A stretch of 64,000 nucleotides of DNA from the NCBI GenBank assembly GCA_044892505.1, contig CM097882.1, positions 15,376,001 to 15,440,000 on the forward strand. Direction: 5' to 3'. Position 1 is the first letter of the stretch; every line of letters starts with the position of its first letter. Shown here piece by piece: positions 1 through 64,000 of the stretch. The position numbers and the translations under genes are program-made. Source of the stretch: Schmidtea nova. Lineage: Eukaryota. The notes under the pieces are model-generated. The model saw only the letters and a program-made list of their open reading frames with translations. It searched no databases and was not told the DNA's origin.

Positions 1-1
1 C

Positions 2-449
2 GAAGCAGGTTTAGATGGTAGGATTGTCCGATCTATTGTTCAAAGAGATGTTCAAAAGGTTTTGATTCAATTACTGAAATTTCTATTGATTGCTCTTCCT
101 GCTACGTCTGTCAATAGTTTTGTTAGATTTCTAGAAAAGATATTATTTTATATGCTTCAGAACTAGGCTTGTGGAATATTCTTATGAACTTTTTTTCAAG
201 CATCAAACTTATTATTGCGTGGAAAACATTGATTATCGAATTAAAAGGGTTGACCAAAGTCTCACAGAAGATATCTCAGTATTTTCATCATCATTAGATC
301 ATTCATATTCTCAATTAACGAAACCGTTTCTGGATCTCTGCTTAATGTCATTTTCATTGTATGAACTTGCTCGAAATCGTAGAACTAGTAGAAGAATTCC
401 GTGTATTGTTGCTTCTGGAGTTGTTATTTCAACTGGAGAATTACTGTGA
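2..449 (+). pseudogene. ABCD: Peroxisomal ABC transporter (ABCD1/2-like) fragment, frameshifted
   Basis: Frame +2 reads [16 protein letters not shown]...[18 protein letters not shown]. After a frameshift near 135-155 it reads [11 protein letters not shown]...QTYY...RIKRVDQSLTEDI...YSQLTKPFLD, matching the ABCD transmembrane region. TGA stop at 447-449. Confidence 0.8.
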
Positions 450-658
450 TTTGACGATTGTCCCGGAATCCTCTCGAAAGTTCATTTGAATGTTGTTTAT
501 TTAGTTACAGAAATGAATAAAAATTATTATNNNNNNNNNNNNNNNNNNNNNNNNNNNNNNNNNNNNNNNNNNNNNNNNNNNNNNNNNNNNNNNNNNNNNN
601 NNNNNNNNNNNNNNNNNNNNNNNNNNNNNNNNNNNNNNNNNNNNNNNNNNNNNNNNNN

Positions 659-870
659 ATGACTATAGATCAAACTTTTTTTTATAAACAATAACACAAT
701 ATTTCGGCACAGCCTTTATCAAGTGTGTATTTAAAGTGTGTATATAAAGGCTGTGCCGAAATATTGTGTTATTGTTTATAAAAAAAAAGTTTGATCTATA
801 GTCATCATTATGAGAATTATTGATAATAATAATAAAAAAAGATCAAAGATGAAAAAAGATAATTATGATT
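659..870. repeat. Palindromic foldback/MITE-like repeat
   Basis: ~55-bp inverted arms ATGACTATAGATCAAAC...CGGCACAGCC / GGCTGTGCCG...GTTTGATCTATAGTCAT (659-805). Related copies at 36622-36780 and 47514-47620. Confidence 0.8.
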
Positions 871-1142
871 ATTATTATTGTTATTATTATTATCTCAGAC
901 AGAAAAATGAAAATTCAATTATTCAACATCAACAGAAGATCAACTATTATATCCATGTAATCAGAGGAAAAGAAGAAATGCTAGATGAAAATGGTCAAAT
1001 ATGGTGGGATATCAAAAAAATTGCTTCATGAAAAATCAAGGAGCCAGCAATGGGTAAAATATTGCGAGAAGCAAACTATGATGCCACAATTGTAGGGGAA
1101 ACAAAATAAAACAAAATCGATGACGCACCCAACAAGGAGCCA

Positions 1143-2168
1143 ATGCAGAAAGAAAATCCTGAATTCCTACAAATAAAAAAGGAAATGTTGAAGAGAAAAT
1201 TATCGTTTATTCAGAAGAAAATGGACATAGAAAAAAGTCGCCGTAGGATATTGTTCATTGATGCTGAATATGGGATCAATGATACTGGAAAGATGATTCC
1301 CTTGGCAATGGCCATTACGGATTTTCATGGGAAAATTGTGAAAAATGTTTTCTTGACTTCCAGAGGAAGACTCAAACATTTAAACTCAAACATCCATGGA
1401 ATAACGGAGGTGGCCAGCCGAAACCAAAATGACCAATACGAAGAAATGAAGGAGATTCAAAAACTGGTAAAAGTACTAGTAGAAGACGACCTACACACAG
1501 AGTTGCAATTCTTACGGATATGGGTTAACCATCTTTATGACATTTGGGATCTAGCTACAACTCAAGCTTTGTAATTGAGAATAGTAACAAGAACATGAGA
1601 ATGGTTTAAACTAAAAACCGTAATGAAGGAACTATATGGAGAAGAGATTCAAATGGGTATAAACTCAGCTTTGGAGGACGTCAAAAGTATTTGGAAGATA
1701 TATCTGAGACTCGAAAATCTTTGGATTGAAGACGTATTGATGCCCAAGAAAGGGCCATCGAGAAAATATTCGTTACAAAAATATCAAGCTATGCAACATA
1801 TGGAATCGACATCCTAAATTCCCAGCTCAGAAAGAACGATAATAATTGCAGATGAGACAGACATGAAAATGGAGAAAATCGATACGAGGACAGAAATGAG
1901 GAATCAAAAGTTGAAATGGGCAACTGAAACGTATTTGGCGGAAATTGAAAAGAATGTTAAATTGATTGAAACCACCAAATTGGCGTGAATTAAATTATCG
2001 ATGGAATATGGCCCAATAAAACGGAAGGATGATCGCAAAATAAAAGCTACAACATCTAATGTCGATGTTGGAGAAATATTGACCATCAACGGTGTGGTGT
2101 ATGAATAAGAAGAAACGCTTATCAGATATCGACATGGAAAAAAGAGGCTGGAGATCAAAATGGACTAA
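1143..2168 (+). pseudogene. DEDDh 3'-5' exonuclease (ISG20/REXO4-like) remnant
   Basis: FIDAEYG (Exo I), NIHGIT, LVEDDLHTEL (degenerate Exo II), IQMGINSALEDV (degenerate Exo III). Split by stops into 1143-1574, 1623-1817 and an interrupted tail ending ATGGACTAA at 2168. Confidence 0.6.
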
Positions 2169-2315
2169 AATTATATTAATTATATATATGATTATTTATA
2201 AATAAATATTGCAATTCTGTCTCAGTTCGTTAAATTGGTGCCCACCGGTCAAACCCCATAAAAAAATAAATAAAACATAAATACCGAAAAAATAAAATTT
2301 TGAAATTTATATAAA

Positions 2316-2377
2316 AACCAACAACCTCCAATCACCGGGGTTACACTTCCTTGGACAGCGATTGAAAGTTGTCAGTT
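2316..2377 (-). ncRNA. Candidate 62-nt hairpin RNA A (also at 12029-12090)
   Basis: Minus strand AACUGACAACUUUCAAUCGCU pairs with GGUGAUUGGAGGUUGUUGGUU over 21 bp including G-U pairs; 20-nt loop; ends in a T5 run. Confidence 0.35.
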
Positions 2378-2504
2378 ATTATTCAACACAGAGTATGGTC
2401 ACTATAAGTATTATATCAAACTAGGCTTTATCCCGTGCTAGCACAGGTAATTCCATGCTAGCACGAATAAATAGTTTGAATACTTAAAGCCTTGTCACTG
2501 CATG

Positions 2505-2633
2505 TATGTGTCTGTAACGCTGATAATAAATCAACTTAATAAATTTATTTTAATAAATTTTAATAAATTTCAATTTTAATCTACTTACTATAGTAAGTAG
2601 ACTGTCTAATGTGGTCGGCGTTACAGACACATA
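2505..2633. mobile_element. 129-bp MITE-like element (also in repeat copy 2)
   Basis: Perfect 16-bp inverted repeat TATGTGTCTGTAACGC / GCGTTACAGACACATA with TA ends. Internal 20-bp palindrome CTACTTACTATAGTAAGTAG at 2581-2600. Confidence 0.55.
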
Positions 2634-2735
2634 GAGTGATAAGAATTATATATATATATATATGAATAAAATTTTAAAGAAAATTTGAACATTATATATA
2701 TTATATCAAATGAATAAAATTTAGAACTAAATAAA

Positions 2736-2797
2736 AACCAACAATTCCCTATCGCTTGGATTACACTTCCCTGAGCAGCGATTAAAAGATGACAGTT
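2736..2797 (-). ncRNA. Candidate 62-nt hairpin RNA B, paralog of A (also at 12445-12506)
   Basis: Diverged copy of hairpin A with 17/21 stem pairs, conserved loop GGAAGUGUAA and a terminal T5 run. Confidence 0.3.
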
Positions 2798-3006
2798 ATT
2801 ATTACGATATGTAGTTTAAAGTATTGTCATTATAAATATTATAACAAATCATTATTATAGTTATTTGTTTAAGTTCTTCGTGTGTGAAAGGTTGTTCTTC
2901 GTTAGTGCGTAATATATTCGGTAATGATTTGTGTACGTGGTTGTTTTGGAAGTGGTAAGGGCTCGAATGAGTCTTCAAATGTTGTAGGGACAATCAGGGT
3001 GAATGC

Positions 3007-3056
<50 letters not shown>

Positions 3057-4069
3057 GTGACAAAGTAGATAATAACAAAAGTAACAGTAAATAAATAACT
3101 AACAATAAATGGTTTTTTTATAATTTTATTAGATTTAACACAAATATAGAACCTTTACTCACGTACGATTCTTCCAAATTCTCCTCTAAAATTCCCGTAA
3201 ATTCTTTTATTGAAAGGACTTCCTCCTGATTAAGTAATCTTCAATTTAATTTGCTAGTTTTTTCTTAAAGTTTTTAATTCACTTTTATTATTAAGGGAAT
3301 CGATTCTATTTTTAATTTCAATTTTTTTGAATTCGCTATAGTAAATTGCCAAGGTATTTACTATAGGGAATAAAAGATTATTGATCACAAGTATTGGGTG
3401 GGGGAAGCGGAAATAACCCACACGTGTTCAATAAATAATAAGATTACAATAATAATAAAAATACCTACATCAAAAAAATATCAATTCAATCACATAACTT
3501 TATTATATCGTTGTAATAATATTAGGACAACAAAATCAATATTGGTGATGTCATTATCAGTTAGACAACAAAATGAAGTAATAAAATAAATCAAAAAAGT
3601 CTTTGGCAAATTGAATAAAATAATAAAATGAATCATTAATTTAAATTATAAGACAAAATTATTATTATAATAGAGTGACAAATAAGATATTATAAAAATG
3701 AATAACCAAGACAATCGTTGTTTTACTTCCAATTTCAACATTACCATATAATATCAGAATTATCATTACGAGTAGGAGGTTCATCATTTCAATTATTATC
3801 AATTTTATTTTGATCAGATGTTTAGCTACTGAAATAAAAATCAATAAAACTTAAAAATACGTAAACATTTATTTAATTCCAATGGTCGTTGTTGCTTCGA
3901 ATTATGTACTTCTGAAATTGTTGATTTTTGGATTGTATTTTGTAATTGTATTTTCTGGAACTATTCTTAATTTCTGTTTTCTTGCTTGCTTCTAAGTTTG
4001 AAAAAGAGAAAAAAAGTGTCGTTTTTAGTAATTTAAACAAACGCCTTTTACAAATATATTGATATTTGA

Positions 4070-4145
<76 letters not shown>

Positions 4146-4711
4146 GATATAATATTTAATTATTTTTTTTAATTTTTACTTGAATTTCTATATATAAAAA
4201 ATATGATACTAATAAATAAATAACGGAGGCACTACAAGATGTATCAATACAATTACTCACCACTTCAATTATTATCATTGTTAATGTTACTAGTATCATT
4301 ATTATAACTATGTTGGTGTCGCTACAATAGAAATAGCTAGTGACAATATTATTATTATTAAAAAATTTATTAAGTATAACAAGTTTGTCTTTTTACAGGT
4401 ACAGATAAGATATTCAGCATGGAATATTACAACAACAATCATATGTTAAAAAACTGCTGCATCTTTTCGTGGATCTGATATTTCATTGGAATTCATTATC
4501 CAGCTTTGCGACATTTTTCAGTTGAATTCAGCTTTCTAAAATATAAATGGTTTCGTCGCAGAATGTTTTATTTCGAAAATTACCTTTAACTACTTGAATT
4601 GCCAGTTCAAAAGAGGGTTAATATTTACATACTTTTATAGTTAAAACAAATGTATTTTACAAAACTTTATAATAATTTAAATTTGTTTAATTAATACTAT
4701 TTAATATTTAT

Positions 4712-7700
4712 TTACACAAAGTTTGGGAGAAACCCATTGGTATGAAAGTACCAAATTCTAGCTGAATGTGCAATATTACTTATTGCACAATCTTTCAATA
4801 GTGTTTTAATTCTTTTCTCTTGGACCCCCATATTTAATAAAAGATCTATTGTTTTAGGTTCGAATGATCCCAAGGAGCCAATTATACAAGTAAACAATTC
4901 AACTTTAAAGTCTGGTTTAACTGCTTGTATCTCAGATCTCAAATTTTCGTATTTTTCCAAGTTTAGTTTGTCACTCAACTCAAAGTTTGAAACAGAATCA
5001 ATTGGACATTTCATGTCTACTAAAAGTATAGTTTTCTTTTCAGTATTTGTTATTAAAAAGTCAACGCGTTCAGTTGAATTCGGTACCAGGGAACATTTGT
5101 GATCGACGACAACAAGTAAATGTGGATTTTTGAGTTCATTTTTGATTTTATCTATACAAGCATTGTGTCTATTTGTAGCTAAAGATTGATTGATTTTACA
5201 TTTTTGTAAAACGTGAAATATTGTTTCATCCTCAGATTTACACCTGCGACACAGACGATTCTCGCCAGTTTTATGTGGTTTGGCAAATGTTGAGAGAGTG
5301 TTTGTTCGTGCACGATGAACGAATTTCCATTCGAATTCTGTCAAATCACTCCGGAAAATAAGCTTATTTACAAGAGGACAGAGTTTAATCGCAGAAACGA
5401 GAAGATTACTATTATTACTCATTTCCCATTTTTCGAGATATGAAACTTGTATTGCAGAATGCAATATTTTTGACAACGCCTTTCTTAGAGTTGGTAATAA
5501 TATGCGTGTGCCAGTTAATGTTGTATTGATACGAATTGAAAGATTTTCTTTGCCAGTTTCAAATAATAGTTTGATGTTGTGAACTCTGGCAAAGTAAGCA
5601 ATAGATGTTCGTAATCGGTAAAAACGAGTTTTACCACCGCTGTGATTTTGTTTACTATCTTTACCATTAACCCATTCTAAACTTTGCTGAAGAGTTGGAT
5701 TTTTAATTCCAAGTCTTGAACTCGTTACAGACAAGAGTGAAAAGGTATTTATCTTTTTCGAGTATTCCCAAGGTGATGTTAGCAAACGATAAAAGTATAC
5801 AATCGTCTGTGTGTGGTACTCATCAAGCAGATCTATGCAACCAGCTCCACCAGTTTCCGTTGCATTATAAAAATAACTAATTTCAGAATAGTTCGGTAAG
5901 TTTAAAATCTTTCTTAAATGGCTTCTCAGCAGACTAGTATTATTAACATTTATTCTTGAATTATTTTGGGGATTAGCTAAAGAACTGGTTTTTATTTCTC
6001 TAGTTCTAAATGGGAAAATTAGCCGAGAATGCAAAAACATTTTATAAGCCTTAAGTTTTTGCCAGCCATGAAGATCAGAATTAGCAATCTTTTTAGTGTC
6101 TTCGATGACTTTGCTGACGATTTCATAGGGACTTTGATCATTATTCTCACCTATTGGTACACCCAAATATTGGTAAAATTCATTTGTCGTAATCTTTTTT
6201 ATGTATTCTTTTTTAACATCAATTTCACTTATAGTTTCAACCTTTGGATATTGAATGTATGCGCATTTCTCAGGACGATATTCAAATCCGATTTCATTAG
6301 CAGTACTGATAGCAATGTCTATCAATGTCTGTAAATCAAATGTATTCGTCGCGATAAGAGCTATGTCATCTGCATAAGCCAACACTTGTACAGGAGAAGT
6401 CCCTATCATAAATGGATTAACATTCGACAGGTTTATAGCTTCAAGAACTGGATTGATAGCTATTGAAAAGAGTATCATTGAAATTGGACAACCTTGCTTG
6501 ACACCTTTCTTTATCAGAATGTCTGGTGTCTGCATTTTATTACAGCAATAAAATGAGCTTGTGTCCGTGTAAATTAGTTTTAATATCTTTATAAAGTTTT
6601 CACCAACGTTCATGTGTCTTAAAAGTGTCCACATGTAGTCGTGTGGAACACTACCGAACGCGTCTTTTATGTCGAGCCAAGCTATAGTCACAGGTGAGGA
6701 TTTACTATATTTCGAATGTTCGACAATCGCAGAAAGAATTGAATTGTGTTCAATACATCCCTCGTACTCCGAACCACCCTTTTGGCCAACGTGTAACAGT
6801 GAGTTATTTCTGATCCATGAACTAAGACGATTTGCTAAGACTGAAGCAAAGACTTTGTAAATAACAGACAATAACGCTATTGGTCTCCAAGATGACACTT
6901 TATGGTATTGACCTTTTTTATCAGGTTTCGGAATTAATATTGTTTTAAAAGACTTCCAACTTGTGGGAATTATTTGAAGTTGAATAATTCTATTAAATAA
7001 AAAAGCCAAAAGTTTACAGTCTGGATCAAATAACAGAAGGTCTTTGTAACGAACATTATCAAGCCCTGGTGATGTGTTGTCAGTTTTCTCAAGATTAGTA
7101 AAGATTTCTCTAGGTGTCATTGGATCTAAAACAAGCATCGCATTAGATGTTTTGGTGAATTTTAAAATGCTTTCCCAACTAGCAGGAAATTCATCTGGAT
7201 GACTGAAGTTGGAAATAATTTCCTGAAAAGACGGAGCCACTGATTCAATTTTATCACCTAATATCCTATAAACAGTTTGTTTCATATTAGTTAAAAACTC
7301 TGTAGAGTTTTTCATTTTCTTAGTTTTTAATGGCTTATTACCTAGATATGGGCTTCGAGTGTGATTTGTGTTAAGATTTTCTAGACGAGGAATGTTTGAA
7401 AGAATACAAGAGATTATTTCATCAACGCTCGAATTTTCAAGTGTATCTAAAAGTCGGTTGATCTTTTCTAATCGTTGTTTTAAGTTCAATTTTAACGAAT
7501 TTACAAGTTTTAACTTTTGACGTCTTTCTTCCATCACATTGTCATTTTTATCGACTATTGGCACAAGAGCATTTATCAGATTGGCAATTTCGTGAAGATT
7601 AATGTTTTCCAAAGGTCTGTCTTGTGCATAATTTCTCATAAAAGCACAAATTAAAATTTTACTAAACAATCCAGAACCTTTTACATCATGAGGACAGTTA

Positions 7701-9307
7701 CGAGTTTTAATAGCACGTCCTGTGCTTTCCCTTATATCATTTATTTTAAGAAATATTTTGTGACAGTAAACTTCTGTCATTATATTCACTTCCTTAATCA
7801 CAGGGCTAATAAAATAATGCTCATCTGTGTTGTAGTCGATTATCATGAGCAAATCATGGACCTTTGGAGGCGAAATGATTGCAAAGATAACATTAGCTTT
7901 CATCATGCACTCAATGTTTAAAAATTCTTTCAAGTATTGAGTGCAATCATCTGAAATTGCAGCACACATGGTTTTATTTAAAAGAATAAAATTATTAGAT
8001 AAGTTTAGATTAAGAAAATATTGACTGATGATTTTCTCACTTATTTTACCATTGATAGAGCTTAGACTAGGAGTAATTTCTATACAAGTTTGAATTTTTA
8101 TTGTATTTAGCAAATCATATATTTTATCATTTTCTAAGATTTTACCAAAAACAAGTTTCTCGAAAAGAACAATGAAAGAGCTAGCAAACAATTGATCATC
8201 ATAAGAGAAAAAAGTCGGGTGAGAAATTCGATGATTAGCTAAGAATTCAATATTACGTCCAAGACAAAATTTATTGAGGTATTCGGTCATCTTTTCTCCA
8301 ATTTCAATTAGTCGATCGTCAATGTTTCGGTAACTAAAATCAAACATGAGACTGTTTTCAAGAGTATTTGAGTAGATGAAGAGGCACCAATCGTTGAATT
8401 TAGGAATGACAGCGATTATATGATCTACTCCTTTAAATTGCTTAAATGTTACATTATCAGTAATGAAAGATTTATTTTGTGCAATTAAATTAAGAGTCAT
8501 TTCAGCAGATAAAACTATGATTGCAGTGTTATTTTGATAATATTTACAAATTATTGATGACACACATGGCTTTTGAGTATTTAGTATTTTGGTTATAGTT
8601 GTATCGTTATTTACTACTCTTTTATTGACAAGTGCTTTTTTAATGTTGATTTTAGACGTGTCAATCTTTAGATTTGCACCGCCTGATGACTTTGAATTAG
8701 AAATCTGTAACTGTTTCTGATATAAATGTACATCTTTCCGTATTTGTTCAATGAATCCAACAGGGAGACTCGTCCAATCTTTACTTATAATCACTGCATA
8801 AGCGCAAGTGAATGGACCGCAGTCAAAATTATTTTTTTGATATTCAAGATGTACATGTGGTTGACGGGAAACAGTAATATTTAATTTGAAGAATTTATTT
8901 AATTCTACGTTTATTCTTAATGCCATTTGTTTGTTAATTGGCTTATGTCGATTAGCATAGATTGGGTCAATAAAATAGGATGATAGAAACTTCTTACTAT
9001 AGACAAATAGGATCCAATGCGAATTGTTGATATTTAGGGGACAAAAAACTGTTTCAGCATTGATTATGGTTTGAGGAATTTTAATAATGTCTTGATGCAT
9101 ATCAGAGCAAAGAATATTTACGACGAAGCATTTTATGTATGCGTGCAGTGGATTGTCAATATTTTGCTCCAAATACCAGTCAATATCATTATCGGAAAAC
9201 CACATTTCAGGATCACGATCGTCAAGGTTTAAATAGTTGGTGTTGATAGTGCTCTCTGCATCAGTCTCATTAGAGGAAATGGCAGAAGATTGAGCTGATG
9301 CAGGCAC
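4712..9307 (-). CDS. Ulp1/SENP protease (one intact plus two degenerate modules), reverse transcriptase, CCHC finger, RLE endonuclease
   Basis: NNSHWILFVY, FIDP and QKNNFDCGPF (H-D-Q-C catalytic set). RT: WRPIALL, WLDIKDAFGSVPH, GVKQGCPISM, LAYADD. CRRCKSEDETIFHVLQKC, RHN, RVDFL, VDMKCP, EKY. Confidence 0.95.
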   Translation of the reverse strand: MPASAQSSAISSNETDAESTINTNYLNLDDRDPEMWFSDNDIDWYLEQNIDNPLHAYIKCFVVNILCSDMHQDIIKIPQTIINAETVFCPLNINNSHWILFVYSKKFLSSYFIDPIYANRHKPINKQMALRINVELNKFFKLNITVSRQPHVHLEYQKNNFDCGPFTCAYAVIISKDWTSLPVGFIEQIRKDVHLYQKQLQISNSKSSGGANLKIDTSKINIKKALVNKRVVNNDTTITKILNTQKPCVSSIICKYYQNNTAIIVLSAEMTLNLIAQNKSFITDNVTFKQFKGVDHIIAVIPKFNDWCLFIYSNTLENSLMFDFSYRNIDDRLIEIGEKMTEYLNKFCLGRNIEFLANHRISHPTFFSYDDQLFASSFIVLFEKLVFGKILENDKIYDLLNTIKIQTCIEITPSLSSINGKISEKIISQYFLNLNLSNNFILLNKTMCAAISDDCTQYLKEFLNIECMMKANVIFAIISPPKVHDLLMIIDYNTDEHYFISPVIKEVNIMTEVYCHKIFLKINDIRESTGRAIKTRNCPHDVKGSGLFSKILICAFMRNYAQDRPLENINLHEIANLINALVPIVDKNDNVMEERRQKLKLVNSLKLNLKQRLEKINRLLDTLENSSVDEIISCILSNIPRLENLNTNHTRSPYLGNKPLKTKKMKNSTEFLTNMKQTVYRILGDKIESVAPSFQEIISNFSHPDEFPASWESILKFTKTSNAMLVLDPMTPREIFTNLEKTDNTSPGLDNVRYKDLLLFDPDCKLLAFLFNRIIQLQIIPTSWKSFKTILIPKPDKKGQYHKVSSWRPIALLSVIYKVFASVLANRLSSWIRNNSLLHVGQKGGSEYEGCIEHNSILSAIVEHSKYSKSSPVTIAWLDIKDAFGSVPHDYMWTLLRHMNVGENFIKILKLIYTDTSSFYCCNKMQTPDILIKKGVKQGCPISMILFSIAINPVLEAINLSNVNPFMIGTSPVQVLAYADDIALIATNTFDLQTLIDIAISTANEIGFEYRPEKCAYIQYPKVETISEIDVKKEYIKKITTNEFYQYLGVPIGENNDQSPYEIVSKVIEDTKKIANSDLHGWQKLKAYKMFLHSRLIFPFRTREIKTSSLANPQNNSRINVNNTSLLRSHLRKILNLPNYSEISYFYNATETGGAGCIDLLDEYHTQTIVYFYRLLTSPWEYSKKINTFSLLSVTSSRLGIKNPTLQQSLEWVNGKDSKQNHSGGKTRFYRLRTSIAYFARVHNIKLLFETGKENLSIRINTTLTGTRILLPTLRKALSKILHSAIQVSYLEKWEMSNNSNLLVSAIKLCPLVNKLIFRSDLTEFEWKFVHRARTNTLSTFAKPHKTGENRLCRRCKSEDETIFHVLQKCKINQSLATNRHNACIDKIKNELKNPHLLVVVDHKCSLVPNSTERVDFLITNTEKKTILLVDMKCPIDSVSNFELSDKLNLEKYENLRSEIQAVKPDFKVELFTCIIGSLGSFEPKTIDLLLNMGVQEKRIKTLLKDCAISNIAHSARIWYFHTNGFLPNFV

Positions 9308-9313
9308 ACATCT

Positions 9314-9994
9314 TCATTTGAGTTTCGGTGGTTGTTTCTTCACTGTTGTTCTGGTATTTGGACCTGATTTCTTTGTTGGTACTTCTAAGGTTTCTTCAAT
9401 ATCCGAGCTAGGAGCATCAGGGATCGGCTTTACAATTGAAATTGCTTCTACTAAACACTTTTCACATACATTGATGTCGACTCCTTCTCTGATTGAAATG
9501 CATTTCTCAAGTTTATTATTGCATTTCATGCAGTTGATTTCCTCAATCAAAACGATTGGTTCGGGCTCACACTGTTTCTCAATCTGTTTTACTGTAACTA
9601 TATCTGGAATAGTTTGTTCGTCATTATTTATTTTGTTTATAGTAAACTTAAGGTCAATGATTATCTTGGAAATTTGTTGGCCCATCTCAGGAGTGCAATA
9701 TTTATTGCTAGATTCATATAATCTGAAATACTGGTTGCCATTTAAATATTTTCTAACATCCCTCAGCAAAAAGTAAATAAATCTTTTAGCTTTGGCTTCA
9801 TGTGTGTCATCAACAATTTTACGTTCATTAATAGATTTCATTAATTTAATTAGCATATTACTTTGTTGATATTTAGTTGGAAAGTTTAAGTCTAAAAGTT
9901 CAAGGAAACTATTTATACATGAAACTATTTCAGGAGAAATGACATTATGAATTTTCTTAATTTTACTAGAAATGTCCCATTGTTTTAATTTCAA
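9314..9994 (-). CDS. Middle segment of the NeSL ORF (CxxC-x17-CxxC finger), in frame with both neighbours
   Basis: CMKC...CEKC. Same frame as 4712-9307 (separated by TGA at 9314-9316) and as 10052-11779 (separated by TAA at 10052-10054). Confidence 0.75.
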   Translation of the reverse strand: MKLKQWDISSKIKKIHNVISPEIVSCINSFLELLDLNFPTKYQQSNMLIKLMKSINERKIVDDTHEAKAKRFIYFLLRDVRKYLNGNQYFRLYESSNKYCTPEMGQQISKIIIDLKFTINKINNDEQTIPDIVTVKQIEKQCEPEPIVLIEEINCMKCNNKLEKCISIREGVDINVCEKCLVEAISIVKPIPDAPSSDIEETLEVPTKKSGPNTRTTVKKQPPKLK

Positions 9995-10051
9995 AAGTTT
10001 CTCTTGACAACTAGTGTAAAAATAAGATGAATTTGGTATCTTTGGAACAAT

Positions 10052-11779
10052 TTAATTGGCCCAGTTTTCAAAGTCATCAATTGACAGAGATACGATATCG
10101 TCAATGGAACAAAGTGAATTAATTAACAAGCAATTGCAAATATAATTCTTCACGTAATCAGAATAAATTTGATTTTCCGACATTTTAAGGGATCCAGTCA
10201 AATTCAAGAAATTTAGATGAAAAACTATCTCTACAATCTTAAAATCAAAATCATTTTTCTCAAGGATTGATTTCAATTCAATATCATCTTTGCACATGTT
10301 TACCAAATCAAAAAGTCCAAGATTAAACATTATGTCCGGGGTCTTATTTGAAGATATTGGTTTATTATGAGATTGGTAAAATTTCCCACCTTCATAAAAT
10401 ATATTGTCTGGAAAAGAGTTATTAAGCTTTAAAGACTCAATCAATTTTACAATCGATAATGATCTAGTCGCAGAATTTTCAACAAAATCTATCTCTTTAA
10501 GAGAGGGAAAGGATAAGTACATGGATTTTATCTGACTTCTCGAAAGTTCGGAGGAATTTGAAGCTGTCAAGGTTTTGCTATCGTTAAATTTCGCTTTTGC
10601 ATTAGTTAAATCTAACATGACAAATTCACCATTAACGTACTTAATATTCGATTTTATCAAATAATTTGGTATTTGTTGTTTAATTTTGAGAGAATTAATG
10701 ATGTTATTAATTCTAATTTCCCTAAATTTCTCATTTTTGATAGAAACAGTCTCCGAAAGTTCAGTAGAGAGATTAAATAAAAACTTTCTTATAGACATTG
10801 GAGCTGGAATATATTCAGAAAGAACTGGATAAGATTTGATTATGTTGTGATCAATTAATGTTATGTTATTTTTAAAAATTTCGGCTATGGGTGAAGAAAT
10901 ATTATTGGGTTTATTGTTTATTTTACAAAAAACACAAATATTTAAATTTCTAAAAAAGAAATGATCAAAATCTTTAATATTGAGGGGATTTTCATTTAAT
11001 TTCTCGCTACTAAGAAATTGATTAATTTTAATATATTTATTTTTAGAATCCTTAAGTTTAATCAATGGGAGGAGATCTGGGAATTTACTAAAAATTTGCT
11101 GTCGTTCACGTTTCGTTAGAATACGGACCAGAATTTTAAAATTAAGACTATTACTTTTACGGTTGACAGATTCAGTTGAGGGTTTATTAAATTTTACTAT
11201 TTTTTTATTTTTACTAACAGAAATTTCCAAATTTTGAAAAGGGGTAGAGTTAGAATTAAATAATTGATCATTAATTAAATTAATTTCAGCAGATTTTAGA
11301 AAGTTTTTATTATTAAAAGATTTATTTACATTTAGAGATTTATCTGACAATTCATTAGAAAAATTCGAAATAAAACAATCTACCTTTTCAGCCATATTGC
11401 GAAATGATTCCTCCAACGAGTCCAAGCGCTTGCTAAACGAAGAAGGAGAAAAATCCACAGGTTGTTGAATAGAAATGTCATTTTCTCCAGTTGATTTAGA
11501 AATTTCTTTAGAAAAACATCCAATATTTTCAGCCATATTGAGAGATGAAGTTTCAATCGAAGCCAAATGCTTATTGACAGAAGGGTAATCCACATTTTGC
11601 TGAACACAATTTTCTTCTTTATCTGCACAAGATTTATACAAATATTCCAAAAGAGATTTAGATATCGTAATTTGATTATTCAATAATTCAGATAATAATC
11701 GATCTGCAGAATTAGGCAATTTGCTCTTCGCGACTGAGTGATCACCAGCAGTGTGCGCATGTTGAGGCATGCCAGTCAT
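10052..11779 (-). CDS. N-terminal segment of the NeSL ORF, no recognised domain
   Basis: 575-aa open frame with an internal repeat (LASIETSSLNMAENIGCF / LDSLEESFRNMAEKVDCF); in frame with downstream segments. Confidence 0.7.
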   Translation of the reverse strand: MTGMPQHAHTAGDHSVAKSKLPNSADRLLSELLNNQITISKSLLEYLYKSCADKEENCVQQNVDYPSVNKHLASIETSSLNMAENIGCFSKEISKSTGENDISIQQPVDFSPSSFSKRLDSLEESFRNMAEKVDCFISNFSNELSDKSLNVNKSFNNKNFLKSAEINLINDQLFNSNSTPFQNLEISVSKNKKIVKFNKPSTESVNRKSNSLNFKILVRILTKRERQQIFSKFPDLLPLIKLKDSKNKYIKINQFLSSEKLNENPLNIKDFDHFFFRNLNICVFCKINNKPNNISSPIAEIFKNNITLIDHNIIKSYPVLSEYIPAPMSIRKFLFNLSTELSETVSIKNEKFREIRINNIINSLKIKQQIPNYLIKSNIKYVNGEFVMLDLTNAKAKFNDSKTLTASNSSELSRSQIKSMYLSFPSLKEIDFVENSATRSLSIVKLIESLKLNNSFPDNIFYEGGKFYQSHNKPISSNKTPDIMFNLGLFDLVNMCKDDIELKSILEKNDFDFKIVEIVFHLNFLNLTGSLKMSENQIYSDYVKNYICNCLLINSLCSIDDIVSLSIDDFENWAN

Positions 11780-11870
11780 AGTTGCGTGATGATTTTTAAT
11801 TAAGAAATTTTAATTTAAGAAATTTTCTAAGAACTTTTCGATATAATTTATGTTTCTTTATATGGACTAA

Positions 11871-12715
11871 AAAATGGACTAAAATTATATTAATTATATA
11901 TATGATTATTTATAAATAAATATTGCAATTCTGTCTCAGTTCGTTAAATTGGTGCCCACCGGTCAAACCCCATAAAAAAAAAATAAAACATAAATACCGA
12001 AAAAATAAAATTTTGAAATTTATATAAAAACCAACAACCTCCAATCACCGGGGTTACACTTCCTTGGACAGCGATTGAAAGTTGTCAGTTATTATTCAAC
12101 ACAGAGTATGGTCACTATAAGTATTATATCAAACTAGGCTTTATCCCGTGCTAGCACAGGTAATTCCATGCTAGCACGAATAAATAGTTTGAATACTTAA
12201 AGCCTTGTCACTGCATGTATGTGTCTGTAACGCTGATAATAAATCAACTTAATAAATTTATTTTAATAAATTTTAATAAATTTCAATTTTAATCTACTTA
12301 CTATAGTAAGTAGACTGTCTAATGTGGTCGGCGTTACAGACACATAGAGTGATAAGAATTATATATATATATGAATAAAATTTTAAAGAAAATTTGAACA
12401 TTATATATATTATATCAAATGAATAAAATTTAGAACTAAATAAAAACCAACAATTCCCTATCGCTTGGATTACACTTCCCTGAGCAGCGATTAAAAGATG
12501 ACAGTTATTATTACGATATGTAGTTTAAAGTATTGTCATTATAAATATTATAACAAATCATTATTATAGTTATTTGTTTAAGTTCTTCGTGTGTGAAAGG
12601 TTGTTCTTCGTTAGTGCGTAATATATTCGGTAATGATTTGTGTACGTGGTTGTTTTGGAAGTGGTAAGGGCTCGAATGAGTCTTCAAATGTTGTAGGGAC
12701 AATCAGGGTGAATGC

Positions 12716-12765
<50 letters not shown>

Positions 12766-13778
12766 GTGACAAAGTAGATAATAACAAAAGTAACAGTAAA
12801 TAAATAACTAACAATAAATGGTTTTTTTATAATTTTATTAGATTTAACACAAATATAGAACCTTTACTCACGTACGATTCTTCCAAATTCTCCTCTAAAA
12901 TTCCCGTAAATTCTTTTATTGAAAGGACTTCCTCCTGATTAAGTAATCTTCAATTTAATTTGCTAGTTTTTTCTTAAAGTTTTTAATTCACTTTTATTAT
13001 TAAGGGAATCGATTCTATTTTTAATTTCAATTTTTTTGAATTCGCTATAGTAAATTGCCAAGGTATTTACTATAGGGAATAAAAGATTATTGATCACAAG
13101 TATTGGGTGGGGGAAGCGGAAATAACCCACACGTGTTCAATAAATAATAAGATTACAATAATAATAAAAATACCTACATCAAAAAAATATCAATTCAATC
13201 ACATAACTTTATTATATCGTTGTAATAATATTAGGACAACAAAATCAATATTGGTGATGTCATTATCAGTTAGACAACAAAATGAAGTAATAAAATAAAT
13301 CAAAAAAGTCTTTGGCAAATTGAATAAAATAATAAAATGAATCATTAATTTAAATTATAAGACAAAATTATTATTATAATAGAGTGACAAATAAGATATT
13401 ATAAAAATGAATAACCAAGACAATCGTTGTTTTACTTCCAATTTCAACATTACCATATAATATCAGAATTATCATTACGAGTAGGAGGTTCATCATTTCA
13501 ATTATTATCAATTTTATTTTGATCAGATGTTTAGCTACTGAAATAAAAATCAATAAAACTTAAAAATACGTAAACATTTATTTAATTCCAATGGTCGTTG
13601 TTGCTTCGAATTATGTACTTCTGAAATTGTTGATTTTTGGATTGTATTTTGTAATTGTATTTTCTGGAACTATTCTTAATTTCTGTTTTCTTGCTTGCTT
13701 CTAAGTTTGAAAAAGAGAAAAAAAGTGTCGTTTTTAGTAATTTAAACAAACGCCTTTTACAAATATATTGATATTTGA

Positions 13779-13830
<52 letters not shown>

Positions 13831-14046
13831 GATATAATATTTAATTATTTTTTTTAATTTTTACTTGAATTTCTATATATAAAAAATATGATACTAATAA
13901 ATAAATAACGGAGGCACTACAAGATGTATCAATACAATTACTCACCACTTCAATTATTATCATTGTTAATGTTACTAGTATCATTATTATAACTATGTTG
14001 GTGTCGCTACAATAGAAATAGCTAGTGACAATATTATTATTATTAA
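11871..14046. repeat. ~2.2-kb direct repeat, copy 2
   Basis: Matches 2157-4360, from AAAATGGACTAAAATT to GACAATATTATTATTATTAA. Confidence 0.95.
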
Positions 14047-15129
14047 TATTATTATTGTTATTATTAGTATAAGTATCGTTGCAAAAATAACTCCGATTTT
14101 TACAAATGACACTTTATTTGTATCATTTTACACTCCTAATACGTAAACCACACAATACAAGTCAATAAAGCAACAATAAAACTTTTATTATTCAACTGAA
14201 CTATTTATCTGTAAAGAATTTTAATTTCACATCCTTTCCTCGTCATTAAGATTTGTTCAATTGTATAGTTGCTTTTTTTTCAAAATTCAAATATTTACAC
14301 AGAGTTAGTGATGATATTCCCAAAGCAGTTTAAACGAACTAAAGTAAAACCGTATGTCATTTATTTTGCAAACATTTGTTCAACAGGGAAATCATTTTCT
14401 ATGTTGTGAAATTATTTTAAAGGCTAATTGACTAGGAACAATAAATATTTACAAAGCAACAGAGTTATATTTTCATAATAACATCAAGGATTTATGGATA
14501 ATCAAAAATAACCATTGAATCCGAAAACTACATCCGTATCAATCGCCAAATTATTGTCAACGATATGTCAATTTAATAACGTATCATATTCGAAAATTAA
14601 CCCCAAATCCGAAAAACTATTTCCGTATCAAACGCTATTTCCAACAGCCCGAAACTAATTATTTATTATATTATTATTACTGTTTTTATTGTTATTGTTT
14701 TTATTATTATTATTATTGTTAATTTACAAAATTAAAATAAAATTAACTTACAAGAATTGTATAAAATGATAAATAATAAACAAATTAAATAACGAGATGC
14801 GCCGCGGATTATATCTGCGGCGGCAACTTCCAACTGCCAGCATCAATTGAAATAAAATATTTTGATTGAGCAATAATAAAGTTATTAAAAATGAGAATAA
14901 ATATCAGTTAGATTAACAAATCGACTATTTAGTCAGATTGTCGTTTTCGATATTAGATGGCAATTAAATGCCATTATTTATTAATAAATTTAATTTTTAT
15001 TGTAGGTCTGATTTGATAAGATCAATTAACTATATACAGAACAGTTAAAATTATTATTATTATTAACATGGAATATCAGTATTGTTATTGTCATTGTTAT
15101 TACATTTTTATGTATTATGTATTATGTAT

Positions 15130-15134
15130 TATGA

Positions 15135-15206
<72 letters not shown>

Positions 15207-15228
15207 TTTATTTTTATTATTATTATTG
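15130..15228. repeat. (TTA)n microsatellite truncating the tandem array
   Basis: Directly visible. Array similarity stops at its edge. Confidence 0.9.
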
Positions 15229-17003
15229 AATCGAGCAAAAACCTTTTGGAAATCATTTTTATTTCTATCAAACAATGTTTTTATCAAAGAAGCGAGCAAT
15301 TCGAGTTTGTAATCACTAAATTGTTGTTTGTAATGAACACCACGTAAAAGAATTGAAAGAGGCTCTCTGTGATTTGTTTGGCCATTGGTTTGAGATCCAG
15401 AAAACCAGCGCGCTTCAGGGATCTTGATGTCGTTATTGAGCTTGAATGTCAAGCTTTGCTCTGAAGACAAACTTCAATACGATAAGATGAGTCCGACAAT
15501 ATTCTGCTCAGCGATCGGCAAACTATCCAAAGAAAAGCTTTCAGTTCCAGATCGCTGTGGAATATAGAATTTAGATGCTATCATTTGAAATGTTGCATGA
15601 ATGTCATCATATTGTATTGGAAATAGAACAAATCCTTTCTCGTTTAATGTCAATAATGGCTCATTTCAGTCTAATATTTCGCCTCTCCCAACTTCCCAAA
15701 ATTTCATCGATAATTCCGTAACGCTGAGCCCACGTTGATTTGGATAATACCTTTTATTGCATCTCAAACAGTTCAATTGATCACAATATCCACAATGAAA
15801 TATCACATTATCGTTTTTAACAACTTTCATCATTGGAAAATTTAACGTTAGGCATTTTCTAGTTATTTGGTCAGGTATACATTCTATAAACATTGATAAC
15901 ACCTTTTTCGAAAAGAAGCAATTTGCAGAAGGCATAATATTCTCACACTTCATACATTTATATTATTATACATCGTATTCTTTTGAAATTCAAACCATCC
16001 GAATATCCCGCCATTCCAATTTCCAAATTGGAACGAATTAACAAAACCGAATAAATCAAAATTCAATTCCCAATTTAAAATTAAAAACCATTCAAAAAAT
16101 TCCTAAAAAATCCAAATAAGTTGGATTATTAAAACAATCCTAGAATATTAGGGGAAAGCACATGCGCACCCAGACGCTGAACAGATTATCACGTCACAAA
16201 CAGACGCGTATCACCATTATTCCAGAAAATGCGCACACAGACGCGACAACTATAAAATTTCAAATCGCGCACACAGACGCGTATATAAAAGATAGCATTC
16301 GCGCATACAGTCGCGAATAAATAGCCAAAGTTTGTTCAGGCAAACTTTGGCTGAAACATTTCCCCCCCCCCCTTGATCCTTTCTAGCGGATCAACCGACC
16401 TATTCATCTCTGGGGGAAGGCAACTCTCCTGATTCTTAACTTTATTTTTCCACTTCGGCTTATACTTATTTTTGTCATCAAATTTTTCTTCAACCAATAA
16501 TCTTCTTCTAATCTCCTGGACACTCATTCTCAGGCCTATGCATATTTTTAGTTCCAGATTTACCGTTGCCAATTTATCGTTAAGACAATTTAAATTTTCC
16601 ATCTCCACTGATAACGTTTCTACAGTTTCAGCCACAATCTTTAATTTTACTTCTAACTCCTTAATTTCACTTTTATATTCTATTTCTGTCGTTTTTATTT
16701 TACTTTCAAGATCTTCTATTTTTGAATGAAGTTGTGTTACTAAATCCGACTTATCAGCAAGAGATTCATTACCAACAGTTGAACCGTGATCAACCTTGTC
16801 AAATGATCCCATTTTATTGCTACTAATTGCATTTTTACCTTTTATTATAAGATAGGCTGACTGTTCACCACCTACCCCCTCTGCAATTATTACTGGACAA
16901 TTTATAAGTTCGGCATTTCCGATAACCTTTTCATCCTTTTATAGATTTTTTTCAAGATTGTTAACTTTTCTCTTGCCACTTTTATCAACATTGGAATTTT
17001 CAA

Positions 17004-18450
17004 CTATTCCTTGCTCAATACTTTTACCATTAAAGGAATTCTCTCCAATATTTTCCAAATTTTACAATTCTCTTCGATATCGTTAATATTTTCCACAATT
17101 TTCTCATCGACAATGCAATTCTCTTCAGTATTTTCTTCATTTATTGATTGCTCATCTTCCACAACCATTGTCGATTCAATTTCCGTCATTACTTTTTGCA
17201 CTAATTCGTTTGAAGTAGTGTTCATTCCATCCTCACTTGCAATACCAACTGACCCAGAGTTGTCAACCATTTCACCAGACACACCACCATTTACTGCGCT
17301 ATCCTCACCTCGACCTGAATTCAAATTTCCATCACCAGTCCGAACCTCACCAAGAACTTCTTTCTGAGCTTTAGGTGCAAAACTCTCGTTATACTCCTTG
17401 CTACACTGTTCTCCTCGATAAGTCACCATTGCCGTGTTCTCATTTTGATTCTTATATCTTAATGTCTTTGATCGTTCTCTACCAAGATCTACATTTGGAT
17501 TTTTATCCACAAAATTTGTAACCCTCTTCTTATTTTCAATCTCTTTTCTATTTCCTGGCTGTCGCTCTCCAAACAGTATATTCAAAGCTTTGCTATGCCT
17601 ATCAGCTTCCTTTTTGACCCATTCCGCTAAAGTTTGAACATTTGTCTCCTTCCCTGACTCACAGTCGCGTACCCACTGTGTTAACATGGTTTCCGGTAAC
17701 TTTTTCAACAGTTGGTAATACAGGATTCCATCGTTTAACTCCCCTTCTCTCTTTTGGTCCTTGAACGCCAAGATTATATTTCCCACTAGCTCGTCAAACC
17801 GTTCTAGGTCTTCCAATACATTGAGCCTCAATGGAAAGAACCTCTGTACCGCGTCCAGCATCATTAAATATGTACGTTCTAGTCCACCATATCTCTCATC
17901 CAATAATTTTATTGCCGCTTCAAAAGCCTGAGAGCCATATCCGATATAAGCAAATAATTGCAGAGGTTTCCCTTCCAAATACTGTCTTAAGTACAAGTAT
18001 TTCTTTTCGCTCGTTTCATCCGTGTCCTCGATGCAAGCTCTCACAATTGCTCGCCATCCAGCATACTCTATTACATTCCACATTAAATACCGGAAGCTGT
18101 AAGGGTTTCAATCGCACAAACAATCTCGGCCTGTCCTTAGCGCTTTCGTTTAGAACAGACTGTTCCCGACTTTTGTTAGCTTCCACTGAAAACCTCTCTT
18201 CCCTTTTTGTGAAAGCTAGTTCCCCTATTCTGTCAAATTCCATTTCCAATTTATCTAAATCCATCTGAATCTCCTTCAACTCACTCTCTCTTTTTAACTC
18301 CCGAGCCTGCCATTTCAATTGTTCTAATTCTGCCATCACTTTTCATATTTATCTTCGTAGGCTTCTCTCCTGGCTTCTTGCTCCGCGGTATCCACAACAT
18401 CCGTTAGTGCTTTATTTCGAAGACGCTCTAATGTTATTTTTAATCCTGTT
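17004..18450 (-). pseudogene. BEL/Pao-type Gag (DUF1759-like), frameshifted (copy B at 20943-22389)
   Basis: LKPLQLPVFN(G)NVIEYAGWRAIVRACIE, KKYLYLRQYLEGKP, AAIKLLDERYG, QLLKKLP, TLAEWVKKE. No pol follows. Confidence 0.8.
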
Positions 18451-18494
18451 CACCTTTTGTAACCTGCCTCAAACTCGGCATCGGTTACGGGACT

Positions 18495-18725
18495 TCCCCC
18501 ATTCAACCGCAACAATAAAAATATGTTTGAACCCATTTGTATATTATAGTCAGACAATTTACAGCCATCTCGCAATTGTTTCCCATCAAATATTAAACGT
18601 TGATGACTCGGTGGGATCCCCTCTCTCTCTTGTACCTTAAACTTGACACTCTCTATTAAATCCGCCAAGTTTACTTCAATTGCAATTGTTTTTCCCAATA
18701 ATGTCTTCACAAAAATTTGTGACAT
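18495..18725 (-). CDS. Ubiquitin domain inside the polyprotein (copy B at 22434-22664)
   Basis: [18 protein letters not shown]...[17 protein letters not shown]...LSDYNIQ...LLLRLNGG. Confidence 0.95.
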
Positions 18726-18849
18726 TCGTTTTAACTTCCCTACCTCACGGTACCCACATTCCTTCCCAATACAACACATAGCCAGGTCACTACCTTCATC
18801 CACTGCCTCAATCCCTCGACCATGGTGAATATCAAACTTTAATTCAATC

Positions 18850-19608
18850 GTGTCATGTAAATTATCCCCAAAGGTCAAACCCGAGAAACCCGCGATAATC
18901 ACACCTACCTCCCTTAACCTTTTATCATTTATCCCTATGTTTTTCCTTACAATACCCCTATCCCTATTCAAAAATTCTTTAAATATAGCGGGGGGGGAAT
19001 GTATCAACCCAGGACAAAAATTTACAAATCAGAAAATAATGTTCAAAAATATTACAAAAACACAGATTAAGAAAAGCTACCTTGTTCTGGCTGGATAGCC
19101 AGAACAGTATTGCCAATGTTCCGAGAAGTAAGTGGTCCCCCGATGGGAACCACACTCTGCTTCCATTTTTGAATCGAGCAATAACCTTTTGGAAATCATT
19201 TTTATTTCTATCAAAAAATGTTTTTATCAAAGAAGCGAGCAACTCGAGTTTGTGGTCACTAAATTGTTGATTGTAATGAACACCACGTAAAAGAATTGAA
19301 AGAGGCTCTCTGTGATTTGTTTGGCCATTGGTTTGAGATCCAGAAAACCAGCGCGCTTCAGGGATCTTGATGTCGTTATTGAGCTTGAATGTCAAGCTTT
19401 GCTCTGAAGACAAACTTCAATACGATAAGATGAGTCCGACAATATTCTGCTCAGCGATCGGCAAACTATCCAAAGAAAAGCTTTCAGTTCCAGATCGCTG
19501 TGGAATATAGAATTTAGATGCTATCATTTGAAATGTTGCATGAATGTCATCATATTGTATTGGAAATAGAACAAATCCTTTCTCGTTTAATGTCAATAAT
19601 GGCTCATT
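18850..19608 (-). pseudogene. Ribonucleotide reductase small-subunit (R2)-like domain, iron ligands degenerate
   Basis: EPLLTLNEKGFVLFPIQYDDI, DSLPIAEQNIVGLILSY, DIKIPEARWFSGSQ, GTLAILFWL and KEFL...IGIN are collinear with R2 motifs EPLL...RFVIFPIEYHDI, ESLKPEERYFISHVLAF, EVQITEARCFYGFQ, GSFASIFWL and QEFL...IGMN. Confidence 0.7.
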
Positions 19609-20274
19609 TCAGTCTAATATTTCGCCTCTCCCAACTTCCCAAAATTTCATCGATAATTCTGTAACGCTGAGCCCACGTTGATTTGGATAATATCTTTTAT
19701 TGCATCTCAAACAGTTCAATTGATCACAATATCCACAATGAAATATCACATTATCGTTTTTAACAACTTTCATCATTGGAAAATTTAACGTTAGGCATTT
19801 TCTAGTTATTTGGTCAGGTATACATTCTATAAACATTGATAACACCTTTTTCGAAAAGAAGCAATTTGCAGAAGGCATAATATTCTCACACTTCATACAT
19901 TTATATTATTATACATCGTATTCTTTTAAATTTCAAACCATCCGAATATCCCGCCATTCCAATTTCCAAATTGGAACGAATTAACAAAACCGAATAAATC
20001 AAAATTCAATTCCCAATTTAAAATTAAAAACCATTCAAAAAATTCCTAAAAAATCCAAATAAGTTGGATTATTAAAACAATCCTAGAATATTAGGGGAAA
20101 GCACATGCGCACCCAGACGCTGAACAGATTATCACGTCACAAACAGACGCGTATCACCATTATTCCAGAAAATGCGCACACAGACGCGACAACTATAAAA
20201 TTTCAAATCGCGCACACAGACGCGTATATAAAAGATAGCATTCGCGCATACAGTCGCGAATAAATAGCCAAAGT

Positions 20275-23200
20275 TTGTTCAGGCAAACTTTGGCTGAAAC
20301 ATTTCCCCCCCTTGATCCTTTCTAGCGGATCAACCGACCTATTCATCTCTGGGGGAAGGCAACTCTCCTGATTCTTAACTTTATTTTTCCACTTCGGCTT
20401 ATACTTATTTTTGTCATCAAATTTTTCTTCAACCAATAATCTTCTTCTAATCTCCTGGACACTCATTCTCAGGCCTATGCATATTTTTAGTTCCAGATTT
20501 ACCGTTGCCAATTTATCGTTAAGACAATTTAAATTTTCCATCTCCACTGATAACGTTTCTACAGTTTCAGCCACAATCTTTAATTTTACTTCTAACTCCT
20601 TAATTTCACTTTTATATTCTATTTCTGTCGTTTTTATTTTACTTTCAAGATCTTCTATTTTTGAATGAAGTTGTGTTACTAAATCCGACTTATCAGCAAG
20701 AGATTCATTACCAACAGTTGAACCGTGATCAACCTTGTCAAATGATCCCATTTTATTGCTACTAATTGCATTTTTACCTTTTATTATAAGATAGGCTGAC
20801 TGTTCACCACCTACCCCCTCTGCAATTATTACTGGACAATTTATAAGTTCGGCATTTCCGATAACCTTTTCATCCTTTTATAGATTTTTTTCAAGATTGT
20901 TAACTTTTCTCTTGCCACTTTTATCAACATTGGAATTTTCAACTATTCCTTGCTCAATACTTTTACCATTAAAGGAATTCTCTCCAATATTTTCCAAATT
21001 TTACAATTCTCTTCGATATCGTTAATATTTTCCACAATTTTCTCATCGACAATGCAATTCTCTTCAGTATTTTCTTCATTTATTGATTGCTCATCTTCCA
21101 CAACCATTGTCGATTCAATTTCCGTCATTACTTTTTGCACTAATTCGTTTGAAGTAGTGTTCATTCCATCCTCACTTGCAATACCAACTGACCCAGAGTT
21201 GTCAACCATTTCACCAGACACACCACCATTTACTGCGCTATCCTCACCTCGACCTGAATTCAAATTTCCATCACCAGTCCGAACCTCACCAAGAACTTCT
21301 TTCTGAGCTTTAGGTGCAAAACTCTCGTTATACTCCTTGCTACACTGTTCTCCTCGATAAGTCACCATTGCCGTGTTCTCATTTTGATTCTTATATCTTA
21401 ATGTCTTTGATCGTTCTCTACCAAGATCTACATTTGGATTTTTATCCACAAAATTTGTAACCCTCTTCTTATTTTCAATCTCTTTTCTATTTCCTGGCTG
21501 TCGCTCTCCAAACAGTATATTCAAAGCTTTGCTATGCCTATCAGCTTCCTTTTTGACCCATTCCGCTAAAGTTTGAACATTTGTCTCCTTCCCTGACTCA
21601 CAGTCGCGTACCCACTGTGTTAACATGGTTTCCGGTAACTTTCTCAACAGTTGGTAATACAGGATTCCATCGTTTAACTCCCCTTCTCTCTTTTGGTCCT
21701 TGAACGCCAAGATTATATTTCCCACTAGCTCGTCAAACCGTTCTAGGTCTTCCAATACATTGAGCCTCAATGGAAAGAACCTCTGTACCGCGTCCAGCAT
21801 CATTAAATATGTACGTTCTAGTCCACCATATCTCTCATCCAATAATTTTATTGCCGCTTCAAAAGCCTGAGAGCCATATCCGATATAAGCAAATAATTGC
21901 AGAGGTTTCCCTTCCAAATACTGTCTTAAGTACAAGTATTTCTTTTCGCTCGTTTCATCCGTGTCCTCGATGCAAGCTCTCACAATTGCTCGCCATCCAG
22001 CATACTCTATTACATTCCACATTAAATACCGGAAGCTGTAAGGGTTTCAATCGCACAAACAATCTCGGCCTGTCCTTAGCGCTTTCGTTTAGAACAGACT
22101 GTTCCCGACTTTTGTTAGCTTCCACTGAAAACCTCTCTTCCCTTTTTGTGAAAGCTAGTTCCCCTATTCTGTCAAATTCCATTTCCAATTTATCTAAATC
22201 CATCTGAATCTCCTTCAACTCACTCTCTCTTTTTAACTCCCGAGCCTGCCATTTCAATTGTTCTAATTCTGCCATCACTTTTCATATTTATCTTCGTAGG
22301 CTTCTCTCCTGGCTTCTTGCTCCGCGGTATCCACAACATCCGTTAGTGCTTTATTTCGAAGACGCTCTAATGTTATTTTTAATCCTGTTCACCTTTTGTA
22401 ACCTGCCTCAAACTCGGCATCGGTTACGGGACTTCCCCCATTCAACCGCAACAATAAAAATATGTTTGAACCCATTTGTATATTATAGTCAGACAATTTA
22501 CAGCCATCTCGCAATTGTTTCCCATCAAATATTAAACGTTGATGACTCGGTGGGATCCCCTCTCTCTCTTGTACCTTAAACTTGACACTCTCTATTAAAT
22601 CCGCCAAGTTTACTTCAATTGCAATTGTTTTTCCCAATAATGTCTTCACAAAAATTTGTGACATTCGTTTTAACTTCCCTACCTCACGGTACCCACATTC
22701 CTTCCCAATACAACACATAGCCAGGTCACTACCTTCATCCACTGCCTCAATCCCTCGACCATGGTGAATATCAAACTTTAATTCAATCGTGTCATGTAAA
22801 TTATCCCCAAAGGTCAAACCCGAGAAACCCGCGATAATCACACCTACCTCCCTTAACCTTTTATCATTTATCCCTATGTTTTTCCTTACAATACCCCTAT
22901 CCCTATTCAAAAATTCTTTAAATATAGCGGGGGGGGAATGTATCAACCCAGGACAAAAATTTACAAATCAGAAAATAATGTTCAAAAATATTACAAAAAC
23001 ACAGATTAAGAAAAGCTACCTTGTTCTGGCTGGATAGCCAGAACAGTATTGCCAATGTTCCGAGAAGTAAGTGGTCCCCCGATGGGAACCACACTCTGCT
23101 TCCATTTTTGAATCGAGCAATAACCTTTTGGAAATCATTTTAATTTCTATCAAAAAATGTTTTTATCAAAGAAGCGAGCAACTCGAGTTTGTGGTCACTA

Positions 23201-23815
23201 AATTGTTGATTGTAATGAACACCACGTAAAAGAATTGAAAGAGGCTCTCTGTGATTTGTTTGGCCATTGGTTTGAGATCCAGAAAACCAGCGCGCTTCAG
23301 GGATCTTGATGTCGTTATTGAGCTTGATTGTCAAGCTTTGCTCTGAAGACAAACTTCAATACGATAAGATGAGTTCGACAATACACTACTCAGCGATCGG
23401 CAAACTATCCAGAGAATAGGTTTCAGTTCCAGATCGCTGTGGAATATAGAATTTAGATGCTATCATTTGAAATGTTGCATGAATGTCATCACATTGTATT
23501 GGAAATAGAACAAATCCTTTCTCGTTTAATGTCAATAATGGCTCATTTCAGTCTAATATTTCGCCTCTCCCAACTTCCCAAAATCTCTTCGATAATTCTG
23601 TAATGTTGAGCCCACGTTGATTTGGATAATATCTTTTATTGCATCTCAAACAGTTCAATTGATCACAATATTCACAATGAAATATCACATTATCGTTTTC
23701 AACAACTTTCATCATTGGACAATTTAATGTTAAGCATTTATTTTTCGAAGAGAAGCAATTTGCAGAAGGCATAATATTCTCACATAATACATTTATATTC
23801 ACTCATCGTATTCTT
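20275..23815 (-). pseudogene. Reconstructed polyprotein, copy B
   Basis: Same lesions as copy A. Its IBR segment (23548-23802) reads KCLTLNCPMM...HCEYCDQLNCLRC, i.e. C-x4-C...CxxC-x4-CxxC. Confidence 0.7.
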
Positions 23816-24523
23816 TTGAAATCAAATTTAATTATCGCAAATTGAATTCCAAATTTAAAAAATATCCCAAAATTTCAATTACAAAATTGATTATTCAAAC
23901 CATCCGAATATCCCGCCATTCCAATTTACAAATCGGAACGAATTAACAAAACCGAATAAATCAAAATTCAATTCCCAATTTAAAATTAAAAACCATTCAA
24001 AAAATTCCTAAAAAATCCAAATAAATTGGATTATTAAAACAATCCTAGAATATTAGGGAAAAGCACATGCGCACCCAGACGCTGAACAGATTATCACGTC
24101 GCACACAGACGCGTATCACCATTATTCCAGAAAATGCGCACACAGACGCGACAATTATAAAATTTCAAATCGCGCACACAGACGCGTATATAAAAGATAG
24201 CATTCGCGCATACAGTTGCGAATAAATAGCCAAAGTTTGTTCAGGCAAACNNNNNNNNNNNNNNNNNNNNNNNNNNNNNNNNNNNNNNNNNNNNNNNNNN
24301 NNNNNNNNNNNNNNNNNNNNNNNNNNNNNNNNNNNNNNNNNNNNNNNNNNNNNNNNNNNNNNNNNNNNNNNNNNNNNNNNNNNNNNNNNNNNNNNNNNNN
24401 NNNNNNNNNNNNNNNNNNNNNNNNNNNNNNNNNNNNNNNNNNNNNNNNNNNNNNNNNNNNNNNNNNNNNNNNNNNNNNNNNNNNNNNNNNNNNNNNNNNN
24501 NNNNNNNNNNNNNNNNNNNNNNN

Positions 24524-25427
24524 CAACGCATACTGGCTTACACACAAGGGACTCACAATGCGCGTTGAATGCCTACTGTTATCTGTCTTATACACAAGGG
24601 ACTCACAATGCGCGTTGAATGCATACTGTTATCTGTCTGACACACACACAAGAATATGACCATCATACTCAACTTTCAATTACCTTTTGTTTGATGCATA
24701 TATTACATAGTATTTAAAGTTTTGAACCTTGGACCTGCGAGCGTCAACCACCCACCTTCAAGGGTATGACCATCAAACTCATTTATCAATTACCTTTTCT
24801 TTGATACATATTTTATATAGTTTTTAAATTTTTGAACCTTGGACCTTCTGAGGGTTGTCCATCAACTCAACTCTCAACTACCTTTTGTTTGATATATAAC
24901 ATATAAGGTTTGAAAAAATTTGAAAGTTTTTGACCCCATGAAGGTTGAGCACCCACCATAGACCTTCGAAGGTATGACCGTTGTGTGCACATCTCAATTA
25001 CCTTTTGTTTGATATATTACACACAAGGTTTGAAAATATTTGAAGATTTTGAACCCTGTTAGATAGAATCACCCACCATAAACTTTCAAGGGTATGACCA
25101 TCATACTGAACCTTCAAATACCTTTCGAATGATATATATATATTATAAGGTTTGAAAACATTTGAAGGTTTTTGACCCTTTGAAAATTCAGAACCTTCGA
25201 GGGTATGACCATTGTGTGCACTCCTCAAAGACCTTTCGAATGATACCCTTGGTTGAAGGTTTGACCTTATTTGACCTTTAAATTTAAAATTTGAATTTGA
25301 AATGAGTCATCGATGAGTCATGTCGATGAGTCATGTCGATGAGTCATGTCGATGAGTCATAAAAAGTTTCTACCCCGGGGGTGACATCATTTCCTTTGTT
25401 CGGTGATTACTCATGCTCCAAATAACT
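24524..25427 (-). mobile_element. Putative Polinton-type element end with subterminal repeats
   Basis: Read leftward from 25427: AGTTATTTGGAG...ACAAAGGAAATG...CCCCCGGGGTA. This shares blocks with the end at 46561 (AGT...GGAG...ACAAAGGAATG...CCCCC...GGGGTA). Five ATGAGTCAT copies and many GGGTATGACC repeats. Confidence 0.45.
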
Positions 25428-26865
25428 GCCTTCTATTGTTATGTAATGACTACAGTATTATTGCGTAACGTATAGAGTTTTATGCAATTTTTACGGCATT
25501 ATCACATAATAATTTGAAGGTTTATGTAAAAATACGTAATAATTATATAACTAATAAAGGATTACGCAATGCTTACGTAACACATATATTCACGTAATTT
25601 TCGTGGATGGTAAACTGTATAATAATTACGAAATACCCATATTTTAGGGAAAAATGGCTTGTGCTAGACCCTTTACTATCCATACTAATCAGTGGGATGG
25701 TCTTCTGGGCCATCAAACATTTCACTTCAATCTTATTAAAAGTGGTTTGAAGATCAATTGTTGTCTTGTGAAAAAAAAATTAAATTTAAATCTAAAGGTT
25801 GTCTGAGAAACGTTTATTGTCAATGGTCTTGTAGATAGAAACGGAAAACATTATCAATAAAAATCCCTCTTTGCTTAAGGTGAATTTCGATTTATGAATC
25901 TCAAAGAATCCAGGTTAAATTTTAAGTTTGAATTATTTATAAATTACTGAAGAAATCTTTGTTCAATTGTGACAGCACTGACGTCGATTTGACAAACGGA
26001 ACAGGATACTATTGAGTTTTGTCAGTATAAAACTTCATCCAAGAAAATTTACTTTCACGGTTGATTGGATAAGAATTCCATCCTCGCATAGTTAGGAATA
26101 TATCTTTACATTCTTAATTCATAAAAGAAATTAAAAAGTGGTGAAAGAATAAAGAAAAGTCAATGGTGAATAAATTGAAAATTGAAAGACAAACAAAAAT
26201 CTATTTAAAGAGGACTTAGTAATTTGGTGGCTGTAAAATGTTGGTGTTAGGTCGACGAAAATAAATTATTGTTTATTTTGTGTGTGAGTGTGTATGCCGG
26301 GATCTGAGCAATTAAATGCTATTTAGTTATAGCAGTGGTGTTGTTGCATGCATTAGGAAATGACATTATAAAAAGAAAGTGCCGAATCTAAAAAATACAG
26401 CAATAAAATATTTAGATGAAAAGTTTGCAAACAAAAAAATGGGCTCAGAATTTCGTAAATTGAAAATTATCAATTGTGCAAATTTGTATCCGAAGAATTA
26501 TCAACAAATGTAAACGAGATTATCTTACTGCACAAAGCTTCAAGTCTAATTAAGAAAAGCAAATCATTATACAAGATTTTCTCCAAGTAACTATCCTAGT
26601 GATCAACTTATATTTTGCGCTTCTTCTCATCGGATTGTAACAAGCATTCAATATAATTGTTATTCGTCGATTTATGATGCGATTAAACTTAGTTTTAATT
26701 AGATCTTGTACATAGTGGTTTTGATAACTTAATAATTTAAATAGTCTACATTCTTAAAATGATAGACGAAATGAAAGTCGAAATACCATAGTTTCAGAGG
26801 ATGTTTGCAAATTTTGGCCTGTGTTCGTTTATTTGTGCGTTCGTGTGTGTACTTGCTTAGATCTG

Positions 26866-27181
26866 AGTCTTTAGTGTGCGCATCATTAGCTTATTGCCAT
26901 CTGTGTGCGATTATTTTTCATTAGCCTTATTTGTATCGCGTCCGTGTGTACATATTCATTTTTAATGTTATCGCGTCCGTGTGTGCATTTGGTTGAAAAG
27001 TTTTATTGATTAAAAATGGTATCATTAGTCTTTAGTGTGCGCATCATTAGCTTATTGCCATCTGTGTGCGATTATTTTTCATTAGCCTTATTTGTATCGC
27101 GTCCGTGTGTACATATTCATTTTTAATGTTATCGCGTCCGTGTGTGCATTTGGTTGAAAAGTTTTATTGATTAAAAATGGT
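26866..27181. repeat. 161-bp tandem duplication with CGCGTCCGTGTG motifs
   Basis: Units start at 26866 and 27027. Confidence 0.9.
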
Positions 27182-27980
27182 AAAATTGGTTTGAGAGTTA
27201 GTTGTTTTATCGAGTCTCTTTGAGGTTTAGGGAATTGAATTTGGATTTAGAATTTTTCAAATTTTGCTTAGTGGGATCGAGTGATTTTTTGGTAATTGAA
27301 TTTTGGACAGTTTTTTGAGTTTTAATTTGGAGATTTAATTGGATTTCTGTGGATATAAAAAAATTGTTCTCTATGATTCAAATGAATTCAGAGCTAATCG
27401 CATCACATTTGAATTAGGTCGGCAACGTTCTCACACAAGAAGACTCTAATTGGATAGTTGTCATTCAAACTGAAGACGATGCTTTGGAAACAAAAGAGTT
27501 TATTTCTATAGATTGTGAAAATAATAATATATCCTCAAGAGATAATAAATCCTTTTTTCAATTTAAGAAAGTTAATTGTGATTCAAGGTCAATTTTAAAA
27601 TCGAGAATTCAAACGTCTGACGTACGTCAACAATCCAATGCTTCTTTTGATGATTTCAAGGTAAATAGTGATATCTCCGACAGTATATTTGCTGAGACAA
27701 TAAAGAATATCATTATTGCTTCTTTTGATCGTTACAAAAAGACAGTATATTTGCTGAGATACTAAAGAATTTCATTGATGCTTCTTTTCATAGTTACAAA
27801 AAGGACAGTATGTTGGCTAATGAAATAAAACGTTCATTAAAAATGGTCTTGGCTCGATTCAACCATTACTATTATTCCTTCGACTTTTCGTAATTTAGAC
27901 CTAAAAATATTATTAAAACATTATTCTTTCTCATGTATTTTCCTTTAAAAATTATTGGAATATTCAGAAGCGACTCAGGT

Positions 27981-28010
27981 CGGGACTTCGGGGGTTTTCC
28001 CGAAGTCCCG
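27981..28010. other. Perfect 12-bp GC-rich hairpin
   Basis: CGGGACTTCGGG-ggtttt-CCCGAAGTCCCG. Confidence 0.8.
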
Positions 28011-28164
28011 CGCTTTCATATTCTAACAATTATTAGTAGTTTAGCAAATTTTTGTCACCGAATGTAACGTTTTTACAAGTCGGATATTAACGCAATTTAT
28101 TTCATGAGATAAATATTTTGTCACAAATTATTTAAAAGAATACAAATCCATTAGATTGCCTGAA

Positions 28165-28536
28165 ACAAATTTTCAAAGATAATATATACGACGTATATCC
28201 CAATACATATGTATCATTGAGAATAATGCTAACAACTCCTGTTATCTAAGATCAACGATGCAACAAGATAGGTTAGAGGGTTGGCTATGTTGACAATAGA
28301 GCACAAGGTTGCAAAACAAATAAATAATGATGATATTAGCAGTAAAGAAAGTGTGTACGAAATAGGAATAAAATAATATTATGTCTATGCATGTATATCA
28401 TTGTATATATTGAAGAAATAATTATTTCATAAAATGAATTGATAAAATTATGTTCATGTAACATTTCTTCTTTTTTGGGAAGGGGCCCCACATATAATAC
28501 TTTCTCGATACCCCGCAAAACTCACAGCCGGCCCTG
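28165..28536 (+). mobile_element. hAT transposon 3' remnant (dimerization domain plus TIR)
   Basis: YPNTYVSLRIMLTTPV, then YLRSTMQQDRLEG/LAMLTIEHKVAKQINNDDI with a deletion and a frameshift. Ends in CAGCCGGCCCTG, a CAGGGCCGG-type TIR. Confidence 0.75.
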
Positions 28537-28695
28537 GGAATATTAAATTAAAAAGAGATTCGGTGAAATAATAATGTTTAGGACATTTATAACAGGAAAA
28601 ACAGAATATACAAATAACTATAAAAGGTGATAAGTCAAAACATATTTAAATAAATATTTTGTTTGAAATATCATATTTGAATTAATTTATTTTAG

Positions 28696-29893
28696 GACCT
28701 TGTAAAAATATTTGAGTTTTACAAAACGAAAATTTATCCGAATTTGAAATAAGTTCTCCTCAGTCGATTTTTGATTTTCTGTATTTTCTAGTGATATATG
28801 TAGTGCCTCAGATTTCCATTGCAATTTTAATTTGAAATAGTAACAAAATTGATTAGAATTAAGGGTAAGAGATTTTTAAAATGCAACATGAAGGAGAAAT
28901 CGCATTTGCCTAAATATATTTTTATCTCATTATTGTAGTTTTTTTCACATCGCTACAATTGGTGTCAGAAGTTACAGCACCAGCATCAACAGCACCAGCT
29001 TCAACAGCACCAGCATCAACAGCTCCAGCATCTACAGCACCAAAATCTACAGCACCAACTTTCGCAGCACCAATGGTACCCAATACGCTCCGCATACTTC
29101 GGCAAGGACTATTGTAGTGCCTCTGATTTTGATATCAATTTTAATTTGAAATATTAACAATATTGAGATTTCAATTTTGTTTAAATAATTAGAATTAAGA
29201 GAAAGAGATTTTTAAAATGCAACATGAAGGAGAAATTTTATTTGCATAAATATATTTTTTACCTCATTATTGTAGATTTTCCACATCGCTACAATATATT
29301 TCAGATTTTCGTTTTTCTTCGCAGAAATAGCGATAGAATTGAACCATCATTTCGTCAGTCGGCCTGATACAGTCCACAAGCTTTTGTCTGTGATAAGCTA
29401 TTTTTTCCTCTGCAGTCTCATCACGTCTCCGATTTCAGGGGTAATAATAGACCGATTGAAAAGGCATCTGATATCAGTCTATAAAGAGTCATGGAATGAA
29501 TCCAAAATCTACCTTTCATTTGCAAACTGTTTCGTAGTTTCTCAATGCATTTGTTCATTTTTTAATATTCTACTATCAATCTTTATTCTGATTCCGAATG
29601 AACAAATGGTTTATGTGACCTTTCTATGCTTGTCCGTGACTCGCTCGATTTTGTTTTCTTTCGGTTCTTCTTATCTCATAGAGTTATTTCCTGTTAGACT
29701 GTTTAGTAAAATATTAGGAATTACTACCTTATTAGTAGGGGTTATTACGTTAGTTCAGTTTATTATATTATTCAATGATCCCTTTAGATTGAAGATTGTC
29801 AATTATATTTTGCTTGCTTTATCGTTTGCAACCTTCTTATACCCTCTATACCTCAAGTTTTCAAATGATAAATGCAATATTCGTAAAAATTAA
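28696..29893 (+). pseudogene. SLC43: SLC43/LAT3-like MFS transporter terminal exon, interrupted by a TRIM and a TGA
   Basis: SPISGVIIDRLK, IPNEQMVYVTFLCLSVTRSILF, LFPVRLFSKILG, LVQF. Removing 28799-29298 restores SSPQSIFDFLYFLVIYFRFSFFFAEI in frame. In-frame TGA at 28713-28715. Confidence 0.7.
28799..29293 (+). mobile_element. TRIM-like miniature LTR element (495 bp)
   Basis: Diverged TG...CA direct repeats at 28799-28957 and 29113-29293. PBS TGGTGTCAGAAGT at 28960-28972. 5-bp TSD ATATA at 28794-28798 and 29294-29298. Confidence 0.8.
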
Positions 29894-30980
29894 AAACTCT
29901 TTCAAGAGTTTACTATCAGTTTATTTTTTTATTTAGAAATATATAACTTATTCAGATTTTTATTATTAATAATTAATTCACTTAAATTTAACTAATTTAA
30001 TTTTAATTATATAATTAAATTAAATTATTTATTTAAAATTATTCATTGCATATCAATGTGAAAAATTCCAAAAGATTTTCTTTGAAATAAACCTGACACC
30101 GTGCCAGATGTTTCCCGCCAAGATATTTCTCGATGTTTATTTATTTTTTGAATTTCTAATGATACATCATATGTTACTTTTGCACTTGAAAATCAATTTT
30201 TGCACACTAATTTTAATTTTTACGATTTCTCATATATTACTGAAGAAACATTTTTCTTTTAATTTTAATTTTTCTTTTATGCGATCTTTAAAACACTATT
30301 AAAATGTTTTGGACAATCGCTTAATAAAAATTTAGTTCATGTAAAAAAATAAAATTCCTTTTGCAAATTTCAGTATAATGAGATTAATTTTAATATCAGT
30401 AGTTACTTCATCAATTAGCAAAATCGTTCCCAAATTATTTTTACTCTGGGCCACATTTCAAAATATCGGTAAGGTGGTGGGTACCATTTCTTTTTTTAAA
30501 GAAAATTTATAGTTAGATATAGTTATTAATTAATAGGAATTGGTATAAATAACGATTTATTAATATATTATTAATAAGGATNNNNNNNNNNNNNNNNNNN
30601 NNNNNNNNNNNNNNNNNNNNNNNNNNNNNNNNNNNNNNNNNNNNNNNNNNNNNNNNNNNNNNNNNNNNNNNNNNNNNNNNNNNNNNNNNNNNNNNNNNNN
30701 NNNNNNNNNNNNNNNNNNNNNNNNNNNNNNNNNNNNNNNNNNNNNNNNNNNNNNCCATCTAAAGATTTATTTAATATAAACATAGAGTGATCACTCTTAA
30801 ATAGTTATGTATATTGCGCAATAACTAACACAGTGATTGAATTACGCAATATACTCTGAACCGCTTCACATTTGGTCTTCGGCCTCTAATGCAATATCAT
30901 TACTCTCCACTTTTTAAGATTGATGCCATCTCTTTAACCATTCGATTCGTCGTTGTCACGTTGTATTTGGATATTCCAAT

Positions 30981-33976
30981 TCAACTTGGTGATCTGACAC
31001 ATCTTAGAATTTTATATGGACCATCATATTGAATATCATTTTTGTTTCTTCTATGTGGTTCTCGTCGGACTAGTACATCCTCCCCCACTTCAAAATGTCG
31101 TTTAATTCTTTTTTCATCCTCGAATTTCCTCATCTTTTGAGCAACTTGCTTGTTATTCGTTTGGGCTTCTTCTGAAATATCTCGTATTTGATGGTTGAGT
31201 CTAGATTTAGCATGTAATGTTATTTTCCGTCCATATACTATTTCAAATGGTGAATATTTTGTAGCACTTTGATACGTTGTGTTTATACTGAATTCAATTC
31301 GAGGCAACAGTTCGTGCCACCGTTTTTTTAGCACAGCCCCCTTTTATCGTAGTCACAAGTAAATCGCTCATTGTTCTGATAGCTCTTTCCACTAAGCCAT
31401 TCGACTGATGTTATTACGGCGTGGCGAATTCTTGCTTTATTCCCAGCTGTTCTTATTTTCCTTCAAATATTTGCTTTCAAAATTTCGTCCTCTGTCCGTC
31501 AATATACTTTGAGGTTTACCTTATTTGTAAATCCAATTGTTCATCAGCGTCTTCAAAATAGTTTTTTCATCTTGGTTTGCTATAGCCGTTAGACTTACTA
31601 ATTTGCTAAACTTATCAATAATAATGATAACATACCTTTTGTCTGTTGAAGTTTTCTCCATGACAGCAACATCCGTAACAATCTGTTCTAGAAATTCAAA
31701 ACTTTCGTGTGGAATTAAAATTTCCTTTGTCTTTCCTTGGTCTATTTTCCTTCTTGCACGTGTGACACATCGTTTTACTATCTCTTTAACGGTTTCTTGC
31801 ATTTTCGGCCACAAAAAATTCCCTTCCAAATAATGAAACAGCTTCTTAGTTCCAACATGACATAAATCTTCATGTATTTTAATCACTAATTTAGATTGAT
31901 CGCTTTTTGGGATTACCACTAGATCTATTTTGTGCGTTTTCAATACAAGCATATCATCCGATATCTTTAACTGATCTTTATATCTGAATAAAAAACTATT
32001 TTGAAACGATTCCTTCCGAACATCTATTTGATTCCTAAGGATTTCCATCGCCTCCTCGAACAATTTATCTTTCGTCTGTTCTTCCATAATCTCTAACATT
32101 GTCTGTGTTTTTTGTATCAAATTGATATATCTTACTCTTGATCTTTCTTGTTTATGTTGTACATGTGCTGTCTGACACTGTGCACACAAACTTCCTCCTA
32201 TCCTTGATAATCCATCTGCGTTTGCATGTTCGTCACCTTTCCGGTATTTCAATTGGAAATCGTATTCCAATAGATTAGCCATCCATGTCTGAAATTGTAG
32301 ACTTATTGCTTTTTAGTTCGTGTTCATAAATACTAAAGCCTTGTGATCTGTTCGGGCCACAAATTCTTTCCCGTATAAATACTGTCTAAATATAAAACAT
32401 ATTCATATAACGCCAATAACTCTTTCCTGGTTACGCAGTATTCCTTTTCATAGGCAGTCAGATTTCTTGAACCGTATGCGATAACTATTTCTGAACCATC
32501 TTCTTTAATTTGACTCAAAACTGTTCCAATAGCTTCAAAACTGGCATCAGTATCCAAAATAAATTTTCGATCTATACGAGGTAAATCAAGAATAAGAGCT
32601 TGTGTTAAGGCTTCTTTAAGCTGACTAAAACTGTTTTCACAATTTTCTGACCATTTTATTGTTTTATCACAACCTGAAGCTGCTGCATGTAAGGGTGCTG
32701 CTATTTTTGCATATTCTTTGACAAATCGTCTATAATAATTTGTCAAACCCAGAAATGATCGAAGTTGTTTAGCACACTGCGGTTTCATCGCTTCTGTAAT
32801 TGACTTGATCTTCTCTGAATTTGTCTGTATTCCATCTTCACTGATGGTATAACCAAGGACTTTTAATTTTGTTTTGTAAATTTCGCACTTCTACAGATTT
32901 ATTTTTAGTCCTGTTTTTTGTATTCTTTTAAAACCTTCTCGATATCGCTCATCATGTTCAGACTGGTCCTTGCCATGTACAAGAATATCGTCTAAATAAA
33001 AAATTGCTCCAATAAACAATATACCCTCTGACATCGTGTGCATTAATCGCTGAAACGTTGCTGGAGCCGTTGATAGTCCAAATGGAAGTCGATTGAAACA
33101 AAATTGACCTTCTTTGGAACTAAAAGCCGTTTTCTCTTGCGCTTCTTCTGCTAATGCGACCTGATAGTATGCTTGTCCAAGATCTAAAGAAGAAAAGTAT
33201 TTAGATCCTGATAGGTTATCGAGTAAAAGAGATATGTTGGACATCGGGAAAAATTCTATTTCTGTCATCTTATTCAGCTCTCTATAGTCTATGCACATTC
33301 TTATTGAGCCGTCTTTCTTTCCTACTACGACTAATAAGGAGCTCCATGGACTTTTACAGCGTCTTATAACTCCAGCTTTTGTTAACTCCTTTATCATATA
33401 GTCAATTTTCTGTTCTAGATGCATCGGTTGTTGTCTTGGAAATTGCATTGTTGGATTCCCAGATGTATTAATTTCGTGTTCAACGATTCTTGTGAATCCT
33501 AAATCAAATCTAGCTGTCATAAATATTGACCCGAATTCATCTAATAATTTGTTAATTGTTGGCAATTCATTTTTTCCCAAATCATTTTTTGCTTTTTGTC
33601 TTCTCTCGTCATCAGTATAATTACTAATTTTTGTCTTGGATTCAATATTGTTAATTTCCATCAACTGCACTCCAAATGCTTTCAAAGTATCTACCCCACC
33701 AATAAAACCTGGAAATATATTTTTAATAACAATTATTTTGATAGTCCTCATCTTATTGTGCCAATAAACATTTGTTTCTGTACATCCCAGTGGTTTTTGA
33801 GTTCCTGGAAAAACTCCACATATTTTGATTTCACTGCTGCTTAACCGTAGACTGCTAATTTTATTACACGTTTCCATCACTGTAATCGAAGCTCCAGAAT
33901 CCCACGACATCTTAATCTCAACATCATTTATCATCATCTTGCTCCATTCTCTTCGATCTGATGTCACATAGCTCAT
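30981..33976 (-). pseudogene. pol: Gypsy pol fragments (PR-RT-RH-IN)
   Basis: WDSGAS; RMCIDYRELN, LDLGQAYYQV, LPFGL, FYLDD; LDTDASFEAIG; IHEDLCH, IIDKFSK; YSPFEIVYGR, YDGPY. Confidence 0.9.
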
Positions 33977-34111
33977 TCTTTCTGCTCTGTCATTCCAATT
34001 TTCTTTCTTTACAACCCCATTGACGAAATGTATGCAATAGAGTTCCTCATGTTTTTTTCAGTTTCCACATCATGAATTGCATAATCATTAATTGATTCTC
34101 TGGTTTCTGCA

Positions 34112-35098
34112 TCATCCGAGTAATTTCTTACATTTTTCTTCATCATGCACACAAGCTATAATTTTCTTGTTCTCATAGTTCTGCTGTTCTTTCTTTCTTA
34201 ATAAATAACTATCACGAAAATTATGTCCTCCCTTACCACATATCAAACATTTATCTTTTAGATGGCATTCATATCTTCTATACCCATATTTTCCACAGCA
34301 AAAACATTGACCTGACTGTAATTCGTCGTTTCTTGGATCAGGAAGGCCTCTAGATCGATTGTATAATCTCTTGGCGATGTGTTTAAGCGAAACCGTTGGT
34401 GTCCTTCTATGCATATTCCGTTCGATTGTATTATTTATTTCGTTATTTCTGCTATACGAATTATCTAGTAAATTCTCTCTTCTGTAATTTCCTTGGATTC
34501 TTAATATATTGGCATTACTTCCATTAGTTTATCTGGTAAACGTTTCTGGATTCCTTCTCCTTGTTGCTTCTGCGTAACTACTCTTTTTTATTACCATAAT
34601 TTCTTTCGTCTTTTCTTTTGATTCCACTTTTCCGTAAATTTTGGCCAGTTGATTTCGTTCTTCTGCGGTCATGGTTGGTTTCATTGTTAGCGCATCTTTT
34701 AATCTTCTGCCTCTGACTCGTCCAGTTATAATTTCATTGGCAGTCTCCTCTACCCTCATTCCTGAATTAATAACTTCATTCACTAATTTTAATACCCTGA
34801 TTTCGAAGGCTGCATAACTTTCCTTTTCATCTTGTCTAATTGCAGCAAGTTCTTTAATCTTGTCTAAAATAGTTAATTTAAAAGTAAATGTTTCGGAAAA
34901 CCATTCTTTAGCAGCTTTATCTGTTGTTTTTTCTGTTTTAAAATTTTTCCACAGCGTAGCCACTTCGTCACAAAGTAGAAACTCGAATGCTTCTGTTCTC
35001 TTTAAGTCATTTCTAGCGATCCAATCATAAATTGCATTTCCCCATTTTTCAGCTTCTTTATTACATTTGCCGTCGTATCTTCTAATTTCCATATCCAA
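34112..35098 (-). pseudogene. gag: Gypsy gag fragments
   Basis: IRRYDGKC...EKW, ELAAIRQDEKES; CFCCGKYGYRRYEC and CLICGKGGHNFRDS knuckles. Confidence 0.8.
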
Positions 35099-35957
35099 GA
35101 GTTCTTGAGCGCGTTTTGGTAGTACGTCTCTTGCAGATTTTTCCCCCTCCTCGAGTCGTCATTATGTGAACATTTTCTGCGTGGTCGCCAGTTACAACAA
35201 TCGGTTCCATCTAAAGATTTATTTAATATAAACATAGAGTGATCACTCTTAAATAGTTATTTATAATGCGCAATAACTAACACAGTGATTGAATTACGCA
35301 ATATACTCTGAACTGCTTCACATTTGCTCTTTGGCCTTTATTTCAATTTCATTACTATAATAATAATAATAATTGAGAAAAGCAAACTAATCATATTAAA
35401 AAAAACGCGATATATTTCGACCGAATAACAGTCTTCTTCAGGATAGCAATCAAAATAATCAATAATAAATATTAAATATTTAAAAATATTAATCAATAAT
35501 AATCATCCTCAAATTGTATCAAAATTCAATTTTTAAAATAAAACTTTAAACATAAAATTAAAAAATTATTATATAAACATATTTTTAACAAACATAAAAA
35601 TTTAATTTATTTTATCAAAATTGAAAGCAAAAACATTTTTTTTTAGAAACACAAAATTTAAAAAATGAAAAGAATTCTCAAAAACAAACATAATTTAACC
35701 AAAAACACAATTCACAACATGCAATACCCAGTTATTTAAACACATTCAAAATATCCGTGAAACGATCTCTTTGAACATTAATTTTTGGATTTAAATATCT
35801 AATTAACAATACCTCACTAGTTAGTCGTTCCCAATAATTACTCAAACTTTTTGAAATAATTTTAAAATCAGATACACCTATTATTTTACTGACACATTTC
35901 TTTAAATGATCACAAAAATAATCAACATATTTAGTCGGTAATGGTCAAGAATTCAGG

Positions 35958-38900
35958 AGTAGGTAAATATGTCCTGCCTGAACCACTAACCCATGTGTGT
36001 ATATTACATAAGCGCTAGGGCTTAACATAGCGGGTCTTTATAGTACACTCTTTATTACGTAATATTTATCGACCTTTTCATAATACATGAGTTATGATAT
36101 CATAATCACGTAATCGGGGTCAAAGGTCAAGGCCATTTTTAGGTCAAAGGTCAAGGTCATTTTTATTTTATTTTTGGAGCAATTTTTGAATTTTACCGCC
36201 GTTTTGATATTCTGTTTAAATAAAATTTTAAAATTTAAATTATTTTTATTTCAATTAATATATTTTTTTTTAATATTTTTCTTATATTTTTTATATGTAT
36301 AATTATTATTATTTAACATATTATTATTTATNNNNNNNNNNNNNNNNNNNNNNNNNNNNNNNNNNNNNNNNNNNNNNNNNNNNNNNNNNNNNNNNNNNNN
36401 NNNNNNNNNNNNNNNNNNNNNNNNNNNNNNNNNNNNNNNNNNNNNNNNNNNNNNNNNNNNNNNNNNNNNNNNNNNNNNNNNNNNNNNNNNNNNNNNNNNN
36501 NNNNNNNNNNNNNNNNNNNNNNNNNNNNNNNNNNNNNNNNNNNNNNNNNNNNNNNNNNNNNNNNNNNNNNNNNNNNNNNNNNNNNNNNNNNNNNNNNNNN
36601 NNNNNNNNNNNNNNNNNNNNNTTTGATCTTTTTTTATTATTATTATCAATAATTCTCATAATGACTATATATCAAATTTTTTTTTATAAACAATAACACA
36701 ATATTTCGGCACAGCTTTTATCAAGGCTGTGCCGAAATATTGTGTTATTGTTTATAAAAAAAAAATTTGATCTATAGTCANNNNNNNNNNNNNNNNNNNN
36801 NNNNNNNNNNNNNNNNNNNNNNNNNNNNNNNNNNNNNNNNNNNNNNNNNNNNNNNNNNNNNNNNNNNNNNNNNNNNNNNNNNNNNNNNNNNNNNNNNNNN
36901 NNNNNNNNNNNNNNNNNNNNNNNNNNNNNNNNNNNNNNNNNNNNNNNNNNNNNNNNNNNNNNNNNNNNNNNNNNNNNNNNNNNNNNNNNNNNNNNNNNNN
37001 NNNNNNNNNNNNNNNNNNNNNNNNNNNNNNNNNNNNNNNNNNNNNNNNNNNNNNNNNNNNNNNNNNNNNNNNNNNNNNNNNNNNNNNNNNNNNNNNNNNN
37101 NNNNNNNNNNNNNNNNNNNNNNNNNNNNNNNNNNNNNNNNNNNNNNNNNNNNNNNNNNNNNNNNNNNNNNNNNNNNNNNNNNNNNNNNNNAAGAGACAAG
37201 ATAAAGAACATGTGCTTTAATATTGCCAGCCCTAAAGAGCGGTGATTAAATGCCTATGTATAAAAGACACGCTAAGCAAGTAATTGGGTCCACAAAGGTC
37301 GTCTGTGCCTTTCCAAAGTGGGGTCAATAGGACCTGGGCATCAATAATTCACTATTTATAGCGATCATGTCTCGGATAATCAAGGGTAGCCAGCTATCAA
37401 GACATCATCCACAACGTAGTGTTTCATACGCCATGAATGTGCCGGCAAGATATCGTCATAAACACTATGACCAAAATTAATTAATTTTAAGTCAAAAATA
37501 AACAAACATCGCAGAGGCCTCCAATTTGGTTGGATTACGGTCGCCCATCACAACGACTTACATGCTTCAATAAATAAAGGGTGAAAACGGAACCCACCTT
37601 AATATATTATAAAATTAAAAACAAATAAAATTTTTATCTTCTTTTTGTCATCAAGCACCTGGTTTTATCTAAAATTAATGAATAATTTAAATTACAAATA
37701 AATTACCATTTACAGAGTTTTCTCCTGGACCGTTGAAATAATTATCTAAAGTAAAAGTTTAAATTAATATTACAAATTAAATTTGTTTTAATTAACTATA
37801 TGCGCTGAAATAAATTTATTTAAAAATAATAACAAAAGTTTTATAAATATTTACTAAAAAGCTATTACTTATTTAACTAAACATTATTTAAATTATAAGT
37901 TTTAACTGAAATAACAAAAAGTTTCCTAAAATAATTACTTAAAGTTTAATTAATATTACTATTCTTGTTTAAATTATTTATTTTCCTTAAAATGAAAATT
38001 TGAAATTGATTTAAAAAGTTAATTTAAAATTATTACTAAGTTTAATTATTATAAAATATACTAATTTAATTTGTTTAAATTAATTGTTTGCGCTGAAATG
38101 CATTTATTTAAAATTAATAACAAATTTACTAAAATAGTATTGTGAGGCGTTTTTGTAATTTGTATTAAAATATAATGGTATGATGCTGTGCATGTTTGAT
38201 TGTATATTGAAATTCTTACTTATACATTAATTATATTTTTAGAAACTCCTCAAACAAATTAACGTTATAATTTGTTTTAATAATATTGGATTTTAAATTA
38301 ATAAACGTTATATTATAATTTGTCTTATGGATTCAATTAATACCCGTAGTGCTGTGGCTAATAACTATTACTAAATATTATTTAAATTATTAGTTTTTTA
38401 ACTGAAATATGAAAATTTAAATACAAATAGTTTCCTAAAACAATCACTTAAAGTTTAATTCTTATTATCTAAATTATTTATTTTACTTTAAATTTAAAGT
38501 TTATTATTAAATTTGTTGTATTAATAATTTTCTTTAAAATGTAAAAATTTGAAAAATTATACTTAAATTATTAAAATTAACTAACATATTACATAAATAA
38601 TTATTATTTATGTTATTCTTAATTTAATTACTTTAAAATATTATAAAAATATTTACATGACCGATTTTGACTTCTGTTTTCTCCATATATTAAAATACCT
38701 AAATAATCAAAATTAAAAATATATTTATAAATTAAAAAATCAACTTACATTTATCAAATTTTGAATATCATTTATAAAAAACATCTAAATAAAAAGTAAA
38801 TCAGTTATTAAAAATTAAAAGTTTTCATACTTTCTATTTTAAATATTATCTAAAATAAAATACTTGATTTATTAAAAATTTTATTTTTAAAAAGTTTTTT

Positions 38901-41709
38901 CTTAAAATTTGCATAAAACTAAATTAAACTTATAAATTAATTTAAACTATAATATAACTTTGAAAATTTTATTTAATCTATAATTTGTAATATAACTTTG
39001 AAAATTTTTATTTAATAATTTGAGATCTAACTTATATTAAGATTTTATTTTAGAGTTTGTAATAAATTTTAATTTAATTTTCAATTTAGTTAAATTGTCT
39101 AATTTTGATAAAAATAGGAGTTTTCGTTGAATTTTTTATAAAAGTGGTTCTTGAATAAATCATTAATATCAGTTAAACATGTCGGAGTATGTAAATCTTG
39201 TGTTCAAATTCCCATACTTATTTGTTTTTTATCAAACATTCAGACTAATTTGATCGGAACCCATTTTTCAAAGTTGATAGAGTAATGGCGACATTTTATT
39301 ACATGGGATCTGATAGGTCAAAGCTGATATCAACATATTATAGTTATTGATTGTTGAAATTTAATGGATGGGATCGTAATTGTACTGTAGTTAATATCTT
39401 ATATAAAAAGTATCATGCACATGTGTTTAATCAAACATTGGGATATAGGAACTGAGAAAGTCAAAGATTATAAGCGAATGGCAACATCTTATTACATGGA
39501 CTTCAATGGGTCAAAGATGATATCAACATATAAATACTTGTTGAAATTTAATGGATTGGATCGTAATTGTACTGTAGTTAATACCTTATATAAAAATTAT
39601 CATGCACATGTTTTTATCAATTATTGGGATTTGGGAACTAAGTGAGTCCAAGATTATAAGCAAATGGCGCAATCTATTTAAATGAGATGCGATGGGTGAA
39701 AACGGATAGGAGAATGACGCTATATTATAACATGGAATGAGATGGGTCAAAACTGATAAAATAATGGTGGTATCATGGGTCAGATTACAGGTATAATACA
39801 GTTTTAATGGATGGAATCGTAATTGACAGATAATTTAGTTAGTAATTTGTGTGTAAATTTCTTAGTGAAACATACCTGTTTAGGGGTTTTGTGCTTATTT
39901 TTTAGTAAACATTTTGTCGTTTCTTAGTGGTATTTGGCAACAGTTGATAACAAATACTGGTTTTTGGAATAAATCGATGAGGTTTATTCAATAAATTGCA
40001 CACACTCACAAATACATTGATTCAATCATGACCACAAGTTGTAACATTTCTCAGGTTTTTCTAAAATATTCCCAATAATAATAAGGCAAGGTTACAGTTA
40101 AGAATGAAACATGGTGGGTGTATAAGAGAAATGATTGTGATCGGTATGAGTCATGTGTGACTTATTCACGATATGGCTTTGTTGAGTTGCATACCTATGT
40201 GAGTCACTTCATGTTTATTGTACACGTATTGCATGCAAATTGTTTGACTAATATCCTGAAATTTTAAAATTAAACACTGAAATATTTTTAATAAAAATTT
40301 TAATAAAAAGAAATAGAAATTGACCGATTTATTAACCGTCCACATTACATGTGAAATGATATTTTTTCAACTACTTTCTCAAAACGATAAGTCGTCAACA
40401 GATCAGTACTGTCGGAAGTTCATCATCAATCGTCTTTAAATGATTCATTAAAATAACATTCAGATCGATTACAGTTGACATCCATATTCGAAATGGTATA
40501 ATTTCTGGAGCCCAATATTTATCAAATCTTTTAATTGATAAAGCTCTTGGATATTAAAGATTTCATCAGTTTTTCTAAAAATCAAATTTAAAATGAAAAT
40601 AATTAAAATTTGTCATTAGATGTTAAATTTGACATTAAATGAAAAACAAACGGAATTTATTTATAAATATTTAATTACTAGATATAAATTGATATAATAT
40701 TGAATAAATGTGCGCAAAACAATACAGGTGGGTTTTTATTCACCAAGATTCTGCTACTAGGGTTCTGGTACTCATTAACTTTGTTAGTCAGGCAAACAAA
40801 TTACATTTGTTGAATTAAATCAGAGTAAACATTGTCTTATTTGATGTGTTAAAAGGATAGTTTACTTAGTAGCATGGACATTTCTAGCAAGGTATCATTA
40901 TTATCATAGACATTATCAAATATACAGAAATTCATGTGATCATATATTGGTTTGAAAATAAGCTTTTAAGATCAAAATCCATCAAAAAATAGGTTATTTT
41001 ACCAAATGTTCTGCTATCAAGGTTTATGATACCATTTTATAGTACAAAATTGTCAATTTCTTTTAGAAACAGTAAATATTTTTTACACTAAAGTACATAC
41101 ATATACACAAAATGTTTTTACACTATAGTACAAAAACACATACAAAATATAGAAATTTATGATACACACAAAATATCATCACATTAGAATGCAAAACACA
41201 CATGAAATATCATTACATACGTGAAATACACACAACAGATATCATCACATACATAGAAAATAAACACACACACAGAATATAATCACAAAATATCATCATA
41301 CTATAGTGTAATAACACATAAATACATCGAAATACACAAAATATCAAAACAACATGAAAATCATCAAGAATACACAAAATATATCAAGAATATATAGAAA
41401 TTCATCACACACAAAATATCTAAAATACACAGAAATTCATCACACACAAAATATCATGACACATATGAAATATCATCATAAAATATCACCTTAAAGTTAC
41501 ATTTGACCTTTGACCCCGTTTACCTAATTATGACCTCATAATTTGTGTGCCATATAAAAGGCCGTTAAATGTTACATAATAACAAGTTTTCTATGTGAAA
41601 CCCGAGAGTTACGTAATGATTACGTAGTCAGGTGTACTATATAAAGCCAGAGCGCTTATGTAATATACACACAGGGGGTAGTGGTTCAGACAGGACATAT
41701 CTACCTACT
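35958..41709. mobile_element. TIR-bounded non-autonomous Polinton-like element (5.75 kb, contains gaps)
   Basis: Inverted termini AGTAGGTA... match at 60 of 66 positions. Further shared blocks (TAGTACAC, GGGGTCAAAGGTCAA) extend to ~190 bp. No TSD found. Confidence 0.55.
39285..39830 (+). repeat. ~190-bp degenerate tandem repeats, each starting ATGGC; the middle unit is a 55-aa ORF
   Basis: Units start at 39285, 39478 and 39664. 39478-39645 reads MATSYYMDFNGSKMISTY...CTVVNTLYKNYHAHVFINYWDLGTK. Confidence 0.7.
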
Positions 41710-42422
41710 CTCGCATGCAAGGATAACCGGAAGTTTCTCCAAATGTATGTGGTATTGCACCCATTAAATGAACGGAAAACAACTGGCGCTGGACACTTAT
41801 TAGTGAACATACTGCTAACTTTGCAAGACGTGGAAACAATCCTAAATTAATCTTTGTTTACTTTTTTTGAGAATCTTATGCATAAATTCTCTGAAGCCCT
41901 CAGGATAAGGCAAAACCAACACATTTTTCGGCTCAGTGCGATTAGATTGATTTTTGTCACTTTTAAAAACTAACACACTTTACAATAACTTAAAATGTTT
42001 TGGAGCAATATCAATTCCTAATTTTTTAAAACTATAAATCAAACTTTATTTTTTATAAAGAATTTTATCTACAGTGTTTTAAAAATTAATATTTAATAAA
42101 TATAAACGAAAAGATAAAAGGAGAAATATTAGAAATTAATGATGAACTAAACTCTGCTAATCATATGTCAATTCAAGAGGTAATGACAAGTTGAACTTAT
42201 TATGTTGGAATGATTAACAGAACAAGAAATTCAGCATTAATTTTTTGATCGATCAAAACAAATTTGATGTAGTGCCTTAGATTAAATATTCAATTTTATA
42301 AATTTCTTTTATTTTTTAAATTAATTAATTTAATTTAAGTAATTATTAAATGGAGCAAAAAAATTAATGGACGTTGTTTTAATATTCACATATTTTATAT
42401 TCACGCTGATCACACAAACAAA

Positions 42423-43040
42423 ATGCAAGCAACTTCAAACGATTCGATGTCTTCAGTCAACAGCTCAATTTACATCGACCGATTTTTCATGATTGAGAAT
42501 TCACAACATTTTATCCAAGATCTACACAATTACTTATTTTTACTGAACAACAACAATATCAACATCGAAACGTCAAAACGAAAATCGGAACCCGACTGCA
42601 AAGTTTATAGCAACAAATGCCGTGTTCAACACCATGAATGCATAAGTTTTTATTGTTTATTTGAAATTCAAAGAAGAAGCAATTGTCAGTTTTCTAAATT
42701 GCGAAAATGTTTCAATGTCGAAATGCGAAAAGAACCTGTACAAACAGAGATGTGTTTATCAATCAAGGGACCTCTCATGAACCTCAATTCGGACCCATCT
42801 GAGATGCCTAACTTCAAAACGCTATCAATCAATTCTCTGGATCACAATCAGTCTATTTCAATGCATCATTTATCTGCACAGGAAATCAATCTATACATAC
42901 AGTCACAGAGTTTGTACAGATCAACTCTCGATATCATTGGTCCAGATTCTCGTCTACTAAAAACTGAATTATCTATTAATACTCAATATATATTAAATAA
43001 ATCGAATTGGCTTTTAGTATTTCTACATTTGATTTTCTAA
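42423..43040 (+). CDS. Possible host exon, Cys-containing with a hydrophobic C-terminus; function unknown
   Basis: 205-codon open frame in AT-rich DNA with several Cys, ending WLLVFLHLIF. No family recognised. Confidence 0.35.
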   Translation: MQATSNDSMSSVNSSIYIDRFFMIENSQHFIQDLHNYLFLLNNNNINIETSKRKSEPDCKVYSNKCRVQHHECISFYCLFEIQRRSNCQFSKLRKCFNVEMRKEPVQTEMCLSIKGPLMNLNSDPSEMPNFKTLSINSLDHNQSISMHHLSAQEINLYIQSQSLYRSTLDIIGPDSRLLKTELSINTQYILNKSNWLLVFLHLIF

Positions 43041-44414
43041 TTATGGAAAATTTGATTAAAACACTAAACAATTTAGGTAGCAAAAACCAAATTTCTGGTA
43101 AAAATATGTTATTGCTTCTATGGTGACTCCAATCTCCATCATTCTAATCTAATCCATAAACATTTTTTAAGTGTTGAAATTTATTTGACTTTTTACGTGA
43201 TCTATTAATGTATAAGTTGTTAAATTTTGATTTTTCTATGGTCATCGTTTGTAAACTTTGACAACTTCACGATTCATGACTATAACCTCATTTGGGGACA
43301 CATAACTACAAATTGGCAATTATATTTCTTATGTACACAGTGGTATGAGAACCAGTGAGCAGATAAGCTTCTTTACTAAAACCTTTCTTCGATGTATTCA
43401 CCTTACTTGTTCATGGATGCTGATAGAAAGTCTAAGGCAAACCTTAAATTTACTTTTCAAGAGCACACTCATTCACGGCAAATCTCTTCATAAACAAGAC
43501 TTATCGTTATCTAGCGTTTACATCCATTTAAAAAAAACATACATCGATCTTCCAAAGTTTTGATCAGTGTCTCACTNNNNNNNNNNNNNNNNNNNNNNNN
43601 NNNNNNNNNNNNNNNNNNNNNNNNNNNNNNNNNNNNNNNNNNNNNNNNNNNNNNNNNNNNNNNNNNNNNNNNNNNNNNNNNNNNNNNNNNNNNNNNNNNN
43701 NNNNNNNNNNNNNNNNNNNNNNNNNNNNNNNNNNNNNNNNNNNNNNNNNNNNNNNNNNNNNNNNNNNNNNNNNNNNNNAGATACATCAGAATATATTCTG
43801 GCGACAAATATACAACATATATTTATATAGCTTTAGTAGGAGACAGTGTTCTGTCTAAACCACTGAGTTATCGCGCGTTTTTGGCGCCATTTTGAATTTA
43901 TGTTTTGTTNNNNNNNNNNNNNNNNNNNNNNNNNNNNNNNNNNNNNNNNNNNNNNNNNNNNNNNNNNNNNNNNNNNNNNNNNNNNNNNNNNNNNNNNNNN
44001 NNNNNNNNNNNNNNNNNNNNNNNNNNNNNNNNNNNNNNNNNNNNNNNNNNNNNNNNAGTATAATTTATTATTGTTATTATTATTTTTAAACAACTTCAAT
44101 GATAAACGTTCAAGAAAGCACTACTCAAAGTATTATAAACATATAACAAAATGAGACGACTATGCCAAACAACAGCAAAAAAATTACATGGTCAAATACG
44201 ATAAATATTAAACTAAATATTTATTACTTATTTTATTTATTATTTTTATTGTTTTTATTATTACTATTATTTCTACGATGTAACCATTGTTTCTAGAAAT
44301 TAATATAAAATTACAAAAATAGACTAAAACATCTATAAAAAATAAGACTGACTGATAAAAAACAAACTGAAACTAAGTTCTTCAACAATTTTATTTAATA
44401 AAACTGTTTCTACT

Positions 44415-44828
44415 TCAGTTTGATCTTGAAATTGTTGATCTGCATTGATTCTTGGATCGGTATGTTGAAATATAACCAAGTCGCCTCCCATGTTCCAAAC
44501 TTTTATTTTTTGTTACCCATTTCCTTTTATCATCTGCGTTTGTCAGTGCAGTCTTTTCATTTTTAATAGTAAAATGTTGATGATTTTTATTTGTGATTCT
44601 GGTTTGGGGAACAGAAAATATTTGGTTATTATTAAAACAGTCCAGGTATGACTGATGCTTTATGCCAGTACCCTCCAATGTTACAGCCTTATCTTTTTTA
44701 GTTTCGTCATCACCTAAAAAACTATAACATTTAGGTTCACTCATTGTATTTAAGCTTTTTATTCTAGTCTTTGAGCTTGCCAATGACAGAATCAAGGTTC
44801 CTACTGTATAAAGGTTGATTTGAATCAT
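44415..44828 (-). pseudogene. Second, diverged Polinton pPolB C-terminal fragment
   Basis: PKCYSFLGDD...GIKHQSYLDC...FSVPQTRITNKNHQ...DDKRKWVTKNKSL parallels 48916-49200. Confidence 0.85.
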
Positions 44829-47630
44829 AATTTTCAGATATTATAAATGCTATATAAAATTTTTACACTTTTAAAATGAATTAATATATTCATTTATTCA
44901 AACTAAAACCATTTTGTAGACAATTAAATTTTATCTATTCAATATTACAATGAAAACCCAAATAAGTTATTTTATTTAGGTGAAATATACAAATTTAATG
45001 ACAAAACACGTGTGCACTACGAAATACACAACATTTTGAATTTTTAATTCAGCCATTTTGTAGACAATAAAATTCTGTCTATCTATTGTTTTACTAAAAA
45101 CTCGATCGGGCCGGTTTATCGACTCGGAAATATTATTATTTACTAACCATTTTATTAATATATTTATATTATTTCTAAAAGCAAACATATTTAGTGAATC
45201 TAATTAGTAATTATTTTAATTAATATTAGTAATAAAACTTTTAAATTATCGCATTTCAATGCAAACAATTAATTAAAAAAGTTTGTTTTTAGTAATAAAT
45301 TTAGGTAAATTAGGTAATTTTTCTTTTTTTATTATAACTTTAAATTAAATTTTAGATAATAATTATCATATTTCAGCGAAAAAAATAATTCAAACAAATA
45401 AATTTAGTAATCATTTTAGATAATAAATTAATTTTTATATTTTGTAGTTAATTGATTTAAATTTTAACTTTAATTTTTCATTAGTCTCATTTTAAAAAAT
45501 TAGTTTAGTAATTTTGTATAATTTTGTAAAAGTTAATAAAGTAATTTGAAATAAAATATGTTTTAATTATTTATTTATCAAATTTAAATAAATTATATTA
45601 TGATATACATGATAATTACTATAAAAATTTAATAAAAATTAATAAAATTCTAATTTATAAGCAAATCTATGAAAATACACAATTTTATTAATATGCGAAT
45701 GACTTTATTTTATGTTCGATTTAACTAAACATATTTTTTTTTGTTTTAGGCTGAAAATCTAAATAAACTTAATTTCATGGTAATTTTATTTCAGTATTGC
45801 TAGTAAATATTGAAATAATATTATCACTATCTTAAGTAAAATTATGACATATTTTAAAGATATTAAACTAAAATGAAGATGAATAAATGAAATAAAAATA
45901 TATATAAAATCTAATTTTGTGATTCGAAAATTTATGTTACAGTCCGGTCAGTATTAAATATTTAGTACAATTTGAATGCTGTAATTTTTTTCTTGATAAA
46001 TTTATTATATTGTCGTTATTGTCTTGGATTAAAATTAGTTAAAATAATGGAAAATGTGTGAATTATCGATAAAGTTTGGTATGGATCAATGCTAAAATAT
46101 GAAGAATCATCAGTACTTGAAAGAAATTACGAAATTCAATGTTTTATCAATTAATTATGATAATAATCATCATTTTATGAGATTTATTGTTACTTGCTAT
46201 ATTGTCTTTAGAAAACAAAGTAAAGTATTCAATATATTCTGGTAAAATTATAATAATGAATGTTTGTAATTTGTAATATAAAATTAATATCACAGGAGAT
46301 TTTGATGTATTCTTTGCAGTTTTAATGTTAATCCATTATTAATCCATTATTACATTTTTGTCAGTAAAATATTTTGAAAATTATATTAAATATTGAAAGA
46401 ATGTCTATTTTTAAATAATTATTTAACACAATTTTCTTTTATTTAGAATAATTTATGAAAGAATATTTATAATTTAGTATGAATTGATCATTTGATAAAG
46501 AAATTTAAGTAAAGAATTTATAAAATTTTAACATAATTAATTTATAATAACAATTACATGAGTAGGTAGATGTGTGGAGTCAAAGACAAAGGAATGCGTG
46601 GGCGTAAAATTTTAAACAAAGGACTTTTTTTTCGAGACCCCCCTCCTTGGGGGTAAATTTCTTTTTTTTTTTCGCGCCAAAAATTTTTTTTCAATTTTTT
46701 TTTTCGCGCCAAAAATTTTTTTTCAATTTTTTTTTCGAAAAATTTTTTTAACACAAATTTTTTTAACAAATTTTTTTCACACAAATTTTTTTTAACACAA
46801 ATTTTTTTAACACAAATTTTTTTAACACAAATTTTTTTAACACAGATTTTTTTAACACAATTTTTTTTAACACAAATTTTTTTAACAAAATTTTTTTTTA
46901 ACACAATTTTTTTTTTAACACAAATATGAGTCATCGAAAAGTTTGCAACACGAGTGCAACTTAAACAAAGACAATGCAATACACGTGCAACATGAACAAA
47001 GACATTTTAAATACAAAGACAAAGACTTTGCAACACGCGTGCAACTTAAACAAAGACAATGCAATACACGTGCAAGGTAAAACTTATTAATGAACAACTT
47101 AAATTATAAAAATTAATTAATTAATAAAGTAAACTTATAAAAATAATAATAATAATATTAATAACTTATATAAATAATAATAATAATATTATAATAATAT
47201 TAATAATAATAACTTNNNNNNNNNNNNNNNNNNNNNNNNNNNNNNNNNNNNNNNNNNNNNNNNNNNNNNNNNNNNNNNNNNNNNNNNNNNNNNNNNNNNN
47301 NNNNNNNNNNNNNNNNNNNNNNNNNNNNNNNNNNNNNNNNNNNNNNNNNNNNNNNNNNNNNNNNNNNNNNNNNNNNNNNNNNNNNNNNNNNNNNNNNNNN
47401 NNNNNNNNNNNNNNNNNNNNNNNNNNNNNNNNNNNNNNNNNNNNNNNNNNNNNNNNNNNNNNNNNNNNNNNNNNNNNNNNNNNNNNNNNNNNNNNNNNNN
47501 NNNNNNNNNNNNNTGACTATAGATCAAATTTTTTTTTATTGTTTATAAAAAAAAATTTGATCTATAGTTATTATGAGAATTATTGATAATAATAATAAAA
47601 AAAGATCAAAGGTGAAAAAAGATAATTATC

Positions 47631-47665
<35 letters not shown>

Positions 47666-50600
47666 TTATATAAATAATAATATTANNNNNNNNNNNNNNN
47701 NNNNNNNNNNNNNNNNNNNNNNNNNNNNNNNNNNNNNNNNNNNNNNNNNNNNNNNNNNNNNNNNNNNNNNNNNNNNNNNNNNNNNNNNNNNNNNNNNNNN
47801 NNNNNNNNNNNNNNNNNNNNNNNNNNNNNNNNNNNNNNNNNNNNNNNNNNNNNNNNNNNNNNNNNNNNNNNNNNNNNNNNNNNNNNNNNNNNNNNNNNNN
47901 NNNNNNNNNNNNNNNNNNNNNNNNNNNNTTATAATAATAATAATTATATAAATAATNNNNNNNNNNNNNNNNNNNNNNNNNNNNNNNNNNNNNNNNNNNN
48001 NNNNNNNNNNNNNNNNNNNNNNNNNNNNNNNNNNNNNNNNNNNNNNNNNNNNNNNNNNNNNNNNNNNNNNNNNNNNNNNNNNNNNNNNNNNNNNNNNNNN
48101 NNNNNNNNNNNNNNNNNNNNNNNNNNNNNNNNNNNNNNNNNNNNNNNNNNNNNNNNNNNNNNNNNNNNNNNNNNNNNNNNNNNNNNNNTATCCAACACAA
48201 CGTAAAAAATAAAAAAATAATAATAATAATATTAACTTATAAAAATAATATCCAACACAAAATAAAAAAAAATAAAATATTTTCATAGTTTTTATTGATT
48301 GCGCAATATTATTTACAATCATAAATAAGGCCCTAAAGAGGACCATTATTTCTTTCTCAATCTGTTTTCTGATTCTGTCTTCTTAATCTGTTTTCTGAAT
48401 CGGTATTCATAATCAGTTTTCTGAATCGGTATTCATAATCAGTTTTTCTTTTAGTTTTCTTTTCGGTTTCTTTTCGGTTTATTTTATGTGTTCCTTTCTG
48501 TTTTATTTTCTGTTTTCACAATCAGTTTTAAAAATCTGTTTTCCTTTCTGTTTTATTTTCGGTACTGTTTTCTAAAATCTAAATTTGAAAAAACTGTTTT
48601 TTAGAATCATAAATTGTGGCCCTGAAGAGGGCCGATTGTGCATTCTCATATCTTTTTTTTCTGATTTTCTTGATCCTTCTGAATATCTCCTTTTTTTTTG
48701 ATTTTCTGTTTTATTTTCGGTTATTTTTTTTGGTTATGTTTATTTCCGTTTATTTCTAGCCGTCATCGCAAATAGTTATGCTCCGGCTCCTCATAAAAAT
48801 AATACGGATCGTCATCTTGTATCTGTTGTTGTTGTTGTAGCTGTTGTTGTTGTTGTTCATTCTGATTCTGAGGCTGCTCCGTATCTAAAATACTGTTACC
48901 CCCTCTATAGTGGCCTTATGCCAGGCTTTTATTTTTCCCTACCCAATTACGCTTGTCATCTCGACAGCTTAATGCCCTCTTATGATTTTTAACACTAAAA
49001 AGTTGATGATTTTTAGATGTTATCCTAAACTGGGGGACCGTATAGATCTTATTATTTACATAGCAATCTAGATACGACTGATGAGTTAGTCCAGTATCCT
49101 TCATGCATATCCCCTTAGCCTTCATACTCTCCTCATCACCCATTAAGCTGTAGCATTTCGGTCTAAGAAACACCCACTCTTTATACAGCATCCCTTTACT
49201 CTCGTCTTTGAACTTTCCAATGACAGAGTCAAGGTTTCTGTTGTATAAAGGATCCATAGGGTCATAATTGGAGGTGTCCAGCAAGCAATTATTAACCATA
49301 GCCAGTAAAAGAGTGTCAAGACTACAGTTTTTTACCTCAAGAAAAAAGGAGTCAGTATCCCCAGCGACGATGTTAATCTTACAGTTGAAGTCGTCACGAT
49401 ATTTTTGTAACTCGACATACTGTAGCTGGTACATTCTTAGTTTGGATAAATCCAGTACAGTTTGACCGATGTAGCTGGGTCTATCCAAACATACTGACTC
49501 CTTTTGCAGCAAAACAGAAATCAGGTCATTATCGATTTTATTAGTTTTACGAAACGTAGGTTTCGAGCAATAAGTGATTAATTTTTCGGCATTATTACAT
49601 AGTCGCAAATTAATGCGTTTTTTTAAATTTTCAACAGTCTTGCCGTAAAGACTGTTGTTTAATAATTTATAAAAATCGCGATCTAATTTATTAGTTGACG
49701 CTGATCGTAACGTCGTATTTGTGTTTATATAATTAAAAAAAATTTTTTTTGGTTAAATTTTATAGCCCTGTGGACTTTTGTTATAACAACGCCTAATTTA
49801 ACAAATAGTTGCAGAAGCCGCCAATGAAGAACATAGTTCTTCTTTGGGTTATGCGTGAGCATCAGCTTCTCAACCTTGGATCCCGGTGCACACATCTTTT
49901 CAGCGGCAACTGGAAGATCATCCAGTTTGTCGTGAATTGATGCCGGTATCTCCAAATCCACTTCTATGGTGTAGCCATAATGAAGTGCATCTAGATCAAC
50001 CGATGTGCACTCACAAACGATTTCATTTAATAAGTGGTCATCTGTGACCCATTCGAAATTAGAGCAAGGTAAAGGTTGGCTTAAGGCCCATCCATACAAA
50101 TTATTGATGTCAATGTAAAGCAATGCGGTATCCGGGCTTGTTTTTACATAATGTTTGTTAATGAAGGTTAGTCCGCCACGGATACCGCCCTCGAAAAAGT
50201 TGTACATCTCCATATCGGTGAGGAGCTCAATTGGAGATTCTAAGGTCATTAAGGCAGAACTCCAAGATAAACTTGGAATACCGAGGAAATTCAGAGGTTC
50301 AAGTCTATTATGATTTATAGACTTGAAACGAAATTGCTGGAAAAAATCAGCAAGTAAAAAAACGTCGAGTTTTAAATAAACCATCATGTAATCAAAAAGT
50401 GAATTACATGATGTTTCAACCCATATTCTTTGTGCCATTTCGTATTCTGCTGGTTTTACATCTTTCCAGATCGGTGGAAGAGATAAGGTTGAATGTAAAA
50501 CTTCTAAGGAAGTTGCAGCATCATAGGGAAAAATGCCCTTGGCTGTAATTATAGTGCCTTGAAATTCTGATTCGGTGAGTGGTAAGGAAGTAAGAGTTTT

Positions 50601-52980
50601 GACAGCATTATTTAAAGACTCGCTGACGAATTGGTATGAGTCTATGAATTTTACAGTTAAAGAGTCAATCCTAGCAAAAAGACTAAGAAATTTCTCACTG
50701 GTTAAGGGAATACAACTTATATTCCATTTTCGGTATTTGGATAAACCATATTTTAGAATATGGTGTAGATCATACCCCTTTAAATTATGAAAGATAATAG
50801 GAAGGGTATGTCTAATCTGTCTGGATTTATTACATTCTGAGCAAGCTGCTTCAAGAAAAAGACCGGTGAAATGTTCATGATCCCTAACAGGTCTACATAA
50901 AAGCTTTTTGCATAAATAACAAATTGTGCTGTTATTAAATTCAATTTGTTGCTCATGACTTATTATCATTTTTTTATTTGAATTTTTAAAATAGTATGGT
51001 GTTACTATGTGGCGACTTATAAGTTCTATTTCATTAAGAAATTCTTCTACACAATTAAGGCCGGCAAAAGATTTATATATTTTTTGACCAGAAAAGTTGT
51101 TAATTAATAACAAACCGGCAGAAATAGACAAATGCTTTTGGAAATATCTGGTGTCCGGAGGTAAGATTGCCTCAAAGTCGGCATAAATAACAAAGGGAGG
51201 AGTCACTGTTTTGCGCCAATCAGTAAATTCGAGCATTTTATTTTTTGGTAATGTGTACAAAGTTGTACCAGTTTGATTTTTATCACAAAGACCCCTATGC
51301 CTATTGAAAAATTCATCATTTCTAAACCCATTTAAACATCTGGGACACCATTTAATACAAATCCTTACCGGGGTTATCGAGCTATTACGACAATTCAAAA
51401 ATCGATTTAAATCAAAGATACCTATATAATGATAGGTTTTTCTATTCTCAAGCAATAACAGATTTATTGTGGTACCACCTACAACTTTTGACTTGTAAAT
51501 TAAGTCGATAAAAGGGTGTTTAAGAATAATATCCTCATTGTCATCAGTAATATCTAATAAGGTATTTTCATCATATGACATAACATTGATGCTATAACCA
51601 GGGTTTTGTCGCTCAAATTTACTGATATTTCCAAGTCTCATTGGCATATCATTGGGGTCATAATTTAATTGTGAAAGATTGTAAGATGAAGGAATACAAC
51701 GAGTTTCATTCGTTAAACTATCATATTTAATTATCGAAAGAAAGCTATATAAAAAACAAAAGTTGTCCTCATTCACGACATTAACTAAGCATTTCTTTTT
51801 CCTTAAAGATTTAGGAGTATCGATAAACTGACTTCCGCTTAATCTAGTTATTTCAGAGTATCTGGTCAAGACAAAGCTTATGTACTCTACTTTGGAGATA
51901 GTCCAGTTACTACCTTTCTCGTTTATAGCTATTATTTTTTCATTTAAAAGAGCAATACCTTCTTCAATGAAAGTATCACTCCAGACCCTGGCAGAATTTG
52001 AGAAAACGAACTATTGTAATTCATCGTCCTTCTCAAATTCCACCTTCAAACAGAATTGGATTTTAACAGTTTTTAATTTGTTGACATAAAAATTTAATTT
52101 ATCCAAAAGAATTGTCGGTACTGAGACCGTTTTCAAATTTAAATTTTCAACTTCCATTTTAATAATTATATGATTATTATTTAGGTCATTTACGATCTCG
52201 ACGGCACCATATCCGATTTGGTTAATATTATTTAAATTATTATTATTATTATTATTATTATTTAAATTTTCATCATCACTGATGACTATTAATTCATCAT
52301 CAGTGAGATCTATTATTTGAATTTTAGTAGGAACTGAATCCGGTATTTTAATATGTTTTCTTTTATTATTATTTGTATTATTTGTATTATTGATATTATT
52401 TAAATTATTTGTAAGATTATTAATTGTATTATTTAGATTGTTTGTATTATTTAGATTATTTGTATTATTTAGATTTTTTGTATTATTTAGATTGTTTGTA
52501 TTATTTAGATTATTATTTAGATTATTATTATTTATAGTATTAATTATAGGATTAATTTGGTTGTTGTTAATAAAATTAGGAAAGATTTGCTTAAATAAAA
52601 TTTTCTTTGAAGGCTGAAACTGCGAAAGATGGCTACAGTGCCTATTAAAGAAATCAATATATGGGGAAATTTCGATAAGTTTACAGGTGGGGCATAGGAG
52701 GTGGGTAACAGTATTATATGTTATTATAAGTATCTTGCGCTGTTCTAATTGGGGGTTTTTGTTTGTTGTAAGTGTGAAAGTTGAAGAAAAGTGTAGATCC
52801 CGAGAGAGTCTGACGTTAACGATGTGCCGACACTCGGGGTGTGTGCTATGTCTTGCGGTTAATGTGATGACAGTATAACAATTAAATATAAAAAAAGTAT
52901 TACGTTACGATAAAATAAATATAACTATTATTAAATTAATAAAATTTATTAAGAACAGGATAAAAACCACGAAATGTTAC

Positions 52981-53421
52981 TTGAAAAGTTTTATTGTCAC
53001 TCGAGTTATTCTTCTATTTAATGATTTCTTTTAATATTTTCGTAATACGACGGGCTTGGGGATTGGTTTGATGATTAATTGAAAAGTTTTATTGTCACTC
53101 GAATTATTCTTCTATTTAATGATTTCTTTTAGTATTTTCGTAATATGACGGGCTTGGGGGGTTGGTTTGATGATTAATTGAAAAGTTTTATTGTCACTCG
53201 AATTATTCTTCTATTTAATGATTTCTTTTAGTATTTTCGTAATACGACGGGCTTGGGGGTTGGTTTGATGATTAATTGAAAAGTTTTATTGTCACTCGAA
53301 TTATTCTTCTATTTAATGATTTCTTTTAGTATTTTCGTAATACGACGGGCTTGGGGGTTGGTTTGATGATTAATTGAAAAGTTTTATTGTCACTCGAATT
53401 ATTCTTCTATTTAATGATTTC
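52981..53421. repeat. 98-bp tandem repeat inside the LTR
   Basis: Four full units plus a partial here; three full plus a partial at 58512-58853. Confidence 0.9.
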
Positions 53422-54035
53422 GCGCTTATTGAGTTGATAACTTGCAGATAATTTTTCCCAAATGAGTACTAGATATTTCAATGAAAATTTGACAAAATAT
53501 TTCTGGTTGAAGCATTAATTCATAATTTACAATAAATCGTTATTTCTGATTTTTTTTAATTTGGCTTACTATAGCTAATTGCTATAGTAAGCCAAATTCA
53601 AATTTTAAATAAAAATAATTGTAGTAATAACAATAATAAAATAAATATTAACAGTCATAATGAAAAAGGGGGGGGGCCCAGGTGACCACAAAGGCACCGT
53701 CCATAACAATGACGGCGCTTATAAACTCACCAGCAAATAAACATCTAAAAATGACAATAAAATGTGACAATAAAATGTGACATTCACATAACTTCCCCCT
53801 TTAAAACCGGAGGTTAACAAGAGAATAAAAATTAACAGATTAACCATGTTGACAACTTGTTTTTGTTGTTTTGTTTTATTTTGTTTTGTTTTTCTATTTG
53901 TTTTGTTGTTTTTATAACGTTTTAACCATAACATTTACATATTTACACGAAAATAAAACTGTACATTTCACTGTGTTGTGCTTGTGTTTATTTGTGTTTT
54001 ATTTAAAGCATTATCTGTATTGTTTTTTTCTTGGG

Positions 54036-57000
54036 CTAGGCTGTGTGAGGCGTTGAGTGTAAATTTTGATTGTTGTAATGGTAGGGTTTTAGTCTGCGGA
54101 TGTTGACTCTAACTTTTCGGTTGTTTATCACTAATGTCCCCACGTTTTTGTCTAATTCGAGAAGTTTGTAAGGGCCTTCATATTTCGATTCGAAACCACT
54201 GGTAAAAGGTTTTTTTATTAAAACCATATCGACCTTTAAATTTGTTTTGGTTTGTTTGTTGTCATTGTCTATTAAGACTCCTTTTGGTTCATTTTGGGAT
54301 GTTAGTGTTCTGTTTTTGTAAGTTTTATCGGGGTTTTTGTAGTTATCTATTAAATTTGGGAGGTTTGTTGAATGCCTGAAAGTTAATTGGCTTGGGCTTT
54401 TGTTGGTTAAGGAGGATGGGTTATTTCGTAAACCAATTAGGATTTCTGGGAGATTTTCTAACCAGTTTCTGTCATCGGCTTTAGTTCGGATCGCTTGTTT
54501 TAAGGATCTGTGCAATCTTTCCACTTTGCCGTTTGACTGTGGGTTATAGGCTGTTGTTCGGACTTTTTTTATTTTATATTTTGAGCACAATCCTTTGAAT
54601 AAGTCTGACTCGAATTGTCTGCCTTGATCACTGATAATTGTTTTTGGACATCCATATCTCGCAAACCAGTTTATTTCCAGTTTTCTGCAAATTGTTGCTG
54701 CTGAGATCTCTTTGATTGGGATTGCCTCAAACCAGTTGGTGTATCGGTCTATTATTGTCAATAGGTATTTTTGTTTGTTGTTAGGTGGTAATGGGCCCAC
54801 TATGTCTATATGTATTGTTTGGAAAGGTTCTGTTTTTGGGAATTCAATTTTTGTTGTTTTGAATTTTGTTGTTATTTTGTTTTTCTGGCAGTTTATACAT
54901 GAGCTTACGTATTCTTTGATGTCCTTCCTCATGTTCGGCCATACTACTTTTGTATGCATGAGTTCGTATGTAGCTTTCGTTCCTGGGTGGTATATGTTGT
55001 GAAATTGTTTTATTAGTTCAGTTCTGTGTTCCTCAGGTACTATTAGTCTTATGTTGTGTTCGTTAGAGACGTCGTACCAAATTCCATCAATCTCTTTTAG
55101 TATTAATGAGTTGAGTTTTGGGAAGTTATTTATTGTTCTTTCTTGTTTGTTTCTCATTGTTTCTTGATTCACTGTTGGGATCATGCTGATGGCGTTTGTT
55201 TCTGTTTCGATTCGCGAGAGGGTATCTGCGCATATGTTTGCGGCTTCTGCTATATATTTTATTTCGCAATTGAATTGTGAAATGTAATTTAACTGTCTTA
55301 TTTGCCTTGGTGATGGTAATTTCATGTTCATTGCGTTTACTAGGGGTTTGTGGTCTGTATACACTTCAAATTCTTTCCCTTCTAAGAGGTATTGGAAGTG
55401 TTTTATTGTATCATGTACCGCCAGCAGCTCCCTGTCAAAAGTGGAATATCGCATTTGGTGGGTTTTGAGTTTTTTTGAGTAAAATGCGATGGGTTTTTTT
55501 TCGTTATGTTTTTCTTGGTATATTGTACCTCCCATTGCTGTTCCAGAGCAATCAGTGTTGAGGATGTATGTTAAGTTTGGGTCAGGGTAGTTTAATAGAC
55601 TTGTGTTGGATAGGTTTGTTTTTGCCTTTTCGAAAACCCTTTCTAGTTGTTTGTTCCAGTTGATTTTAATGTTTCTTTTGTTGGTGTTTAAGTCGTTTAG
55701 TGGTGCGAGTATCTCGCTGCACTTTGGGATGTGTTTATGGTAAAAGTTTATCATTCCCATAAAACGTCTTAATTCTCTTGTTGTTTTGGGGAGTGGGAAT
55801 TCTTTGATGGCCTTTATTTTGTCGTCTAGAGGTCTTGTTCCATTTCCGTTAAGGATATGTCCCAAAAACTTGACTTCCTGTTTTAAGAATTCGCACTTCT
55901 TTATATTAATTTTGAGATCGTGGTTGTTGAGGGTGTTTAGAACTTCCGTGATGTCCTGCATGTGTTCGGTTTTGTTTGTTGATGCGATTAGGATGTCGTC
56001 TAAATACGCTACCGTATTCCTGTGGTTTCTCAGGATTTGGTCCATGAACCTTTGGAAAGTGGCGGCTGCGTTTTTTAAACCGAATGGCATTCGGTTGTAT
56101 TCATATAACCCGATCGGTGTTATTATTGCAGTTTTTTTACGTCTTCTTCACGCACCGGAATTTGGTGATACGCCTTTTGCAGGTCGATTTTACTGAAATA
56201 TTTTGGATTATGTATCCTGTTTATGATGTCGTTGATTATTGGTATAGGGTATTTGTCAGGTATTGTAATATTGTTCAAAGCTCTGTAATCTCCGCATGCT
56301 CTCCATTCGCCATTTGCTTTTTCTTTTAGCATCAGTGCGGATGACCAGTTGGAATTTGAATGTTGAATGATTCTGTTTTCCAATAGATCGTCGAAGATTT
56401 CTTTGGTTATTGTGAGTTTTTTGTTGTCCAGTTGTCTTACTTTGGCGTGGACAGGGTTACCATTTGTTATGATGGCGTGTTTTGTGATGCATTTATTTGT
56501 GGTTTCTATTGATAGTTTATCAGTGATTGTAGGGTAGTTTTTGAGTAATTCTTTGATTTCTTTTGGGATGGAATTGTCTGCGTTTGTTTTTTCGCATTTT
56601 GTTATATTTTTAGTTTGTAATCCTTCAGTTTGTATTTTTTTTGTGTTTGCGGTTATTACCCCGATGTCACAATTTGTTAAGGTTTTTAGGTTTTCTTGGT
56701 TAGGTTTGTTGTTTGGGTATTTTTCTGTTTCGGAAGTATTTTGTATTATTTGTTTATTTCGGCAGTCTACTAACAAGTTATATTTCGCTAGGAAATCGGC
56801 TCCTACAATGGCCTGTTTTACGTCGGCGATGATGAATTCCCAATTGTAGTTTGTCTTGTTTATATTAATGGTTAGTTGCTGTTTGCCGTAGGTTTTGATG
56901 TTGCTGCCATTTGCTGCGCACAGGTTGTAGTTTCCTTCTTTTAACGATTGGTATAAATAACTTGGTAACAAACTAACTATTGAACCGGAATCAACGAGAA

Positions 57001-57118
57001 AATTTATATTGTTGCTTTGCACCGTGAATGTTTCGTAGTCACCGAATGTCGGTGCTGTCATTGGCGACTTTAATTGTTTTCCGGCTTTTTGTTGTGGAAA
57101 GCACAAGGTGCGTTGCAC
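54036..57118 (-). CDS. pol: Pol (PR-RT-RH-IN), in the -1 frame relative to gag, with one frameshift in an A-run near 56130
   Basis: FLVDSGS; WRACGDYRALN, IDLQKAYHQIP, MPFGLKNA, YLDD; TDCSG, YTDHKP; HNIYHPG...CINC, HIDIVGP, SDQGRQFE, NGKVERLH. Confidence 0.93.
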
Positions 57119-58071
57119 TTGAAAGCCTTGTCCCCAAATCTATTGTAAAAATAACACCAATTTTCATTTGTTATGTAGTTGTTGTTCGTGTTATTGTATT
57201 GGTTCAAATTTGGTTTTTGCTCTGTGGGGTTGTTGTAGTTGTTTTGGTAACGGTTAAAGTATGGGTTTTGTTCTGTACGGTTGTTTTGATTGAGCTGATT
57301 CCTTTTTGTTTCTCTTGTTTGTGCCTCTTGTAAATCGTTTCGGAGGTTCTTGTTTTCTATTAAGACCTCGTCGACTTTCTTTTTTAACGAGTTAAGTAGA
57401 AGGTTGGTATCGTTGTTAGGGTTATCTCGTTTTTGGCAGTCTTCTTGCTTATTTTCCCATGGGTGCTGTTTTCGGTATGTTTTACAAACAGCAGGGAATA
57501 ATTCATCATTTATTTTGTCCGCGATATCGGCTATTTTGTCGAGGTCGGTGCTGTCATTTGCGGCTAAAATGCGTCTTATTTCTTGTGGCATAGCCCTCAT
57601 GAATAAGTCCTTTACGAATTCGCTCGATCCCGAGCTTGTTATTTTGGGTTGTAGGAATTCCAGTTTTGTTTTAAGGTGCCTTAAAAATTCGCTAGGTTTG
57701 TCGTTTCCTAGCTGAATGTCTTTTAGGCAAGATTCTAGTATTTCCCTCCTGTTTATCTTATTTCTGTTCAATAAGGTCGAGTATAATGTTCCGAATGGGT
57801 CATTATTTTTTTCTATTTCTTCTATCCTGTCGCCGATTTCATTTAGTATGTTGCTTGGCAATGCGGCGATTATGTGGGCGCATAGTGTTTTTGATGACTT
57901 GATTCCCGATAGGGTCAGTGTTAGTTTGGCAAACTCTAACCATTTTTGCGGGGTTCCGTTTTCATCGGTAAAAAAATTGGGGATGTTTGCTTTAGGGTTG
58001 ATGATTGAGTTTATGGTGCTGTGGTCGAGTGGTGTTTGTGAATTGTTTGAGTTTGTTTGGTTTGATGCCAT
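57070..58071 (-). CDS. gag: Gag with a CsRn1-type C-terminal knuckle
   Basis: IPNFF...PQKW, LGNDKPSEFL, LFMRAMPQEIRRIL; CYFYNRFGDKAFKCNAPC (CHCC-type with His replaced). Confidence 0.9.
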   Translation of the reverse strand: MASNQTNSNNSQTPLDHSTINSIINPKANIPNFFTDENGTPQKWLEFAKLTLTLSGIKSSKTLCAHIIAALPSNILNEIGDRIEEIEKNNDPFGTLYSTLLNRNKINRREILESCLKDIQLGNDKPSEFLRHLKTKLEFLQPKITSSGSSEFVKDLFMRAMPQEIRRILAANDSTDLDKIADIADKINDELFPAVCKTYRKQHPWENKQEDCQKRDNPNNDTNLLLNSLKKKVDEVLIENKNLRNDLQEAQTRETKRNQLNQNNRTEQNPYFNRYQNNYNNPTEQKPNLNQYNNTNNNYITNENWCYFYNRFGDKAFKCNAPCAFHNKKPENN

Positions 58072-59409
58072 TTAGTTTTGTTGTTGTTGTTGTTTATGTA
58101 AAAAAAATGAGCTTGACAAAAGGATATAGCCTACTGTGTTCGGCTAAAAGTGACGTTAATCCTTATACCTCTATAGTAGGTATGCTAAAGGCGTTAACGC
58201 TTGAAAAAAAAACGGCGAGTGTGTGTGTGTGTATCCCACTTCTGACACCAGTTATTATAAGTATCTTGCGCTGTTCTAATTGGGGGTTTTTGTTTGTTGT
58301 AAGTGTGAAAGTTGAAGAAAAGTGTAGATCCCGAGAGAGTCTGACGTTAACGATGTGCCGACACTCGGGGTGTGTGCTATGTCTTGCGGTTAATGTGATG
58401 ACAGTATAACAATAAAATATAAAAAAAGTATTACGTTACGATAAAATAAATATAACTATTATTAAATTAATAAAATTTATTAAGAACAGGATAAAAACCA
58501 CGAAATGTTACTTGAAAAGTTTTATTGTCACTCGAGTTATTCTTCTATTTAATGATTTCTTTTAGTATTTTCGTAATATGACGGGCTTGGGGGGTTGGTT
58601 TGATGATTAATTGAAAAGTTTTATTGTCACTCGAATTATTCTTCTATTTAATGATTTCTTTTAGTATTTTCGTAATACGTCGGGCTTGGGGGTTGGTTTG
58701 ATGATTAATTGAAAAGTTTTATTGTCACTCGAATTATTCTTCTATTTAATGATTTCTTTTAGTATTTTCGTAATACGACGGGCTTGGGGGTTGGTTTGAT
58801 GATTAATTGAAAAGTTTTATTGTCACTCGAATTATTCTTCTATTTAATGATTTCGCGCTTATTGAGTTGATAACTTGCAGATAATTTTTCCCAAATGAGT
58901 ACTAGATATTTCAATGAAAATTTGACAAAATATTTCTGGTTGAAGCATTAATTCATAATTTACAATAAATCGTTATTTCTGATTTTTTTTAATTTGGCTT
59001 ACTATAGCTAATTGCTATAGTAAGCCAAATTCAAATTTTAAATAAAAATAATTGTAGTAATAACAATAATAAAATAAATATTAACAGTCATAATGAAAAA
59101 GGGGGGGGCCCAGGTGACCACAAAGGCACCGTCCATAACAATGACGGCGCTTATAAACTCACCAGCAAATAAACATCTAAAAATGACAATAAAATGTGAC
59201 ATTCACATATGTCAACGAGTAGTATTTTTCCATAATGACATGGCAATCATTATGGAACCTACTGTTGCAAAAATTTTTGTAGGTTGAACCTGAATTTAAA
59301 TAAATATTTAAATAAATTTTCAATATATATAACATTATAAATACAAAAATTATATCAATAATAATTTTTAGTTACATAATAAAAAAAAAAGAAAATAATA
59401 TTTCATAAA

Positions 59410-59790
59410 AATTTTTTTTTATCGAAAATCAATATTTCATCATATAAAGTAAATTGTTGGATATATAAAAATTCTATTTCGTAAATGTTTTTTATCGAAA
59501 ATCAATATTTCATCATATAAAGTAAATTGTTGGATATATAAAATTCTATTTCGTAAATGGTTTTTTATCGAAAATCAATATTTCATCATATAAAGTAAAT
59601 TGTTGGATATATAAAATAATATTTCAAAAATGTTTTTTATCGAAAATCAAAATTTCATCATATAAAGTAAATTGTTGGATATATAAAAATAATATTTCAT
59701 AAATGTTATTTATCAAAAATCAATATTTCATCATATAAAGTAAATTGTAGCCTATATTATAATATTACATAAATGTTTTTTATCAAAAAG
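59410..59790. repeat. ~73-bp tandem repeat upstream of pPolB
   Basis: ATCGAAAATCAATATTTCATCATATAAAGTAAATTG units start at 59421, 59494, 59567, 59639 and 59712. Confidence 0.9.
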
Positions 59791-59930
59791 TAAATGAATA
59801 TTTCATAATATAAATACTTTTAATATTATACTTTTAAATCATTTAGTAATTGTTTTTTCAAACCATTACTAAATGATTTTAAAATAATATATTAAAAGTA
59901 TTATTTAAATTAAAAAGTCAAATTAAAAAG

Positions 59931-60447
59931 TTAAATTAAAAAAATAAATATTGATAAATGCATACATTTTGTCTTCCCATAAATTGGGGCATCCAGATGA
60001 ACAGGAGCATTACTCGGGACATCAGCATTACTCGGGACATCAACATTCGGGACGTCATTCGGGACCTCATCGTCCATATCGACATTTCTCATATTATTCA
60101 TATTATCTGAAAAATTAATAATTAAATAATATTAATAAAATAAATTAATTAAATTACAATTAAATCGTCCCATTGACGAAAATACACCCATCCTTGATGA
60201 TGATGCTTCGGCATTGTTAATGTTGTTGTTGTTGTTGTTGTTGTTGGTATTATTATCTAAAGTATTAGAATAATAATAATAATAATAATAAAAAAAAATA
60301 AATAATACCCAAAAATCGTATTCCATTGTGTACTCCAACTCGTATTCTTGGAGCATCATTTCTTGTAATCGTTGCATCATCATCTATATTCTTAAATAAT
60401 GTAGCTGCGATATTTCGCGCAATATTCATTTCTAAAACAAAAAAAAC

Positions 60448-60486
<39 letters not shown>

Positions 60487-60557
60487 TACAAAATAATAAC
60501 GTTACCGCTTACTCCTCCTGCCAGATGGCGTTCCTTTGAAATCTTTAAATTGTTCAT
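59931..60557 (-). CDS. Predicted 4-exon Polinton gene (N/D-rich, N-terminal LAGG motif)
   Basis: Exons 60557-60506, 60431-60309, 60256-60158 and 60106-59931, joined by GT-AG introns of 74, 52 and 51 bp (all phase 1), give one open frame. Confidence 0.55.
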
Positions 60558-60925
60558 AATTTTGTTCTGATAGATTTAAAAATAGATTTAAAAATTTGAA
60601 AGTAAAAAGTGACGAAATAATGCAAGTATATACTATATAAAGATGAATTTTATTAACCGACCAATCAGAATCGAGACAGGATAGGCAAATACATGCACAC
60701 ATACTGCACACTCAATGTACTTTGTTTATGTGTTTGACGTCACGATACTTGCTTTGTATCGTGACAAAGACATGATATGACATGTTTTATCATGTGCTTA
60801 TCACGCACTGATCACGCACTGGTCATGTCTTTATGATTAAAATAATAATATTTAATATTAATAATAATAAAAATAATAATATTTTATAAAAATAATAATA
60901 AAAAAAATAAAATCACATAATATAT

Positions 60926-61327
60926 TTATTGTTTTAAATAATCTACAACAGCAGACAAGCACCCTTTATAGGCACACATACAATGGTCTTTATAGGGACA
61001 TGAAATGTTTTCAGGAACATATTCAACTTCTTTATAATTATATTTAATTAATCTTAATTTCGGGAAATACTTCTTCAAAACATGTAACTTTTCATTATCG
61101 GTAACATAGAAAATAGCTCCTTTATCTGTAATATCATCCATTATACATTTTGGGCAAAAATAATCTTGTCCTTCAAACGAATCGATACGATCAGGCCAGA
61201 AAGATAAATCACTGTATATATAATACTGGGGTGTGAAAATATTATTGACATTCATAATACATAATTCCTTAATTGTTGTACCACCCATTTCATTATAACC
61301 ATAAAAATCGATAAAATAACAAGACAT
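60926..61327 (-). CDS. Polinton accessory protein, DnaQ/DEDD-like N-terminus with a C-terminal Cys/His cluster
   Basis: FIDFYGY...IKEL, FYVTDNEKLHVL, CPYKDHCMCA. Confidence 0.55.
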   Translation of the reverse strand: MSCYFIDFYGYNEMGGTTIKELCIMNVNNIFTPQYYIYSDLSFWPDRIDSFEGQDYFCPKCIMDDITDKGAIFYVTDNEKLHVLKKYFPKLRLIKYNYKEVEYVPENISCPYKDHCMCAYKGCLSAVVDYLKQ

Positions 61328-61359
61328 TTTTTCAAATAAAATTTATTAAAATAAATTGT

Positions 61360-61827
61360 TTATAACACTGATTTCAACCATGCAAGGCAATGTTCACCAC
61401 AAGTGATTGTTAAAGGATCCTGATACCGAATTCTATTATACACAATAGGTTTACCAATAGTTTGAAGTTTTCGAACAAGTAAATTCGTATAATAATATCC
61501 AAAGGGATCAAATACATGTATTCGATCTGGTTTCACGTAAACTGCAATCCAATGTTCACCGCCCAACGTAGATGTCTGAGTATTTACAATGATGGTTTGA
61601 TTCATTTTCAAATAAGGTATTTTATCCAGAGGAAATACTCCAATAAATTGATTTCCCAATAGTTTTTTACCTTGTTTTAATACCTGAATAGAACTAATTA
61701 AAAATTAATTCCCAATAGTTTTTTACCTTGTTTTAATACCTGAATAGAACTAATTAAAAATAAATAATTAATTAAATAAAAATCTTACTCCATGATGATA
61801 ATAATAACTTATAATAAATTTGGTCAT
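61360..61827 (-). CDS. Adenain-like cysteine protease, probably with a spliced first exon
   Basis: FIGVFPLD, IVNT...GEHW, FDPFG, YQDPLTITCGEHC. Upstream ATG at 61827, donor GTAAG at 61788, acceptor TTCAG duplicated (61740 and 61684). Confidence 0.88.
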
Positions 61828-61894
61828 TTATACTGTTTGAACTTAAACCAATACTGTTTAAGCTTTGCTTAAACCAAAAATGTTTAAGCAGAGC

Positions 61895-63115
61895 TCAAAC
61901 CAATATTGTTCGATTGGCAGTAATTTGAACTTCATTTTCAAAAACTCCATATATAACTACATGAACCGGTTCATCAATAGGTTTTGCAAATTTTATAACG
62001 AGTCGTAAATTCCCGTTTTGAGGGATTTGGCTTTGATTCAAATCAAAATCGGGAGCCAGAACAAATGTAAAGAATGGATAACTAGATTTAAATTCATCTA
62101 GACCAATACCACAATTCAAGTTTTTATCCAAATAACCTAGATTTCGGACAAGACTTTGCATATATGATGAACTAAAATTATCATTTTCAAAATCCTGGGT
62201 ATATGTTTCACGATAATCGGTATTTTTCGACAATGTTAATGAAGTCACATTAAAATGTTTGAATGTAGATGTTGACTCGGTATAAGATCCATTATATTGA
62301 TTTTCGGATTGAAAAGCCACAAGAATGAAATTAGGCATTCGTCTATCTCCAAATATTTGCTCCTTGTAAAATGACGATGCCCCTTTACCGATTGCAAACG
62401 ATACGATTTCTTTTGATTTTAGAGGATAAATTGCATGATTTTTATTTAAACCAATTTGATGACCGGCCAATACTGAAGATTCACATCGAACTCTTCTTAC
62501 CATCAATTTTGCATCAACTATTTGGATTATTGGTTTACCAGCTACCGATTTCAGTGATAATGCAGAATCAGATCGCTTCAATCTAATATGTACATTAACT
62601 CCGGGAAGTAAGTATTTAGGTTGATCCATAAAATCCAGTTGTAATGATGAACACATGTTGAAAGGATTCGATCCTTTAATCCATTTTTTCCTATCGTCAG
62701 CTGAACCATATCCCATTCGAGTAAGACATGTTTCTTTCGCATCATTCGTATAATTTAAAATAGTTTCGATTATTGCCTTGTGCGCATATGTATTGTTGCC
62801 ACCCTCGATTTTTATATTATTAAATCCGAGAATTACATCTTTGGAAAGTGTATGAAACAAGTAATTATTAGGAACTACATCACTCGCATCAGCTAGAGCT
62901 TTTTTATCTTTATCTACAACCTTGACAGTAATGGACAATAATGTATCGTACAAATCCAAATATTCAGTTTGAGAACCATTAATGTAAAATTCAACATCAT
63001 TTCTACTATCTGTAATAGAGTTCATTGGAAACACATCTTCAAACACCCCATATTCAATAACTGCTTGAGGTGATGGTCGATCAAAAAGACATAATTCAGA
63101 TTTACCGCAAATCAT
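61895..63115 (-). CDS. Polinton major capsid protein (double jelly-roll, inferred)
   Basis: KSELCLFD...Q, VEFYING...EYLDL, NNYLFHTL, QPKYLLPGVNVHIRLKRS, FKHFNV, FTFVLAPD, GNLRLVIKFAKP. Confidence 0.9.
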   Translation of the reverse strand: MICGKSELCLFDRPSPQAVIEYGVFEDVFPMNSITDSRNDVEFYINGSQTEYLDLYDTLLSITVKVVDKDKKALADASDVVPNNYLFHTLSKDVILGFNNIKIEGGNNTYAHKAIIETILNYTNDAKETCLTRMGYGSADDRKKWIKGSNPFNMCSSLQLDFMDQPKYLLPGVNVHIRLKRSDSALSLKSVAGKPIIQIVDAKLMVRRVRCESSVLAGHQIGLNKNHAIYPLKSKEIVSFAIGKGASSFYKEQIFGDRRMPNFILVAFQSENQYNGSYTESTSTFKHFNVTSLTLSKNTDYRETYTQDFENDNFSSSYMQSLVRNLGYLDKNLNCGIGLDEFKSSYPFFTFVLAPDFDLNQSQIPQNGNLRLVIKFAKPIDEPVHVVIYGVFENEVQITANRTILV

Positions 63116-63495
63116 TCTTCAAATATAGTTCCATGACCTTTCATTCGTTTGTTTATACGCTTTCGTTTACGTCTTGGTCCTACCGGTACAGATTCCGGTT
63201 CCTTGTTTTTTGTAAACATACTTGTAATTGAAGGAAGCATTTGTGTTACAGCAGGTATAGCTTTATTAACTGCGGCTAAAGCATTGGTTTTCAATGATGG
63301 TAATATTTTATTATCTTTCATGATAACGTCCTTGGCAGTATTCATTCCGAAATTACCTAGTCGTCTAAGAATTGGAAGTGCAAATCTCCCAATAGTTTTC
63401 AACCAACCTGATCCACACTGTTTACCGACAAAATACGGTAATTCACCACCAGTTTGGCTATCACTGTACATTGAAACTATATCGGGATTACTCAT
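63112..63495 (-). CDS. Small basic core-like Polinton protein
   Basis: SQTGGELPYFVGKQCGSGW...RFALPILRRLG; basic tail RRKRKRINKRMKGHG. Overlaps the MCP start (ATGA). Confidence 0.75.
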   Translation of the reverse strand: MSNPDIVSMYSDSQTGGELPYFVGKQCGSGWLKTIGRFALPILRRLGNFGMNTAKDVIMKDNKILPSLKTNALAAVNKAIPAVTQMLPSITSMFTKNKEPESVPVGPRRKRKRINKRMKGHGTIFEE

Positions 63496-64000
63496 CGTTT
63501 TTTCGAAAATGTAGAGTTAAGTGAGTTTTTGAATCTTTTGGAAATTTTATAAATCTTCCGCTGTCATCCCGGATATTTATTTCTATATTGTTTATACAGG
63601 ATGTTGAAACAGATAAATACATTGGATTTTCTACTTGTATTTGAAAAATTTCGTCTTGTTTGTATTTTTCAATCCATACCGATTTCAGTAAAGGAACCAA
63701 GGAATCACCAACAATAATGGGTTCGATAATGTTAGTATACACGAATAATTGTTGATGAAGTTTAGAAATTTTCGGTTGACGAATACCAGAAATGATATTT
63801 TTATCGGTAAAAATATCCTTATCTAATCCCAATGTATTGACCAAGTATTTATCAAATTTCACTTGAGTAATGTTTTCTTTCAGTTTAAATTTGAACAATT
63901 TATTTAATTCGACAACTGTAAAAATATCCGAACAATTATCGCTAATATATTTCTGTAATTCATCTAGTTGTGTTATATACAACTCCTCTTTGAATGTGAA
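63488..64000 (-). CDS. Polinton minor capsid (penton) protein, C-terminal part
   Basis: LFVYTNIIEPIIVGDSLVPLL, NPMYLSV, IEINIRDDSGRFI, THLTLHFRK. 5' end lies beyond the window. Confidence 0.8.
   Translation of the reverse strand, partial: FTFKEELYITQLDELQKYISDNCSDIFTVVELNKLFKFKLKENITQVKFDKYLVNTLGLDKDIFTDKNIISGIRQPKISKLHQQLFVYTNIIEPIIVGDSLVPLLKSVWIEKYKQDEIFQIQVENPMYLSVSTSCINNIEINIRDDSGRFIKFPKDSKTHLTLHFRKNDE

Follow-up and report, generated by a model that had tools for sequence, protein, structure and literature searches.

A decayed BEL/Pao retrotransposon in Schmidtea nova and its relatives, with host-gene fragments in the LTR and ubiquitin in front of Gag

Introduction

The window analyzed here, a 64-kb stretch of the Schmidtea nova genome, contains an array in which a broken reading frame joins an IBR-like cysteine cluster, an R2-like piece, ubiquitin, a BEL/Pao Gag and a coiled coil. 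This raises the question of what kind of genetic unit such a chimera is, and why ubiquitin and pieces resembling host genes are found in front of a Gag protein. The original prediction, made from the sequence of the window, suggested a virus-derived or domesticated Gag fusion family.

Anatomy of the window copy

The array lies on the minus strand at 15227-24250 and has the order LTR-internal-LTR-internal-LTR (Table 1). The LTRs are TG..CA repeats of 1132 bp and are accompanied by an initiator-tRNA primer binding site (PBS), a polypurine tract (PPT) and an (AAT)n flank; a similar repeat is found at the end of 21 of 35 sister LTR loci. The period is 3.94 kb, and the units share about 99% of their sequence, differing at 34 of 3890 aligned bases. 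The tandem amplification originally proposed holds for these two units, which are a local duplication, but the family itself is dispersed in the genome (80-100% identity, with 40 of 3107 candidates scored).

The predicted domain order of one chimeric frame, ending in ubiquitin, BEL/Pao Gag and coiled coil, was confirmed, as were its four single-base slips and its four in-frame stops, of which two lie in the LTR piece, one after ubiquitin and one in the tail. When compared with three relatives, these lesions recur in the second unit, and the claim that decay preceded amplification holds for the local duplication. Both units also have two mismatches in the PBS, for which the in-frame peptide of relatives is GSRAWF. 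A search for a less broken copy found L004, a natural copy with the identical domain order in one frame and a single stop; the contiguity in the window copy is therefore not due to chance. Neither pol nor zinc knuckles were found in the window copy by profile search and comparison with relatives. The earlier statement that pol is absent was accordingly correct for this copy, while the statement that there is no LTR was not, given the three LTRs, the PBS and the PPT described here. The window copy is a decayed, locally duplicated, pol-less and non-autonomous BEL/Pao LTR retrotransposon.

Table 1. Features of the array and its flank, in positions of the window.
Feature	Position	Strand	Remarks
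(AAT)n microsatellite	15050..15226	.	Abuts LTR end; likely insertion target
3' LTR, 1132 bp, TG...CA, with IBR-like and R2-like pieces	15227..16358	-	10 mismatches in 1132 bases to middle LTR
Polypurine tract	16359..16374	-	From sequence
Acidic linker and coiled-coil tail	16412..17434	-	Slip near 17057, stop near 16940
BEL/Pao Gag: N-terminal helices and capsid (DUF1759)	17435..18494	-	Stop near 18450; slips near 18339 and 18080
Ubiquitin domain, end LRLNGG, fused directly to Gag	18495..18725	-	
Leader from PBS to ubiquitin, with hairpin	18726..19147	-	Slip near 18997; 19060-19175 z -3.0
PBS, complementary to 3' end of tRNA-Met(CAT)	19148..19165	-	In-frame reading GSRVWF
Middle LTR, common to both units	19170..20301	-	AATAAA near 19206
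Captured R2-paralog piece, about 136 codons, within LTR, Gag frame	19221..19627	-	88.7% over 408 bp to L053
IBR-like cysteine cluster, within LTR	19639..19806	-	39% identity over 56 aa to host IBR locus
Second internal unit: PPT, tail, Gag, ubiquitin, leader, PBS	20302..23104	-	Lesions identical to those of first unit
5' LTR of array	23109..24250	-	33 mismatches and several indels to middle LTR

The family shows further hallmarks of LTR elements. Target-site duplications of 5 bp flank 21 of 25 complete relatives, and nine of these lie outside AAT/ATT/AT repeats; the window copy is uninformative in this respect because it abuts a microsatellite. AATAAA occurs 20-60 nt before the PBS in 23/31 LTR types, with the other 8/31 lacking it in this interval, compared to 5/31 control windows. 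Solo LTRs are present among the relatives, and LTR pairs are near-identical (99-100%). The PBS is matched by the 3' end of tRNA-Met(CAT), and the leader hairpin downstream of it is common to all cargo types. An R2 likeness that seemed to run on past the PBS falls in this shared hairpin and was rejected as chance.

The window Gag matches DUF1759 (E 5.2e-8) and is 85-93% identical in DNA to pol-bearing relatives. The modelled capsid of a natural copy (pLDDT 94.6) has PNMA2 and copia capsids as its best matches (E 2e-3 to 0.17). The tail occupies the place of zinc knuckles and pol in the autonomous relative, to which family it showed no match. It is also found in a second pol-less family, and searches including Pfam profiles gave no recognised origin for it.

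Autonomous relatives and distribution

Ubiquitin, DUF1759, RT, Peptidase_A17 and DUF5641 are found in one frame in all eight autonomous relatives scanned, and the same genome holds a 2422-aa pol-bearing partner of the window type (L262). The window copy may have been moved in trans by such a relative and decayed in place, and would then have been doubled by unequal exchange between its own LTRs.

Outside this genome, 7 of the 120 best RT matches carry ubiquitin. Together with four of our own sequences and three N-terminally incomplete ones they form one clade (SH-aLRT 99, in a quick tree search with no bootstrap). In protein searches, a ubiquitin-Gag query was swamped by polyubiquitins and Gag alone found no match among long proteins, but a representative protein library did yield matches. 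An atlas search with ubiquitin-Gag returned DUF1759 clusters only, under 0.9, and a fold search with the ubiquitin-Gag model gave ubiquitin matches only. We found no description in the literature of a ubiquitin-Gag element with host cargo in the LTR, in line with the original view that the architecture is undescribed.

Open frame and ubiquitin

In five families of the genome, a single frame runs from the 5' LTR through host fragments and the PBS to a ubiquitin ending in LxGG and on to Gag. The outside assemblies of the same RT clade show a matching design. Of 30 distinct PBS sites chosen without regard to long frames, 20 have a Gag frame with no stop for at least 118 codons upstream, and a single site has this in each of the other two frames; as the copies are mutually related, such counts are not numbers of independent events. 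Simulations of stop avoidance are weak singly, with a chance of no stop of 0.03-0.51 per segment. In the Gag frame, the region upstream of the PBS holds matches to ten Pfam families as well as R2. Most Pfam scans were confined to this frame, so that out-of-frame cargo could be missed.

The window ubiquitin (PF00240, E 2.6e-21) ends in LNGG, and there is no proline after the LxGG at the Gag junction. L73, G75 and G76 are invariant in 10 sequences with identities down to 33%, while R42, I44, K48, R72 and R74 vary. LxGG is present at 73-76 in 67/68 copies from the genome; no Met is found at or beside the start of ubiquitin in 45/68. In the window type, ubiquitin is immediately preceded by a Met, at which translation could start.

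These patterns suggest that deubiquitinases likely cut after GG, and we consider it probable that the clade is built around a frame leading from the 5' LTR via host cargo and PBS to a cleavable ubiquitin-Gag. The transcript would begin early in the LTR, most of which would be R region, and the first AUG would open the Gag(-Pol) frame. Host ubiquitin-cutting enzymes would free the capsid protein from the cargo, and a cut at LxGG would fix the Gag N-terminus regardless of the upstream sequence. Since cleavage would give this fixed N-terminus, the leader would be a tolerant capture zone, with no sequence constraint except that of staying open.

An alternative is that the open frame mainly avoids nonsense-mediated decay or repression by upstream ORFs, and that ubiquitin is a folding or degradation tag kept on Gag, or that the leader is trimmed by a protease that the element encodes. 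No copy from the genome has R at residue 74, where N, C or K is found instead, and this replacement may lower cleavage by some deubiquitinases. Also K48 and the ubiquitin fold are largely kept, and an aspartic protease is encoded by the autonomous types and by one pol-less type. However, a retained tag needs no invariant GG exactly at the junction. The GG is kept across Gags of 33% identity, but in an upstream polyubiquitin remnant it is in place in only 15/56, and the window type keeps LNGG though it has no protease. We therefore find the tag explanation unlikely.

Host-gene cargo and selection

The cargo resides in the LTR and leader, with gag and pol intact in relatives, and includes pieces of CCT, HECT, DCC1, VPS35, UBA1, an FKBP6-like gene, Hsp70, Hsp90 and an R2 paralog. 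The slot is exchangeable, as other copies hold other genes there. Two cargos derive from spliced mRNA, as seen from intron loss compared to the parent gene: in the DCC1 piece, two exons that a 6.5-kb GT-AG intron separates in the host gene are directly joined, and the R2-paralog piece of four sister LTRs (L054, L055, L056 and L058) has the exon 1-exon 2 junction, without the first intron. The cargo junctions were inspected for microsimilarity and are overwritten by later recombination.

All three of the R2, DUF1759 and ubiquitin assignments were upheld, the R2 piece resembling human RRM2B (E 3.8e-10). At about 136 residues it is not a full di-iron helical bundle, and two metal ligands, the first Asp and the ExxH Glu, are replaced, as in the divergent host paralog L053. 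The canonical host R2 gene (L051) was rejected as source, having no DNA match and 24.5% protein identity. For the segment predicted as RING/IBR, the cysteine cluster is present but the IBR identity is weak. The best of 27 host IBR loci is a weak match (tblastn E 1e-6, Table 1), no Pfam IBR match was obtained at E 0.01 with stop-free versions in L004, and the parent gene was not located in the genome. The cluster probably derives from the mRNA of a host RBR ligase.

Capture of this kind could arise if RT switches template onto co-packaged host mRNAs and the products survive when in frame. The next round would then place the captured piece in both LTRs. Values of dN/dS are 0.14-0.37 for the capsid (11 pairs), 0.56-1.32 for Hsp70 cargo (7 pairs) and 0.59-0.77 for R2 cargo against host (4 pairs, with the window's own R2 piece left out); they range over 0.09-0.88 for ubiquitin and are noisy for the N-terminal helices of Gag (0.2-2.4). 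The capsid is under purifying selection and the cargo is nearly neutral.

The cargo might instead be useful, if cargo-ubiquitin chimeras or host-like RNA counteracted host defence, by acting as a decoy or dominant negative, or shielded the element from small RNAs. FKBP6 and Hsp90 are tied to piRNA biogenesis, and FKBP6/Shutdown-like and Hsp90 pieces could for example act against piRNA production. The FKBP6-like piece, for which PDB entry 3b7x is the best match (E 1.4e-15), is among the most amplified cargos, with 513 candidates, and most of the 150 scored look like element copies. Its parent gene was not found in the genome; one candidate, L229, turned out to be a broken fragment of an element, interrupted by a DNA transposon. 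Pieces of Hsp90, Hsp70 and CCT recur in several families and in the outside proteins P0127 and P0325, and many of the cargo dN/dS values lie a little under 1. Nevertheless, the pieces are partial, come from many unrelated housekeeping genes, are swapped freely among sister copies and drift near neutral, and chance capture would favour abundant mRNAs of dividing cells. A useful cargo is thus doubtful. It is also rather improbable that both ideas apply, i.e., that the clade's LTR is a translated, exchangeable capture cassette uncoupled by ubiquitin, from which some chimeras (FKBP6/Shutdown-like, Hsp90, UBA1, HECT) have been selected against piRNA or protein-quality control.

The domesticated or virus-derived polyprotein gene of the original prediction, tandemly amplified, would fit the long open frames and the selection on the capsid, but is refuted by the LTR anatomy and has hardly any probability left given the PBS, PPT, target duplications, solo LTRs, near-identical LTR pairs, pol-bearing relatives and a cargo that matches genes of the same genome, with the R2 piece, and probably the IBR-like piece, being a cassette from host mRNA.

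Comparison with known systems

Non-autonomous, Gag-only elements with LTRs are known from plants as TR-GAG, and in yeast Ty1 the GAG frame starts in the LTR and contains a tRNA-iMet PBS, although only a short stretch of that frame lies in the LTR. Unlike the present elements, neither is known to have ubiquitin or host cargo.

The BEL/Pao survey PMC3118150 covers the Flow superfamily, including two planarian families. As described there, BEL/Pao elements (Belpaoviridae) share the DUF1759 Gag and TG..CA LTRs with our elements, and the autonomous relatives also share the single Gag-Pol frame, the order PR-RT-RH(Peptidase_A17)-IN and DUF5641. The differences from the elements of that account are that here ubiquitin precedes Gag and host fragments are placed in the LTR; the word ubiquitin is absent from the survey's main text. 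Planarian Burro elements, giant members of the gypsy lineage, also carry host-like domains, including a ubiquitin/SUMO-like one, in a long polyprotein, but in the part of PMC6431247 considered their Gag is N-terminal and the accessory domains are whole, conserved and downstream, and not LTR fragments.

Partial spliced mRNA of several genes, re-amplified by an LTR element, is shared with animal LTR-mediated retrocopies and maize Bs1 (PMC5131818). In the sections of that source used here, such retrocopies are rare and displace part of the internal ORFs, whereas our elements have in-frame cargo in both LTRs and the leader, keep Gag/pol and exist in hundreds of young copies. A precedent for ubiquitin as a processing signal behind captured mRNA is the cytopathogenic pestivirus CP Rit (PMC8310069). 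According to the portions of the literature used, such pestiviruses capture host mRNA, after which ubiquitin is cut by host hydrolases to give the proper next N-terminus (PMC8310069, PMC13517609). These are sporadic, dead-end variants of an RNA virus, in contrast to a clade-wide, fixed feature of a retrotransposon for which cleavage is inferred.

If our reading is true, a retroelement samples the host transcriptome without harm to its own proteins, a step that usually cripples transducing retroviruses. The hundreds of young, promoter-linked, in-frame chimeras would constitute an unusually large natural exon-shuffling experiment, and the list of cargos may reveal the mRNAs that are packaged in cells where the element is active. 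For annotation, these LTRs are a hazard, as they can be taken for hundreds of false FKBP6, CCT, HECT, DCC1 and R2 paralogs.

A dead element with long terminal repeats

Self-comparison of the window showed a repeat with a period of ~3.94 kb at 15222-24250, which the original prediction had taken for a tandem chimeric polyprotein (IBR, R2, ubiquitin, Gag, coiled coil) lacking pol and LTR and perhaps domesticated or virus-derived. The named pieces are all present on the minus strand. Ubiquitin and DUF1759 are supported by Pfam (E 2.6e-21 and 5.2e-8), and the R2-like piece by a match of the frame upstream of ubiquitin, with stops read as X, to human RRM2B (E 3.8e-10). The IBR-like Cys cluster exists as a piece, but its label is weak: the Pfam profile search gave no match, and one of 27 host IBR loci shares 39% identity with it over 56 residues. 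Four in-frame stops and four single-base slips, near 18997, 18339, 18080 and 17057 (unit 1 positions, compared with three relatives), were found as predicted and are common to both units. The window copy is dead. L004, a natural copy, has the identical domain order in a single frame with one stop.

The claimed absence of LTRs was not borne out, as the repeat is LTR-internal-LTR-internal-LTR with TG...CA ends, purine tracts and a primer site. The two fully delimited LTRs differ by 10 mismatches, and the IBR-like and R2-like pieces are located within the LTR. The 18-nt primer site starts four bases past the LTR and is complementary to the 3' end of tRNA-Met(CAT) of the same genome; its two mismatches are common to both units, which fits a decay that would have preceded local duplication.

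LTRs of the window copy
Feature	Position	Strand	Remarks
LTR	16358 to 15227	minus	1132 bp, TG...CA, purine tract before it
LTR	20301 to 19170	minus	1132 bp, TG...CA, purine tract before it
Third LTR	ends at 23109	minus	5' LTR of the array

The tRNA fitting this primer site is encoded in a tandem array with a 458-bp period at locus L060 (G000:C1 from 510.09 Mb), and its 3' pattern has 1031 exact matches genome-wide.

Window-type DNA was found on three chromosomes at 80-100% identity (40 of 3107 candidates scored). Among 35 loci with the window-type LTR, 21 have an AAT or TTA repeat at the end, 15 are solo LTRs flanked by it on both sides, and four continue into the primer site, while a 5-bp target duplication was seen in 21 of 25 complete relatives with placeable ends. 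Across both sets, insertions are strongly associated with (AAT)n, (ATT)n and (AT)n repeats, by target preference or survival bias. Whole elements also form evenly spaced head-to-tail arrays at several other places, e.g., G000:C1:156.70-156.72 Mb, so tandems like that of the window are common in the clade.

Autonomous partners and the clade

From a search with the Pao RNase H region (150 of 675 candidates scored), 16 relatives with long frames were taken. All eight that were domain-scanned carry ubiquitin, DUF1759, RT, Peptidase_A17 and DUF5641 in a single frame of 2098-2572 residues beginning within the LTR. Eight further relatives from a window-type capsid search (150 of 1897 candidates scored) share 83-93% DNA identity with the window ubiquitin-Gag. 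Loci L262 and L263 have frames of 2422 residues, and L269 combines pol with an R2-type LTR. The window match to autonomous relatives breaks off at 17435 and picks up again at 16411, an acidic/coiled-coil tail standing in place of zinc knuckles and pol. The same tail replaces pol in locus L034:1-3963 and at window 16412-17434. The autonomous families from which these two pol-less elements derive have Gags just ~37% alike, so modules move between families. At the equivalent position, the outside protein P0141 bears a CFAP58 coiled coil.

Beyond this genome, a Gag-only search returned 1108 representatives; among the best 150, four have ubiquitin directly ahead of Gag and two more start with a ubiquitin tail. 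Ubiquitin also occurs in 7 of the 120 best RT matches. Three of these seven rows carry the primer-site peptide GSRAW, and some have cargo of their own (kinesin and Sec23/24, TRAF zinc finger, Hsp90). In a quick RT tree (124 rows, without bootstrap), the seven group with four own-genome rows and three N-terminally incomplete rows as one clade (SH-aLRT 99), outside which the tree has no ubiquitin row. The window copy belongs with an active clade, and a domesticated gene is a highly improbable reading.

In the open literature searched, including the available parts of PMC6431247, PMC5131818, PMC13517609, PMC8310069 and PMC5177903, neither BEL/Pao elements with a ubiquitin-Gag fusion nor BEL/Pao LTRs carrying host cargo in frame were found described; Repbase reports and subscription journals, outside this scope, could hold a prior note. 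The available part of PMC3118150 lacks the word 'ubiquitin' and cites a Repbase report on a planarian BEL family. The architecture, not found in print, is a variant of a known element kind.

Captured host cargo

The cargo of LTRs and leaders is host mRNA. Over 408 bp, the R2 piece shares 88.7% identity with L053, a divergent, intron-bearing host R2 paralog, and four sister LTRs have its exons 1 and 2 joined with the 50-nt intron gone. A DCC1 piece in another copy spans two host exons and lacks the 6.5-kb GT-AG intron. In the window copy, the IBR-like piece overwrites the first-exon part of the R2 cargo. Other LTR cargos are CCT, HECT, ABC-transporter, SAM decarboxylase, FKBP (best solved-structure match FKBP6), prenyltransferase, VPS35, ThiF/E1-like and FHA pieces, and leaders hold Hsp70, Hsp90 and a polyubiquitin junction. 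The cargo names UBA1 and Shutdown are our presumed readings, beyond the profile and PDB matches.

The canonical host R2 gene was ruled out as source, since the DNA likeness is to the paralog. The latter (L053:1354-2300) retains introns, has missing metal ligands and is possibly a pseudo-enzyme subunit.

One frame and a ubiquitin junction

The following counts are over related copies and hence not over independent events. Upstream of the primer site, the Gag frame runs without a stop for 118 codons or more at 20 of 30 distinct sites from loci picked on grounds other than frame length, and each of the other two sense frames does so at one site; at loci picked for their long frames, the figure for the Gag frame is 42 of 44. 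Of 31 LTR types, 23 have AATAAA 20-60 nt ahead of the primer site, vs 5 of 31 control windows, a position that suggests that R is long and U5 very short. In a sister family that has a protease but no pol, 80 of 150 scored matches (of 1458 candidates) lie in frames of at least 1500 codons, long enough to start at or above the primer site.

The simplest reading, which we consider probable, is that translation would begin within the LTR and that host deubiquitinases would cut Gag free at the ubiquitin junction. Host captures would arise by template switching, and because the leader need then only stay open, in-frame captures would accumulate there. L73, G75 and G76 are invariant in ten ubiquitin-Gag sequences (identity down to 33%), in which R42, I44, K48, R72 and R74 vary. 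LxGG stands at 73-76 in 67 of 68 own-genome copies, the remaining one being offset by an indel, and is directly followed by proline in none of the 68. Met is absent at or beside the ubiquitin start in 45 of them, and of 56 upstream polyubiquitin remnants just 15 retain GG in position. In the structure model, a short loose linker separates the ubiquitin fold from the Gag helices that follow it, and the capsid part resembles PNMA2 and copia capsids. That ubiquitin is instead an uncleaved tag, or that the open frame serves RNA stability, is unlikely.

Selection bears on whether the cargo is itself functional, which we regard as quite unlikely. The dN/dS is 0.14-0.37 for the capsid, 0.09-0.88 for ubiquitin and noisy for the Gag N-terminal helices; it is 0.56-1.32 for the Hsp70 cargo and 0.59-0.77 for the R2 cargo vs host. 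Stop-avoidance tests are weak taken alone.

Other elements in the window

At 2157-14046, 2.2-kb direct repeats (98.7% alike) surround minus-strand frames for an Ulp1-type protease, a non-LTR reverse transcriptase and zf-RVT, which would make this stretch a non-LTR element bounded at both ends by long direct repeats. Frames for a protein-primed DNA polymerase B, broken and Polinton-like, lie at 48916-52904. Two gypsy-type elements lie at 31521-35356 and 52720-59214, the latter with LTRs of ~1 kb (98.7% alike) containing a 98-bp tandem.
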